NCBI GenBank assembly: GCA_038087875.1
Contig: CM075989.1
Location: 806,001-870,000, forward strand
Direction: 5' to 3'
Length of the DNA: 64,000 nucleotides
Source of the DNA: Malacoraja senta
Lineage: Eukaryota
Part shown: positions 1-64,000 of the stretch, piece by piece
How positions within the stretch are numbered: the first letter of the stretch is position 1
How the letters are laid out: each line of letters begins with the position of its first letter
Notes under the pieces: generated by a model
Database searches by the model: none
The model's input: the letters and a program-made list of their open reading frames with translations, nothing else
Told to the model about the DNA's origin: nothing
Position numbers and translations under genes: made by a program

Positions 1-878
1 GGCCTCTACTGTCTTCTGAGGCAGAGAATTCCACAGATTCACAACTCTCTGGATGAAAAAGTTTTCCCTCATCTCTGTTCTATATGGCCTACCCCTAATC
101 TTAAACTGTGACCCCTAGTTCTGGTCTCCCCCAACATCAGGAACATGTTTCCTGCCTCTAGCGTGTCCAATCCCTTAATAATCTTACATGTTTCAATTGG
201 ATACCCTCTCATCCTTCTAAATTCCAGAGTATACAAGCCCAGTCGCTACATTCTTTCAACATATGACAGTCATAGAAACATAGAAACATAGAAAATAGGT
301 GCAGGAGGAGGCCATTTGGCCCATCGAACCAGCACCGCCATTCATTGTGATCATGGCTGATCGTCCCCAATCAATAACCCGTGCCCGCCTTCTCACGAAT
401 TAACCTTGTGAACCTACGCTGCACCCCCTCAATAGCAAGAATGTCCTCCTCAAATCTGGCGACCAAAACTGCACACAATTCTCCAGGTGTGGTCTCACTA
501 GGGCCCTGTACAACTGCAGAAGGACCTCTTTGCTCCTCCACTCAACTCCTCTTGTTATGAAGGTCAACATACCATTAGCTTTCTTCACTGCGTGCTGTAC
601 CTGCATGCTTAATTTCAGTGACTGATGAACAAGGACACCCATATCTTGTGTACTTCCCCTTTTCCTAACTTGACACCATTCAGATAATAATCTGCCTTCC
701 TGTTCTTGCCACCAAAGTGGATAACCTTACATTTTCCATATTAAACTGCATCTGCCATGCATCAGCCCACTCACCCAACCTGTCCAAGTCACCCTGCATC
801 CTCATAGCATCCTCCTCACAGTACACACTGCCACCCAGCTTTGTGTCATCTGCAAATTTGCTACTGTTACCTTTAATG
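1..878 (-). mobile_element. CR1 LINE 3' portion (RT C-terminus and 3' UTR), with a short extra CR1 3'-end copy at ~271-396
   Basis: ORF fragments [19 protein letters not shown] and LVRPHLE.CVQFWSP; (CATAGAAA)n tail sequence at ~271-295. Confidence 0.9.
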
Positions 879-1115
879 AGCCTGCAAATATTGTTATCAT
901 CGTATAGAATGGCCCACATAAGGAATCACTGGTCCCAATCAGTAGGAACAGTTCTAACATGTACATTCTGCAATAATCATACTCTAGTTCAATAATGTTG
1001 AAAATATGCCTCCTTTGGGAACAGAATCGATGTATTCAGTCATAACGTATAGAGAGAGAGCAAAGCAGCAGTTCAAATTGGTCTACACTGTTGATCATTA
1101 GTACCAGACACTTAC

Positions 1116-1185
1116 CTGGAACCCCCAAAGCTGCTAGAAGTAGATAATAAATTCCATACACTTGGCCGTTCACTTGTCTGTGCAT
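1116..1185 (-). CDS. Coding exon 1 of a paralogous GPR139/142-like GPCR (MHRQVNGQVYGIYYLLLAALGVP, phase-1 intron); exon 2 lies outside the window to the left
   Basis: 70-nt exon from ATG(1185) to CCAG|GTAAGT (donor at 1115). Same length and near-identical peptide to exon 31595-31664, with homologous flanks (~890-1420 vs ~31360-31820 plus 33670-33750). Confidence 0.85.
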
Positions 1186-1335
1186 TTTCTTTCACAATGC
1201 ATATGTGTTCTTGATCTGCAACCAACCTCCTGACAGTGCTGAATGTTCAAATATATAATTGTTCAAAGCCCCGGGAGAGACAATTAGATTACATCATCCA
1301 TGAAGCAAACTGATTGGATGACATCACCATTTGTG
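1186..1335 (-). promoter_or_regulatory. Proximal promoter/5' UTR of the paralogous GPCR (TGATGTCA, CCAAT, TGATGTAAT, TATA)
   Basis: Reverse complement closely matches 31445-31594; motif order and spacing are conserved. Confidence 0.6.
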
Positions 1336-1439
1336 TCAGTTACACTCATTAAAAGGAAGAAATTAAATCGCCTGCTGTCTGTGTGTTTATCTTTGTCTGT
1401 AGTACTACATAGAATAAAATAGAAGACTAAGGCACAAGA

Positions 1440-1700
1440 TTCCCTTGAAAAAGTAGAGATGGTCAAAAACTTCAAATTGATGGTCAAAAACAAAAACTTC
1501 AAATTCCTAAGAGTCAACATCTCCTGGACCACCCATATTGAAGCAATGAGCTAGAAGGGACACCAACGCCTCTACTTCCTCAGAAGGCGAAGGAAGTTTG
1601 GAATGTCTCCAACTCTCAACAATTTCTACAGATGCACCATAGAAAGCATCCAGGACCGCAAGAAATTGCAATGAATTCTGGACGCAGCCCAGGCCATCAC
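1440..1700 (+). mobile_element. Rex1/Babar-like LINE RT C-terminal fragment
   Basis: Degenerate 'NFKFL..NISWTTHI...HQRLYFLRR.RKFGMS' translation. Confidence 0.55.
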
Positions 1701-3465
1701 AGAGGGATCTAGGAGTGCAGGTGCATGGTTTCTTGAAGGTGGTCGCAGCTAGATAGGCTGGTCAAAAAGGCTGTTGGCACATTGGCTTTCATCAGTCAGA
1801 GTATTGAGTATAAAAGTTGAGAAATCATGTTGGTGAGGCCACATTTAGAGTATAGTGTTTAGTTCTGGGCACCATGTTATAGGAAAGATGTTATCAAGCT
1901 GGAAAGGGTGCAAAGAGAAGATTTACGAGAATGTTGCCAGGAATTGGGACTGAGTTATAGCGCCAGGTTGAATAGGTTGGGACTCTATTCCTTGGAGCGC
2001 AAGAGGATGAGCGGTGATCTTTTAGTGGTGTATAAAATCAGAGGAGGAATAGATCAGATAGATGCACAGTGACTCTTGTTCAGAATAGGGGAATTGAGGA
2101 CCAGAGGACATAGGTTTAAGGGGAAAAGATTTAATGGGAATCTGAGGGGTAACTTTTTCACACGTGGCTGGTGGAGCTGCAAGAGGAGGTAGTTAAGGCA
2201 GGGACTATCGCAATGTTTAAGAAACAGGTACATAGAAATGGACAGGTTTGAAATGATATGGGCCAAATGCAGGCAGGCGGGAATAATGTAGCTGGGACAT
2301 GTTGGCCGGTGTGGTAAAGTTGAAATGAAAGGCCTGTTTCCATGCTGTATGACTCTAAGACATGATAACTCCAGTCTCCTTGCTCCTGTCCAGAGAAGCA
2401 GGTGGCTTTCTCACTCTCACTACCATTCTTTAACACATTGTCGAACATCAGGCCACATTTTTGTTTAAATCTGGTGAAGGCATTTATTAAGGTCAAAAGG
2501 TCATAAGTAATAGGAGTAGATTTAGGCCATTCAGCCCATCAAGTATACTCTGCCATTCAATCATGGCTGATCTATCTTGCCCTCATAACCCCATTCTCAT
2601 GCCTTCCCTCCAAAACCTCTGACACCTGTACTAATCTATCTATCTCTGCCTTAAAAATATCCATTGACTTGGCTTCCACATCCTTCTGTGGCATAGAATT
2701 CCACAGATTCACTACTCTATGACTACAGAAATTTCTCCTCATCTCCTTCCTAAACAAACGTTCTTTAATCCTGAGGCTATGACCTCCAGTCCTAGACTCT
2801 CCCACTAATGGAAACATCCTCTCCACATCCACTCTATCCAAGTCTTTCAATGAGGTCCCCCCTCATTCTTCTAAACTACAGGCCCAGTGCTGACAAATGC
2901 TCATTATATTATTGTAGCTACTTCCCAGTCCATTACTGCTGCTAGAATAGGCATGTTCATTGCAGCCATATCTGTTCCGATGCATACAGAGTTGCTGTTC
3001 CAGTTGTGCATGACACATAAATAACAGAATCAATTGGCTATAAATATTGAAGTCTGCAGTGTGGCTACTCACCCATTTTAACTGGCATCTAGCAACAAAA
3101 TGAAGTAATTCTTTTTGTTGAACAGTTGAGTCCTCTGAGATGATTAAAGCATAATTAGCACTTGTGATTCCTCATGTTCATAAGTCACAGGAGCAGAATT
3201 AGGCCCATCGAATCTACCACATTCAATCATGGCTGATCTATCTTTCCAACCCCATTCTTCTTCCTCCTCTCCATAACTTTTGACATGCTTACTCACCGAG
3301 AATCTGTCAATCTCCACTTTAAAAATATCCAATGACTTGGCCCCAACAGCTGTCCGTGGCGATGAATTCCACAGATACTAATCCATGCCGATCAACATGC
3401 CCCATCTACACTCGTCCCACCTGCCGCATTTAGCCCATTTCCCTCTAAACCTTTCCTATCCATGA
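1700..3465. mobile_element. Cluster of CR1 3' fragments (+ 1700-2362; - 2495-2915; - 3175-3465)
   Basis: GHSLRIK and RVVNLWNS motifs, CR1-type 3' UTRs. Confidence 0.75.
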
Positions 3466-3614
3466 GGTTCTGCTTTATGTGTTCATTGTTGCACTCAAAT
3501 ACATTTAAAATACAAGCCTTGGATCCATTCTTCTGCTCCTCAACTAAAGATGACATTTAGTCACATTAGGGTGGGTGCTACATGAGACATCTTCATGATG
3601 AATATTGACTCATT

Positions 3615-3940
3615 GGGGCAGCCCAGTGCCGCAGCAGTAAATTGCTGCCTCACAGTGCCAGAGACCTGGGTTCGATCCTGTCTACAGGGGTTGTCTGCAC
3701 GGAGTTTGGACATTTTCCCCATGGCCACGTGGATTTTCCCCAAGTGCTCCAGTTCTTCCCACACTCCAAAGATAGACAACAGACAACAGGTGCAGGAGTA
3801 GGCCATTCGGCCCTTCGAGATGTGAGGGTTTGTTGGTTAATTGGCTTCTTAAATTGTTCGTAGTGTGTGGGATAGGGTAAAGTGATCGTTGGTTGGCACG
3901 GTCTTGGGCCTGTTTCCACACTGTATCTCTAAACTAGACT
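3615..3940 (+). mobile_element. HE1/V-SINE-like tRNA-derived SINE (chimeric)
   Basis: B-box-like GGTTCGATCC, conserved TTCTTCCCACACTCCAAAGA core and CTGTATCTCTAAACTA tail; similar copies elsewhere in the window. Confidence 0.7.
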
Positions 3941-4895
3941 CATAACCACTGCCACCATGTTATACTTTATGTTGTCTTGAGGTCTATGTTTAAAGTAAAG
4001 AACACAGACTTTGTGTCCTAGTTCTCTTTTAATAGTTCCAATGCTTTCCACAGGCTTCTCATTCTGTATCTGTTCCTGCTCACTAGATCACATGAAGTCA
4101 CTGTGTCATGCATGTCAAAGCACAGTTTCAATTGTAATAATATAACAATGTGCAATGACTGGCAGGTTTGTAGATGACACAAAAGTAGGTGGAGGATAGT
4201 GAAGAATATTATCAAAATTGTAGCTGGATCTTGATCAGTTCAACAAGGGACAGAGGAATGATTAATAAGAGTTAAATTCAGATAAGTGCAAGGTGTTGCA
4301 TTTTGGAAAGTCAAACCCTGGCAGGACCTTCACAGCGAATGGTCCTGCCAATGGGCTGTTGCAGAGCAGAGGGATCGAAGAGTGCAGGTACATAGTTCCT
4401 TGAAAGTGGCATCAGAAATATAAAGGGTGGTCAAGAAGGCTTTTGGCACATTGGCCTTCTTCAGTCAGAGTATTGAGTTTAGAAGTTGGGAGGTTATGTG
4501 ACAATTTTACAAGACATTGGTAAGACCATATAGGGACTAGTGTGTTCAGTTTTGGTCATGCTGTTGTAGGAAAGATGTTGTTAAGCTGGAAAGGGTACGG
4601 AACAGATGTATGGGGATGTTGCCAGGACTTGAGGGCCTGAGCTGTAGAGAGAGGTTGAGCAGGCTAGGACTTTCTTCTTTGGGGAACAGCAAAAGCAAAA
4701 GAGAAGGCTATAACATTGCAAAGATTAGTGGGAAGCCAGAGGTTTGGGAAGTTTTTAAAGAACAACAAAAGGTAACTAAATGGACAATACGGAGGGAAAA
4801 GATGAGGTATGTTGTCAGTAATATAAAAGAGGATAGCAAGCGTTTCTACAGATATATAAGGAGTAAAAGAGTAAAGAGTAAAAAAGAGGCAAGAG

Positions 4896-5863
4896 TCAGA
4901 GGAGGAGCCGCCATCTTGGAGGAACGGCTGCTAAACAGCAGCCGTCCGTCAAATTCACTCTTTCTTTTGTTTTAGTGTTTTTAATTTCTTTGTTTGTTTG
5001 GGGGGTTTTGACTTTTAATGTGGGGGGGTAAGGGGGTAACTATTTCTAGGTCCCTACCTGGTCGGTGAGGCAGCTTTTTCTCCAGGCTGCCTCGTCGACC
5101 CGTCCTCGTGGCCTACCAGCGGGCATGGAGCGCCGTTTCCTGACGGGGACCGCCCAGCACCTTCAGCTTCGGTGGCGGCACAGCGCTGGAGCACTATCGT
5201 GGAGCGTAGCGGGCGATGCCTTGCCTGGGTCGCCGCGCTGGATCGACGCGCTGGAGCTCCGGTATGCGCTGACCGCCGACACCAACACCTCCGGGCTGAG
5301 GGACTGCGGAGCGACCAGCTGCGGGCGGCGGCGCCGACTCCAACATCGGGAGCCTCGTGGCTCCAAATCGGCCCGGCCCTGTCGGCTTCAGGTGCCATCG
5401 ATTCCGTCAGGAAACCGGCCGTTCCAGCCGCTCCGAGGACTCTCCCGACGGCCAGGAACATCGGGCCTCCATAGAGGCAACTGTGGTGGCCTCGATGGGC
5501 CTGACTCTGGGGAGAACTGGGTTGGGGACTGGACATTGTGCCTTCCCCCACAGTGGTGGTCATTGTGGGGGGATGATTTTGTGTGCTGTGCCTGTCAGTC
5601 CGTGTACAAGATGGCGGTCGGAGGGGAGAGTGGACGCTGGCGCGAATTGGTCGCCGCTGCTCTCTCCTCAAATTGTGTTTCTTATTTTCTTTTGGTGCTC
5701 TTGAAATTGAATTCTCTCCTTGATTTGTGTACTGTGGTGTTTTTATATTTAATTTATTCCGATTATGTGTTTTGTATTTTTTTTTGTGATTCTATGCATT
5801 GTAAGGTGTCCTTGGGTTTTAGAAAGGCGCCAGTAAATAAAATGATTATTATTATTATTATTA
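4896..5863 (+). mobile_element. GC-rich non-autonomous retroposon with L2-type tail and (ATT)n
   Basis: 5' GCCGCCATCTTGG; body homologous to ~11140-11710; tail TGTAAGGTGTCCTTGGG..GAAAGGCGCC..AATAAA..(ATT)n; inserted into CR1 at AGT. Confidence 0.7.
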
Positions 5864-6216
5864 AGTGAACATTGGGATGCTGGAGAATGATGCAGGTGTG
5901 ATAATGGGAAGAGTAAATTAATAACTTTTTTGCTTCAGTCTTCACAGTGGAAAACACCAGCAGCGTGCCTGCAATCCTAAAGAGTCAGGGGGTGGAAGTT
6001 AATGGATTGGCGATTACTAAGGAGAAGGTGCTAGGTAAACTGAAAGGTCTGAGGGTGGATAAGTCACCTGGACCGGGAGGACTGCATCCCAGTGTTCTGA
6101 AGGAGGTGGCCTCAGAGATTGTGTGTGATATTTCCAGAACCACTAGAGTTATAAGTGGTTCCTGAAGATTGGAAAATTGCAAATAGCATCACGATGTACA
6201 CAAAGGGAGCAAAGCT

Positions 6217-6358
6217 ACTTCTTCTTCTTGCGTATGGCGTGCACTGCCTAAAGTTGTAGGGCAACTTGTTCTATATAATCTTATTTGATTGTGCATGCCG
6301 GGTTGATTGCATTCGACAAAACAGGGAGGACCACATGACGGTTGCAATCATCCACCCC
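6217..6358 (-). mobile_element. 142-bp short retroposon with HDV-like ribozyme head and RTE-like (AAG)n tail
   Basis: Perfect 12-bp TSD GGGAGCAAAGCT (6205-6216 / 6359-6370); minus-strand tail GCCATACGCAAGAAGAAGAAG. Confidence 0.85.
6305..6358 (-). ncRNA. HDV-like self-cleaving ribozyme (minimal, vestigial P4)
   Basis: Minus strand reads GGGGTGG-AT-GATTGCA-ACC-GTCATGT-GGT-CCTCCCT-GTTTTGT-CGAA-TGCAATC. This gives P1 with a G1.U wobble, a 7-bp P2, a 3-bp P3, a 7-nt L3 and J4/2 CGAA. Confidence 0.7.
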
Positions 6359-6842
6359 GGGAGCAAAGCTGAAAAGCGGAAACTATTGTTAAGATTTGAG
6401 AGTCAATTATAAAGGATGAGGTTGCGCAGTACTTAGAAGTTAGCATGGTTTTGTGAAGGGAAATTTTTGCCTGACGAATCTACTGGGGTTCTTTGAGTAA
6501 GTTAGTAGCAGGATGGCTATATGGTAAATCGATTGTCACTGTACCTTATTTGGTACATGTGACAATAAACTGAACTTGAAACCTTGAACTAGTGTGAATG
6601 GGTGATCAATGGTTGATGTGGACTTGGTGGGTCGAAGGGCCTGTTCCATGCTGTATCTCTAAACTAAACTAAACATTACATGCCTCAACTTTCACGATTG
6701 AACTCAAAAGCCATTCCATTTGTGTCTGAAACAAATAGGCATGCTATTTAAAATGTACAACATCTTGCGGATTGAAGGAGAAGGTGCCCAAATTACATGA
6801 TATGCAAATATAAAATAAGAAACGCAGAAATAAAATTAAAAA

Positions 6843-7875
6843 AGGGGAGAAGGCAGGCACGGGTTATTGATTGGGGATGATCAGCCATGATCACAATGAA
6901 TGGCGGTGCTGGCTGGAAGGGCCGAATGGTCTACTCGTGCACCTATTTTCTATGTTTCTATGTTTCTAGGACAGACAGAGGGGAGGCAGTAGATGTTGTT
7001 TATTTAGGTTTTCAGAAGGCCTTTGATTAGGTGTCACACAGCAGGCTACTAGGAAAGATGAGAGCCCATGGTATTAAAGGGAAGATACTAGCATGGATAG
7101 CGGGTTGGCTGGATGGCAGAAGGCAAAGAGATGCAAGAAAAGCTGGCTGCCAGTGACTAGTGGAGTCCGCAAGGGTCTGTGCTGGGGCCGCTTCTCTTCA
7201 CGTTGAATATTAATGATTTGGGTCAGTACAAAATGAGCATTTGAAAGCACTGGGCCTCTATTCATTGGAGTTTAGACGGTTGAGGGGGGACCTCATTGAA
7301 GCTTACAGAATAATGTAAGGCATAGGTAGAGGATGGATGTTTCCACTGATGGGAGAGTCTAGGACCAGAGATCATAGCCTCAGAATTAAAGGATGCTCTT
7401 TAAGAAAGGAGGTGAGGAGAAACTTCTTTAGTCAGAGGGTAGTTAATCTGTGGGATTCATTGCCACAGAGGGCTGTGGGGGCTGTCAATGGATATTTTTA
7501 AGGCAGAGATAGACAAATTCTTGATTAGAATGGGTGTCAAGGGCTATGGGGAGAAGGGAAGAAAATTGGATTAGGAGGTAGAGATCAGTCATGATTGAAT
7601 GGCGGAGTAGACTTGATGGGCCAAATGGCCTAATTCTACTCCTATAACTTGTGAACTTGTGAATTTGTGAACAGAAGGATGAAGGATGAACTTACAGAGG
7701 TGTGTAAGATCATGAGGGGATTAGATAAAATAAATGCACAGTCTTTTACCCAAAGTTGGGGAATCAAGAACCACATGACATAGGTTTAGGTGAGGGAGAA
7801 AGATTTAATAGGAACCTGAGGGCAACTTTTTTTGCACAAAGGGTGATGCATGCATGGAATGAGCTGCCAGGGGAG
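6843..7875 (+). mobile_element. CR1 fragments
   Basis: FQKAFD and SGVRKGLCWG (degenerate PQGSVLGP) motifs, CR1 3' UTR. Confidence 0.75.
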
Positions 7876-7877
7876 AT

Positions 7878-8430
7878 ACTATGCTGCTATGTTGGCCTCT
7901 TTGTAGGGTACATCGAACAATCAATGTTCCAGATGTACATTGGCCCTATCCCCATCCACTACATTGGTGACTGCATCAATGCTACCTCCTGCACCCATGC
8001 AGAACTCATGGACTTCATTAACTTCACTACCAATTTCCATCCTGCACGCAAATTTACTTGGATCATCTCCAACACCCTTCCCATTCTTGATCTCACCATC
8101 TCCATCACTGGAGATAGGCTATCGACTGATGTATATTACAGTTTGAAGAAGCGTCTCAACCCAAATCGTCACCGATTCTTTCTATCCAGAGATGCTGCCT
8201 GTCCTGCTGAGTTACTCCAGCATTTTGTGTCTATCTTCAGTCTATTACAGACGAACTGACTCCCACAGCTATCTAGACAACACTTCTTCCCACCCTGCCA
8301 GCTGCAATGACTATCACCACCCTATTCCCAATTCCTCCATCTATGCCGCATATGCACCCAAGATGAGGTGTTCCATACAAAGACATCCAAGATATCATCA
8401 TTCCTTAGGAAATGGGGCCCCTCTTCTATC
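7878..8430 (+). mobile_element. Penelope-like element RT fragment, degenerate
   Basis: 'LFVGYIEQSMF..YIGDCI..FTTNFHPA.KFTW..LPILDL..TDVYY' and 'TDSHSYLD.TSSHP' match the Penelope RT C-terminal region. Confidence 0.7.
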
Positions 8431-8574
8431 AAAGATGACCATAGACCATAGACAAAGATTGTCAAGGTGGTGGGATCGCATTCAAGTGAGAGGTGAGAAG
8501 TTGCTATGGAGGGTAGTGGAGAAAGGTTAGAGGACAGAATAGGCAGGAGAAAGGGGGAAAGCGAGGAAGGAAAG

Positions 8575-9580
8575 TTAGTTTAAACTGCACGTATTTGAAT
8601 GCAAGAGGCCTGTCGGATAAGGCAGATGAGCTTAGAGCATAGATAGGTACTGTACGTGCGACTGGGATGTTGTAGCCATTACTGAAACCTGGTTAAGAGA
8701 GGGGCAGGACTGACAGCTCAATGTTCTGGGATACAGGTGCTTCAGGAGAGACAGGGGTGATGGTAAAAGATGAGGTGGGGGAGGGGGATTGTTTAAGGAG
8801 GATATCACAGCAGTAGTCAGAGGTGACATTATGAACGGTTTGTCTAGTGAGGCTATATGGGTGGAGCTGAGGAACAAGAAAGTGATGATCATCTTGTTGG
8901 TGGTGTATTAGAGACCGCCAAATAGTCAAAGGGAATTAGAAGAACAAGTATGGCAGGTGATTGAAGCCAGCTGCAAGTCGAATAACGTTGTAATAGTAGG
9001 GGATCTTAACTTTCCCAATATTGACTGGGAAAATCAGAGTTTGAAAAGTTTAGATGGGGTGCAATTTCCCAAAGGTGTTCAGGAGAGAGTTTTCTACAAT
9101 GAAATGTAGAGTACACCTCATGTGAGATGACAACACTTATGTTGGGAATCTAGTGTTGGGAATGGCAAGTGAATGGTGTTCATGGAGGAACCTTTTGGGA
9201 CCTGTGACTCATGGTCAATTAGGTTTAAGATAGTTATGGATAGGGACAGAGAGGATCACATGTTAAAATGCTAAAGTGAGGTAAGTCCAACTTTGAGGGT
9301 ATGAGAGAAAGTCTCACTCAAGTTGATTGAGGCAGGTTGTTTCAGGGGAAAGGAACTTCAGCCAAGTGAGCTGTTTTAAAAAGTGTGTTGACAAAAGCTC
9401 AGGATATGCACGTCCCTATTAGAATGAAGGCAAACATAAGGAAGCTTGGCTGATGAGAGAAATTGAACCATTGGTCAAGAATAAAAATAAAGCATGGGAC
9501 AGGTATAGGCAGCTGGGATCGTGTATTCCTGGAGGAGTTTTGGGAACTAAGGAGCAAAGTTTAAAAGGAAATCAGAAGGG
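8575..9580 (+). mobile_element. CR1 ORF2 endonuclease region, degenerate
   Basis: Remnants of YLNAR, AITETWL and GDLNFPNIDWE motifs. Confidence 0.75.
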
Positions 9581-9662
9581 CGTGCTAACCGGTCACAGAA
9601 ATACAATCCATTATTACAATTGATCCATTTACGGTGTATAGATACATGATAAGGGAAAGTAA

Positions 9663-10283
9663 AGGGCCTGTCCCACTTAGGCTATTTTTTAGGCGACTAG
9701 GCTGTCGCCACATGGTCGCCAGGGTGTCGCCTGTTTGGTCGTGAGTAGTCTTCTCAGTCGCCCAGAGTCGTAGCGTCTTTCTGGTCGCCGCTGCATTTTA
9801 AACATGTTCAAAAATGTTAGTCGACAGTCAGCGACAGTGGGCTTGACGCCAATGAGCGCAGCTTGACTTCTCCTGATGTAGGTGCTGTCGTAGGTTGTCG
9901 CCAGGTGACGTAGGTTGTCGTCGGTGCTGACTTCAGTGAATTCCATTGGCATCTACTTACGTAAACATATGTCAACCGACGACAGGTACCGGCGATATGA
10001 ATTGCCTTCAGTTGTCTTCAGTTGTCGCCGACAGGGTCGTAGCTTGTTGTAGCTTGCCACAGGTGGATGTAGGTTGACTTTGGTTGTCGCCTGTGTGGTC
10101 GTAGGTGGACGTCCTAATGGGTCGCCGGTTGTCGGTAGCTTGCCGTAGATCGACGTCGACTAGGTGGTAGGTTGTTGTAGACATTGTTGTAGGGTGATCC
10201 AGTCATCGGTTTATTGGCAACCTGCTACGACTATGGCAGATGCCGGCAGTCACTTAAAAAATCGCCTAAGTGGGACAGGCCCT
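9663..10283. mobile_element. MITE, probably PIF/Harbinger-like
   Basis: TIR AGGGCCTGTCCCACTTAGG ... CCTAAGTGGGACAGGCCCT; TAA on both flanks; internal GTCGCC/GTCGTAG repeats. Confidence 0.85.
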
Positions 10284-10429
10284 TAAGAAATGTTACTGGA
10301 GGAATAGAGATTTAAGAGTGTGGAACGATTGTAATGTGAGTTTGTAGATCTGCTTCTGTGGCTCGCACAGAAATAATCGCCTGTTTTAGGCACCATCTTG
10401 GAATTTTAATTTGTGATTAGATTTAGATT

Positions 10430-11860
10430 CGTGTGTGGACGTTGCGTCGAACGACGGGAAGCCAAATAACCGAATGGAAACGAAGTCGAAAAGCAAAATA
10501 ACAGAAAGCATACGAAGTCGAAACGCCAACGAACCGAAAGGGCGGGACGCTGAAAAGCTAACTAACCAAAAGGCTGTGTCGTCTAAAACCAAACTCACCG
10601 AATGGACGCTCTGCCGAAACACCACCTAACCGAAAGGCTGCATCGCCTACAAGCCAACTAACCGAATGCCACTCTGCCGAAAAGTCAAATAATGCCTTGT
10701 GTGGGAAAATGACCCCCACCCTCCCATCTCCACCGGCCAGTGATGTGATGGACGCGGGGGTCTGGCACAATCGCTGACAAATCCCGCCCCCCGGCGACGT
10801 CATGTCCGTTATTTGACGTATCGGCAGAGTGGCATTCCGTTAGTTGGCTTTTTGGCGCCCCGCCCTTTTGGTTCGTTGGCGTTTCGGCTTCGTATGCTTT
10901 CGGTTATTTGGCGTTTCAGCTTCTTTTCCATTCGGCTATTTGGCTTCGACTTCTTTGCTTCGGCTTCTGTCCTGACGAGGACGGGGCACTGTCCTGTATG
11001 GGTATGGCTGCCCAGCCTGCAGCTGTCTGTTTTTTCACTTCTTTTTTTTATTTTTAGTTAGTTGAGTTTTTGTTTTTCGGAGCTCTAGTCTTTTTTATGT
11101 GGGGGTGGGGGGGTGGGGGGAGAAGGGGGAAACTGCTTTTCAGGGTCCCTACCTGGTCGGGGAGGCGGCTTTTCTCCGGGCAGCATCTTTGACCCGTCCT
11201 CACGGCCTACCAGTGGGCCTGGAGCGGCGTTTCCTGAGGGGACCAGCCAAAACCTCGGCTTCGGCGGCGGCACAGCACTGGAACACTGTCGCAGAGTGGA
11301 TGATGCCTTGCCCGGGTCGACGCGTTGGACCGCCGATGAACCGCCGGCGAGCTGAGACCGCCAATGAACATCGTGGAGCTGCGGGTCTGTGGAGCGGCAG
11401 CGCTGAACTTTAACATCGGGAACCTGGGATCTCTTGCCGAGATCGCCAGTGGTGGAGCTCCATCCAGCGTGGCCTGTTGGCATCGGAAGCCGCGGTCTCC
11501 GGTAAGGAAGCAGCCGTTCCAGGTTTCCTATGCCGCTGAGAGGATTCTCCCGACGCTGGAGCACCATCATCCGGCGAGAATGGCCTGGAACATCGGGCCT
11601 CCGTAAAGGCAACTGCAGAGGCCTCAATAGGCCCGACTATGGGTGGACATGGGGATGGGGACTGGACTTTGTGCCTTCCCTCATAATGGGAAACATTGTG
11701 GGGGGATGTTTTTTATGTTTAAATTTCTTTATTACTGTTATGTTGTATTCTTTTTTTATGTGCTGCAATGGCAATACGCATTTCACTGCACCAATTGGTG
11801 TATGTGACTAATAAAGAACATTTGAACCTTTCTCATCCTTCGACGCCACGTCCGGGTACC
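10430..11860. mobile_element. Foldback-type MITE with long inverted arms, interrupted by the 10965-11830 retroposon
   Basis: 10436-10570 is the inverse of 10838-10960 plus 11838-11855; TTTAGATT flanks both ends (10422-10429 / 11861-11868). Confidence 0.7.
10965..11830 (+). mobile_element. GC-rich non-autonomous retroposon (same body as 4896-5863) with a different tail
   Basis: Shared GGTCCCTACCTGGTCGG.GAGGC.GCTTTT..GGCCTACCAG body; tail TTTCACTGCACCAATTGGTGTATGTGACTAATAAAG(AAC..TTG). Confidence 0.7.
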
Positions 11861-12194
11861 TTTAGATTAGATAAAGGGGAAAGGGTAACTAAAGAGAGAG
11901 TGGGACCCCTCAGGAATCAAAGTGGTTACCTCTGTGTGGAGCCACAGGAGATGGGCAATGTCCTCAATGAGTATTTCTCCCCTGTCTTTACCGAGGAAAA
12001 AGACAGGAAGAAGCTGCCAGAGGAGGTAGATGAGGCTGGGACTATTCCAATAATTAAGAAACAGTTAGACAGGTACATGGATAGGACAGGTTTGGAGAAA
12101 CCAAAAATGGGCAGGTGGGATTAGTGTAGCTGGGACGCGTTGGCTGGTGTGGGCAAGTTGGGCTGAAGGGCATGTTTCCACGCGGATCACTCTA

Positions 12195-12600
12195 TGATTC
12201 TATGACCATAGATCAGGCTCTCACACAGGTCTCCAACAGCTCCATTCTTGTTCTCCCTCCCCCCCATTCGCAACAGGGGCAGAGCCCCCCCCTAGTTCTC
12301 ACCTTTCATCCCATCAGCCGTCGCATACAACACATAATCTTCCAACATTTTCACCACCTCCAATGGGATCCCACCACTCATCACATCTTTCCATCTCCAC
12401 CCCTTTCCAATTTCCTCAGAGCGCATTCTCTCCGCAAATCTCTGGTTAACTCATCCCTTCCGACCCAAACCACCCCTTCCCAAAGTACTATTCCCTGTAA
12501 CTGTAGGAGATGCAACATCTGTCCCTGTACATCCTCCCTCGACTCCATCCAGGCACCCTGACAGTTCTTTTAGGTGAGGCAGAGGTTCACTTGCACCGCC
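12195..12600 (+). mobile_element. Penelope-like element (linker/GIY-YIG side), split by DIRS-A and continuing at ~17740-17785
   Basis: 'PLVLTFHP..PCNCRRCNICP' Cys motif; 'QRFTC' continues as 'CIHCSRCGLIY' after the DIRS insertion. Confidence 0.7.
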
Positions 12601-12765
12601 TAGTAGTAAGATTAAACGAGAACTTACCAGTTTGTAGTTTGATCTTTATTTTATGAAGAGTTACGTTGAGGGATTACGTGAAGAACACGCCAGCGCGCAT
12701 GCGTGTCAATCTTCAAAGCACTGGTGTGAGATCACAGATAATAGTTGATGAACTAAACATAGTAA

Positions 12766-13108
12766 TAATAATAATAATAATAATGGATGGGATTTATATA
12801 GTGCCTTTCTAATACTCAAGGCGCTTTACATTGCATTATTCATTCACTCCTCAGTCACACTCGGTGGTGGTGAGCTACTTCTGTAGCCACAGCTGCCCTG
12901 GGGCAGACTGACGGAAGCGTGGCTGCTAATCTGCGCCTACGGCCCCTCCGACCACCACCAATCACTCCCACACATTCACATGCAGGCAAAGGTGGGTGAA
13001 GTGTCTTTCCCAAGGACACAACGACAGTATGCACTCCAAGCGGGATTCGAACCGGCTACCTTCCGGTTGCCAGCCGAACACTTAGCCCATTGCGCCATCT
13101 GTCGTCCC
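12766..13108 (-). mobile_element. tRNA-derived CORE-like SINE with L2-type tail, inserted in the DIRS-A 3' region
   Basis: A/B boxes (TGGCGCAATGG, GGTTCGAATCC); CORE-like GTGTCCTTGGGAAAGACACTTCAC; tail GTAAAGCGCCTTGAG..GAAAGGCACTATATAAAT..(ATT)n; TSD about ATAGTAA. Confidence 0.85.
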
Positions 13109-13460
13109 ATAGTAAGATTAGAGAAGACTAGAATACCAGTTGATCTTTATGATAGAGGGTTGGGAGCGGAGGGCACGTAATCCCTCAACGTAACTCCTCA
13201 TAAAATAAAGATCAAACTTCAAACTGGTAAGTTCTCGTTTAATCTTACTATTTTACTTCGGAGTCACGCGAGGGACTACGTGAAGATTTCAAAGCTCTGT
13301 GATTTCATGCCGTAGAAACGAGTCCACGTGTCACACACTGTGTTAATTGACCAAGGAGGAGTGAAAATACAATGCATTCAGACATGACATCGTTTTAAAG
13401 CATGCTGATGCTTTTATTTACAAAAAATAAATAATAATGACCCCTAACACTCGGGGTAAA

Positions 13461-14425
13461 TTATAAGACAGATTTTAGAATAGAATCCGCAAACACCCAT
13501 GGCCTGGTAATCGGTTTGTCATAAAATAACTGAAAAGTTCTTTCACTAGACCATCCTGCCGCTGCAAGGATGTGGTCCATAGGAACTTCCAACCCTTTCG
13601 CTGCCGATGTCGATGCAGCCCTAGTGGAATGAGATTTAAAAACATCAGTGTTCATACCTGCCCAAGCCAACACCTGTCTTAGCCACCTTGAGATGGTTTG
13701 TACTGACACCCTTCTGTGAGGTTTCTTATGACTGATAAATAATGCCAATTCAGTGCCTCTGAGGGGTTGTGTGACCTTGATATATTGTAGCAAATGGGTG
13801 ACTACACATAAACGAAGGTCCATGAGATATGCTCCGAATTCCAATCTGAGACCTGACACCCCTGGTCTGCTCTGTTTGATTAATTCATACACATAGAAAA
13901 TTATTTTATTAGCAGATGTTATCATTGTGTCCAGTTGCAACTTTTGTAGTGACTGGACCCTTTGCGCTGAAACTAGCGCCATAAGCATAACTACTTTATA
14001 AGTTAGCTTGACCAATGACAGGGATGTTGCTGGGGCCCACCCTCGAAGCAGCGTCAGTACAATGCCTATATCCCAAATCTTGGAGTAACGAGGTCTGGGA
14101 GGTTTGGTATTAAAAATACCTTTCATGAGTTTTGCCACCAGTGGGTGAGACCCGACAGCGTGGTGTCCCAACCCTAGCCATAAATAGCACAATTAATGGC
14201 ACTGTAACCCAATCCTTCATCAAAATAAAGACTAGACAAAAACTCTAACACATCTGTCACACATGCTGTGTTATACATGACATTAGACTGTAAGCAGAAC
14301 TTCTCCCATTTCCTAATATAGGAGATATATTGTTTCTTGGTAGAATCCCTGCAAGATGCTGTGATCATGTTCAAGGTTCGATCCGTCAGTCCAAGCCCAA
14401 GATAAGGTCTCTTCAGACTCTGCAA
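13461..14425 (-). pseudogene. DIRS-A tyrosine recombinase (frameshifted: ORFs 14174-14425 and 13461-14192)
   Basis: SAQRVQSL, HSTRAASTS and AAGWSS..F..FY catalytic motifs. Confidence 0.85.
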
Positions 14426-14841
14426 ATTAATAAATGTATCCGGTCATGGCAAGGGTGACTTTCCCCTGTTACTGGATGAACCAGGAAATCAGTGCGTTTA
14501 GAAACGGTCATACAGGGTTCTGATATCGTACCATGACTGAGTAGGCCAGTCAGGTACTACCAAGATACAGTGTCCTGTTGGATCTTTTGTAAGACCCGAC
14601 TGATGAGGCAGAAGGGAGGAAATGCATAGAAAAATAACTCTCCTCAGTGGAGCGAGAACGCATCCATCGCCACTGCTCCCATGCAACATACATTGGCAAT
14701 TGGTGATTAAGCCTGGATGCGAATAGATGGATATCCGGCGTTCCATACCGAGCGATAATGTCGGCGAAAACTTTGCGGTCCAACATCCATTCGATGTTAT
14801 CTTTAGATTTTTGTGACCTGGTGTCCGCCACTATATTAAGC

Positions 14842-16089
14842 TTACCTTGGAAGGTAGGTAGCTGACATCCAAATGTTTCTTTTAATGCACCAGTGCCAAA
14901 TAAGGTTAGCCAAATAATCACAGGATACCGACTTAATTCCACACATGTGATTAATATATGCCACCGCAGTGGTGTTGTCAACATGAAGTTGAACGTGTAA
15001 ATGGTGCATTTCTGTACTGTAAGCCTTTAGCCCATAAAATGCACCCAACAACTCTAAATAATTAATACCATGTGACTTGAATAATGATGATTCATGCACA
15101 TCCCATCTGCCACCACAACTAGATATGGTATTAGTAGCACCCCAACCTTGGGTGCTAGAATCGGTTTGTAAAATAACCGAAGGACTGCTGATTATAATGG
15201 TATTGGAACCATGCCGAATGTTGAGTATCCACCATTGCAATTCAGAAATAGCATTGGCTGGTAACCGCATAGGTCGGTCAAAATGACCAGCATGATTTTT
15301 GAGTGCTTGCACCCTTGCACGTTGTAAATTTTGATAATGCAAGGGTCCAAATTGTGCGGTTGGAAATGCGGCCACTAATTTGCCAATTACCCTGGCTACT
15401 TGTCTAATAGATGGCTGATTAACAACAACAAGGTTGTAGCAGGCCTCTACTAATTCCAATCTCTTGCCCGAGGGCAGAGTCACAGACATGTGAACAGAAT
15501 TAATAGTAAACCCCAAATAATCAATCACCGTGGATGGTGTTAACTTAGGTTTATCTGGATGGTTGAGAAACCCCAATATCTCAAACAAGTGTTTAGTGGC
15601 TGAAACAGCTAATTTAGCTAATTCCAGAGATTTCCCAATGATTAAAATATCATCGAGATAAGCCATGACAATATATTTTTGAGCTCTGAGAAGCGCAACT
15701 GCCGGTTTAATAATTTTTGTAAATAATCTGGGGGCTGAAGTTAACCCATTAGGCAATTCTTTAAACTGCCACAGTTGCCCCATCCAGTTAAATTTCAAAT
15801 ACCCTCGGTGATCCCTATGAATGGGTACCGAATAGTATGCATCTTTGAGGTCGATGCATGCCATAAAGCATCCTTTGGAAATCAAATGTTTGGCAGTAAC
15901 AAAAGTTTCCATGTAAAAATGTTTATACTGCACAAAAGCATTTAGCTCAGAGAAATCAAGGATGATGCGGCATCCACCATCTTTCTTTTTCCTTGTAAAG
16001 ATATTAGAAACAAATTCGTGAGGGTAATGCCGTGACCTCTCAACTACACCTTTTGAATGTAACTTCAAAATTTCTGCATGCACAACCAA
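14842..16089 (-). CDS. DIRS-A reverse transcriptase/RNase H (415-aa open segment)
   Basis: DLKDAYY, LPNGLTSAPRLF, AYLDD, QTDSS..GWGA, INYLEL and DNTTAV motifs. Confidence 0.85.
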   Translation of the reverse strand: MVVHAEILKLHSKGVVERSRHYPHEFVSNIFTRKKKDGGCRIILDFSELNAFVQYKHFYMETFVTAKHLISKGCFMACIDLKDAYYSVPIHRDHRGYLKFNWMGQLWQFKELPNGLTSAPRLFTKIIKPAVALLRAQKYIVMAYLDDILIIGKSLELAKLAVSATKHLFEILGFLNHPDKPKLTPSTVIDYLGFTINSVHMSVTLPSGKRLELVEACYNLVVVNQPSIRQVARVIGKLVAAFPTAQFGPLHYQNLQRARVQALKNHAGHFDRPMRLPANAISELQWWILNIRHGSNTIIISSPSVILQTDSSTQGWGATNTISSCGGRWDVHESSLFKSHGINYLELLGAFYGLKAYSTEMHHLHVQLHVDNTTAVAYINHMCGIKSVSCDYLANLIWHWCIKRNIWMSATYLPR

Positions 16090-16289
16090 ACGTTCCTACT
16101 GAGAAAGCACAAACATCCGGTTAGGCGCATGCTGCGTGGATGGTAACGAATTATCAAGGAACTCAATTTTATACCCTTGTATACTGTGCAGTATAAATGA
16201 GTCAGAGGTTATAGAACTTTCACCAACTTGGAAATAATCTACACACCCCATGCTCCGAAAGGAACCAGACCCACCTAGTGGGTTAGTGA

Positions 16290-17534
16290 TTACTTCTTCC
16301 GCCCCCGAGTCCTGGGGGGTAGAGGTGCTGGAATGTGACAATGGCACATCTTCCAAGAAGGTCGCTCTGGGCCTTGGCCTAAAAAAGACCTATGTCCAGG
16401 ATATGCGGCCTTCGAGCTTTCACCAGCCTCAGGATATTGTTTTCTGCTGGTGGATGTATAGGGATGCGGCAGCCGAAATTGATAGGTCTTGCTGGTTGAC
16501 GGCAGCTTCATCAGGCCGACCGCCTTTGCCTCTTCATCCAGGTCTTTGACCTGCTTCGGTAGATTATCCCTGAACAACAAATTTGGCGGATGTATATTGC
16601 TTGCTTTACATTCTGTAACCCTGCAAACTTAGGGTTTAGAGCTGGTCGGATGACACTTTTCCTAAAACAGTTTATCTCAAAATGAGCATTGCACATAAGT
16701 GCTAGCGCATCTTGCTGCTCATCCAACAAAGGTCCTCCATCGACAGACCTGGCAAATGCCGTTATGCCCGAAGCCACTAATCTGAGGATTCTTTGGATTT
16801 TGATTTCTTGGGCCCTGATGCCCCCCCCCCCCCCCAATGTATCCCCAGATAGAATTATTTACTGCTGGGACATTTAGCGATGCACAATTTGCAGGTGCCA
16901 TGTATTTGGGGGCTGTTTCGGTCATCGCCTGCTCCTGCAGCTGGTGAGATGTAAGGTTATTAATACTCTCAGCCAGTTGTTCCTGCAACGGTTCCCCGGT
17001 TTGTGAGGGGACTGCGAATTTGGCAACCATGACAGGTACAGTTCGAGCTTTATGCACCCCAAACATACTTGCAGTGTCTTCAGCCATTCCCCCGAATTCG
17101 GAGTCAGCCCAGTCCTGGCTCCGTATACTCCCCTCCGAGGAGAGAGAGACATTGTGCAGCCATGTACGAGGCGCTGCCGTGGGCTTAGGGGACCCACGCA
17201 GACTTTGCTCCGACTGCTGGAGCATGTTATGTTGGAGCATTTTCTCCACTACACGCTCCATTCGAGCTAAACGCCCCAGGGCACTTTCTGTCGAAGGAGG
17301 TGAATCTTCCCAGCCTGACTCATCCGAGTCCACAGGCCGGTCCGTTTTTCGATTGGCTTTACCCTCTTTTCAGGGAACCACTGCCAAAATTGTAGGTCCC
17401 AAGTCGGAGGTCTCTGACGGCATTGTCAGAGCCTCAGGTGGAGAATTCGACCGCCTCAGACTGCCCGCATTTTCGCGGTCCTACGCAGCCTGTTTTGCCG
17501 CGGTCCGTTTTGACTTAGACCTTAATTTTTCCAT
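16290..17534 (-). pseudogene. DIRS-A gag-like ORF (frameshifted)
   Basis: ATG at 17534; segments 16719-17333, 16511-16837 and 16290-16580 contain P.NC..L.VP.VN and IRPALNPKF, shared with the other two DIRS copies. Confidence 0.7.
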
Positions 17535-17786
17535 TTCCTGGAAATCCAATGTCCTGTAAACGAATTTGCAGGACAAACGACCTCAGAATGTGAAACTTAC
17601 CTGGAGCGTCCTTTTAAACTTACCACTGTAGGAGTTGTGCGCCTACCAACTGGTTGCTGTGCCATGCGTTAGACGATATGACGCGCATGCGTGCTGGCGG
17701 GTTCTTCACGTAGTCACTCACGTGACTCCGAAGTAAAATCTTCTGTATCCACTGTTCTAGGTGTGGACTCATATATTCTGGTAAGG

Positions 17787-18150
17787 ACACGGTGCTGGAG
17801 TAATTCAGCTGGTCAGGTGTATCTATGGAGGACATGGATAGGTTACGTTCCGAGTTGGGACCCTGCTTTAGTGGGGAAAGCAGCTGGAAAAGAGGTGGGA
17901 TGGGAGAAAGCCTGGCAAGTGAGGTGGTTACATAGATTGGCAGATGGGAGGACAAAGCATGGAGATGAAAAGGGGACAAAAGGAACACAAAAGGAGATAA
18001 AAAGGAGACAAGGAGACGATGGGGCATTGATAAGGAGAGACAAGGTTTGAAAGAGGACTGAAATTTAAAGCCAGAGGATATCGGTGATGGATGGGAAGGG
18101 ATGTGTAGGATGTGGAGGCTGGTGGGGTGAAAGGTGAGAACCAGGGTAAC
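17787..18150 (+). repeat. Penelope-associated repeat (degenerate)
   Basis: TGCTGGAGTAA.TCAGC family head followed by a purine-rich body. Confidence 0.55.
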
Positions 18151-19289
18151 TCTGTCCTTATTGTTTTCTCCTGAAGTTACTCCAAGAAATCACCTGCTAC
18201 AAGAGAAAAAAACCACTCCTTGGACAATCGTCAGCTGACCAACGGCCTGAACGAGTTCTACTGCAGGTTCAATAGACAGAAACATAACCCTGGTATCCCC
18301 TCTCTCCCTCCCTCCCCCACCCACTCCTCCCCAATTACCACTTCACACCTACTTACAGCCTGACTCCAGTCTGTAAACACTGGACCCATCACAACCCACT
18401 ACTAGCCTCACATCAGTGATGGGGAGGTATCTGGAGTCAATTATAAAAGATAAAATAGCAGCACATTTGGATAGCATTAAGATGGTCGGTCTGAGTCAGC
18501 ATGGAATTACAAATGGGAAATCATTCTTGACTCATCTTCTGGAAATTTTTGAGGAACTTAAGCCCCTGTCTCACGGTCCGAGTCCACTCACGAGTGATCC
18601 CAAGTGAAAGAAAAAATCAAACTCGTGGTTGTCTACGAGATTCCAAGTTTATGTTCACGAGTTTAAACGAGTTCCCACGTGTATGTCTAAGTTTTCCGTT
18701 TACTTCTCATATCTGCGATGTGCCAAGTTCCTCTCCCGAGTTACTCTTGAGCCAACAACGACTACCGACATGTGGAAAAATCATCACATGGATAAAAATG
18801 TCATGCAGTTTTTTTTACTATAAAAAGCCTCCCATGACCATGACAGAACTTCCTCGACGATCAGCTTCTCCATGTCTCTTATGCTTCTCATGCATGCTTC
18901 TCTTGTCATGTAATTAACCACTTTTATCAAATCGTTGCCTATCATTGCTACAATTCAAAAAATGGCATTTAAGTACTTGGCTGTCAAAAAAAGCGCAAAA
19001 CGTAAAGGTGTTTAAGAAACGGACTCCAGGGAGAACTTCAAAGCTTTTGTAAATCGATTAAATTCAGGTAGAAGTTGAACTCAAGATATAAATCCCCTGA
19101 AAGTTAGGTTTCTTAACACAGGATAGATGTTCTGCCAGAACGGAGTTGCTGAATAAAATCATCTCCCATTTTCCTCCATTTCTTGCATGACCTCGGCTTG
19201 CCAGCTTTATTTCACACTCCGTGATCTGCGTAATGTATATAAGTGTAAAATAATAAACTGACCAAGAATGTCCCGTGTTCACCCTTGTT

Positions 19290-19525
19290 AGTTTAGTTTA
19301 GTTTAGAGATACAGAGAGGAAACAGGCCCTTCGGACCACTGGTTCCGCGCCGACCAGCGATCCCCGCACACTAACACCATCCTACACCCACTATGGACAT
19401 TTTTACATCTTTGGAGTGTGGGGGGATGGGGAGAACTTACAAACTCAGTACAGACAGCACCCATAGTCGGGATCGAACCCGGGTCTCCGACGCTGCATTC
19501 GCTGTCAGGCAGCTGCACCACCGTG
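19290..19525 (-). mobile_element. HE1/V-SINE-like SINE
   Basis: GGTGGTGCAG head, GGGTTCGATCCCG B-box and (CTAAA)n tail. Confidence 0.8.
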
Positions 19526-19552
19526 AATGAAGGCCTGTTTTAAGTATTAAAT

Positions 19553-20141
19553 AGAGGAGCAAGAGGGTGATCAAGGCGGAGAAAGTGTAGAGGCCAATGC
19601 CCAGGTAGTCCAACTCGCAGGAGTGCAGGTCCACCATGACGACGCTGTGGCCGCGGTGGGCTTTGAGGGAGGCGCAGGTGACATCGGTGACCAGGCGAGG
19701 GATGTAGACCGTGGTCTGATTGATCCACCACACGAACCACCTGGCATCGCAGGTGCAGAGAAAGTGGTTGCCGCTTAGCCGCAGCTCCCGAAGGTGTTTG
19801 ATGGTGCTGTCCGGGAAACTGGAGACCTGGATGGTCTTCAGGTTGTTGTAGCTGAGATCCAGGTACTGCAGGGAGGTGCCGTCCCGCAGGAAGTCCTTGG
19901 TCAGCTTGGAGATCTGGTTGCGGGTGAGGTTGAAGACGCGCAGGGTCTGGGTGCAGTTGGACAGCATGCGAGGCACCGTGGTCAACAGGTTGCTACCGAG
20001 GTCCAGCAGCTCCAACCAGCCTAGCAGGTAAAGCCTGCCCCAGTTGAAGCTCCACAGCTGGTTACCGCTCAGCACAAGCTCCTTGAGTAGCGGGGGCAGG
20101 TGGTCAAACACGTCGTGCGGCATGAGAGCGAGTCTCTTCCC
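19553..20141 (-). pseudogene. TLR7: Toll-like receptor 7-family gene fragment: last LRRs, LRRCT and start of TM; no N-terminus, no TIR domain
   Basis: Uninterrupted frame with LTTVPRMLSNC, LQYLDLSYN, NHFLCTCDARWFVWWINQT and DVTCAS..AHRG.SV..DLHSCELD, colinear with the vertebrate TLR7 ectodomain C-terminus as I recall it; visibly GC-rich against the flanks. Confidence 0.85.
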
Positions 20142-20210
20142 CTAATAATCCGCTGCTATCTGTGTTCGAGAGCGAAAACTTGCAAAGGGCATGCATGGTT
20201 CCTCACCAGC

Positions 20211-20437
20211 GAAGATGGACACAGAATGCTGGAGTAACTCAGCGGGACAGGCAACATCTCTGGAGAGAAGGAATGTGTGACGTTTCGGGTCGAGACGCGT
20301 TACTTCTCTCCAGAGATACAGCAACAGCACAGCACAAAACCAGTCTGAAGAAGGGTCTCGACCCAAAATGTCACCAATTTCTTTTCTCCAGAGATGCTGT
20401 CTGCCCCGCTGAGTTACTCCAGCATTTTGTGTCTATA
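20211..20437. repeat. Penelope-derived palindromic element with degenerate hammerhead motifs
   Basis: Inverted arms GACACAGAATGCTGGAGTAACTCAGCGGG / CCCGCTGAGTTACTCCAGCATTTTGTGTC. Confidence 0.75.
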
Positions 20438-23400
20438 TCCCATGGCTTGTTATGTCACCTCACATTGTAAAATCATTATCTGAAGAAATGTCTCCTCGCT
20501 GGCTCAAACATAATCTATGTAGAACTCACATTTGTCTCTGCTTCATATACGTGGGAATTCCCTCAGTATGGTCACTTTTGACCCGTCCCGTCCGGTGTTA
20601 ACCCTTCCCATCAATGCTTGAGCCCCCATCTTCGCTCTGTACCTTCAGCTTCATCGGCGGCTCTCTCCCTTCGAAAGTATCCAAGTTAATTTCAGACCCC
20701 TATCCATCCATCCATTCATTCATTTTCCATTAAGATCTGACTAATCTTCAACATTTCACTTCTGGCACTCAGGCCTAACCCACGGTGGACTCAAGAGTCA
20801 CTACGGTAAACTCACGGGCCACTACGTTCTTACAACGAGTTTAAATGTTTTAAATTTTAACTTCAAGAGTAAATTTGACACGTGGAAATCTTTAAACATG
20901 TTTAAAATTTTTCAAGAGTTAACAACTTTCCCGGGTACCTGCCGTTAGCGCCACGAGTCGCTAAGTTGCGTCCACGAGGTTCCGAGGTTCCCGCCACGTT
21001 AATTGTACGTGATTACCACGAGTTTCATTTGTTTTAAACTCGGGGTCACTCGTGGGTCGACTAGCACCGTGAGACAGGGGTTTAACTAGGAAAATGGACA
21101 AGGGAGAGCCAGTGTATGTAGTGTACCTGGACTTTCAGAAAGCCTTTGATAAGGTCCCACATAGGAGATTAGTGGGCAAAATTAGAACACATGTTATTCG
21201 TGGTAAGATACTGACATGGATGGGAAATTGGTTGGCAGACAGGAAACAAAGAGTAGGGATTAACGGATCCCTTTCAGAATGGTAGGCAGTGACTAGTGGG
21301 GTACTGCAAGGCTCGATACTGGGACCGCAGCTATTTACAATATACATTAATGATTTAGATGAAAGGATTAAGAGTAACATTAGCAAATTTGCAGATGACA
21401 CAAAGCTGGGTGGCAGTATGAACTGTGAGGAGGATGCTATGAGGCTGCAGGGTGACTTGGACAGGTTGGGTGAGTGGGCAGATGCATGGTAGGTGCAGTT
21501 TAATGAAACTAAATGTGAGGTTATCCACTTTGGGGGCAAGAACAGGAAGGCAGATTATTATCTGAATGGTGTCATGTTGGGAAAAGGGAAGTACAACATG
21601 ATCTGGGTGTCCTTCTTCATCAGTCACTGAAAGAAAGCATGCAGGTACAGCAGGCAATGAAGAAAGCTAATGGCATGTTGGCCTTCATAACAAGAGGAGT
21701 TGAGTTTAGGAGTAAAGGGGTCCTTCTACTGTTGTACAGGGCCCTAGTGAGACCACACCTGGAGTATTGTGTGCAGTTTTGATCTCCAAATTTGAGGAAG
21801 GACAGTCTTGCTATTGAGGGAGTGCAGCGTAGGTTCACGAGGTTAATACCTGGGATGGCGGGACTGTCATGTGTTGAAAGAATAGAGCGACAGGGCTTGT
21901 ACACTCTGGAGTTTAGAAGGATGAGAGGAGATCTTATTGAAACATGGAAGATTATTAAGGGATTGGACATGCTGGAGGCAGTAAACATGTTCCCGATGCT
22001 GAGGGTGTCCAGAATCAGGGGCCACAGTTTAAGAATAAGGGGTAGGCCATTTAGAACTGCGATGAAGATTTTTTTTTTACCCAGATAGTTTCTCTGGATG
22101 TTTTCAAGAGAGAGTTAGATAGAGCTCTTAAAGTTAGCGTAGTCAAGGGATATGGGAAGAGGGCAGGAACTGATTGTGGATGATCAGCCATGATCACAGT
22201 GCTGGCTCGAAGGGCCGAATGGCCTACTCCTGCACCTATAGTCTATTGTCCCCAATTACCACATCACATCCACTTACAGCCTGACTCCAGTCTGCAAAGA
22301 CTGGGCTCTCGTCCACTACCCACCCCCTCCTTGCTGCCCAACATCAATCAGTCTGGCCACTTTTCCATCGCTAACCATAGCAATTGAGGAAGTGGAAAAG
22401 CAATTCAGGAGACAGAAAAGCCATAAATCTCCAGGATCGGACAATGTTTCCCCCTCTACCCTCAAGTTCTGTGCCAAACAACTAAGGATTACTGGTCTTA
22501 ATGACTACACGCCTGTCGCACTGACCTCTGTAATCATGAAGACCCTTGAAAGACTTGTGCTGGTCCACCTTAAAAATATCACAAACCCCATGCTGGACCC
22601 TCTGCAGTTTGCATACCGGGCAAATAGATCAGTGGATGACACAGTCAACCTAGGCCTGCATTCCATCCTCCAGCACCTAGACGGCTAAGGGACCTATGCA
22701 AAGATTTTGTTTGTGGATTTTAGCTCTGCATTGTGCCAGAGCTACTACACTCCAAACTCTCCAAGTTGACTGTGCCTGAACCCCTCTGTCAGTGGATCAC
22801 CAACTTCCTGACAGACTGGAAGCAGCATGTGAGGCTGGGAAAGCACATCTCAGACCCGCTGACTCTCAGCATAGGAGCACCGCAAGGCTGCGTATTCTCC
22901 CCGCTCCTTTACTCTCCCTACACAAACGATTGCACCTCTGTCAAGCTTCTCAAGTTTGCGGACGACATAACCCTGATTGGACTGATCCAGGATGGGGAGG
23001 AATCTGCCTACAGACATGAAGTGACAAAGCTGGTATCCTGGTGCCATCGCAACAACCTGCTGCTCAATGCTCTTAAGACAGTGGAATTGATTATAGACTT
23101 TTGCAGAGCTCCCCCTTCCCTCCCCCCACTCATCATCAATAACACCACAGTCACATCTGTAGAGTCATTTAATTTCCTTGGAACCATCATCTGCAGGGAC
23201 CTTTTATTGGGAGGCCCCAATCGACTCAGTCAAAACGACCCAACAGAGGATGTACTTCCTGCAGCAGCTGAGGAAACACAATCTGCCACTAGCAATGATG
23301 GTTCAGTTTTATACTGCCATCATAGAGTCTGTCCTCACTTTCTCCATCATGGTCTGGTTTGGCTCAGCCACCAAGCATGACATCCGGAGGCTGCAGGGCA

Positions 23401-23861
23401 TCGTTCGATCAGCCGAGAAGGTTGTTGGCTGCAACCTTCCCTCCAATGACGAACTGTACACTGCAAGGTCCAAGAAGAGAGCGGGTAAGATCATCTCTGA
23501 CCCCTCTCACCTGGCCACAAACTATTTGAATCACTTCCCTCTGGAAGGAAGGACTGTTAAAGCCGCCACAGCCAGATATAAAAAACAGCTTTTTTCCAAC
23601 GAGCAGTAGCTGTACGCAACAGCCAAAAGTCTGTAGCCTCCTTTTGCTCTAGTATTTTATTTCATTCTACACATGTTTAAATTATTGTATTGTATTGTAT
23701 TGTATTGTATATCTTTATTGTCATTTCCTGAGTATTCGCATACCCAGAGGAAACAAAAAAACGTTCCTCAACCAGTGTCCATTTCAGTGTGTGCAGTCAA
23801 AAATAAATAGAAGTAAAAATACATATATCATGAACAAATTAACACTCTACTCTAATAAACA

Positions 23862-24845
23862 TCAACAGGCGTTCCGATCGGCAGCGGCACGACAGTGGCT
23901 CTGCTGCAGTGTGTCCAGGTTGGTGGTTGGTGCACGATACTTTGGCAGGGGACAAAGTCCGTTTATCAGTCTTATAACCTGCGGGAAGAAGCTGAGGAGC
24001 ATCCTGCTGGTTTTGCACCTAATGCTCCGGTACCTCTTCCCAGATGGCAGGATGGAGAATATGTGATGGGATGGGTGGTAGGGGTCTTTGATGATGGAGA
24101 TGGCTCTGCTGATACATCTCTTCCTGTATATGTCCAGCAGGAAAGGGAGTGGAGCACCAATAATCCTGCTGGCGGTCTTCACAATCCTGTCTAGTTGGTG
24201 CCGTTCGTACGCCTTGCAGCTCCCGAACCAGGAAGTGATGCCGTAGGTTAATGTGCTCTCGATTGTCCCCGTATAAAAAGTTCGTAGGTGTGTAGTGGGG
24301 AGACCTGCTTTACGTAGTCTTCGGAGAGGGTGTAGTCGCTGCTGGGCTCTCTTGACCAGTGCTGTGGTGTTGGTCGTGGACGTCAGGTCATCTGACAGGT
24401 GGAGTCCTAGGAACTTCACGCTGTTGACCCTTTCCACATCAGCTCCATCGATGTGCAGAGGTGTATGGTGTTGTTTTCCCGCCCTCCTGAAGTCAACCAC
24501 CATCTCCTTAGTTTTTCCCACGTTGAGAATGAGGTTGTGGGATTTGCACCATCCTGTGAGCAGCTCCACCTCCATCCTGTACGCCGACTCATCATTGTCA
24601 CTGATGAGACCCACCACTGTTGTGTCATCAGCGAACTTGTTGATGAAGTTGTTGTTGAGTCTAGCAGTACAGTCGTGTGTTAGCAGACTAAACAGCAGGG
24701 GGCTTAGGACACAGCCTTGGGGCGAGCCAGTGCTCACGGCTATGGTTTTTGATGTCCTACTGCCCACCCTGACTGTCTGCTGCCATTGCGATAGAAAGTT
24801 CAGGACCCAGTTACATGTGCCAGCATCAACTCCCAATAGCTCCAA
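23862..24845 (-). mobile_element. 5'-truncated Rex1/Babar LINE with an uninterrupted 327-aa RT C-terminal frame; 3' UTR and (CAATA)n tail extend to ~23685
   Basis: GSPQGCVLSPLLF, KFADD, KRAQQRL and SFFPQ motifs; microsatellite tail at 23685-23710. Confidence 0.85.
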
Positions 24846-27068
24846 CTTTTATTCAATTCAATTCAATTCAATCAACTTCTACACAATACCTGGTGGGATT
24901 GTCATCTATTTCCCACCCCCGATTCAGCGATCATTTGGTCAATGAGGTCAAGAAATATCGCAAAGATAGGAAAAAGACTTGCAGACCAGCAGGAAGAGGT
25001 GCAGAGAAAAATGATGCAAATGTAACTTGAAGAGCTCAAAAAGAAAGAGCGTGAAAAAAGGAAAGACAATGTTGTCAATAACAACAGACCTGGTTGAAAA
25101 GACTGAAATAAGTGATGCACCGACACACAGTGAGTCCTATGACAGAGCCAAACAGGGGCCAGAGAATTCCACGCCAATAATAAATGTCCTTGGGGGAGTG
25201 TTTCCTCAAATGCCCTATCAGGAGTGATATAAATCTGGATATAAGCCCAGACAGGACTGGGGTCCCCAAGGGAGGGAGGGATCTCAAGGAGGAGGTCAAG
25301 AAAGGTTAGTAAGGAGACAGGTAATGGATAAGGTGTGTTGGGGATGTGAACAGGTATGGTAATCAGGAAATAATAATAATTATGTTAAGATAGTGGTGAA
25401 CATAGTTATGGTAAGAACATTAAGAAGAGGTATTAAATACACCTAGGCTAGGATGCGGCAGGGTTTTAAATACTAGCCCCATGTTTTTAATCAGATGTTA
25501 AAGGCAGATTTAGAAAGTATTTGATACAGTACGTGGATGATTTGTTGGTTTGTTCTACAAGTTAGAAGCAATGTGAGCGAGACATTTTAATTCTCTTGGA
25601 AAAGATGGCATAGGATGTCATAAAGTATCAAGGAAGAAGTTGCTGTTTTGTCAGCAGCGGGTAGAATATTTTGGACGAGTAATATCTAAAGAAGTAAAAG
25701 CTATTGCGCAGGATCAAATTGAAGCGATAATTGAAGTTCCCAAACCTCAGACAGTAGGACAGATGATGATGATCTTGGGAATGGCAGGATATAGTTCAGA
25801 CTAGACTGGAAAGTATGTTGAAATTGTGATGTCATTAAGGAAAATAATGAAGGAAGAAAGACACACAAGTCTGAGAAATGTTTTACAGTCAGAGCCTTTG
25901 AATGTAGGGGACAAAAAGGTTTTGCTTGTGGATGTTTCTTGTTAAAGGGATCATAATAGCAAGTATGCAGGGTTTGAAGTGGTGCATCAGGATGAATTAG
26001 ACTTTAAGGTAATTAAATTGGAAGCCTGCAATCTTGCTTAGCTCAGTTGGCAAAATGTAAGGCTTTAAGAGCAGCATGTGACATGAGGGAAGGTGAGAAA
26101 GCTGAAGTTTATACCGACTAAGCATATGTACCTGGGGTCTTTCACATGTTTGGAGCAGAAGGGAAACAGAAAGGCTTTGAGAAAAGCAACGGAGACCTCA
26201 TGCAAAGTCAGTATAAAGTACAGATAAGGGCAAAGATGAAGCCAGAGGCACTAGCTGTCATTAAATGCCAAGCACATAGGAAGGGAAATCAAAGTGCAGA
26301 CGAAGCAGCCAGAACAGCATCTGGAGGATGATCAGCTGTTATTACGCCTAGGGTAAGCTTGGATCTTTTTAGGTGCAAGAACTGTAGTAAAGTTTCTGAT
26401 GAATGAGGTAATCGAGAGGTTTGGTAGACCTACAGAAATCAGCTTTGACAATGGATTGTTTTCATTCAGAGAATAGTCAAGCTGGCTCTACAGGCCCTTA
26501 GAGTAAAACACAGATTTGGGTGTGTAACACCTGCAGTCACAGGGCATGGTGGAAAGAATAAATGGAACATTGAAGGCTAAGATAAATAAGATTTGTGTAA
26601 GTACAAAGTTGAATTGGTTCAATGCCCTGCCATTGGCACTGAAGAGATGTTGCATGCAAAACTAACCGAATAACCCACATAACACCACATGAGATGCTTA
26701 CTGGCCGACCCATGCCGGTGGCACAATGGAGAGGTCCCTACAAGGGACCGAGTTTGGAACAGTTAGAGGTAGAATTTAAGAAGTATATGCAACAGTTAAT
26801 TATGATATACAAGTCTATTTATGCACAGGCAAAGTAAAAGCAGTTGGAGGTGGACTAGGAGGAAGGACCCTTTAAACATGGAGAAAAGGTGTATGTATGA
26901 GTTTTCAGAACCACCCACCGCTGTTCAGGTAGAAGGTTGATCTACTTGGTACCATTTCAATCCTTACATGAGGGCTGTCCCGCAGGTACGACTAGATAAT
27001 AGCCCTGAGGTAAGTGAACAGGAGGACAAAGAAGTGAGGGAAGAGCAGAGTTCTGACAAGAACGTTGT

Positions 27069-28690
27069 TTGACGTCAGTGGTGGGCAAATTAATGGAAAG
27101 GATACTTAAAGATAATATATATAAGCATCTGGTTAAACAGGGTCTGATTAGGAACAGTCAACATGGATTTGTGCCTGGAAGGTCATGTTTGACAAAACTT
27201 CTTGAATTTTTTGAAGAGGTTACTAGGGAAATTGATGAGGGTAAAGCAGTGGATGTTGTCTATATGGACTTCAGTAAGGCCTTTGACAAGGTTCCACATG
27301 GAAGGTTGGTTAAGAACGTTCAATTGTTGGGTATTAATGGTGGAGTAGCAAGATGGATTCAACAGTGGCTGAATGGGAGATGCCAGAGAGTAATGGTGGA
27401 TGGCTGTTTGTCAGGTTGGAGGCCGGTGACTAGTGGAGTGCCTCAGGGATCTGTGTTGGGTCCACTGTTGCTTGTCATATACATCAATGATCTGGATGAT
27501 GGTGTGGTAAATTGGATTAGTAAGTACGCAGATGATACTAAGATAGGTGGTGTTGTGGATAATGAAGTAGATTTTCAAAGTCTACAGAGAGATTTAGGTC
27601 ATTTGGAAGAGTGGGCTGAAAGATGGCAGATGGAGTTTAATGTTGATAAGTGTGAGGTGCTACATCTTGGCAGGATAAATCAAAATAGGACGCACATGCT
27701 AAATGGTAGCGAATTGAGGAATGTAGTTGAACAGAGGGATCTAGGAATAACTGCATAATTCCCTGAAGGTGGAATCTCATGTAGATAGGGTGGTAAAGAA
27801 AGCTTTTGGTGTGCTGGCCTTTATAAATCAGAGCATTGAGTATAGAAGTTGAGATGTAATGTTAAAATTGTTCAAGGTATTGGTGAGGACAATTATGGAG
27901 TATGGTGTACAATTTTAGTCGCCAAATTTATAGGAAAGATGTCAACAAAATAGAGAGAGTACAGAGGAGATTTAGTAGAATCTTGCCTGGGTTTCAGCAA
28001 CTAAGTTACAGAGAAAGGTTGAACAAGTCACAAGTCAAGTCAAGTCACATTTATTTATATAGCACATTTAAAAAACAACTCTCGTTGGCTAAAGTGCTTT
28101 ACATTTGTTATAAGAATAGTATAAACAAACAAACTACATACATATATACATATAGCCCTCGCTCAGAGGACATCAAGAAAGGCTTGGGAGTATAGATATG
28201 TTTTTAGTCTTGACTTAAAGGAGTCGATGGAGGGGGCAGTTCTGATGGGAAGGGGGATGCTGTTCCACAGTCAAGTTAGGTCTTTATTCTTTGGAGCGCA
28301 GAAGGTTAAGGGGGGACTTGATAGAGGTCTTTAAAATGATGAGAGGGATAGACAGAGTTGACGTGGATACGCTTTTTCCATTGAGAGTAGGGAAGATTCA
28401 AACAAGAGGACATGATTTCAGAATTAAGGGACAGAAGTTTAAGGGTAACATGAGGGGGAACTTCTTTACTCAGAGAGTGGTAGCTGTGTGGAATGAGCTT
28501 CCAGTGGAAGTTGTGTAGGCAGGTTCGATTTTATCATTTAAAAATAGATTGGATAGGTATATGGATGGGAAAGGAATGGAGGGTTATGGTCTGAGTGCAG
28601 GTAGATGGGACTAGGTGAGAGTAAGTGTTCGGCACGGACTAGAAGGGCCGAGATGGCCTGTTTACATGCTGTAATTGTTATATGGTTAAG
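27069..28690 (+). mobile_element. CR1 LINE, same young subfamily as 35985-37750
   Basis: RT ORF 27069-27758 (YADD) is nearly identical to the copy starting at ~36340. Confidence 0.9.
28027..28271 (-). mobile_element. L2 LINE 3' end with (GACTT)n tail, inserted in CR1
   Basis: Minus strand GTAAAGCACTTT..AATGTGCTATATAAATAAA; CAAGT duplicated at the junctions. Confidence 0.75.
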
Positions 28691-30177
28691 ATAATGTGAA
28701 GTTTTTGGAGACATTAATGACTATGAGACTGGTGTAAATAAGGTGAGATTATGGGGTGTATGTGTCTTGTTTGGGGAACAATGTTTCACCTTCATATCTA
28801 ATAATACTAGCCTGGAGGGGTCTTTCACTAAAGCCATGGATAAGCTAAAAACCTAAGGAGTGAGGTTAAAAGAAACGTAGGATTCAGACAACAATTGTTT
28901 GGGTAGCTGGAGAGCATGTTGGGGGGCTGGGGAGCATGGCTGATTAAAATTGGTTTGACCATTGGGGTCGTACTACTTGCAGTAGCAATCATGCTGTGCT
29001 GTGTTTTCCCCTGTATTAAGTCTCTCTTGGTGAAAGTTACTGTGATGCAACTGCCAATGATAACGGGTGAAGACGAATCCGGCCCTCAAGGGAAGTGGAC
29101 CTTGGTGATAGATTACTACTACGATGGAGAAGAAGTGTTAGGAAAATGTTAAACGAAGTCTGTAAGGGAAGCTGGATCTTTTTTTTCCTGCCTCACGTAA
29201 TGGGGGTGGGTTTTTGGCCCAGTTTCTCAGGGAGCCAGAGAAAGAACGCTACACAGCTTTACACTAAATTAATTAAAAGAGAATGCATTTTAGGGCTCTA
29301 TGGGTGATTAGACCTGAGGGATGTGTGTGTGGTTTTCTTTGTCTTTTGAGACTCGGTGGAGTCTCAGAGGAGGCAGTTATATGGAAGTTATAAACAAGTT
29401 ACTTTAAGTTATAAATAAGTTACTTATTTCTACTTTTGCACCTTTGTATTCTTAATAAATACATTTATATCCTTGTGTTAAACATAAACTAAAATGGTGT
29501 GTGTAACAGTATAAAATGGTGTGTGTAATCTTGGATAAAACATAGCTGGGAGATTAAAAACAATAGTTTGGAATTTGAGGGCTGCCGACAGAGGAAGAGA
29601 TATGAGGGGAAATGTAAAGACTGAACCAAGGTCAGAAGTTAATGGTGGTGAGACAGAGAATACTAGAATCAAAAACAGATTGATGTGAAAGGAGTACAGC
29701 ATGAAAGATAATGTAGCAGAGAGCAATTAGAGAATGGACAGGTGGTGTCATCTCTGAATGTTCCAAGCTGATATTTGCAAAAAAAGGCTTTTTGTCTTCT
29801 TGAAGAATTCTCCGTGTCTGTGTCATCTTATCCAACTTTGAGTTTTAAAACCACGACACTAACTTTGTAAACAAGTGTACATGACTGACCTTACAGTTAT
29901 GCTATCAAAAATGATATCAAAATGTTTCATGCTTTGAGTCTGTAGAACAGTCTCTTGATTGACTTTTCTCATCTGATGAGTTATTGCTTGCTTGTTATTG
30001 CACACGAAGTAGAAGATAATTGTCGCTCATTTCTAGTGTTATTATACTGACAGTAATATATGTTTTTCAATGACTGGCACATGAATATAAATGTTTGGTA
30101 GGCTTGCTCATGACACCAAATGTGGAGGAGTTACAGACAGTGTCAAAAGATATAGTGGAATATCGGCACAAAGATAT

Positions 30178-30460
30178 AGATAGAGACACAAAAAGATTGA
30201 GTCACTCAGCGGGACAGGCAGCATCTCTGGAGAGAAGGAATGGATGACATTTTGGGACGTGACCCTTCTTCAGACCTGAAGAACTTAAGACCAGGTCTGA
30301 AGAAGGGTCTTGACCGAAACGTGAGTCTGAAGAAAGGTCTTGTCCCGAAACGTCACGTATTCCTTCTCACCAGAGATGTTGCCTGTGCCGCTGAGTTACT
30401 CCAGCGTTTTGTGTCTATCTTCAGTTTAAACTAGCATTTGCAATTCCTTCCTACACATAG
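30178..30460. repeat. Penelope-derived palindrome with tandem minimal hammerhead motifs
   Basis: Inverted arms; CTGAAGA-stem-GAAAC at 30297-30320 and 30327-30354. Confidence 0.75.
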
Positions 30461-31370
30461 CGGGTTATAGATCAGCTGCAGAAATGGGCAGAGAAATTGC
30501 AGATGGAGTTTAACCTGAGCAAGTGTGAGGTGTTGCACTTAAGGAGGTTGAATGTAAGGGGAAACTATATATTGTAAGGGGAAACTTACAATATATAATT
30601 TCCCCTTACATTATAAACTATATAATGTAAGGGGAAACTATATATCTCTCTGCACATCAACAGCATTGATGTGCAGAGAGATCTTGGAGTCCAAGTTCAT
30701 AGCACACTGAATGTGACAGCACAAGTAGATAGGACAGTAAAGAAGGCATATTGTATGCTTGCTTTCACTGGTAGGGGCATTGAATATAAGAGGAAGTTAT
30801 GATGCAGCTCGATAGGACTTTGGTTAGGTCACATTTGGAGCATTGTGTGCAGATACAGTCTCCCCATTACAGAAAAGATATGGAAGCATTGGAGAGGGTG
30901 CAGGGGACATTTACCACAATGCCACCCAGATCAGAGAGTTTCAGACACAGGGAGAGGTTGGATAGATTTGGATTGTTTTCTCTGGAATGTCAGAGGTTTA
31001 GGGGAATCTTGATTGAAGTATATAAAATGATGTGAAGCAGAGATAGGGCAGACAGCCAGAACCTTTTCCCCGGGGCGGAAATGTCCAACACTAGTAGGCA
31101 TAGGTATATTGTGAGAGGGGGAAGGTTTAATGGGGATGTGCGGAGAAAATTGATTTACACAGATAGTAGAGGGGGCGTGGAACGCATCACCAGGAGTGGT
31201 GGTGCAGATACAATTGCAACATTTTAAGAGGCATTTAGATAAGCACATGGAAGTGCAGGGAATAGAGTCATATGGATCACGTGCAGGCAGAGGAGATCAG
31301 CTCAACTCGTTATTATGTTCAGTGCAAACATTGTGGGTTGAAGGGGCCTTCTTGTGATGTATTTATTCTA
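30460..31370 (+). mobile_element. CR1 3' portion (older)
   Basis: LVRSHLEHCVQ..PHYRKD motif and CR1 3' UTR. Confidence 0.75.
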
Positions 31371-31444
31371 TGAAATACTGCAGACAAAGAAAAACACACA
31401 GACAGCAGATGATTTAATTTCTTCCATTTAATGAGTAGAACTGA

Positions 31445-31594
31445 CATAAATGGTGATGTCATCCAATCAGTTTGCTTCATGGATGATGCAACCTAATTGT
31501 CTCTCCCGGGGCTTTGAACAATTATATATTTGAACATTCAGCACAGTCAGGAGGTTGGTTGCAGATCAAGAACACGTATACATCGTGAAATAAA
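31445..31594 (+). promoter_or_regulatory. Putative GPCR promoter: TGATGTCA (31454), CCAAT (31463), TGATGCAAC (31484), TATATAT (31523)
   Basis: Non-coding block conserved with the paralogue at 1186-1335; TATA about 70 nt upstream of the ATG. Confidence 0.6.
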
Positions 31595-31664
31595 ATGCAC
31601 GGACAAGTTTACGGCCAAGTGTATGGAATTTATTATCTTGTTCTGGCAATGTTGGGGGTTCCAG
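31595..31664 (+). CDS. GPR139/142-like GPCR, coding exon 1 (MHGQVYGQVYGIYYLVLAMLGVP)
   Basis: Ends CCAG|GTAAGA (phase 1). Splices in frame to 40057 to give TM1 GVPGNLVTMVIL. Confidence 0.9.
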
Positions 31665-31835
31665 GTAAGAGTCTGGTACTAATGATGAACTGTGTAGACC
31701 AATTTGAACTGCTTCATTGCTCTCCAAACGTTATGACTGAATACATCAATTCTGATCCCAGAGGAGGCATCTTTTCAACATTATCGAAGCAGTGTGATTA
31801 TTGCAGTATTTATATGATAGAATAGAGTGCCATTT

Positions 31836-33667
31836 ACATGGCGAGTGGAGTGTCGCAAGGCTCGGTGTTGGGGCCGCAACTGTTTACCATATATATTAAT
31901 GATTTGGAAGAGGGAATTAGGAGCAAAACTAGCAAGTTTGCGGATGACACAAAGCTGGGTGGCTATGTGAACTGTGAAGAGGATGTTAGGAGGTTGCAGG
32001 GTGACCTGGACAGGTTGAGTGAGTGGGCAGATGCGTGGCAGTTGCAGTATAATACAGATAAATGTGAGGTTATCCACATTGGAGGCAAAAACAAGGGGGC
32101 AGATTATTATCTCAATGGGGTTAGGTTAGGTAAGGGGGAGGTACAGAGAGACCTGGGTGTCCTTGTACACCAGTCACTGAAAGTTGGCGTGCAGGTACAG
32201 CAGGCAGTGAAGAAACCTAATGGAATGTTGGCCTTCATAACAAGGGGATTTTAGTATAGGAGTAAAGAGGTTCTTCTGCAGTTGTATAGGGCTCTGGTAA
32301 GACCACATCTGGAGTAGTGTGTACAGTTTTGGTCTCCTAATTTGAGGAAGGACATCCTTGTGATTGAGGCAGTGCAGCGTAGGTTCATGAGATTGATCCC
32401 TGGGATGGCGGGACTGTCATATGAGGAAAGATTGAAAAGATTAGGCTTGTATTCACTGCAGTTTAGAAGGATGAGGGTGGATCTTATAGAAACATATTTA
32501 GATTTAGATATTTATTTGTTGTCGTTTGAACCTAAGTTCAAACGAAATTCTGTTTCTGCAGTCATACAAACAATTAAAAAAGACACAACACAATTTACAC
32601 AAACATCCATCACAGTGAGTCTCCTCCTCACTGTGATGGAAGGCAAAGTCTTATCTCTCCCCTGCACTCCATTCTCCTCCCGATGTCAGAGTCAAAGCCC
32701 CCGGCGGGCGACTGTAAACATATCCCGCGGCCACCAAACCCGCGCCGGACGATGCCAGACCCCGCTCCGGGTCTTGATGTTGTAGCCCCCGGTAGCGCCA
32801 GCAAGTCTCACGGCCACCAATGCCGCACCGGGCGATGCCAGACCCCGCTCCAGGTCATCTTCAACCCCGCAACTCGGGCGGGAGTAGCTGCCCTTGCGGG
32901 AGCTCCGAAAAGCGGTCTCCCACCATGGACCCGCGGGCTCCCGATGTTACCATCCACCAGTCCCGCGGCTGAAGCCTCCGAATCTCCGAGGTCGGGTCGC
33001 AGCCGCGCGCCACCACAGCTCCTCCCGCTCCGAAGTCGGCCAGCTCCACGATGGTGAGAAGTCCGCAGGCTCCGCGACTGGAGCCCCAGGTCGTTCCGGT
33101 TGGAGGCCGCTCCACGGTGCTAGGCCCCAGCGACAACGGAGACCCAACAGAGAAAGGTCGGTTCTCCCGTGCAGGGAAAAGATTTTAAAAGTTTCCCCCT
33201 CCCTACCCCCCGCCCCCCACACATACCCCGTTAAAAAAACACTAAAAACAAAACTCAAACAAAACAAAAAAAAATAAAAAAGACAGACGGACTGCAGAGG
33301 CCGCTGCAACCAAGAGGACTGGACAAGCTAGATACAGGAAAAATGTTCTCAATGTTGGGCGAGTCCAGAACGAGGGACCACAGTCTTAGAATAAAGGGGA
33401 GGCCATTTAAGACTGAGGTGAGAAAAAACTTTTTCACCCAGAGAGTTGTGAATTTGTGGAATTCCCTGCCACAGAGGGCAGTGGAGGCCAAATCAATGGA
33501 TGGATTTAAGAGAGAGTTAGATAGAGCTCTAGGGGCTACTGGAATCAAGGAATATTGGGAGACGGCAGGCACGGGTTCTTGATTGGGGATGATCAGCCAT
33601 GATCACAATGAATGGCGGGGCTTGCTCGAAGGGCCGAATGGCCTCCTCCTGCACCTATTTTCTATCT
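31836..33667 (+). mobile_element. CR1 LINE in the GPCR intron, split by 32497-33310
   Basis: [11 protein letters not shown] and KFADD motifs, 3' UTR; intron homology to the paralogue resumes at ~33670. Confidence 0.9.
32497..33310 (-). mobile_element. GC-rich non-autonomous retroposon, third tail type (ATCTAA)n
   Basis: Head GCAGTCCGTCTGT + T-tract + G-tract as in the 4896 and 10965 copies; tail hairpin CGTTTGAACTTAGGTTCAAACG + AATAAA. Confidence 0.65.
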
Positions 33668-35984
33668 ATGTAGCTGTTCCCACTAATTGGGACCAGATGT
33701 TCTGTACGTGGGCCATTGTATACGATGATAAAAAATATTTGCAGGCATGTCTTTGATTATGTTTCCATGGCAATAAAAAGTGCAGATGGAGGAAATGGTG
33801 AGGAGTTTGGCCTGTGTGATGAACTGGGCTATATCAACGGCATTCTGTAATGTCTAGAGTTGCCACATTTCAGGTACATTTTGCATACTTCAAGTCTGAT
33901 TTTTAATATGTTAGTCTTAACTTGGCCATAAAGGTGGTGGCACTGGGTGAGAGGTGCAAGGGTCAATTCTGGCTCGTTTATCAGTTTAGTTTATTGTCAC
34001 GTGTACCGAGGTAAAAGTGAAAAGCTTTTTGTTACGTGCTCGCCAGTCAGCAGAAGGACAATACATGATTACAATCAATCCATTTACAGTGTATAGATAC
34101 ACGATAAGGGAATATCTTTAGTGCATGGTAAAGCCAGCAAAGTCCGATCAAGGTACACAAAAATGCTGGAGAAACTCAGCGGGTGCAGCAGCATCTATGG
34201 AGCGAAGGAAATAGGCAACGTTTCGGGCCGAAACCCTTCTTCATACTCAAAGTCCGATCAAGAATAGTCCGAGGGTCAACAAAGAGATAGATAGTTCAGC
34301 ACTGTTCTTGGGTTGTCTTAGGATGATTCAGTTGCCTGATAGCAGCTGAGAAGAACCTTCCGTGAATCTGGTGGTGTGGGTTTTCACACTTCTTTACATT
34401 TTGCCTGATAGGAGAGGGAAGAAGATGGAGTGGCCTGGGTGCAACTCATCCTTGAGTATGCTGCTGCCCCTGACGAAGCAGCGTGAGGTATAAATGGACT
34501 CAACAGAAGGAAGGTTGGTTTGTGTGATGGTCTGGGCTGCGTTCACTAATTGCGGTCTTGAATGGAGCTGTTCCCAAACCAAGCAGTGATGCATCCTGAT
34601 GGGAGGCCATTTAGAACGGATATGAGGAAAAACTTTTGACACAGAGACTTGTGAATCTACTGAGGGCAGTAGAGGCCAATTATCTGGATGCTTTCAAGAG
34701 GGATTTAGGTAGAGCTCTTAAAGATATCCTAAGAAACAAATTGATATGTAAAATTACATATAAATAATGACATACTTACATTTTCTACTGTCCCCTACGT
34801 GAGATCCGTCCTGTTGTAGGCGTTGATGGCGTTAGAAGTAGCTTTTTATTTTACTCCAGGGATTAAATTGTCCTGTGTTTTTTTTTTTTTGACTTCCGAG
34901 AACGAAAGTCGGATCGATTATTCTTCAGCAGCTTAACAGCCTGAGGAAGTTCGACTCTGACAGGCAGGAGAAAACGGCATTTTAATCCCGCCCCCCCCCT
35001 CAAAGGCGCCAAAGTCGCGCACACGGCCAGTGGCAGAACTGCAGCGCCGCTGAAGGTAAGTATTGTAACATCGCTACAACAACTAGTTTGCAGATGTGAG
35101 CACTGTGGATGGTGGGATCACCAACAATGTTGGAACTGGTGCTCAGAGTCACTCGGAGGAACTCAGTGTGGGCTGTAGGAGGCGCCCTGGGGCTTGGAAA
35201 GGTAGATTACCTGATAAAAATGCATCGATGCGACTGTGTTATTCATTAATAAAGTGATGAAAATAGTGCAAAATTATACCAATTATTTCTTAATGGTAGA
35301 CACAAAATGCTGGAGTAACTCAGTGGGACAGGCATCATCTCTGGAAAGAAGGAATGGGTAACGTTTTCGGTCGAGTCTCTTCTTCAGACTCATGTCAGAG
35401 GAGAGGGAGATACATAGATAAGGAAGGGTAAGGTGTGAAACCAGGAGAAATGGAATGTTGATTAAGAAAATATAGAAGAGATCATTGTTAGCTGGGAGAA
35501 GGTAACAACAAAGCACACAGACATAAAATGCAGTCACAGGCAGTCAGACTGGTTGGAGAACTGGGAAGGGGGAGGGATGGAGAGAGAGAGGGAAAGCAAG
35601 GCTTACTTGTAGTTAGAGAAGTCTGATCCAGCAGTATGAACATTCTAAATGGTTCCCACTTACCCTTTTCAATGGTCAATTAGACAATGGAGAAAGATTG
35701 CAAATGAGAAAAGTGCAGATTGTCCAGGTATTCTTATGCATGAATCACAAATAATTAGCAGATAGGTGCAGCATGTGTTAGGTGGACCAAGGATATGTTG
35801 GCCTTTATTCCAAGAGGATTGGCTCCTCAAAATAGGGAAGTATTGTTACAATTCCACAGTACTGTTAAGGCCTCACATGCAGTACCGTGCATTTTCATTT
35901 CCAATTTAAGAAAGTATATATTGGCTTTGGAGAGAGTGCAAAATTGGTCCATTAGAGAGTCAGAGTGGACAGCTATCTGCAGAG

Positions 35985-37752
35985 CCAAAGAGATTGGGGA
36001 GATACTGAACAATTTCTTTTCTTCGGTATTCACCAAGGAGAAGGATATGGAATTATGTGAGGTAAGGGAAACAAGCAGAGTAGCAATGGAAACTATGAGA
36101 TTCAAAGAAGAGGAGGTGCGGACACTTTTGAAAAAGATGAAAACGGATAAGTCTCCAGGTCCTGACACGATATTCCCGAGGACATTGAGGGAAGTTAGTG
36201 TAGAAATAGCAGGGGCTATGACAGAAATATTTCAAATGTCATTAGAAACAGGAATAGTGCCGGAGGATTGGCGTACTGCGCATGTTGTTCCGTTGTTTAA
36301 AAAGGGTTCTAAGAGTAAACCTAGCAATTATAGACCTGTTAGTTTGACGTCAGTGGTGGGCAAATTAATGGAAAGGATACTTAAAGATAATATATATAAG
36401 CATCTGGATGAGCAGGGTCTGATTAGGAACAGTCATAATGGATTTGTGCCTGGAAGGTCATGTTTGACTAATCTTCTAGAATTTTTCGAAGAGGTTACTA
36501 GGGAAATTGATGAGGGTAAAGCAGTGGATGTTGTCTATATGGACTTCAGTAAGGCCTTTGACAAGGTTCCTCATGGAAGGTTGGTTAAGAAGATTCAATT
36601 GTTGGGTATTAATGGTGGAGTAGCAAGATGGATTCAACAGTGGCTGAATGGGAGATGCCAGAGAGTAATGGTGGATGGCTGTTTGTCAGGTTGGAGGCCG
36701 GTGACTAGTGGGGTGCCTCAGGGGTCTGTGTTGGGTCCACTGTTGTTTGTCATGTACATCAATGATCTGGATGATGGTGTGGAAAATTGGATTAGTAAGT
36801 ATGCAGATGATACTAAGATAGGTGGTGTGGTGGATAATGAAGTAGACTTTCAAAGTCTACAGAGAGATTTAGGCCATTTGGAAGAGTGGGCTGAAAGATG
36901 GAAGATGGAGTTTAATGCTGATAAATGTGAGGTATACATCTCGGCAGGACAAATCAAAATGGGACGTACATGGTAAATGGTAGGGAATTGAGGAATGCAG
37001 TTGAACAGAGGGATCTAGGAATAACTGTGCATAGTTCCCTGAAGGTGGAATCTCATGTAGATAGGGTGGTAAAGAAAGCTTTTGGGGTGCTGGCCTTTAT
37101 AAATCAGAGCATTGAATATAGAAGTTGGGATGTAATGTTAAAATTGTACAAGGCATTGGTGAGGCCAATTCTGGAGTATGGAGTACAATTTTGGTCGCCT
37201 AATTATAGGAAGGATGTCAACAAAATAGGGAGAGTACAGAGGAGATTTACTAGAATGTTGCCTGGGTTTCAGCAACTAAGTTACAGAGAAAGGTTGAACA
37301 AGTTAGGTCTTTATTCTTTGGAGCGCAGAAGGTTAAGAGGGGACTTGATAGAGGTCTTTAAAATTATGAGCGGGTTAGACAGAGTTGACGTGGATAAGCT
37401 TTTTCCATTGAGAGTAGGGAAGATTCAAACAAGGGGACATGACTTGTGAATTAAGGGACAGAAGTTTAGGGGTAACATTAGGGGGAGCTTCTTTACTCAG
37501 AGAGTAGTAGCTGTGTGGAATGAGCTTCCAGTGGAAGTGGTGGAGGCTGGTTCGATTTTATCCTTTAAAAATAGATTGGATGGGTATATGGACGGGAAAG
37601 GAATGGAGGGTTATGGTCTGAGTGCAGGTAGATGGGACTAGGGGGAAGTATTTATTTAAAAAAAAAAAAAAAAAAATTAAAAATGTTCGGCACGGACTTG
37701 AAGGGCCGAGATGGCCTGTTTCCGTGCTATAATGGTTATATGGTTATATGGT
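35985..37752 (+). mobile_element. Young CR1 LINE (RT region nearly intact, one frameshift near 36935)
   Basis: ORFs 35795-36976 and 36970-37449 with NYRPVSLTS, PQGSVLGP and YADD. Confidence 0.92.
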
Positions 37753-37883
37753 TAAAAGAGAATCACTGGACCAAGGCCTGGGATGTGTGTGTTGTCCTAT
37801 CACAAAGGGCTAGAGAAATTTATGAAAATAAGTGGTGAATTTATTAAAACATAATAACGATGTGTGCACAATACATGTATGAC

Positions 37884-39965
37884 CAGCACAGTGGATCAGC
37901 TGGTAGAGCTGTTCCTTCAGAGCAATAGAGACCCAGGTTTAATCCTAACCTCGGTTGCTGCCTGTGTGGTGTTTGCATGTTATCCATGTGACTTCCATGC
38001 GTTTCCTCCAGGTGCTCTGGCTTTCTCCAACATCTCACAGGTGTGTTGATTTGTAGGTTAAAAGGTTTAGTTTAGTTTAGAGATGCAGTGCAGAAACAGG
38101 CCCTTCAGACCATCGAGTCCGCACCCACCAGCAATCACGCACATTAACACAAGCCTACAAATAATCGGGCCAATTTACACTTATATCAAGTAATCAAACC
38201 CAAGCCAATTAACCGACAAACCTGTACATCTTTGGAGTGTGGGAGGAAACCGAAGATCTTGGAGAAAACCCACATGATCATGGAGAGACATATACTCCAT
38301 ACAGACAGCACGTGGAGTCAGGATTGAACCCCGGTCTCTGGCACTGCAAGCGCAGTAGGGCAGAAACTCTACCGCTGCGCCATCGTGCTGCCAGCCTCTG
38401 TAAATTGCCCTGAGAATTTGGAATAAATTGGACTGATGAGAATGGGTGATCAATGGTCAGTGTGGACTTGGTGGGTCGAAGGGTCTGTTTCCATGCCGCA
38501 TCTCTAAATCCCAAGGCGCTACAACAGGGCAGATATCGATATGTAGGGTCATCATTTCAAACTGAGGTTGAGGTTTAGGTTTATTATTGTCACATGTACC
38601 GATCAGATCAGATCAGATAATACAATACAATCAAGTGGAACAAGTGTATGAAGAAGGGGCAGATACAGACTGCAGAAGAGCGCTCTCAGCATTGTTGTGC
38701 ATCAGTTCCATCAGCAAAGTCCAATGACTGCAATGGGGTAGAGGTGAACCAGACAATCCCCGAGGTTTACATGAACTTCTCACAGATGGTGTGGAAACTC
38801 AACCCTGGGTAGTTGTGGAGGTGAGATTATTATGGGTATCTAAAGATGAAGTAGATGCACTATTGAAATATTGGGAAATGAGGACCCGAGAGAGAAGAGA
38901 TGGCTGGTACATGTCAGATAATCACGTTGAATGGGCTTGAAGGGCCGAGTGGACTATTCTTGCTTCTACTATTGTGTTTTTATAACTGTCTGTTTAACTA
39001 TTTACTGACCTTTCCACTGACTTTTCTGATACATGCACAGCTGCTGGTGTCTGTATTTCACATATTACAATCTCTTCTTTTTAATTTCTTTTGATTCCTC
39101 CACTGTGCATGACCTCTCATTTTCCCTCACCAGCTCCATTTACCATGTTGTTGGGCAGTCACTCAACCTATCTATATCCTATGGCAGGATCATGATATCC
39201 TTATTGTAACATGCCCTTCCACCTACGTTTGGGTCATCGATACTCTTGAACACCAAACAGTCTTTCCCCCTGTCCAGCTCATTAATATACATAATGAACA
39301 GGGGCCAAGAACTGATACCTGGTGCTCTGCATTAGTTACATCCTTCAACCTGTCAAAGAACTGTTTAGTCTTTGGGAAGACAGTTGCCTGGATTGGACGT
39401 ACTTTAAATCCATTTGTCGCTTTTCCTCTGAGCTTGTTGTGGCATGATCTTAACACCAGGCACATGTCAACTGCAACCAGAATCCGTGGGGAATTGCAGG
39501 TCCATGGAAAAAGAGTGAAACAGAAACACCCAGAAATAGCCAGATATTCCCATGAGACTTTCCCCCTTGTTCTGAAACCTCCAACAACAGAAATATCATC
39601 TCAATATTACTGCAACTAGCTACCCCAGAACACAGCAGACTGTAATAAGATCATTGATCTTTCTCCAATGAGTATAGACCAAATCTGCTCATTTGTTCCC
39701 CTGTATGGAGTTTCTACATTCTCCCTGTGAACGTGTGGGTTTCCTCCCATATTCAAAAGCCGTGCCGGTTGATAGGTTAAATGGGTTCTGCAAATTGCCT
39801 CGAATATGTAGGATGCAAAACTGGGATAACATTGAACTAGTGCGGGGGTGATCGTTGGTTGGCGTGGACGCGGTGGGCCGAAGGACCTTTTTTTCCACAC
39901 AGTATCTCGAAACTAATCTAAACTAAACTGAACTAAATTAAACTAAACTAAACTAAATGGAACTA
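37884..39965. mobile_element. Several HE1/V-SINE-like SINEs (~37884-38065 +, 38065-38390 -, 39700-39965 +) and old LINE debris
   Basis: B-box variants and (CTAAA)n tails. Confidence 0.65.
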
Positions 39966-40056
39966 AATTATTCATCCTGTCAATTATTTGTACAATTTAC
40001 CGCCATCTGGTAATGATTGGTCCAATTAATTGTTTGTTTGTTTCTTTTTAAATGAG

Positions 40057-40970
40057 GTAACTTGGTGACAATGGTGATCCTGGCTCGGGGAAGATGCGGA
40101 CTGTCCAGATGTATCACTTGGTACCTGATGAGCATGGCGATGGCAGATACACTTGTCCTTCTCACAGCAGTGATACTAAACAGGATTAGTATCATTTATT
40201 TCCCTGTCTTCTTCCTCTACACCACTCCATCCTGTAGCTTCAGAATAACTCTTATCTTTGCTGTCAGAGACAGCTCAGTCTGGCTGACAGTTGCATTCAC
40301 CTTCAATCGGTTTGTAGCCATCTGCTGCCAGAGGCTGAAAACAAGCTACTGCACTGAGAAAATGGGGGCGATTGTTATCTTCACAGTTTGTATTGTGAGT
40401 TCTGTGAGAAACATTCCCTGGTACTTTGTACAGGAGCCTTTATATATTGTTAATGATGTCCAATGGTTCTGTAATATTAAGTTAAGCTTTTATTCCAATT
40501 CTTCATGGATAGCATTTGCTTGGATGGGCCTTATGTTAAACCCATGTGTCCCCTTCCTTCTGATGTTGTTGCTAAACGTTCTGACTGTTCGACACATTCT
40601 GGCTTCAAACAGAGTCCGCGAGAGATTGCAGGTCTGGGGCAAAGGAGAGAATCAGAAAGACCCAGAAATGGAGAGTCGGAAGATGTCCATCATTTTACTA
40701 TTTGCTATCTCAGGAAGTTCTATCCTGTTGTGGGCAACCTATGTTGTAAATATCTTCTATGTCCAATTTACAAACGGTAAATTTGTATCCACCGCTATTC
40801 TCCAGGAAAGTGGCAACATGTTGCTACTGCTGAGTTGCTGCATCAACACGTGTATCTATGGAGTGACCCAGAGGAGGTTCAGACAGGAGTTCAAGAGTGG
40901 GTTGCAATACCCACTAAATATGATCATTAAAATCGTAAAGTCGTGTAAAAGATTCAATACTTTCTACTGA
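40057..40970 (+). CDS. GPR139/142-like class-A GPCR, exon 2 (TM1 end to TM7); full protein 327 aa
   Basis: Open frame with ILARGRCGLS, MAMADTLVL, SVWLTVAFTFNRFVAICC, PCVPF..LLLNVLTVRHIL and NTCIY..TQRRFR; acceptor AG at 40055-40056. Confidence 0.9.
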
Positions 40971-41273
40971 GGCTCAGCTCCCTTTCATAACCCATTTGAA
41001 CTTTTTAATCACCTTCCTTTCTTTGGTGCTAGACCACATTTCATCAATTGTTGTCTATACTTGGCAAATTGTAAACGACTCCCATAGAGTTACACAGCAC
41101 GGAAACAGGCTCTTCAACCCAGCTCATTCATGCTCACGTTATTATCAATGTAAACCAGTCTCATTGCCTGTGCTTGGCCCATACCCCTCTAAACCTTCCT
41201 TTCCATGCAACTATCAAAATGTATTTTACACCTTGAAATTGGATCCTCTTCTATAGCTTCCTAAAGTAGCTCA

Positions 41274-42494
41274 TTGCTTATATCAACCCCTTGGTGTGTT
41301 TTTAAATCTCCGCCCCCGACTTTAAACATCTACCCTAAAGGGAGGAATAACAACAAACCTCCTAAACAACAATGTGTACAACTGGAGAACAGATATGCTT
41401 CCCTGCTGGAGGATCCTGGATCCCCGTCTGACGACCTGGATAATTTTTCATCTGCTCACAATGGGGTAGGAGCTGAAAGTAACTCAGAAAGTAAAAGGCT
41501 ACAGAAAAAGCTCAAGACTGGGCCTGAGACTCTGATTGTGGGTGACTCTGCTGTTAAAGATATGTGAAGCTTTTGCAGTAAGAACACCAAAGTTTTATGC
41601 TTCCCCAAGGACATGGTAACTGACATGAGAGAAAAAATCGTGGATATCGTGACTGAGCACCCAACGGTGAAATACATCATATTGCACATAGGGTCAAACT
41701 ATGTTGTGAAACAGCAGTCTGAAGTACTGAAGCAAGACTTTATTGATCTGCTAAACACAGTCAGCTGTCTGAACAGCTGTCGGAAAAGGAGTCGAGAAAT
41801 TTTCAAGACTTTTGAGTCTGAACACATGGCTTTCAACTACATGTGCCCTCCTTTAGTTACTTTTATTGACAATTTCAACTTTCTCTGGGATCGCAGACAT
41901 CTTTTTAAAGCAGATGGACTATGCCTAAACAGGCTGGGAATACAACTTTTCATGTCAAACCTATTTTATCTCCTGCGTCACCCATCTGTTCCCTCTGCCA
42001 AGGTCAGGAGACAGGAGGAATCAAAACATGAAGATGCCAAAACAAAACTCCCTGATAGAGAGCCTGTTCAGCCCCCGCCTAAAGAGAGCTTTGGCCATGA
42101 CAGACATCAGCGCAGAGAGGAAGAGTCCCCACCTCCCACCTTACCAACAAATTCACTTCCCTCCCCTCCACAAACCCCATCCAGGTCACCCTTCTCTATA
42201 CCCACCCTTTCCCCCTCTTCCCCTCTCTTGGAGTTCACTGACCATATGAAACAGCTGGTCATTGCTGGAACCAAATTCACACCCCGCCCTACTCCCAGGT
42301 TCCGTCCCTCAAATGCCCCACTGCCCCCTCTCCCACCATTGGCTCCACATCGAGTTCTGGCAAAATCGCCAAAGGAACGACCTGCACCACCCCCACCTCT
42401 GCAACGAGGGCAGAATCATCCTCTGTCTCCACAGCCTGATAACAGTACAGCACATTCCGTTACTTGTGTACAAAATACAGCAAGCTCTAACTGA
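41274..42494 (+). pseudogene. L2 ORF1, SGNH/GDSL esterase-like with Pro-rich tail; one in-frame TGA at 41565
   Basis: ORFs 41274-41567 and 41613-42494 are in the same frame; GDS, GSN and DGLC blocks. Confidence 0.75.
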
Positions 42495-45400
42495 TATGTG
42501 CTGGGCTCAGGCTACAGGACAGATTGCACTCATGACTTTTTCCAGGATAAGTCGGGGCCCAACACGTTGGTAGCTTGCTCAGTTCCAGTCTTAATAAGTA
42601 AACGAAAAAGGCAAAACAAGACGCACTCAACTCATTCTGCTAATTTATCGAATTTAGCACCCATTCCTCATCAGCCACAGCCAGCAGATAATGATTTTAA
42701 CACACTAAACCTAACTTTATTAAATGTCAGGTCTTTGGCAGGAAAAACATTTGTAATCAATGATTTTATTATCAGGCACGATCTTGATTGTTTGTTCTTA
42801 ACTGAAACCTGGTTAGATCAAAACAACAGTGCTGCTGTTCTTATTGAATCAACTCCTCCCAACTTCAGTTTTATAAGTGAGGCCAGAGTGCATCAGAAAG
42901 GAGGAGGAGTGGCTGTTCTGTTTAATGATTCCCTCCAATGCAAGCAGATATCTTATGGAAACTTTGCCTCCTTTGAATATGTGGCTGTTAAGTTGAACTC
43001 TTCTTCCCGAGTTATGTTCCTAAATGTCTACAGGCCACCTAAATACTGTGCAGCCTTTTTTGACGAATTTTCTGAACTACTGTCTATAATCTGTATTGAC
43101 TTTGACTGTGTAGTTATTGTTGGTGATTTTAACATTCATGTTGACAAACTCCATGACAAAGGGACTAAAGAACTGTATTGTGTCATTGATAACTATGGAC
43201 TGAATCAGCATGTGACGGAGCCCACACACAACAAAGGTCACACTCTGGACTTAGTCATGTCCAAGGGTGTTAGCATTTCTAAGGTTGTCGTGATTGATGC
43301 TGCCCTCTCTGATCATTCCTGTGTTTTCTTTGAGAGTGCTATCTCTATGCAGACTAATGTTCAAAGAAAATTAATCACAAAACGGTACATAACAGAAAAC
43401 ACCTGTGGAACATTTATTCAGGCTTTCTCCTCCACGCCCACTCTCCCCTGGGTCTCAGTAAATGAGCTTGTTGATAATTTCAATGTGAAAATTACAAATA
43501 TTATTGATGCCATTGCACCCACTAAGGTGAAAGTGGTCCCTGGCAAAAAGAAGTCTCCATGGAGAAACGCCACATTGGTAAAAATTGAAAAAAGAGAGTG
43601 TCGGAAAGCTGAACGTAGGTGGCGGAAAACAAATCTCCAGGTTCACTTTTACATCTATAAAGAAAGACTTCGCATCTACAACTTGGAACTGAGAAATGCA
43701 AGGCAATCCTTCTTCTCTGACATCATTGCCAAAAACAATAATAATGCACGGGCCTTGTTTACTACTGTCGACAGGCTAACAAACCCTCCTGTGTCAGTAG
43801 CCCCTGAATTGCTTTCCACAAGGGCCTGTAATGAATTTGCCTCCTTCTTCACCGACAAAATTCAGAAAATTAGGCAAGCAGTCAGTGCCTCCACATCAGG
43901 TGCAGGACATGTGTTGTCCATGTGTCCATTTATAATCAATTCAAATACCATGACACAATTTTATGTTATTAACCATAAAACCTTGGAGGACATTATACAA
44001 CATTTGAAATCCTCCTCCTGCTGCCTCGATATTCTACCAACAGGCCTTTTCAAAGGTGTATCAAACTGCATGACCTCAGACCTTCTACAGATTGTAAACA
44101 CGTCCCTTCTCTCAGGTGTCTTCCCACAGGCCCTGAAAACTGCTGTTATCAAGCCTCTCTTAAAAAAGAAGAACTTAGACACTTCACTACTGAACAATTA
44201 CAGACCAATATCAAACCTCCCATTTCTCAGTAAAATCATTGAAAAAGCTGTTTTTAAGCAGCTGAACAATTTCATGTTAATGAATAGCTGTTTTGATGTC
44301 TTCCAGTCAGGATTTAGACCACATCACAGCACCGAGACGGCTCTTGTTAAGGTCTTCAATGACATTCACTTAAACACAGACAATGGCAAAATTTCAGTCT
44401 TAGTATTACTAGATCTCAGTGCTGCATTCGACACAGTCGATCACAACATATTACTAGACCGTCTGGAAAACTGGGTGGGACTTTCGGGCACAGCATTAAA
44501 ATGGTTTGAATCCTACTTGAAGGACAGGGACTACTTTGTGTCTATAGGTAATTACACATCTGAGTGTGCAAAAATTACATGTGGAGTTCCCCAGGGCTCC
44601 ATTCTGGGGCATCTTCTGTTTAACATCTACATGCTTCCACTGGCTCAGATCATGAAAAACATCAAAATATGTTACCATAGTTACGCAGACGACACACAAA
44701 TGTACATAACAATATCACCAGGGGGCTATAGTCCAATACAAGCACTGAGTAGATGCATTGAGCAAATCAACGATTGGATGAACCAGAATTTTCTCCAATT
44801 AAACAAAGAAAAAACTGAAATAATTGTTTTTGGAGCCAAGGAAGAACGATTAAAAGTTAGCACCCAGCTTCAAATGATAATGCTAAAAACAACAAACCAA
44901 GCCAGAAACTTAGGAGTAGTCATGGACTCAGACCTGAACTTCAACAGCCACATAAATACAGTCACAAAGTCAGCCTACTATCACCTAAAGAATATATCAA
45001 GGATTAAAGGACTTATGTCTCAGCAGGATTTGGAAAAACTTGTCCATGCATTTATCTTCAGCAGGCTCGACTACTGTAACAGTGTCTTTACAGGTCTCCG
45101 TAAAAAGTCGATCAGCCAGCTGCAGTTAATTCAGAACGCTGCTGCTCGAGTCCTCACTAAGACCAAAAAAGTAGATCACATTACTCCAGTTCTGAGGTCT
45201 TTACACTGGCTTCCTGTCTGTCAAAGAATTGATTTTAAAATACTACTGTTGGTATACAAAGCACTGAATGGTTTAGGGCCAAAATACATTTCTGATCTTC
45301 TGCTTAGCTACGAACCACCCAGACCTCTCAGATCATCTGGGACAGGTCTGCTCTGTGTCCCCAGAGTCAGAACTAAACATGGAGAGGCAGCATTTAGTTT

Positions 45401-45766
45401 TTATGCACCACATATCTGGAACAAACTCCCAGAAAACTGCAGGTCTGCTGCAACTCTCAGCTCTTTTAAATCTAGACTGAAGACTTTTCTGTTTGCCGCT
45501 GCCTTTCAGTAAACAATACAATTTATTGATTACCTATACTGCACTGTAACTTCTATTCCTGGTTTTATTCTATTTTAAATATTTTATTTGATTGCTTTTA
45601 ATTTTGTAATTATTTTATCTGAATAATCTAATAATCATTTTATATCTAAATGTCATTTTATATGTGTTTCTTTCAAATGCTTTAAATGTTTTATGTAAAG
45701 CACTTTGAATTACCTTGTGGTTGAAAGGTGCTATACAAATAAACTTGCTTTGCCTTGCCTTGCCTT
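41290..45766 (+). mobile_element. Near-full-length L2-clade LINE with SGNH-esterase ORF1 and intact ORF2
   Basis: ORF1 IVGDS and HIGSN; ORF2 endonuclease plus RT; 3' GTAAAGCACTTTG..AAAGGTGCTATACAAATAAA + (TTGCC)n. The 5' boundary is uncertain. Confidence 0.92.
42498..45512 (+). CDS. L2 ORF2: APE endonuclease and reverse transcriptase, 1004 aa uninterrupted
   Basis: [48 protein letters not shown]. Confidence 0.93.
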
Positions 45767-46239
45767 ACCCTCTGGTATAATGCTCCCCTCCATTGGAAAA
45801 TAACAAGGGCACCTAATTATTGTTTGTGGTTCCCTTTCAACACCGTAATCCAATAAATGTCTTCACAATATTCACGGTTAGGACTGAGAACCCACCCAGG
45901 CATCTCATCCACAATAAGATCCTCTAAAGTCCTGACCCATAGACCACAATCAGTAAGCGTAGGTGACAAAATATCCTCTATGATAATTCTCAACATTGGT
46001 GACCCACAAAACTGCACTATCAGCCCTCTGCTACACTCCTTCCACACTCACAACTGTGTGGCCAAATTCTGCTTTAATGTAGAAGTATGCAGATAACACC
46101 ATTGTGTTTGGTTCGATCTTATACCATGATGAAATAGAGTATTGGAAGGCAATGAAGAGTTATTAACATGGTGTCAAGATACGATCCTTGCCCTTAATGT
46201 CAGCAAAATGAAGGAGTCTGTCATCAGCTTCAGGAAGTG

Positions 46240-46797
46240 GGGTAGAATTGCTGCCTTACAGCACTTGCAACACCAGAGACTCAGGTTCGATCCTGATTAC
46301 GGATGCTGTCTGTACGTAATTTGTACGTTCACCTCGTGACCACATGGATATTCTCCGAGATCTTCAGTTTTCTCCCACACTCCAAAGACGTGTAAGTTTA
46401 TAGATTAATTGGCTTGGTATAAGTGCAAATTGTCCAAAATGTGTGTAGGGTAATGTTAATGTACGTGGATCGCTGATCAGTGCAGATTCGGTGGGTCGAA
46501 GGGCATGTTACCGTAATGTATCTCTAAACTAAACTAAATTAAACTAAGTATTCTATAACTTCAACAACTGGGGGCGGCACAGCACCAGAGACCTGGGTTC
46601 GATCATGACCACGGGTGCTTGTCTGTACGGAGTTTGTACGTTCTCCCCGTGACCTGCATGGATTTTTTGCAGGATCTGCGGGTTCCTCCCAGACTCCACA
46701 GACATAGAGGTTTGTAGGATAATTGGCATGGTAGAATTGTAAATTGCCCCTAATGTGTGCAGAATCGTGTATGTGTGTGGGGATCGCTGGTCGTCGA
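46240..46797 (+). mobile_element. Two HE1/V-SINE-like SINEs
   Basis: GGTTCGATC B-box, CCCACACTCCAAAGA core and CTAAA tail. Confidence 0.7.
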
Positions 46798-48950
46798 AAC
46801 ATAGAAAATAAGTGCAGGAGGAGGCCATTCGGCCTTTTGAGCCAGCACCGCCATTCATTATGATCATGGCTGATCATCCCCAATCAATAACCCGTGCCTG
46901 CCTTCTCCCATATCCCTTGACTCCACTAGACCCTAGAGCTCTACCTAACTCTCTCTTAAATCCATCCAGTGATTTGGCCTCCATTGCCCTCTGTGGCAGG
47001 GAATTCCACAAATTCACAACTCTCTGGGTGAAAACGTTTTTTCTAACCTCAGTCTTAAATGGCCTCCTCTTTATTCTAAGACTGTGGCACCTGGTTCTGG
47101 ATGCGCCCAACATTGGGAACAATTTTCCTGCATCTAGCTTGTCCAGTCCTTTTATAATTTTATATGTCTCTATAAGATTCCCCTTCATCCTTCTAAACTC
47201 CAGTGAATACAAGCCTAGTCTTTTCAATCTTGCCTCATATGACATCCCGCCATCCCAGGAATCAATCTCGTGAACCTACGCTGCACTGCCTCAATCACAA
47301 GGATGTCCTTCCTTAAATTAGGAGTCCAAAACTGTACACAATACTCCAGATGTGGTCTTACCAGAGCCCTATACAACTGCAGAAGAACATCTTTACTCCT
47401 ATACTGAAATCCTCTTGTTATGGCCAACATTCCAATAGCTTTCTTCACTGCGTGCTGTACCTGCACGCCAACTTCCAGTGACTGGTGTACAAGGACACCC
47501 AGGTCTCGCTGCACCTCCCCCTTACCTAACCTAACCTCATTGAGATAATAATCTGCCCCCTTGTTTTTGCGGCCAAAGTGGATAACCTCACATTTATCTA
47601 AATTATACTGCATCTGCCACGCATCTGCCCAACCTCCTAACATCCTCTTCACAGTTCACACTGCCACCCAGCTTTGTGTCATCCGCAAACTTGCTAGTGT
47701 TGCTCCTAATTCCCTCTTCCAAATCATTAATATATATGGGAAACAGTTGTGGCCCCAACACCGAGCCTTGCGACACTCCACTCGCCACTGCCTGCTATTC
47801 TGAAAAGGACCCGTTCACTCCTACTCTTTGCTTCCTGTCTGCCAACCAATTTTCTATCCATGTCAACACCCTACCCCCAATACCATGTGCTCTAATTTTA
47901 GTCACCAGTCTCCCGTGCGGGACCTTATCAAAGGCTTTCTGAAAGTCAAGATACACTACATCCACTGGCTTCCCTTCCTCCATTTCACTTGTCACATCCT
48001 CAAAAAATTCCAGAAGATTAGTCAAGCATGGTTTCCCTTTCATATATCCATTTTGACTTGGACTAATCCTTTTACTGCTATCCAAATGCCCCATTATTAC
48101 CTCTTTAATAATTGACTCCAGCATCTTTCCCACCACCAAAGTCAGGCTAACTGGTTTGTAATTCCCCGTTTTCTCTCTTGTTCCTTTCTTGAAAAGTAGG
48201 ATAACATTAGCTATCCTCCAATCTACAGGAACTGATCCTGAATCTATTGAACATTGGAAAATGATCACCAATGCATCCACTATTTCTAGAGACACCTCCC
48301 TGAGGACCCTGGGATGCAGACCATCCGGCCCAGGGGATTTATCATCCTTCAGTCCCATTAGCCTACCCAATACTATTTCTCGCCTAATAAAAAATTCTTT
48401 CAGTTCCTCTACCCCCTTCGATCCTCTGTCCTCCTGTACATCTGGGAGATTGTTTGTGTCTTCCTTAGTGAAGACAGATACGAAGTACCTGTTCAACTCT
48501 TCTGCCATTTCCTTGTTACCCATAATAATTTCACCCATGTCTGCCTTCAAGGGACCCACATTTAACTTTGCTACTCTTTTTCCCTTAACATATCTAAAGA
48601 AGCTTTTACTGTCCTTCTTTATATTCCTGGCCTGCTTCCTCTCGTACTTCATCTTTTCAGCCCGTATTGCCCATTTTGCTTCCTTCTGTTGTCCTACGAA
48701 AATTTCCCAATCCTCTGGCTTCCGGCTACTCTTTGCTGTGTTATACATATTTTCTTTTAGTTTATCCCTAAGTCTATCCCTAACTTCTCTTGTCAGCCAC
48801 GGTTGCCTCTTAATCCCCTTAGAATCGTTCTTCCTTTTTGGGATGAAATGATCCTGCGTCTTCCGGATTATTCCCAGAAATTCCTGCCATTGCTGTTCCA
48901 CCGTCATTCCTGCTAGGATCCCTTTCCAGTCTACCTTGGCCAGCTCCTCT
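46798..48950 (-). mobile_element. CR1 LINE, 5'-truncated
   Basis: ORF 47795-48985 (DKSPGPDG, FQKAFD) followed by RT and 3' UTR. Confidence 0.92.
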
Positions 48951-50762
48951 CGGCGTGGATGATGGGCCGAAGTGCCAGTTTCCACGCTGTATCTCTAAAC
49001 TAAACTAAATGTGTCATCTAAAGAACGCGGGGCTATGTGATAGATAGAATGGATGTCAGATCTCGGGAAATGTTCTCCAGTCTTTAACATTTGAAACCTG
49101 GGAGGGAAAAGCACTGAAATCTAAAAACTAAAACGTATCCACTTTTACAATTGCACCAGATGAAACATCCTATCACTGGGCGTGGCATCTGTTCCATCAA
49201 AGAATGAAAATTGCAGAGAATTTAGTAGAGTAGCCCAGTCCCTCACACAAACCAGCAACCCTCTCCCAACACATCGACTCCATCTGCCCTTTAACGCTGC
49301 CACGGGTAAACAGCCAACATGGTCAAGCACTACATATACCCCAGTCATTCCCTCTTCTCATGTCTCCCAATGGACAGAAGATACAAAAGCTCAAAAGCAT
49401 GTAGCACCAAATTTAAGAACAGCTTCTTTCCTGCTATAATTAATTTTAACTTCGGAGTCACGTGAGTGACTATGTGAAGAACCCCGCCAGTACGCCTGCG
49501 CGTCATTACGTCAGACGCATTGGCGCAAACGGACGTGAGGAGCTCTCTAGTGTAAATGAAGTTGTGAACTACAAGGTAAGTAAAAAAAAAATTGTAATTT
49601 CCATGTCCGTTGGCTATGGGTCTGTGGGGATTTTTTCAACAGGCACCATGGAAAAAACGGGCAAGGGGAGGAGGCGAGCGGCACAGCCGGTAGAGAGCCG
49701 CCTCTAACCCCAGTACAGTCGCCAGCGGAGAGCGTAGCGACTGTGGATTTTGGGGCTGAAATGAATGCAGTCAGCACCAGTCGGGTGCAATGCGAAGCCG
49801 CAAAGCTGACAGAGAGCCGCGGGAATGCGGTTGGTAAAGGACTGCCTCATACCCCTATAACAGTCGCCGGCTGGGAGCGGGGCGACTGTGGACTTGTGTG
49901 TTAAGAAAAAGAACGGAGCCAGCGTCAGTTGGGCGCTAGGCAACATACAAGTCAGGTCCATGGAGCAAGAGTCAGTTTGGGATTCACCTCCAAGGCTGGA
50001 TACCACTTTTTGAGTGGATATTCCAAATGGAGAACCTGTACACAGGTTGCTCCAACAAGACATACTCCAGGAGGAGTGATGTCAGAGCCAGGCTCCAGAA
50101 GCCAGGTCAGCAGCACCTAGTAAAGGGCTGCTTGATAGCACCCTCATTGATGAGGCGCGTGCACAGGGTTAGCAGAGTTTCCAAAACAAGTGAAGACGGC
50201 AGCTGCCAGATGGGCTATTCCTGGCAGTACGATTTGCTGCTCTGTGAGAGTTCTGACCCTGAGTCTGACGGTGAGGCCGATACAAGCGAAGACGGCAGCT
50301 GCCAGATGTTTACTCCTGGCAGTACGATTCGCTGCCCCGTCAGAGTCAGGAGAGTCACTGGGAAAGAAAGTGGCCTCTGTGATCAACTATTGTGTCTTCC
50401 ATCAGCTCTAGTAGCTTACGATGGATGAAAATGCCAAAAAAGCACGATATCCCAATGTAAAATGACTTGGTTCCTACACAGAGTCTTTTACTGATGGTTT
50501 ATTAAATCACTAACACACACCATGCAATAGCTGTCCGTGGTCATCACTGGAGCTAGAGAGAGGGCTGGAGGTGGGAACCTTACAATTATAGGAGAGACAA
50601 TGGGGAGTGGTTAGTAGTGGTGAGGTCACTAAGTTAAAGGAACATGCACTGATCTACATCCCTCCTCTTGGAAACAAAAACATGGCAATACACAGAGCGA
50701 CCACGGCTCATACGCTAGGATTACAAACCGCGCTGGGAACAGTTAATCGTGTCATAACACAG

Positions 50763-53700
50763 CTAAGCGAGCTCCCCGCAACGGACAGGCGGCTTGACCA
50801 ACCGGCCATAGCGGGTGCGCAACCCGCATTCCCCCTCAACCGCAGGAGCAGAAGGGACAGAGTCAGGGAAAGCGGTGGGAGAGCCGGGCGGGGAACGAAC
50901 CGGAGACGGAAGAGAACAGCGAGGCGAAACGGGCACGCTGGCAGGCAAGGCAGGGGAAAGAGGCTTGTGAGCGCGGGGCATAGAGAGCTGGGAGGGCAGT
51001 TTCCGCGACATGCGAGGAGTGACAGGGGCTGGCGGAGCCTCGGGCAGAATGGAAGGGATAGGTGGCTGAAACGGGTCCGCGGGAGGCGGAGGAGGCTCGT
51101 TGACGAGCAGGAGGTGCTGGCGTGACCGACGGTAGATAGCGCCCTCATAGTCGACGAGGTATGACCGAGGAGAGCCAGCATTACCAACCACTACGGCCAG
51201 CCTGTAGTGCCCGGAGGGGGACTGCATCCGAACCACCTGGCCCGGGAACAGGCAAGGAAGCGGCCGGGCCGACTTGTCAAAGGAGCGCTTCTGGATGGCT
51301 TTCTTCTCGATGATGCGCTCTGTGACAGCAGCAGAGTTCTGGACTGAGGGTTTGAGGGACTGTTGCGAGACAGGGAGAGGTGGTCTAGTGGTGCGGGACA
51401 TGAGGCGTTGGGCAGGTGAACCGAGCACGGGGTCGCGGGAAATGTTGCGGAGGTTGAGGAGGGCAAGGTAGAAGTCGGAATGTGAAAGGCGGCAGTGTTC
51501 CAGCAGCTCCTTGGCACTGCGGACGGCGCGTTCCGCAAGGCCGTTGCTCTGCGGATACTCAGGGCTGCTGGTTATGTGACGAAAGTTCCAACGGGCAGCG
51601 AAGGCACGGAACTCGGCGCTGGAGAACTGGCTGCCGTTGTCCGATTGGAGGGTCACCGGGGGTCCATGGGTGCAAAAGTGTTGGCGAAGCTTCCCGATGA
51701 CGGCGGCAGAGGTGATGGAAGGCAGCTGATCCACCTCAAACCAACTGGAGTATGAGTCCACCAGGACCAGGAAATGCTTGCCACGCCATTCGAAAAGGTC
51801 CGTGGCAATATACATCCACGGTAGCTCGGGGGCCGGCTGCTGCAGGAGGGGCTGGCGCTGCTGATGAGGCAGGAGACTGTTACAGGCAGCGCAAACGGAG
51901 ACCCTGTCACGGATGTCCTGAGCCATACCTGGCCAGTAGAATTGGCTCTGGGCCTGGGACAAAGTGGCCTCCACCCCGGGTGGCCATCGTGTGCAGTTTG
52001 AAAATAGTGATCCCGCAGAGCGGCCGGCACCACGACCTTGTGACCCTTCACCACCACGCCGTAATGTAGCACTAGTTCATCACGAACCAGGAAGTAGGGC
52101 ACGGCACCAGCCGGCAGGGAAGAGCGTCGGTCAGGCCAACCATGGCGGATAACGTCCGCAAGTTCTTGCAGGGCAGGATCATCAGCAGTGTGTTTGACCA
52201 GGGACTGCATCTGCTGGGATGGAACAATGTTAACATCAGTACCATCAGGTCAGAGGATTCGTACGGGTGGCGGGCAACTGAAGGGAGCGGCGCATGGGAC
52301 AATGTGTCGGCCACAAACATATCTTTGCCCTTGCGGTAGCACAATCCGGAACGTGAAACGCTGGAGCTGCAGCATCATCCGCTGCAACCGGGAAGAGGCG
52401 ACATGGATAGGCTTGTTCAGAATAGTGACCAGTGGCTGGGTGGTCAGTCTCAATGGTGAAGGTGTTGCCCAGAATGTAATCCCTAAACTTGGAGCAGGCG
52501 AACACCACGGCAAGTAGCTCCTTCTCGATCTGTCATAACGTTGCTCGGCAGGGGTCATGGTGCGAGAAGCGTAGGAGACAGTAGCTGCAGGCCGTCATAA
52601 AGCTGCAGACATGCGGCACGAGACCGAACTTAGAGGCATCACAAGTGAGGACAATTGGTCTGTGCAGATCGAAGAACTTGAGAGTCCGGTGTGTGTGTGA
52701 GCCTGGACTTCAGAGCCACGAACGCCGACTGGTGATGCGGGAGCCAGACCCATGCGGAGTCTTCTTGATCAGCTCCCTCAGGGGAGCACTCAGTTCGCTG
52801 AGGTCAGGTACGAACTTCCCCAGGTAATTGACCAGGCCCAGGAAGCGCTGCAGGCCGGGAACGTCAGTAGGAGCGGGCATCTCGGTGACTGCTGATGTTT
52901 TCTGGGGGTCAGGCTTTAAACCCCCTGCCGTGAAAACGTGACCAACGTAAGTGACTTCCGGGACCCGGAACCGACACTTCTTGGGGTTGAGCTTGAGATT
53001 GATTTTACGAGCCCTGTCCAGGACTTTGCGGAGGTGCAGGTCGTGCTCAGCGACGTCCCTCCCGTACACCAGGATGTCATCCACGATGATAGCGCACGGC
53101 AACCCAGCGAACAGCTGTTCCATGGTGCGCTGGAAAACCTCACTAGCCGAGTTGATCCCAAACGGCATACGGAGGAAACGGAACCTGCCGAAAGGTGTGA
53201 TGAAGGTGGTCAGGAATGAGGAACGTTCATCTAAAGGGATCTGCCAGAATGAGCTTTTGGCGTCTAAGACAGAGAAGACAGTGGCAGGACCGACCTGTGC
53301 AGCGACGTCCTCCACCGTCCGCATGGGGTAGTGCGGGCGCTTGATGGCCAGGTTCAGGTCCTTTGGATTAATGCAGATCCGGATCTCGCTCTTATCCTTC
53401 TTGGCAGCGACAACCATGTTTGAGACCCACCTGGTGGCAGCGCTCACCTCCTTGAGGATGCCCATGGTCACCATATCACGCAGAGTAGATTCCACGCGGC
53501 CCTTCATAGCGAAGGAGACGCGGTGGGCCGGTCGAACCACCGGGTCGACACTCGGGTCGACAACGATTTTATAGTCACAGGGCAATTTGCTCAAAATGTC
53601 ATCAAAACGGTCGGGGTATTCGCCCAGGGGGTCCATGGGGGCCTGCACCAGGTCAATTCCGCGGTGGAAAGAAACCAAACCAAGGTCCTGGCACGCACAG

Positions 53701-54869
53701 GCGCCCAGCAGGGTGACGTTGTCAGAATCCAGGAGGTGGAAGGTGAGGGGCCGAGAGGTCTCAAGGACTGTGCAGATAAGCGTGGCCTTCCCCACTGGAA
53801 CTAGAACTCCTCCCCCATAGACATGAAGGCGGGTGTCATCGGGAGTAACTATCTCCCCAGATCTTATCCGCTTGAAAAGGCTGATAGACATAACATTTGA
53901 AAAGGCACCAGTATCGACCTTGGCAGAGAATGAATGACCATTAACAGTAACATGCACAGAGGGATCTGTTATCGTAGCAGGTGCACCCAAAAGCAAAAAC
54001 ACCGTTGAATCACCATGGGAGGAGCTCCTATCAAAGTCCGACTGGTACTGATAACCAAGCGCGCTATCAGGGTCTGCAAGGTTGTTTAAATTCCTCCTTG
54101 GAGCAGGGAGCGGCTTATCACGGGACCGACAAGCCGCCGAAAAGTGGTTCAGTTTGCCACAGGAATTACAAGTCTTACCCTGCGCGGGGCAAACGTTGAA
54201 TTGGTGGAAAGAAAAATTACAATTGGGGCAACGGCGTGGGGTGACCTTAGCGGGCGTTGCGGCGGGGTTTCGTCGTGGCGGACCAGCGTTCCACCGGCGG
54301 CCAGCTGCACCGGTAAAGTTAATGTCCTGGGACACCGGTTAAGACACGGAGCTAACAGCAGAGGCCATACGAGCGGAATACATAGCCTCCCTTAGTGTCA
54401 AATCAGGTTTCATAAGGAGCTCGTCACGCAGCTTAGCGTTCAGGAGACCATTGACGAGGACATCCCTGATCAATTGGTCCGTGGAGATTGTTTCAAGGCG
54501 ACAGCGCCGAGCCATATGACGCAAAGAGGCAATAAAAGCGTCAATATGCTCGCCGGGATTCTGCCGCCTCTGGAAGAATTTAAAGCGTTCAATAATGTTA
54601 TTGGTAGGGATATCACAGAGGGCAGTGAATTTATCAATGAGACATACCGGGTCCCGACGGTCTTCTCCGGGGGCGAAGTCGAATGAAGCATAGTGATCCA
54701 TGGCCTCCGGGCCAGCGAGGTTGAGCAGCAGGTGAGCCTGCACAGCAGGGGTGGCATTAGGATGAGCGATGGCTGTGTAATGTTCAAAGTCGCGCTGGAA
54801 CACAGTCCAGCGGTGGACAATGTCCGTGTCAAAGACCAATATGTCGGGTCGACGACAGGAATTGGACAT
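50763..54869 (-). pseudogene. Gypsy gag-pol (in-frame TAA at 54339-54341; frameshifts in RNase H and integrase N-terminus)
   Basis: ORFs 54339-54869 and 52710-54335 share a frame; further ORFs 52250-52558, 51653-52210 and 50763-51974 (SDNGSQF, SNGLAERAV). Confidence 0.88.
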
Positions 54870-55097
54870 AATGAAAACGGGGGGGGAGACGTGAACAACT
54901 GGGAGAAAGCAAAGAATAAAAAGAAAAAACGATAAACAGGAGACGCGGGTCTACCACTTCGACACCATGTAAAATGACTTGGTTCCTACACAGAGTCTTT
55001 TACTGATGGTTTATTAAATCACTAACACACACCATGCAATAGCTGTCCGTGGTCATCACTGGAGCTAGAGAGAGGGCTGGAGGTGGGAACCTTACAA

Positions 55098-58000
55098 TTT
55101 TACTTCGGAGCCACGTGAGTGACTACGTGAAGACCCCGTCCAGCACGCATGCGCGACATTAGCGTTCACGCAGTGCAACAGCGACGACCGGGAGTACAGG
55201 CGCTCCCGCTACACGTCGGTGGAAAACTAAACAGCGGACCATCAGGTAAGTCTTACACTGAGGTCGTAATCCGCAAGCTGTGCTCTGCTCTCTATTCCAG
55301 AGGAACTGGGAACAGGAGCAGCACGGCAAAGGAGAAAACCGCCCCCCGTTCGACTCCAACAGAACGGGAGTGTTCCATCAGTGGGGGGCGAGAGGCGGCA
55401 CCTGGACCGCATATGCGGCGGTCCACCCTCATCGAGACCGAGCCGAGCCCAGTCCCGCTAGCGCAGCCTGATGAGCGGCAGCGGGCTGGAGGAAAAGTTT
55501 TAAAAAAACAAAAAAAAAACGGCCGGTTATGTCTGACTCCGATGAGGAGGCTCTCCGCCTTAGAGTGGCAGAGCTAGCCGCCTGAGCCGAATGGAAAGGC
55601 TCATGGAGCAACTGCTCCAGCGAGACTTGCTTCAGGAGCTAGAGCAGTCTCGCCAGAGGGATCAGGCACTCCCACAGCAGTGCTCTATAAATGCACTGGC
55701 CATCGCTTTCCCCTCAAAGCAGGGCAGCGTTGGCGACCAGGGCTGGGCTGGTCAGGAAGAGGGGTCATTGGCTGAAGATGTCGGGAGTACGCTTGGGGTA
55801 CAGGATCAGGAAGAGCTGCTGGGTGTGGAGATTCGCTACGTGGTTTCACCACGAGCAGGGCGGCCATTGGAGCCAAAATTGGCGGCCAGCATCAACCACC
55901 TGTCCCTCAAACCCCTACAAGACAGGTACTTAATGAGGCACTAGAGCTGGAAAACTGCAGTTCGCTCAATGTACCGGCTGTTAACAGCCAAATCTGGGGG
56001 GGGGGGACAGAGTATCCGGAACCAGGAGCTAAAATCCTCAAGCTCCTGACGACAGGGATAACAGCCTATGCTCGTTCCGTGGATGGGGTGGATATGACCA
56101 CAAACCAGCAAGACACTCTGGCTCTGCTGTGCTACACCCAATATGAGATAAATAACCTCCGCAAGGAGAGAATAAGACCTGCCCTCAATCCCAGGTTTGC
56201 AGGACTGTGTAAAACACCGGCCTCAGAGCCGCAGATCCTGTTATTTGGAAGGACAAGTGAAAGACATGGAGGAGGAGTCCAAAGCATTTGGCCTCATGAG
56301 GGCAGGCCCCGGAACGAGCAGACCCACACAAAAAACCAGACGGCAGTACCCCACCGCGTCCACCAGTCAAGGTCAAATTTATGTCACTGGTGAAAGCTCG
56401 GGGTCCGCATACTATCCCCGAAAGCCTTTTTAGGCCAGGGCCCAGAGCGGACCCCATGGAAAATGCGCCACCCCCAATCAGCAGTACATCAGCAGTACAT
56501 CCAGCAGTATAACGACGGATGAACAAACGGAAGAAAGGAACACTACCATAACTATGGAGGTAGGTGGGTCTGGTTCCTACCAGCATGTAAATGGGGAACT
56601 GTACTAACAGTAGGTGTCTCACGAATGATAGTTATATACTTAACAGTATTCGGGGATACAAAATAGAGTTCATTCACGAAAACATGCCACCAGTACAGCA
56701 CGTACCCCAAAGGGTCTTTACCCTCTCAGTCAAAGAGAAACTATAGGCTCAAGAAGAACTGGTGAGGTTACTTACAAAGGGTGTCATTGAGAAATCCAAA
56801 CATGATCCTTTGGAATTTGTCTCAAATATATTTACCAAAAGTAAAAAAGATGGTGGATGTCGCATCATCATTGACTTAACCTCACTAAATACCTTTGTTA
56901 AGTATGTACATTTCAAAATGGAAACATTTGTAACTGCTAAACAACTGATTTCCAAAGGATACTTTATGGCAAGCATTGATTTAAAAGATGCCTACTATTC
57001 AGTACCCATTCACAAGGGTCATCGCAGATACCTGAAAATTTACCTGGATGGGGCAACTATGGCAGTATAAAGTATTGCCTAATGGGTTGACATCAGCCTT
57101 AGACATATTGTCATGGCGTATCTTGATGATATCCTAATAGTTGGCAAAACCATGGAATTGGCTAAATCAGCTGTATTAGCTACCAAATAATTGTTTGAAA
57201 CCCTGGGTTTGTCATACATCCAGATAAATCTAAGATGACGCCATCCACAACAATGGACTATCTGGGAATCAATTAACTCAATCCACATGTCTGTAACGTT
57301 GCCAAAAGGTAAAGCAGCAGAATTGGCACAGATGTGCAACAATTTAATGGTAAGCAATCGACCAACCATCCGACAAGTGGCAAGAGTAATTGGCAAAATG
57401 GTAGCAGCATTTTCAGCTACACAATTTGGACTCCTGCACTATCAGCACCTACAAAGGGCAAAAGTACAGGCGTTGAAACGACATGCAGGTCACTTTGACA
57501 GATCCATGAAACTACCCATTGAAGCAATATCAGAGTTACAATGGTGGATATAACACATTTGGCATAGTTCCAGCCCTATCATCATCAATAACCCAACGTT
57601 AACTATACAAACAGATGCCAGTGCTCAAGGCTGGGGAGCAACTAATACCATATCCAGCACAGGTGGTAGATGGACTAACCTAGACTCGTCTTTACTACAA
57701 ACACTGGGCATAAATTATTTGGAAATGTTGGGTGCGTTTTATGGTTTTAAAGCATATTCTAGGAATATGCACAACTTGCATGTTCATTTACAAATTGATA
57801 ATATCACGGTGGTGGCCTATATTAACCATATGACCGGAATAAAATCGATATCATGTGACAATTGGGTCAACACAATCTGGTAATGGTGGGTCGATAGACA
57901 TATTTGGCTATCAGCAACTTACCTACCAGGTAAGCTAAATACAGTGCCAGGTCACGCAAATTCAATGATAAACACCGAATGGATGTTAAATCCTAGAGCT

Positions 58001-59849
58001 TTTGCTAAAATTACAAACCAATATGGCACACCAGATATCGATCTCTTTGCATCCAGACTAAATCACCACGTACCAATGTATGTCCCTTGGGAACCACACC
58101 CTGAGGCAGCAGCGATAGATGCATTCGCTCTGAACTGGGGGACCGATTTCTTCTATGCTTTTTCCCCTTCTGCCTTAATCTGTAGGGTACTACGCAAAAT
58201 ACAGATGGACTCTGCTTCAGGTATTTTGATAGTACCAACTGGCCTACACAGCCATGGTTCCCAGTGGTCCTCGACATGGTCATCGAAACTCCTATGACTT
58301 TTCCCAGTAGCCCAGACCTATTGACGCACCCTGTATCAGGCATAAGTCATCCATGCCATGCCAAAATTAACCTACTGGGTTGCAGATTATCAAAAGACCA
58401 CTGCTGGGACTGGGATTGTCTGACAGGACCATCAACATGATGACACCGTATGTCCACCAGGAAACAATACCTATCGAGCATCAGGAAGTGGGAAAGATAC
58501 TGCTCGACTACTGGGACAACGTACTCATCTGCAACCATAACCAATGTACTGGAGTTCTGGGGGGCCTTCACCATAATGAAGGATTGAGCTACAGCGCCAT
58601 CAATACTGCCAGACGTGCGCTGTCAGCCTACTTAAAACAGGTGCCAGGACAACAGGCCATAGGGTCTCACCCGCTGGTGATCAAACTCATGAGGAGTATC
58701 GTCAACTCCAACCCTCTTAGACCTAGGTATACACAAATCTGGGATGTCAGTGTGGTCCTGACATACCTAAGGGGATGGTCCCCAGCCAGGTCTCTCACCC
58801 TGGAAAAGCTAACCCTGAAAATGGTCATGCTGATGCTACTAGTCTCAGCACAAAGAGTCCAGTCCCTCCACTTACTGCGACTGGACAACATGGTTATAAC
58901 ACCAGACCGGGTCTCATTCACCATTCAGGAGCTGCTAAAGCAGAGCAAGCAAGGAACTTGAGTCCTAGTTATGGATTTCCGGGCATACCCACCTGACCTA
59001 CGGTTGTGTGTCATGACTTACTTATTCACTTACAACAACACAACAAGAGATTCTCGAGGGAGAAAGGGAAAAAAAAAAAAAAAAAAAAAAAAAAAAAGCC
59101 TTATGGGTCAGCCACAAGAAACATCATGGTTGGGTGTCGAGCCAAACCATCTCGAGATGGCTCAAGCAGGTACTGGGAGCTGCTGGAGTAGATACTGATG
59201 TATATACATCTCACTCCACCAGGGCAGCATCCACATCGGCGGCTAAAAGAATGAACATGGAGAAAACGTTCCAAACGTTCTACCACAAGCCGCTAGCAGA
59301 ACCTGTGTTATTTGCAGAAAGAGTTTTAAAATCTGCAAAAATATATAATTTAAGCCCGGGGGAGCATTTTATCTTTTGTTATTGTTTAATAGATACCATT
59401 ATTGTTTACAAACAGATTATGGTTGATTACGATAACATACTTCCTCCCTTGAATGACTTCGGCAGCGAGTGAAGTATGAACTGTTACACGGTTTGAAATC
59501 ACAGAGCTTTGAAGTCTTCACGAAGTCACTCACGTGACTCCGAAGTAAAATAGTAAGATTAAACGAGAACTTACCAGTTTGAAGTTTGATCTGTATTTTA
59601 TGAGGAGTTACGATGAGGGATTACGTGCCCTCCGCTCCCACCCTCAAATATATAGATCAACAGGTATCTTAGTTCTCCTTTTCTTTACTATGTTTATTTC
59701 AATTATTGTGTTTCCTGTGATTCCACACCGCTGCTTTGAAGAATGTCGCGCATGCGTGCTGGACGGGGTCTTCACGTAATCCCTCATCGTAACTCCTCAT
59801 AAAATACAGATCAAACTTCAAACTGGTAAGTTCTCGTTTAATCTTACTA
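55098..59849 (+). mobile_element. DIRS retrotransposon C (complete termini, decayed ORFs) inside the Gypsy LTR
   Basis: 5' TTTTACTTCGG; perfect ITR GTGAAGACCCCGTCCAGCACGCATGCGCGACATT; ICR ~59515-59627; RT DLKDAYY and YLDD; YR HSTRAAS. Confidence 0.95.
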
Positions 59850-62689
59850 TTATAGGAGAGACAATGAGGAGTGGTTAGTAGTGGTGAGGTCACTAAGTTA
59901 AAGGAACATGCACTGATCTACACCCAAGGAACTGCGTATTGCTGAAAGTACTAGCAGTGAACCAAGATATAAAGGGTCAGATGGGCGAAGGCATGTAAGC
60001 CTAAGGAAAGTAAACTGCAGAGAATATTGAAGCTGCTGGGTTGATGAACAACTGCAATTTGCAAAACAAGGGATGGAGATGCATCAAGTGGCACTAAGGT
60101 TGCTATGTAGCGCCCAATTCGAGATAAATTGTTTCAGGAAGTATGCCATTCGGTCCACCATCAACCCAAAGTTGCAGCAACTCTGTAAAGGCCAGCAATG
60201 TGCAGTCATTCAACTTATTCTTCAGAGAAAAAACCTCATGAAACGTGGGAAAGAGTTGGATAATGAGGCAAAAACAGCAAAGTTGATCACAACATCAATG
60301 GTCATCAAGTCTGCAAAGAGGACGTATCCTTTCAGACATCATACAAAATCCTGGACCTACATCAGGATCAAATCGACCATTGAAGCAGGTGCACGTTTGA
60401 TGTCCTGCAGCAGGAAAACGAAAAAGCGTGGGTTTTGCCTGCCAGGAGCCAGGGACCACAGGTCACTCAGATGACAAAGGAGGTAGGTGGAACTGGTTCT
60501 TATGGGAACATATTAAGGCAAAAACAGCCAAATATTGGAAGCAAATTACTTCAGTTATTATTCTGAGTATTATAGAAAGGTTTCGAATTGATTCGATTCA
60601 AATACTGATTTGCCATCCAGCATGTTCCAAGCAGAACACTCCAATTTCACATTAAAATAATTGATGGAGGTTCAAGCTGAATTGAAAACTTGTTTATAAA
60701 CAAGTAATTGAAAGGTCGGTTTATCAAAACCACCAAATTGTGTTTAAAATTTCTCAACCTAAAAAGGTGAGGAGTATTTTAGATCTGACAAGTCTTTAAA
60801 ATTTTGTGAAGTATGGACACTTCAAAATGGAGACTTTGAACCTGCCAAACAATTTATTTCAAAAAAGATGTTTTATGGCACTTATAGATCTGAAAGATGT
60901 ATATTACTTAGTGTTTGTTCATTTGTAAGATAAAAATATTTAACAATTATCTGAAGGAACAATTATGGCAATTCAAAGTTCTGTCTAAACGGGTTAACTT
61001 CAGTTCCTAGAATTTCACTAAATTGGTAAAACCAATTTTGGGGCTAATTAGAGTCCAAGGACAGATGTGGATTGCTTTATTGGATGATGTCCTAATTAGG
61101 ACGAACAAGAGAATTAGTGAGTTATCTCTCTCAAATTATTCAAACCACTTTTGAAAGTTGGGTTTAAGTCATCCAGAGAGAAATTAAGGTTAACGTTACT
61201 TACAACAATTGATTATTTGATTCCATTGACAGGGTAGTAATTCACCCAGGGTAAAGGGTAAAGCTAATTGATGGTTGTCTTAAGCGGTTGGAAAAGCAAC
61301 AATCTTCAATTAAGACAGGTGGCCAGCTTGTTAGGAGAATTAGTGTTATTTCCAGCAATACAATATGGGCCATTGTACTACCAGCAGCTGCAGACTGCAA
61401 AAAGAAAAAACACTAAGATGCATGGTCGCCATTTTTTGATAGGCCATGCAGTTAAACAACAAATGCTGCTTCTGATTGCAGTAGTGGATTTAACATGTCT
61501 TCAGTAGTTCAAGCAAGATACGGATTGAACAGCCTTCCATGGTCTTAACAGACTGATATCAGTGTACTAGGATTGGTGCCACTGAAAAGGTATCCATCTG
61601 TGGACAGATGGAATATGGAAGAAGTATTATTTTGCAGACATGGAGAATCGACGTTTTACAGCTATTGGAAGGCTTATGGGCTCCAAGCTTGTTGTTAAAT
61701 ACAACTAATCTGCATGTTCAGTTTCAAATTAACAACACTACAGCAATGGCATGTATTAATGGTATGGGTGGAATTTCCATGATAACAAAGAATGGATGTT
61801 TAACCGCAAGATTTTAATGATATAATAGTCAGATTTGGGAAGCCAGATATGACTTGTTTCCATCCAGACTCAATCACCAGTTACAGAGATATGTGTTAGG
61901 GGACTACATCGGGAGACAGTAGCGATTGATGTTTCTCGCTACATTAGGATGGTATGTTTTTATATGCATTTTACATCATCCTGTCTCATAAACCGGTGTC
62001 TGCTTAAAACGAAGCAGTATGCTGCCTCTGGGGTATTCGTGGTACCAGACGGGGCTACGCAGCCATGGTTCCCTTTGATATTGAAATTTATGACACAGTT
62101 TCTGATAAATGTTTCCAAAAGAAGGAAGTTACTGGTGTATTCAATAATTGGAGAGTAACATCCGTCATATGCCTGTATGGATCTGTGAATTTGCAGGTTT
62201 TAAAAAAGAGGATTGTCTGGGCATGCTGTGACCATGCTTACAGCAGTCTGGCGGAAGAGTACTCAAAAGCAGTACATTTGTGAATCTGAGGTTGTGACTC
62301 TGTAAATGCTGCTTTCCCATTATGTAAAGAATGAGGGGAAAAATTTTCTGTGTATAAAAGCATATGGAATGTTGTACGCCACATGTCTCAAATGTCTTGG
62401 ATTTACCTCTATTTAAGGGGTTGAGTTATAGTGCGATTTATTCAGACAGAAGTATATTATTCCTCGTTTTTTATTGATGAGGTTGGAAAGACATCCTGTT
62501 GAGCCTCATTCTTTTATTTCCAGATTAATGAAAGGAATTTTAATTCCAGTCCTTCTAAACCTAGGAGGGAATCTGGAATATAGAGTTGTTTTAAGCTACT
62601 TCATCAATGGAGTCTTGGTACGATTCTGATTTGGCCAAGTTCAGCATGAAGGTAGTTATGCTTATGGCACTTGTAACATTACAAAGTTA

Positions 62690-63293
62690 AAGGCCTGTCT
62701 CACGAATCTGCGGTCATTGGCGGCGAAACGGGAAGAATCTGCCGCCATAGACCGCGCACTCGTGAGAAAGTACAATTCCCGGGCCGTGCGACGATGTTCC
62801 CAACACCGCGCGGTGCTAAAATAAAATCGACAATGTCGAAAACACTATACTCACCGCACAACCTCCACCAGTGATGCACAAGTGCGGCACGGCCGCTCGC
62901 ACGGGCCGCCGCCAGTGTGGGTCGAGCGCCGTGCATCAAACCTCCTCTGCCACAGCCTCCGCCAGTGAGGCACGTGCCGCCGCCAGTGAGGCACGTGTGC
63001 TGCGCGGCCGCAGTCACAGCCACCGCTACAGCGCCGCGATCAGGATGGCCGCCGCCACAGCCGCCGCTGGTGAGTCACGTGCGGCGGGCCGACGTTATCG
63101 CAGTCGGCCCGCCCTTTTTTTACTTACCGCAAGCACGTGGGACCCGCCGTGTTTGAATTAACTCGGCCCCCGCGCAACATCCGTGCGGCGCTCCGGTGGA
63201 TAGGCTCGACGCTCTCGCCGTTGCCGCGCGGTCCTTGCTACCGGCGACGCCGCGCTTCACCGCCGATGACCGCAAACAGGTAAGACAGAGCCT
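62690..63293. mobile_element. GC-rich MITE (PIF/Harbinger-like) inserted in the DIRS-B recombinase region
   Basis: Imperfect TIR AGGCCTGTCTCACGAATCTGCGGTCATTGGCGGCGAA / TTCACCGCCGATGACCGCAAACAGGTAAGACAGAGCCT; TTA on both flanks. Confidence 0.75.
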
Positions 63294-64000
63294 TTACAGA
63301 TACACAGGATGGAAGTACCTCAGGATTATGTTATGTTTTACATGTTATGACCTACTCAAATGAAGTATGATCAGGTGTGATAGGATTCAAGAGTGTGTTA
63401 TTAGCATATTCTATGGATCCATGTCTATGTGTTAAGACATATTTGTTGCAATACATTGAGGCTACAAAGGTCTTATGAAATATGAAAACAAGATTGTTTA
63501 TCATTCACGAAAAACCATACAAGATAGTGTCAGTTTAGACTATTTTAAGATGGTTAAAAACAAGTTTTGGTTGCTGCAGGTGTGAACATTGATGGTTTTA
63601 CATTCCATTCAGTTTAGCAGTAACATTGACGACCAGGGCGAAGGACGTCCCGTCGACCATATTTTCACAGCCGCCGGGTGATGTAATAAGTTGGTGTTTC
63701 AACACTTTTACCATCGGCCTATTGCCAATACGGGGCTGTTTGCAGATACTATATTAAGTTCTGCTTAAATTTCCCTGGGTTAAAGGGGATACTGTTAATT
63801 ACTTTATTCAAATAAATGAATTACTGCATTCGTCATGCAAATGTTATTATTAATGCATTATTGATTATTTCTCATTCCGAGTCAATCAATGCAGTGAGAA
63901 GCCGGGATTTGTATCTGCGGCATGAAATCACAAAGCTTTAAAATCTTCACGTAGTCACTCACGTGACTCCGAAGTAAAATAGTAAGATTAAACGAGAACT

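Follow-up and report, generated by a model that had tools for sequence, protein, structure and literature searches.

The closest described systems are those of trypanosomes, in which the short elements NARTc and RIME consist of the first ~77 and the last ~30 nt of the LINEs L1Tc and ingi, respectively (PMC3383444, PMC4035085, PMC3185411). In the case of L1Tc/NARTc, cleavage has been demonstrated and works in the way proposed here (PMC3383444, PMC3185411, PMC4035085). Ribozyme-headed non-autonomous elements that arose by internal deletion, the R2 SIDEs and R2/R1 hybrids, have also been described in Drosophila (PMC3414825), while the hedgehog derivatives of Vingi-1_EE represent several independent products of internal deletion in a Vingi-type partner (PMC5786205). 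Vingi elements are compact, have a single ORF and lack the RNase H of the sister Ingi elements (PMC13708176); they are not among the ribozyme-bearing clades given in PMC5786205. The P4-less HDV-like form is, according to PMC10879173, reported almost only from phages.

The 64,000-nt stretch of Malacoraja senta DNA analysed here (the window) contains a 142-bp insert (the mini-element) that belongs to the bipartite NARTc/RIME class, the architecture of which is already known from trypanosomes and flies. We consider it highly probable that the mini-element is a bipartite derivative of a Vingi-type LINE, mobilised in trans by this LINE and headed by a minimal self-cutting HDV-like ribozyme.

The insert and its ribozyme-type fold

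The mini-element is read on the minus strand and lies, as the first-pass annotation of this DNA had stated, between perfect 12-bp TSDs, the two copies of which are identical. Its host sequence is a LINE that we take to be an old one of CR1 type. The features of the locus are as follows (window positions).

5910-6514, plus strand: decayed LINE ORF fragment split by the insert (found by tblastn, the queries being RT ORFs of the window itself)
6205-6216, plus strand: TSD copy adjoining the 3' tail of the element
6217-6358, minus strand: whole non-autonomous element, a bipartite LINE derivative of 142 bp
6218-6264, minus strand: LINE 3'-end-derived part of ~47 nt, with the last ORF codons, the stop, a short 3' UTR and the (AAG)n tail
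6265-6277, minus strand: junction filler of ~13 nt, in part repeating the end of the 5' part (by eye)
6278-6358, minus strand: LINE 5'-end-derived part of ~81 nt from the very start of the LINE (alignment with LINE copy L112: 70 of 80 letters identical)
6236-6299, minus strand: stem of the LINE-5' arm 6299-6291 with the LINE-3' arm 6244-6236
6305-6358, minus strand: 54-nt P4-less HDV-like fold, decayed in the window copy
6358-6352 / 6329-6323, minus strand: P1 of the fold
6349-6343 / 6311-6305, minus strand: P2 of the fold
6342-6340 / 6332-6330, minus strand: P3 of the fold
6339-6333, minus strand: L3, 7 nt
6322-6321, minus strand: J1.1/4
6320-6316, minus strand: 5-nt linker in place of P4
6315-6312, minus strand: J4/2 (CGAA), with the candidate catalytic C at 6315, which is element position 44
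6359-6370, plus strand: TSD copy directly next to G1 of the fold

The TAG stop of the LINE ORF in the 3'-derived part is located at 6250-6248 (minus strand). The stem downstream of the fold, already noticed in the first-pass annotation, is formed by 8 of 9 pairs in the window copy; it includes the palindrome GTGCAC, which makes chance pairing easier. Neither an A box nor a B box was matched by the two patterns used, in agreement with the earlier remark that Pol III boxes are absent.

The layout of P1, P2, P3, the 7-nt L3 and J4/2 proposed previously, as well as the position of the candidate catalytic C, was borne out. What had been described as a vestigial P4 is in fact the absence of P4. In the window copy, 17 of the 18 pairs are standard, the exception being the U-U pair 5-32 in P1, and P1.1 consists of the single pair C22-G37. 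The signs of decay in this copy are U20G, C24U and the P1 mismatch. While the mismatch had been rightly noticed, it is not a property of the family, as P1 is fully paired in the family majority; the odd L3 is likewise copy-specific, the majority L3 being UUCACGU. The core pattern of HDV-like ribozymes, which we assume to comprise the G1 wobble, an L3 of U-Y-C-x-C-G-Y, a G after P1 and a C-N-R-A J4/2, is present in the family majority and in the LINE heads, and is not present in the window copy because of U20G and C24U. Judging by these letters, the window copy is a worn member of its family, and it probably cleaves poorly or not at all.

An HDV descriptor found exactly one site in the window, namely this insert, and none in three shuffles of 80 metagenome loci. 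A search of Rfam with the window copy gave no match at E<=10. Better preserved sister copies matched the HDV-F-prausnitzii model with 17.5 and 14.4 bits (E 2.8 and 2.1), which is below its gathering cut-off of 44 bits, and these sub-threshold matches cover precisely element positions 1-54. No curated HDV-like family of Rfam was found at its gathering score in the window copy or sister copies, and the CPEB3 model matched neither the window copy nor the tested sister copies.

Apart from the insert, the window contains an RT beside a tyrosine recombinase (Pfam) at 13464-16095 (minus strand), with a related stretch at 56755-58901; the former is presumably a DIRS-type retrotransposon. Protease, RT and integrase domains (Pfam) at 50766-54338 (minus strand) mark what we take to be a Gypsy-type LTR retrotransposon. 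A well-preserved LINE at 42495-45512 (plus strand) has an open endonuclease and RT frame of 1,005 aa with a 308-aa open frame directly upstream. Frames of a rhodopsin-family GPCR (40056-40970, plus strand) and of a leucine-rich-repeat protein (19437-20141, minus strand) were also recognised with Pfam. Elsewhere in the genome, many identical 1,277-aa open frames (e.g., C19:10940383; L095, L194) represent a young LINE family that is presumably I/Nimb-like.

The family in the genome and its partner LINE

The claim of a multi-copy non-autonomous family is supported by exact motif matches in the window's genome (1.94 Gb): a 29-nt motif of the head occurs 4,082 times and a 25-nt motif of the tail 3,799 times, as compared with no match for the reversed motifs used as controls. 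Within the initial 8.4 Mb of contig 1, the head was matched at 21 places, nine of which also match the tail, and this overlap gives a rough estimate of about 9,000 copies; an exact 35-nt core motif is present at 2,314 places. All 30 head-selected loci are short elements, and the mini-element is far more numerous than full-length LINEs. The 30 tail-selected loci, which are unbiased with respect to the head, start at positions 1-3 in 25 cases, are 5'-truncated in three and have LINE-type ends in two. A TSD of at least 9 bp (median 12 bp) was found within 2 nt of G1 in 55 of 71 full-length copies. The 5' ends of genomic copies, for which raggedness had been named as a point to check, are sharp at G1, and the predicted cut site coincides with the 5' boundary of the element, as had been proposed. 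Insertion sites are dispersed, without a tie to one transcribed target. Measured against one reference copy, divergence is 1.5-14.7%, a range that also covers differences between subfamilies, and the amplification burst appears to be old. All pairs and core letters are kept in 13 of 25 copies.

Comparison of mini copy L029 with LINE L112 over positions 60-68 indicates one change in the main mini subfamily that perfects the arm-to-arm stem (9/9 vs. 8/9 pairs). A hairpin of 6 bp also joins the filler to the tail. Copies of two subfamilies (L027/L028 at 2992-3121, and L056) are devoid of the 3' strand of P1 due to an 11-nt deletion between short repeats.

In one of the tail-selected loci (L061), the same tail runs upstream into coding sequence. 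A search of the genome with this locus gave 2,127 first-look candidates; the longest open frame among the 150 of them that were scored is 449 aa. A search with the N-terminal region of the partner gave only 22 candidates. An attempt to find the partner via PF14529 was abandoned, as the eight regions from its top matches turned out to be other LINE families without the head. The partner is a LINE of ~3.1 kb from the same genome with one endonuclease and reverse transcriptase ORF ending in a Cys/His knuckle, and L101 is its near full-length copy. In seven of the 12 LINE upstream regions fetched, the head is present at the latest from position 9 onwards, while the other five start further in; the order is head, ~27 shared nt and ORF start. 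The LINE 3' ends have the tail of the mini-element in common. The window copy aligns to the partner over 81 nt at the LINE 5' end and 47 nt at its 3' end, with the filler in between; both ends are common to one autonomous LINE and the interior is missing.

A second, independent derivative of the LINE (L058/L059, position 1501, minus strand) has a different internal-deletion junction. On L101, its joint connects 363/364 to 3342 and is seen directly in runs X1 and X7, i.e., in two of four runs among the rows shown, while all 30 bins of L101 are covered by contigs from all four runs (four organisms). In three of the 5'-inverted copies of the LINE (L109-L111), the end of the inverted segment coincides with the first G of the head or lies a few bases from it, which would fit a template RNA that starts at this G. 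Many of the LINE copies that keep the 5' region are 5'-inverted in a manner of the twin-priming type (L100, L106, L107, L109, L110, L111). Since no intact copy was seen among the LINE copies examined in the window's genome, the LINE family is probably no longer active.

The homologue P0003 of the partner is full length (1,019 aa), has endonuclease and RT domains and a C-terminal Cys/His knuckle, and is 77% identical to L101 in its RT. RNase H was found neither in P0003 at E<=1 nor in the 120 partner relatives listed, and is present in five of nine scanned metagenome ORFs, all of them more distant relatives. PF20049, which we take to be a marker of RTE elements, occurs in none of the 120 partner relatives listed, as compared with all of the 120 RTE-type proteins listed. 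In the RT tree, the partner belongs to an 8-row clade (support 97/96), and its RT identity is 45-77% within this clade, 28-33% to the RNase H-bearing relatives and 23-26% to the RTE-type proteins. The latter form their own 100/100 clade, with the partner outside it, and the RTE branch is placed beside the partner clade with a support of 66/70, the deep branches being weakly supported. The second tree included six RTE rows and left out P0050, P0081, P0120 and the partial L193. As the rows of the RT tree comprise no Repbase-labelled Vingi or Ingi protein, the Vingi label rests on features, namely a compact single ORF with APE endonuclease and RT and without RNase H, and on the likeness of heads: the 5' end of the Repbase-named Vingi-2_Gav has the same L3, P1 end and CGAA J4/2 as the mini-element (PMC5786205 supplement). 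A PDB search retrieved RTs of L1, R2 and group II introns and no others, and a search of the protein atlas returned unnamed RT clusters; neither named a clade. Taken together, the sequence features fit a Vingi-type partner rather than an RTE.

The first-pass annotation had instead proposed that the family is SINE-like and that an RTE LINE copies it. RTE-type elements do occur in the window's genome, RTE elements are known to bear HDV-like heads and to yield bipartite derivatives (PMC5786205), and a topology in which one RTE row was forced together with the partner could not be rejected by an AU test (p 0.114), this test referring to the first tree, in which the RTE row was long-branched. However, the LINE that has both shared ends is devoid of PF20049 and has the Cys/His knuckle at its C-terminus, and its RT is far closer to its own clade than to RTE-type proteins, so that an RTE partner is largely refuted and retains next to no probability. 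Assignment of the partner to Ingi elements or to an unnamed lineage of the I group instead of Vingi, although very unlikely in our opinion, gains something from the composition of the comparison, made without a labelled Vingi protein, and from the fact that, outside the family, the closest rows are elements with long ORFs and an RNase H, at 31-33% RT identity. The lack of RNase H in the full-length homologue and in the relatives listed speaks against it, since this very absence separates Vingi from Ingi (PMC13708176), and so does the resemblance of the head to that of Vingi-2_Gav.

Given the shared LINE ends and the non-RTE partner, our comparisons identify the mini-element as an internal-deletion derivative of the Vingi-type partner LINE, like NARTc, RIME or the hedgehog Vingi derivatives, and not as a SINE with an independently acquired head. 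A tRNA-type SINE was rejected on the grounds that the A/B box pattern is absent and the head is derived from the LINE; Rfam revealed no tRNA, 5S or 7SL match in the window copy and sister copies. Thus, of the SINE-like retroposon proposed earlier, the multiple copies and the absence of Pol III boxes stand and the SINE nature does not, and the autonomous element sharing head and tail that had been recommended as a search target does exist, as a Vingi-type LINE and not as an RTE. A protein named by its source as that of the eel Synaphobranchus kaupii (P0002) is 74% identical to a 101-aa C-terminal part of the partner LINE, and horizontal transfer is a possible explanation of this similarity.

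Conservation of the fold and the proposed mode of spread

Conservation of the pairing, another point that had been put forward for checking, was found in the genomic copies: 432 of 445 cells are paired in 25 copies, and P1, P2, P3 and P1.1 form a nested double pseudoknot. Such within-family copies say little on selection because they decay after insertion. The lineage-level letter changes in the head, at position 8, at position 32 (U-A vs. U.G) and at position 45 (CUAA vs. CGAA), all preserve the fold. Among metagenome relatives (80 loci), five have HDV-type heads that differ in P1, P2 and P3 sequence. In an alignment of 13 heads, including five rows from other organisms, 93% of cells are paired and both sides change in 11 of 18 pairs, none of 500 shuffles reaching the observed level and slid alignments being 35-47% paired; these figures are inflated because the 13 rows correspond to about four independent lineages, the five relatives were chosen by a descriptor for their pairing, and two rows are out of register in P2. 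The compensatory changes are supportive of a fold that may be under selection. None of the 13 heads deviates at C44 or A46.

A model built from the 13-row alignment detected 12 metagenome heads at E<1e-4. Seven of them are outside the training set (E<=3.2e-5) and lie in loci of related LINEs. In six of these seven cases, the head is on the coding strand and precedes the first N-terminal protein match by 39-141 nt. After exclusion of two distant relatives and two with less than 100 nt of upstream sequence from the 21 with an N-terminal match, the head is present in nine of 17 relatives, and in the remaining eight the model has no match at E<1e-4. No HDV-type head was detected within 375-480 nt upstream of the intact same-clade ORFs L113 and L117.

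The mechanism that we propose proceeds from the bipartite origin, the shared tail, the TSDs, the 5' end at G1 and the HDV-type pairing and core that the copies display. The ~3.1-kb Vingi-type LINE would have lost its interior, to yield a ~140-nt RNA composed of its first ~81 and last ~47 nt. The endonuclease/RT of the LINE would recognise the shared 3' end with the (AAG)n tail and copy the mini-element in trans by target-primed reverse transcription, with ~12-bp TSDs as a consequence of this mode of insertion. The first 54 nt would fold as a minimal HDV-like ribozyme cutting just 5' of G1, and a read-through transcript over a copy would in this way release a unit-length RNA that keeps the ribozyme, which each new copy would inherit. 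Both the self-cleavage 5' of G1, with release of the unit-length RNA, and the trans-mobilisation of the mini-element by the LINE protein are what we infer from the sequences.

Two parts of this scheme may be questioned. The head might at the same time serve as an internal Pol II promoter, like Pr77 of L1Tc/NARTc, with the ribozyme only trimming read-through RNA. This option, which concerns the description of the element as promoterless and leaves the rest of the scheme intact, we treat as a plausible minority view: the first 77 nt of L1Tc/NARTc are promoter and ribozyme in one (PMC3383444), the ~81 nt kept from the LINE 5' end extend 27 nt past the fold, and the dispersed insertions have no single transcribed target. 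The sharp 5' ends are compatible with both models, and RTE and baggins elements with ribozyme heads are said in a review to have no promoters (PMC6765202). It is considerably less probable that the HDV-fold head no longer cuts, and persists as a protein-binding or end-protecting structure, or that catalysis is blocked because the 5-nt linker is too short or a competing hairpin of two pairs and a UUCG loop (37-44) sequesters G37 together with the catalytic C. The missing P4, the competing hairpin visible in the sequence, the sub-threshold Rfam scores and the minimum-energy fold of the whole mini-element, which is without P1 (though the program cannot fold pseudoknots), could be read in this way. 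Nevertheless, P4-less HDV-like ribozymes exist, theta ribozymes cleave in vitro (PMC10879173), C44 and A46 do not vary and the element boundary is at G1, and in the case of the LINE head alone, the minimum-energy structure consists of P1 and P3. A head that cuts, in a bipartite Vingi derivative, remains the reading that we prefer.

Comparison with known ribozymes and retrotransposons

Two printed sequences from the supplements of PMC8233481 and PMC5786205, independent of this window, allow the elephant CPEB3 ribozyme to be compared with the 5' end of the crocodilian Vingi-2_Gav. By eye and in one common register, 52 of 54 positions are identical when the inner part of P4 is left aside, namely 38 of 40 over positions 2-41 and all 14 at the 3' end. 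In the alligator SINE2-1_AMi, the 7-bp P4 stem is that of CPEB3, the 4-nt loop being the one difference in this region. These identities suggest that the CPEB3 ribozyme may be a Vingi head by origin. The literature search revealed no paper in which CPEB3 and Vingi occur together and no match to a 20-nt Vingi-2_Gav motif, and neither 'transpos' nor 'origin' occurs in the main text of PMC8233481.

We lean, by a small degree, towards the wider view that many Vingi LINEs start with an HDV-like ribozyme, that the P4-less 54-nt form spread through an animal genome in thousands of cleavage-competent copies, and that CPEB3 is a domesticated Vingi head. If this is true, host pre-mRNAs would be cut by those copies that lie in transcribed introns, the CPEB3 intron ribozyme would have a retrotransposon origin, and the mini-element family would be a live model of the emergence of such ribozymes. 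With the CPEB3/Vingi match, it becomes possible to test directly where the best-known ribozyme of mammals came from. Vingi elements are also under development as gene-insertion tools, with donor RNAs that keep the 5' UTR (PMC13708176), and the 142-nt element displays a natural minimal set of Vingi cis signals.

No description of the mini-element family or of a Vingi ribozyme was found in the literature, although Repbase or Dfam may already catalogue the family. As far as the literature searched goes, a minimal HDV-like fold without P4 at the head of a LINE of an animal is new, its core being matched exactly by at least 2,314 copies, and so are a predicted ribozyme in the Vingi clade and the likeness of CPEB3 to a Vingi head. 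With the CPEB3 ribozyme and Vingi-2_Gav, the mini-element shares the numbering, an identical L3 (20-26) and identical positions 33-38, as well as the G1.U pair, the single-pair P1.1 and the CGAA J4/2; it differs from them in P2 and P3 sequences and in that they have P4 (PMC8233481 and PMC5786205 supplements). NARTc and RIME resemble it in having an HDV-like ribozyme that cuts just before +1, a single-pair P1.1 and dispersed insertions. Unlike them, the mini-element resides in an animal, has a partner without RNase H, is 142 nt long as compared with 263 nt, ends in an (AAG)n tail and not in poly(A), and lacks P4; its cleavage is predicted only. The R2 SIDEs of Drosophila are specific to an rDNA site and depend on co-transcription with rRNA (PMC3414825), whereas the mini-element is dispersed. 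The fold itself is closest in form to the minimal HDV-like and theta ribozymes, which are likewise devoid of P4, comprise ~54 nt and have C as the first letter of J4/2. However, nearly 99% of those ribozymes are found in phages, often linked to tRNAs (PMC10879173), whereas here the fold stands at the head of animal retrotransposons in thousands of copies.

What the first reader, a model, noticed from the sequence alone, without database searches (positions are those of the whole stretch)
18561..21082. Intact TLR7 gene fragment carried inside a TIR DNA transposon (Pack-type capture?)
Seen: ~590 bp (19553-20141) of stop-free, GC-rich TLR7-like sequence (LRRs, LRRCT, partial TM) sits between the TIRs of a 2.5-kb element that cleanly interrupts a CR1. 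There are no other TLR parts nearby, and no poly(A) or TSD at the fragment. It has an in-frame ATG (20123), and the frame runs on into a SINE. Established: Pack-MULE/Pack-TIR elements capture host gene pieces. Inference: either an innate-immune receptor fragment being spread by a vertebrate DNA transposon (a possible decoy or antisense source), or a one-off DNA-repair insertion into this copy.
Basis: partly seen in the sequence, partly recalled or inferred. Interest (0 to 1): 0.85.

Follow-up and report, generated by a model that had tools for sequence, protein, structure and literature searches.

The report
Skate transposon family carrying TLR7 fragment
A cut-and-paste transposon in skates picked up a piece of the antiviral receptor gene TLR7 and then copied it to about a hundred places in the genome, where the pieces are decaying as passengers and are being mistaken for the real gene.

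Summary
Real and mobilised, but apparently not functional. The 2,522-bp element (18561-21082) is a non-autonomous PIF/Harbinger with a 3-bp TWA duplication. It carries TLR7 residues ~660-851; the family consensus is 180/192 identical to Amblyraja TLR7. The cargo occurs at 99 places on 36 contigs, and contigs from three coded organisms bridge the junction. Relatives give a series: cargo-free elements, rare long-cargo forms (one includes the TIR domain), and the window's form, a microhomology deletion derivative that amplified. 'Intact' is luck of youth. Across 51 copies the synonymous share is 0.319 against 0.32 expected, 13 of 51 keep the frame, and a frameshifted master spread. Full-length TLR7 was not found in this assembly; reads suggest a gap, not loss. 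RefSeq's 249-aa little-skate 'TLR7' is a copy of this element. A 2026 preprint saw extra TLR7 pseudogenes in skates without naming a mechanism. The kind is known (multicopy Pack-TIR); the scale and the cargo are unusual for vertebrates. The scan earlier noted a diatom Pack-Harbinger, not this family.

The parts
18561..21082 (+). Non-autonomous PIF/Harbinger-type element, short (~2.5 kb) form of the TLR7-carrying family
   Evidence: family of 99 places
18558..18560 (+). Left target-site triplet TTA
21083..21085 (+). Right target-site triplet TAA (CR1 relatives mostly read TAA at the empty site)
18561..18615 (+). Left terminal inverted repeat
   Evidence: I2; 13 of 16 terminal bases equal those of an autonomous Harbinger in this genome
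21028..21082 (-). Right terminal inverted repeat
   Evidence: 12 of 16
19291..19525 (-). tRNA-type SINE-like repeat inside the element, already present in the cargo-free relatives
   Evidence: B-box-like motif and short-repeat tail read (SINE label from recalled knowledge; no Rfam match); shared with cargo-free copies
19555..19560 (+). 6-bp microhomology AGGAGC at which ~1.13 kb (element DNA plus the TLR7 juxtamembrane/TIR part) was deleted from the long form
   Evidence: junction 20-mer at 88 places against 1 for the reversed control
19555..20133 (-). Captured TLR7 coding fragment: last LRRs, LRR-CT and first part of the TM helix (Amblyraja numbering ~660-851)
19437..20123 (-). 228-codon ATG-to-stop frame: TLR7 part plus an element- and SINE-derived tail; no hydrophobic N-terminus; one chimeric hydrophobic helix at 176-194
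20134..20516 (+). Non-TLR7 filler that is absent from the cargo-free elements; includes a very abundant ~240-bp hairpin repeat (20206-20445)
   Evidence: hairpin hits 28 places in an unrelated 160 kb
20517..21082 (+). Right arm of the element, shared with cargo-free relatives
18400..18560 (+). CR1 reverse-transcriptase remnant, upstream half of the insertion site (start approximate)
21083..22245 (+). CR1 remnant, downstream half (end approximate)

Best explanation
A multicopy Pack-TIR of the PIF/Harbinger superfamily in rajid skates. Step 1 (inferred): a ~2.5-kb non-coding Harbinger element acquired, at one internal site, a block of TLR7's large coding exon plus filler DNA, by template switching during repair or replication; a 3-bp TTA overlap marks the TLR7-side breakpoint. 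Step 2 (junctions shown, order inferred): microhomology deletions trimmed the long element into sub-forms. One keeps aa ~660-1000 with the TIR domain (2 copies). One keeps aa 481-~854 (3 copies). The window's form keeps aa ~660-851. Step 3 (shown): the window's form was cut and pasted to about 95 sites with TWA duplications in one star-like burst, the copies now being ~2% from consensus; the transposase is inferred to come in trans from an autonomous Harbinger. Step 4 (shown): the cargo decays neutrally, so it is a passenger and not a selected protein.
For: Spread: at least 40 full-length matches at 96-97% besides the self hit (40 of 104 candidates scored). The junction 20-mer occurs at 88 places against 1 control. 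The union of four searches is 99 places on 36 contigs, and 66 of 77 previously known places were re-found. 17 of 18 loci picked by a non-TLR segment carry the cargo. Ends: of 53 loci with both ends, 26 have a perfect 3-bp duplication and 11 a TAA/TTA pair; about 39 of the 46 cargo-bearing ones have distinct flanks, judged by eye from 5 bases each side. Superfamily: an autonomous element in the same genome (L165) has TAA duplications, similar termini, a DDE_Tnp_4 ORF (E 7.8e-35) and a MADF ORF (E 2e-4, at the cut-off). Series: 5 of 5 fetched loci sharing the inner segment are cargo-free, and their join falls at the TLR7 boundary. The TIR part has 2 matches and the 481-653 part 3 matches in the assembly, all inside elements. 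Neutrality: 51 copies give 173 synonymous, 353 nonsynonymous and 16 nonsense changes; synonymous share 0.319 against 0.32 from the element's own non-cargo spectrum; 13 of 51 are frame-intact, and 0 of 17 in the set chosen without regard to cargo; one 2-bp frameshift is shared by 8 of 39 and 11 of 17 copies. Reads: contigs from three coded organisms bridge the element/TLR7 junction.
Against: No autonomous partner with shared subterminal sequence was found among 30 of 150 scored transposase loci (only 1.5 kb flanks were held for most). The tree does not order cargo-free, long and short forms; all are about equally old. The parental TLR7 DNA was not recovered from this assembly, so breakpoints are read against sister copies and an Amblyraja protein. 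The two long forms have different fillers on the right, so two captures or a further rearrangement cannot be excluded. The neutrality test pools copies and would miss selection on one or a few; L063 keeps a 436-codon frame.
Confidence: 0.88

Rival explanations
1. The copies regulate the parental TLR7 in trans through RNA: piRNA, siRNA or antisense transcripts made against the transposon also match TLR7 mRNA. This can hold together with the best explanation.
For: About 100 near-identical templates. Coding neutrality does not bear on an RNA role. Tan et al. cite small-RNA production by Pack-MULEs (PMC8277862, introduction).
Against: No promoter or transcript was identified. The internal SINE points away from the cargo. 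Transposon silencing is mainly germline while TLR7 acts in immune cells (established knowledge, not tested here).
Confidence: 0.1
2. The fragment encodes a selected decoy protein, for example one that titrates the chaperone UNC93B1.
For: The cargo keeps LRR-CT, the juxtamembrane region and the start of the TM, which are the parts that contact UNC93B1 (PMC12931374, figure legend). The element tail completes a hydrophobic helix. RefSeq models one little-skate copy as a 249-aa protein.
Against: Neutral spectrum, 38 of 51 copies broken, and a frameshifted master amplified. The window copy itself has 8 nonsynonymous and 3 synonymous changes. There is no signal-peptide-like N-terminus, so the ectodomain part would not reach the ER lumen (inference).
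Confidence: 0.03
3. The parental TLR7 has been lost in this skate lineage and only transposon-borne pieces remain.
For: No full-length TLR7 match (stricter first look), none for the N-terminal part (best 35%), and none among 12 TIR-domain matches. No full-length Leucoraja erinacea TLR7 appears among the best 120 of 170 hits, and the Amblyraja cluster has one member.
Against: In runs X3 and X4, single-depth contigs follow the TIR part and run on 684 and 567 letters unlike the element from the capture point. In X1 a second contig of depth 37.7 ends at the same place by depth arithmetic. Only one PRPS locus was found, with PRPS1-type neighbours, and no TLR8-level match, which suggests the whole block is missing from the assembly (neighbour identities from recalled synteny). 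A preprint reports TLR7 in all elasmobranchs it studied.
Confidence: 0.1
4. The cargo-free elements are deletion products of a cargo-bearing ancestor and not the pre-capture state (this alters step 1 only).
For: The tree is unresolved and the ages are equal. The cargo-free join differs from a clean deletion by only one base.
Against: The cargo-free join coincides with the end of TLR7 homology to within about 3 bases, which a random deletion would rarely hit (inference).
Confidence: 0.15
5. A one-off repair insertion into this copy, or a misassembly.
For: None remaining.
Against: 99 places; the junction is bridged by contigs of three organisms; the same junctions are present in a RefSeq protein of little skate.
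Confidence: 0.01

Closest known systems
Multicopy Pack-TIRs of animals (Tan et al. 2021, PMC8277862; read parts 1-3 of 10 of the text and supplement passages)
   Same: Host sequence inside a TIR element, re-transposed with distinct duplications, short microhomology at a breakpoint.
   Different: That survey found four multicopy families among 370 Pack-TIRs in 100 genomes: three hAT and one Kolobok, the illustrated one with three copies. 'Harbinger' occurs 37 times in the table, but in none of the four multicopy families. Elephant shark had 0, and 'TLR' does not occur in the 12 supplements searched. Here there are about 100 copies, 0.58-1.1 kb of coding cargo (median there 224 bp) and surviving intermediates.
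Pack-PIF elements of maize and rice (PMC8903248, passages)
   Same: Same superfamily, TTA/TAA duplications, and clusters with cargo-free and cargo-bearing members (52 and 72 in Zm-Pack-PIF cluster 18).
   Different: Plant. The proposed capture there is by fusion of neighbouring insertions; here the insert sits at one internal site with no leftover internal TIRs seen.
Gene-carrying Helitrons of vespertilionid bats (PMC4224331, abstract and section 13)
   Same: Vertebrate DNA transposons amplifying host gene pieces to high copy (12,382 copies from 54 genes).
   Different: Rolling-circle elements without TIRs or duplications; the cargo is enriched for 5' regulatory parts.
'Additional pseudogenized copies' of TLR7 in Rajiformes (bioRxiv 10.64898/2026.03.23.713620, passages and section 14; supplements not seen)
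   Same: Very probably the same sequences (inference).
   Different: 'transpos' occurs 0 times in its main text; the passages read give no mechanism, copy number or structure.
Ssk-FB4 of Drosophila (PMC8277862)
   Same: Multicopy Pack-TIR with protein-coding cargo.
   Different: A nearly whole gene with proteomic and positive-selection support; here an internal fragment evolving neutrally.

Membership tests
PIF/Harbinger (non-autonomous) | 3-bp TTA/TAA target-site duplication | tested here: met
   36 of 53 loci have TWA on both sides (25 identical, 11 swapped); the CR1 empty site restores with 3 bp; feature as described in PMC4561436 and PMC8903248
PIF/Harbinger (non-autonomous) | Short TIRs resembling those of autonomous Harbingers | tested here: met
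   12-13 of 16 terminal bases equal to L165, which encodes DDE_Tnp_4 and MADF proteins
PIF/Harbinger (non-autonomous) | An identifiable autonomous partner sharing subterminal sequence | tested here: inconclusive
   none among 30 of 150 scored transposase loci (534 candidates)
PIF/Harbinger (autonomous) | Encodes transposase and Myb/SANT protein | tested here: not met
   no tblastx similarity to transposase loci other than the hairpin repeat; the element is non-autonomous
Multicopy Pack-TIR | Non-TE host sequence enclosed by one TIR element | tested here: met
Multicopy Pack-TIR | Several copies with distinct duplications and flanks | tested here: met
Multicopy Pack-TIR | Cargo-free version of the element exists | tested here: met
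   L167-L171 (5 of 5 fetched from a group of about 10) and two other derivatives
Multicopy Pack-TIR | Parental copy identified in the same genome | tested here: inconclusive
   not found in the assembly; ortholog in Amblyraja; parent-like contigs in runs
Multicopy Pack-TIR | Microhomology at a capture breakpoint | tested here: inconclusive
   3-bp TTA overlap at the TLR7 end, read from sister copies without parental DNA; none at the filler end
Multicopy Pack-TIR | Transcription or chimeric RNA (seen in a proportion) | not testable with these tools
   no RNA holder listed
piggyBac / Kolobok | TTAA 4-bp duplication | tested here: not met
   the TTAA look in the window is TTA plus the element's first A on the left and its last T plus TAA on the right; across copies the duplication is 3 bp
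Retrocopy or LINE 3' transduction | poly(A) tail and own duplication around the fragment | tested here: not met
Functional TLR7 receptor | Signal peptide, full ectodomain, TM and TIR under purifying selection | tested here: not met
   192 of 1047 residues, no hydrophobic N-terminus, no TIR, neutral spectrum; elasmobranch TLR7 omega 0.16 in the preprint

The most novel reading that the evidence does not exclude
By carrying TLR7 sequence into about a hundred transposon copies, the element has put the skate's antiviral receptor gene under transposon-silencing control: small RNAs or heterochromatin aimed at the family also hit the parental TLR7, dampening it. In some skates, possibly this one and little skate, where no full-length TLR7 was retrieved, the parent may have been lost. 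That would be a DNA transposon reshaping a vertebrate innate-immune repertoire through its cargo.
Probability: 0.1. Interest if true: 0.85.

Novelty: new member of a known kind. Interest (0 to 1): 0.55.

Why it matters
Gene capture followed by repeated transposition is common in plants but was found only four times for TIR elements in a survey of 100 animal genomes (PMC8277862). This is a roughly 100-copy case in a vertebrate, in a superfamily and clade where that survey listed no multicopy family, and with protein-coding immune cargo. Cargo-free, long-cargo and trimmed forms all survive, so the capture-then-trim-then-amplify route can be reconstructed base by base and dated by comparing skates. 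It gives a mechanism for the unexplained extra TLR7 pseudogenes of Rajiformes. It also shows a practical hazard: the RefSeq protein named TLR7 in little skate (XP_055503482.1) is a transposon copy, which affects TLR repertoire and selection studies.

Tried and rejected
TTAA-type superfamilies: rejected. Synteny search for the parent: the only PRPS locus found has mitochondrial-carrier-like and XK-like ORFs beside it and no TLR7 match in 160 kb, so it is probably PRPS1 (recalled synteny); three thymosin loci were not followed. Residues ~300-480 of TLR7 were not searched on their own in the assembly; they are covered only by the whole-protein search with its stricter first look, so absence there is weaker evidence. 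Expression: no RNA holder listed; run X19 is marked 'probably DNA' and gave one cargo contig; neither is evidence either way. The run laying was swamped by the hairpin repeat, so loose-end letters at the capture point were not displayed, and the parent-like reading rests on piece coordinates and depths. Tree of 1,260 shared columns: star-like, no order of events (copies with under 500 aligned columns, L046 and L155 were left out). A first reading that the capture replaced 5 bp was corrected to 1 bp. Raw pN/pS by simple site counting was 0.86 and was replaced by the spectrum-based test; six same-flank duplicates and columns with over 25% minor allele were dropped before counting. Rfam: no match in 18500-21150. 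Literature searches that did not show this element: (open-access library only; the preprint's supplements, which may show the copies' context, were not seen). No structure or complex prediction was run.
Full report
Observation. An element with 58-nt inverted arms spans 18561-21082. Taking it out together with three bases restores a colinear match to CR1 relatives in all 11 alignments printed. Inside it, a stop-free minus-strand frame (19437-20141) carries LRRs and matches human TLR7 662-861 far better than TLR8 (E 7.8e-66 against 1e-32). The nearest database protein is Amblyraja radiata TLR7 (92%), so the host is a rajid skate; I did not identify it further. The cargo proper runs from 19555 to about 20133, which is residues ~660-851. 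The ATG at 20123 is TLR7's own internal methionine. No other TLR7 match lies in the window.

It is a family, not an accident. The cargo search scored 40 of 104 candidates, all near full length at 96-97% apart from the self hit. A 20-base pattern across the element/TLR7 junction matches 88 places against 1 for the reversed control. The union is 99 places on 36 contigs; the pattern re-found 66 of the 77 places already known, so the assembly holds about a hundred. Of 18 loci picked through a non-TLR internal segment, 17 carry the cargo. Of 46 cargo-bearing loci with both ends, about 39 have distinct flanks by eye; six share one flank pair and two further pairs are duplicates. Contigs from three coded organisms bridge the junction. 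Summed depth over the common cargo is 3,686-25,996, 760-2,876 and 728-4,187, against 58-69, 67-118 and 34-46 over the TIR-coding part. The tool warns that these depths are not copy numbers, but the contrast is large.

Superfamily. Among 53 loci with both ends, 26 have a perfect 3-bp duplication (18 TAA, 7 TTA, 1 TCA), 11 have a TAA/TTA pair (the window among them) and 16 have a damaged or changed flank. TTA/TAA triplets define PIF/Harbinger (PMC4561436, PMC8903248, passages). An autonomous Harbinger in this genome (L165) has TAA duplications, DDE_Tnp_4 and MADF ORFs, and termini equal to ours at 12-13 of 16 bases. It shares no subterminal sequence, and no partner turned up among 30 of 150 scored transposase loci. 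The mobiliser is therefore inferred.

History. Three cargo lengths exist between the same ends: aa ~660-1000 including the TIR domain (2 copies), aa 481-~854 (3 copies), and the window's form. The window's form joins two distant points of the TIR-bearing form at a shared AGGAGC; the 481 form joins two others at a 2-3 base overlap. Both read as deletion derivatives. Searching with the segment that the window's form lost found about ten further near-complete matches. All five fetched are 2.3-2.5-kb elements with no TLR7 (the left end of one was not seen), and they join directly across the 1.4-kb block of TLR7 plus filler. Their join falls at the end of TLR7 homology, on a TTA shared by element and cargo, which favours them as the pre-capture state. 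The tree cannot confirm this: it is star-like, and all groups lie 1.4-2.8% from their consensus. The two long forms have different fillers, so a second template switch is possible.

Function. With a mutation spectrum taken from the element's non-cargo columns, a neutral cargo should show a synonymous share of 0.32. Fifty-one copies give 173 synonymous, 353 nonsynonymous and 16 nonsense changes, a share of 0.319. Thirteen of 51 keep the frame: 13 of 34 among top cargo hits and 0 of 17 among loci chosen without regard to cargo. One 2-bp frameshift is shared by 8 of 39 and 11 of 17 copies, so a broken master spread well. The window copy has 8 nonsynonymous and 3 synonymous changes. A product from the ATG would have no hydrophobic N-terminus and one chimeric helix. 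The fragment does retain the LRR-CT and TM start that contact UNC93B1 (PMC12931374), which is the only hook for a decoy, but nothing here shows selection or expression. A pooled test would miss one domesticated copy; L063 keeps a 436-codon frame. An RNA-level effect is untested.

The parent. Full-length TLR7 was not found in this assembly. The database holds no full-length little-skate TLR7 among the best 120 of 170 hits. Its RefSeq 'toll-like receptor 7' (XP_055503482.1, 249 aa) starts in the hairpin repeat and ends in the element tail, so it is a copy of this element. Loss is nevertheless unlikely. In two runs, single-depth contigs follow the TIR part and continue 684 and 567 letters unlike the element from the capture point. 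In the best-matching run, a second contig ending at the same place reproduces three depth bins (174.0, 253.5, 104.8 against 174.1, 253.5, 104.9). Their letters were not displayed, so 'parent' is an inference. A second PRPS locus and a TLR8-level match were also not found, which fits a missing block.

Comparison. It works like, and meets the main tests of, a multicopy Pack-TIR. Tan et al. (PMC8277862; parts 1-3 of 10 and supplement passages) found four multicopy families among 370, three hAT and one Kolobok, and no Pack-TIR in elephant shark. Multicopy Pack-PIFs are known in maize, and bat Helitrons amplify gene pieces far more. A 2026 preprint notes extra pseudogenised TLR7 copies in Rajiformes, with no word on transposons in its main text (supplements not seen). 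Six searches of the open-access library did not show this element. The scan's own index had no look-alike and no note on this genome, and one diatom Pack-Harbinger.

Verdict. A new member of a known kind, unusual for a vertebrate TIR element in copy number, cargo and completeness of its history, with a practical annotation consequence. There is no sign of function. Interest 0.55.

Noticed in passing
family-wide; window 18558-18560 and 21083-21085: 11 of 36 copies with TWA on both sides have non-matching triplets (9 TAA/TTA, 2 TTA/TAA), far above point mutation (P about 5e-16). This fits an element that carries its donor triplet as an overhang into the new site, leaving a mismatch repaired either way (inference). 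The passages of PMC4561436 that I read propose staggered cleavage in the triplets but deal with excision sites.
   Followed up: partly
P0121 (XP_055503482.1): The RefSeq protein named TLR7 in Leucoraja erinacea is a copy of this element; in that copy the upstream stop is read as Trp and the model starts in the hairpin repeat.
   Followed up: partly
L117-L146, L165, L166; one match at G000:C13:872361, 2.4 kb beyond the window: Abundant Harbinger transposase matches (150 scored of 534 candidates), many at 96-99% identity with open frames of 440-480 codons: a recently active autonomous family.
   Followed up: partly
L022, L027-L030 and other ~3.5-kb copies: A longer sub-form has ~900 bp of simple-repeat-rich DNA and a right end only ~83% like the short form's, suggesting end exchange with a sibling family.
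   Followed up: no
L031, L040, L048, L049, L058, L067: One copy with a damaged left end was multiplied at least six times with its flanks (inside a CR1), that is by segmental duplication or redundant assembly.
   Followed up: no
L063:4345-5650: A 481-type copy keeps a 436-codon open frame over TLR7 481-~854; its two sisters are broken.
   Followed up: partly
window 40056-40967 (+): Single-exon rhodopsin-family 7TM frame of 304 codons (7tm_1, E 8e-16).
   Followed up: no
G000:C7:18,932,000-18,942,000 (L105, L106): Endogenous retrovirus-like gag, pol and env frames, in pieces (labels from recalled motifs).
   Followed up: no
window 13464-17369, 50766-54950, 55776-58958: DIRS-like and Gypsy-like remnants among CR1/L2 pieces: the element sits in a repeat-dense region (labels from recalled motifs).
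   Followed up: no

Follow-up and report, generated by a model that had tools for sequence, protein, structure and literature searches.

The 64-kb stretch of the Malacoraja senta genome analysed here (64,000 nucleotides, referred to below as the window) contains three divergent DIRS elements, A, B and C, and each of them carries, between its left end and its gag-like first reading frame (ORF1), a strong splice donor followed by an acceptor. A retroelement that is copied from spliced RNA loses its intron. Are these genuine splice signals, and if they are, how could elements that multiply through RNA have kept them? Comparison with other copies in the same genome leads us to conclude that the splice architecture of these elements, which belong to the known DIRS superfamily, is real and conserved, and that it is probably functional. 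Judging from the sequences, we consider it rather probable that host splicing makes the DIRS mRNAs from which protein is produced, with unspliced RNA serving as the only template for copying.

All three elements share a 36-nt left end, identified when the 64-kb window was compared with itself, and the 1.94-Gb assembly contains 14,318 exact matches to a 32-nt terminal motif, at up to two per element (Table 1). Element A encodes both a reverse transcriptase (RT) and a tyrosine recombinase (YR) recognised by Pfam, the combination that places it in the DIRS1-like superfamily, and C gave a weaker YR match. As in the DIRS1-like elements described in the available text of PMC3266345, PMC7192593 and a Xenopus preprint (10.1101/2021.08.05.455354), we found inverted terminal repeats, an internal complementary region (ICR), T-rich ends, ORF1 and RT, with a recombinase that overlaps the end of pol; in 23 of 23 long elements, and likewise in C, these repeats were present along with an ICR that shows complementarity to each end. 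Among the recombinase relatives listed (402 + 32), the best named ones came from skate, with 60-67% identity, and PF05869 was annotated for some of them. The 15 DIRS frames scanned contained neither a DDE integrase nor an aspartic protease, matches of this kind being confined to the nested LTR retrotransposon, and the broken DIRS frames scanned gave no match to a methyltransferase domain at the end of pol. All sampled copies are decayed, and their reading frames were pieced together from fragments. No related loci were found in metagenome and viral contigs.

The nesting in the window has three levels, with C inside an LTR of the LTR retrotransposon (which has short LTRs of ~206 bp and TG...CA ends) and this element itself inside B. 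Elsewhere on the plus strand of the window (41568-45512), stop-free frames of 308 and 1005 codons lie in the same frame.

Table 1. Features of the DIRS elements in the window; positions count from its first letter, and a slash marks a predicted splice site.
Feature	Position	Strand	Details
DIRS A	12604..17739	-	RT 16095-14845, recombinase 14192-13464; RVT_1 E 1e-16, Phage_integrase E 3.9e-6 (Pfam)
A leader intron, predicted	17538..17600, 63 nt	-	86 nt from upstream donor 17623
A slippery heptamer T TTT TTA, predicted -1 frameshift into linker/pol frame	16380..16386	-	
A recombinase acceptor (TTAATTTGCAG/)	14420..14430	-	border donor deleted (short deletion) in this copy
DIRS B, 5' part (left end, leader, ORF1 start)	49445..50454	+	terminal motif, self-comparison
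B leader intron, predicted (AAG/GTAAGT ... CAG/)	49576..49642, 67 nt	+	then GCACCATGG
B predicted hairpin, intron sequence pairing with acceptor and ORF1 ATG	49614..49651	+	no two-sided covariation in clade
B ORF1 (gag-like) start codon	49648..49650	+	first ATG at +6 in 30/30 near copies
DIRS B, 3' part, extends past the window	59923..64000	+	border donor GT 60483, recombinase acceptor AG ends 62196
LTR retrotransposon (protease, RT, integrase) within B	50455..59922	-	5-bp target duplication CCCAA
DIRS C, within one LTR of the LTR retrotransposon 50455-59922	55098..59854	+	YR Pfam match E 0.0057
C leader intron, predicted (CAG/GTAAGT ... CAG/)	55246..55300, 55 nt	+	invariant in 30/30 near copies (99% alike)
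C second predicted intron (GAG/GTAGGT ... TTGCAG/), spans pol	56560..58385, 1826 nt	+	
C internal complementary region (ICR)	59515..59627	+	complementary to left 36 nt and right end
C right inverted repeat and right extension	59742..59854	+	terminal GTAAG..CTTAC hairpin 59826-59847

The earlier note had located leader donors and acceptors in A, B and C, and all of these coordinates proved correct when the window was read again. For A it had offered two acceptors, at 17554 or 17538, ahead of an ATG at 17534; these positions hold, with the refinement that the distal AG (17538) is the conserved one, its CAG being present in 30/30 near copies versus 26/30 for the proximal CAG, and the usual intron length being 65-66 nt. 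The proximal acceptor (17554-17577, minus strand) is predicted to lie in a hairpin with a UUCG loop at its tip. Among the 30 best matches per family the donor GT was invariant in A, B and C, the donor 9-mer was intact in 24, 29 and 30 copies, respectively, and the acceptor CAG in 30 (distal site), 28 and 30, the C copies being 99% alike, so that invariance alone says little in that family.

Behind the acceptor, the first ATG stands at +4 to +6 in 26/30 A copies, and in L136 and L137 the ATG behind the acceptor opens a frame of ~380-400 codons. In family C an ATG is found at +14 in 4/30 near copies, and the copy in the window has none just behind the acceptor. A weaker second donor, 18-35 nt upstream of the first, is present in A and in many other families and would give introns of 60-86 nt; no upstream donor matching at least 7/9 positions was found in C (55 nt), L096/L130 (49 nt) or L101/L133 (48 nt).

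A survey of donor and acceptor conservation, as proposed in the earlier note, was run on DIRS families sampled from this genome, and the signals were kept. The sample comprised 94 of the first 100 listed matches to the terminal motif, all on one contig, which yielded 53 ICRs and 41 left ends belonging to 14 leader clusters. A donor matching U1 at 8/9 positions or better within nt 90-175 was present in 39/41 leaders, near-perfect and located at nt 115-160, compared with 1/41 antisense leaders, 78/2050 shuffles (3.8%), 18/1058 windows from the element bodies (1.7%) and 0/53 ICR sides; of the two leaders without it, one is a deletion derivative and the other has a mutated GT. An acceptor (YAG with at least 10/15 pyrimidines, nt 175-225) was present in 34/41 leaders and in 12/13 cluster representatives, the deletion derivative being omitted, versus 14% of shuffles and 18% of 1771 body windows; for both signals the windows and thresholds were set after the sequences had been inspected, and the families are related, so that the counts overstate independence. 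The pyrimidine tracts of B are modest (9-10/15), and in L107/L131/L125 the acceptor is ambiguous.

The leaders had also been described as poorly alignable, which is about right: nine family representatives showed a median leader identity of 48% (range 40-66%), and pol is 59-77% alike between the same nine. A short motif inside the intron is common to A and C. The donors vary within the U1 consensus (GTAAGT or GTGAGT, with CAG, AAG or TAG on the exon side), their spacing and flanks change, and the length of the leader intron ranges from 47 to 96 nt, with clade D at 94-96 nt. Motifs that arose by chance in one ancestor and never had a function could look conserved, as the families share ancestry and six-letter motifs are common; yet signals kept in leaders as divergent as these, against 0-4% in the controls, leave such an explanation with a negligible probability, and across the sequences compared a chance origin of the leader signals is excluded in practice.

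One sampled element, L134, is internally deleted to 1.3 kb and has lost most of its leader intron by imprecise deletion. We considered it as a spliced copy and rejected this, since the loss does not fall at the splice sites and is therefore a deletion. Many abundant subfamilies (C, D) have no ATG behind the acceptor, and in family C (L031-L060) and clade D (L093, L113, L123, L124, L132, L135, L140, L159) this absence is accompanied by common frame breaks. Because of both features, these young or abundant lineages are likely to have spread as non-autonomous elements that still keep the leader signals.

Copies that had lost the intron were searched for in the genome with exact patterns of the predicted spliced leader junction, written for the B, C and D clades; there were 0 matches, versus 2,538 (B), 488 (C) and 687 (D) for the unspliced sequence. 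We rejected the possibility that the leader intron (nt 115-215) is restored after its loss from the right repeat or the ICR, because the inverted repeat spans nt 10-62 only (up to 88) and the ICR nt 1-36 in 23/23 long elements, and neither reaches that far. Under the ICR model, as set out in the available text of PMC7192593, the same limits imply that the RNA begins upstream of the donor. That text also reports an experiment on Dictyostelium DIRS-1, in which new copies had lost a marker intron inserted artificially behind the left repeat and ahead of ORF1, so that loss of an intron on copying is possible in that element. Either the leader intron is unspliced, or spliced RNA is barred from replication, and the zero count of intron-less copies is predicted equally by an absence of splicing.

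A role of GTAAGT in replication rather than in splicing deserves consideration at this point. The same motif, as G/GTAAGT, stands at the 3' end of 20/23 elements, where it folds into a 7-bp hairpin, and a 3' hairpin has been proposed as the RT primer for DIRS-1 (available text of PMC7192593); moreover the ICR reads GAACTTACCAG, and the complement of the motif that it contains could pair with the leader motif in the manner of U1. Such a role leaves unexplained the acceptor, the CAG/AAG on the exon side and the second donor/acceptor pair described below, and the leader and terminal motifs do not co-vary, clade D having GTGAGT donors and an unchanged 3' end. We regard it as quite improbable.

The size of the leader intron bears on whether it can be removed at all. 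Measured from the strong donor, the introns of A, B, C and others are mostly 47-69 nt. According to the accessible parts of the respective sources, the vertebrate intron minimum is likely ~76 nt (PMC9438311) and human donor-to-branchpoint distances of <50 nt fail (PMC11291888), and short human introns are on record (PMC5435141). A vertebrate minimum of ~70-76 nt is reached by clade D and by introns from the upstream donor (70-86 nt), but not by those from the strong donor in A, B, C and others.

The shortness of the introns speaks for a reading in which the leader donor binds U1 and the mini-intron is seldom or never removed, the binding instead affecting transcription, the fate of the RNA in the nucleus or its protection against premature polyadenylation; the 'acceptor' would then be part of a start-codon hairpin, and the second intron may still be spliced. 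Promoter-proximal effects of U1 are familiar, HUSH is reported to silence intronless retroelements (PMC8770142), and the lack of intron-less copies, as well as a donor better conserved than the acceptor (39 versus 34 of 41), fit with it. What it does not explain is why YAG and a pyrimidine tract recur ahead of the ATG in 12/13 clusters, at shifting distances and in unrelated sequence, why the CAG is invariant in 30/30 diverged A copies, and why the intron measures 94-96 nt in clade D and, counted from the upstream donor, 70-86 nt in several families. On balance we think it unlikely, and retain splicing of the leader as the preferred reading.

Predicted folding adds a further layer to the leader. 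In B, D and other families, sequences that are unrelated to one another are predicted to fold the acceptor (and in B also the ATG) onto intron sequence, and acceptor-covering hairpins reached p<=0.05 in 10/21 tests versus 11/72 control acceptors; in C they were not significant. Two-sided covariation was found in 0/13 and 0/23 pairs, the changes inside clades being one-sided. A general hairpin masking the donor was rejected, being present in some families only and absent in B and in the A copy of the window. The 96-nt introns of clade D contain a near-invariant predicted 14-bp hairpin with a purine-rich 5-nt loop (L113:1603-1727 and others), a candidate packaging signal; the region has z values of -3.9 and -4.8.

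An alignment of 23 long elements (21 sampled elements, A and C, two elements with insertions being omitted) was scanned for common sites, and what is new here is a second conserved pair of predicted splice sites, formed by a donor at the ORF1/pol border and an acceptor in front of the recombinase. The border donor, GAG/GTANGT, occurs in 21/23 elements and falls between two codons in the pol frame; variation at its fourth base alters the encoded amino acid, and GTA and GT are mostly kept. The acceptor, TTAATTTGCAG/, lies where the recombinase frame opens, scored above threshold in 22/23 elements and reads YAG in 23/23, and the recombinase frame starts on a codon boundary directly behind it, so that donor and acceptor match in phase (both phase 0). 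The recombinase frame is closed no more than 8 codons upstream in 19/23 elements, the pol stop falls one codon past the acceptor in 15/23, and in L125, L126 and L130 the recombinase frame has no Met in its first 35 codons. Joining the two sites would remove ~1.8 kb and put the recombinase in the place of pol. The pair sits in coding sequence, so that codons contribute to the constraint, and other acceptor-like sites are also common within coding sequence, which means that codon conservation alone can create such sites. Inspection by eye gave no slippery site for a -1 frameshift from pol into the recombinase, and the pol-less junction had 0 genomic copies versus 1,903 unspliced ones.

Gene annotation in other animals offers a comparison for this predicted junction. 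By tblastn, 4 of 152 listed recombinase relatives matched ORF1 and the recombinase, and not pol. The RefSeq entries XP_071502116.1, XP_071483612.1, XP_072032829.1 and XP_072043497.1, which are gene models, have ORF1 joined to the recombinase without pol, and the joints of the sea urchin and brittle star models, E/VLKLPF and E/IVRRSL, fall at the same position as the predicted junction, with the E occupying the column of the Q of the genomic acceptor. In a beetle, a 380-aa ORF1 form and a 710-aa ORF1-recombinase form are annotated, and the skate model XP_055488383.1 instead joins pol to the recombinase. Four sequencing runs, of unstated type and thus no guide to expression, were mapped on C, and none of the 15 strongest of 29 joints matched a predicted junction. 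Runs X1 and X2 resemble deep genomic DNA, and X3 and X4 give thin contigs; contigs of X3 cross both second-intron sites of C unbroken. The single end-to-start joint on C (run X1), of the kind that a circular DNA intermediate would give, has a sequence that is also that of the ICR.

In A-clade elements the end of ORF1 lies 25-29 nt ahead of the border donor (at -29 in 13/26 A rows), and the heptamer T TTT TTA is present in ORF1 phase in 18/27 A-family copies; an FFR linker that matches it is found in both echinoderm models. ORF1 continues in frame across the border into pol in several B and D copies, and in the B subfamily of the window the ORF1 stop lies 11 nt before the border donor (11/24 rows). 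Pol looks reachable without splicing, through the ORF1 frame in some clades and through a -1 slippery site in others.

These observations bear on a suggestion of the earlier note, that the leader donor is also joined to downstream acceptors to express pol or the recombinase, which amounts to one shared first exon spliced to three alternative acceptors (ORF1, pol and recombinase). As a motif, the recombinase acceptor does exist, and in the B and D clades it is followed four codons on by an in-frame ATG, the A-clade TTTTTTAG can be read as an acceptor, and most families have an ATG 2-6 codons before the border donor. However, no pre-pol acceptor among the sites listed is common to all families, the next ATG after the A-clade TTTTTTAG is mostly in the ORF1 frame, and three families have no early Met in the recombinase. 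Because a dedicated, in-phase border donor exists and pol looks reachable without a splice, this suggestion is less well supported than the separate border donor, and we hold it to be very improbable.

The companion suggestion, a spliced mRNA beside an unspliced genomic RNA, fared better and is partly supported, fitting the conserved signals, the ORF1 start behind the acceptor and the zero count of intron-less copies. A bolder reading built on it, which we rate as somewhat less likely than not, is that the DIRS elements of vertebrates and echinoderms use a two-intron switch, in which an undersized, self-folded leader intron would set message versus genome, and a second splice would put the recombinase in the place of pol behind a common Gag N-terminus. 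For the main reading itself, the signals, their conservation, the frames and the absence of intron-less copies are the observations from which the following steps are proposed. An internal promoter near nt 40-60 would make a single pre-mRNA. In several families the ORF1 start codon and the acceptor are predicted to pair with intron sequence; once the leader intron is removed, the start codon would become accessible, so that translation would be efficient from spliced RNA and poor from unspliced RNA. Because the leader intron is at or under the minimal size and folding partly hides its sites, its splicing would be inefficient, and some of the RNA would stay unspliced. A splice between the border donor and the recombinase acceptor would keep the N-terminal part and attach to it the tyrosine recombinase instead of RT, RNase H and methyltransferase. 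This would explain how a recombinase frame that does not open upstream, and that often lacks an early Met, is expressed. No splice would be needed to reach pol, which would either continue the ORF1 frame (B2 and D clades) or follow a -1 frameshift (A clade), and a signal in or across the leader intron would exclude spliced RNAs from packaging or from reverse transcription.

The left ends of the three elements (49445-49520 and 55098-55170 on the plus strand, 17739-17665 on the minus strand) contain CACGTG, GCGCATGCGC-like and TTACGTCA-like boxes. We take these boxes to resemble E-box, NRF1 and CRE sites, pointing to a likely internal promoter.

Several known systems resemble parts of this arrangement. 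Retroviruses and Drosophila copia make a spliced subgenomic mRNA beside the unspliced genome from a leader donor upstream of gag, and retroviruses shift to the -1 frame on U UUU UUA. The DIRS elements described here are alike in the leader donor, incomplete splicing, folded splice sites and the slippery heptamer, all predicted on the DIRS side; unlike retroviruses and copia, they have no protease, integrase or envelope, their leader intron closes before ORF1, and their second splice would exchange pol for the recombinase. Penelope-like elements, according to the available text of PMC8557442, likewise retain a short intron ahead of the ORF, in the 5'-UTR (75 bp in Penelope, 398 bp in Chlamys-3_cRei), and that source calls intron retention through retrotransposition highly unusual and typical of these elements. 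They form another subclass, with a GIY-YIG endonuclease and pseudo-LTRs, of which the present elements, with their recombinase, inverted terminal repeats and ICR, are not members, and the Penelope intron overlaps the terminal repeat and the promoter, whereas the DIRS leader intron lies outside both repeats.

For DIRS1-like elements themselves, the available text of PMC3266345, PMC3783388 and the Xenopus preprint (10.1101/2021.08.05.455354) mentions no natural intron or splicing, in contrast to the predicted introns found here, and natural DIRS splicing is not mentioned in the available text of PMC6681497, PMC4157794, PMC5633606, PMC3950715, PMC9341512, PMC9940879 and PMC12477816. The literature searched, whose scope lay outside the main DIRS reviews, contained no report of natural splicing of a DIRS leader, and the novelty is provisional. 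Goodwin and Poulter are said to have discussed transcripts of fish and frog DIRS, and a prior mention, there or in Repbase or Dfam notes, is possible. Nor did we find in the literature searched an explanation for how the overlapping pol and recombinase frames of DIRS are expressed. The two-intron switch, if true, would explain this, and would make DIRS a second retrotransposon subclass that keeps introns. The exact predicted junctions can be used with any RNA set from a shark, ray, fish or echinoderm. In addition, a kept 5' intron would be a plausible way around silencing directed at intronless retroelements, of the kind reported for HUSH.

Finally, with strong donors and acceptors in thousands of copies, these elements could affect the splicing of host genes at insertion sites. 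The right ends of the elements (59795-59854, plus strand; 12604-12650, minus strand; sampled elements) have an AATAAA-type signal ~20 nt before an invariant G/GTAAGT, which folds onto the terminal CTTAC and likely forms a 3' hairpin of the type proposed to prime reverse transcription. This right-end G/GTAAGT is also a strong donor motif, and could splice read-through transcripts into host exons.
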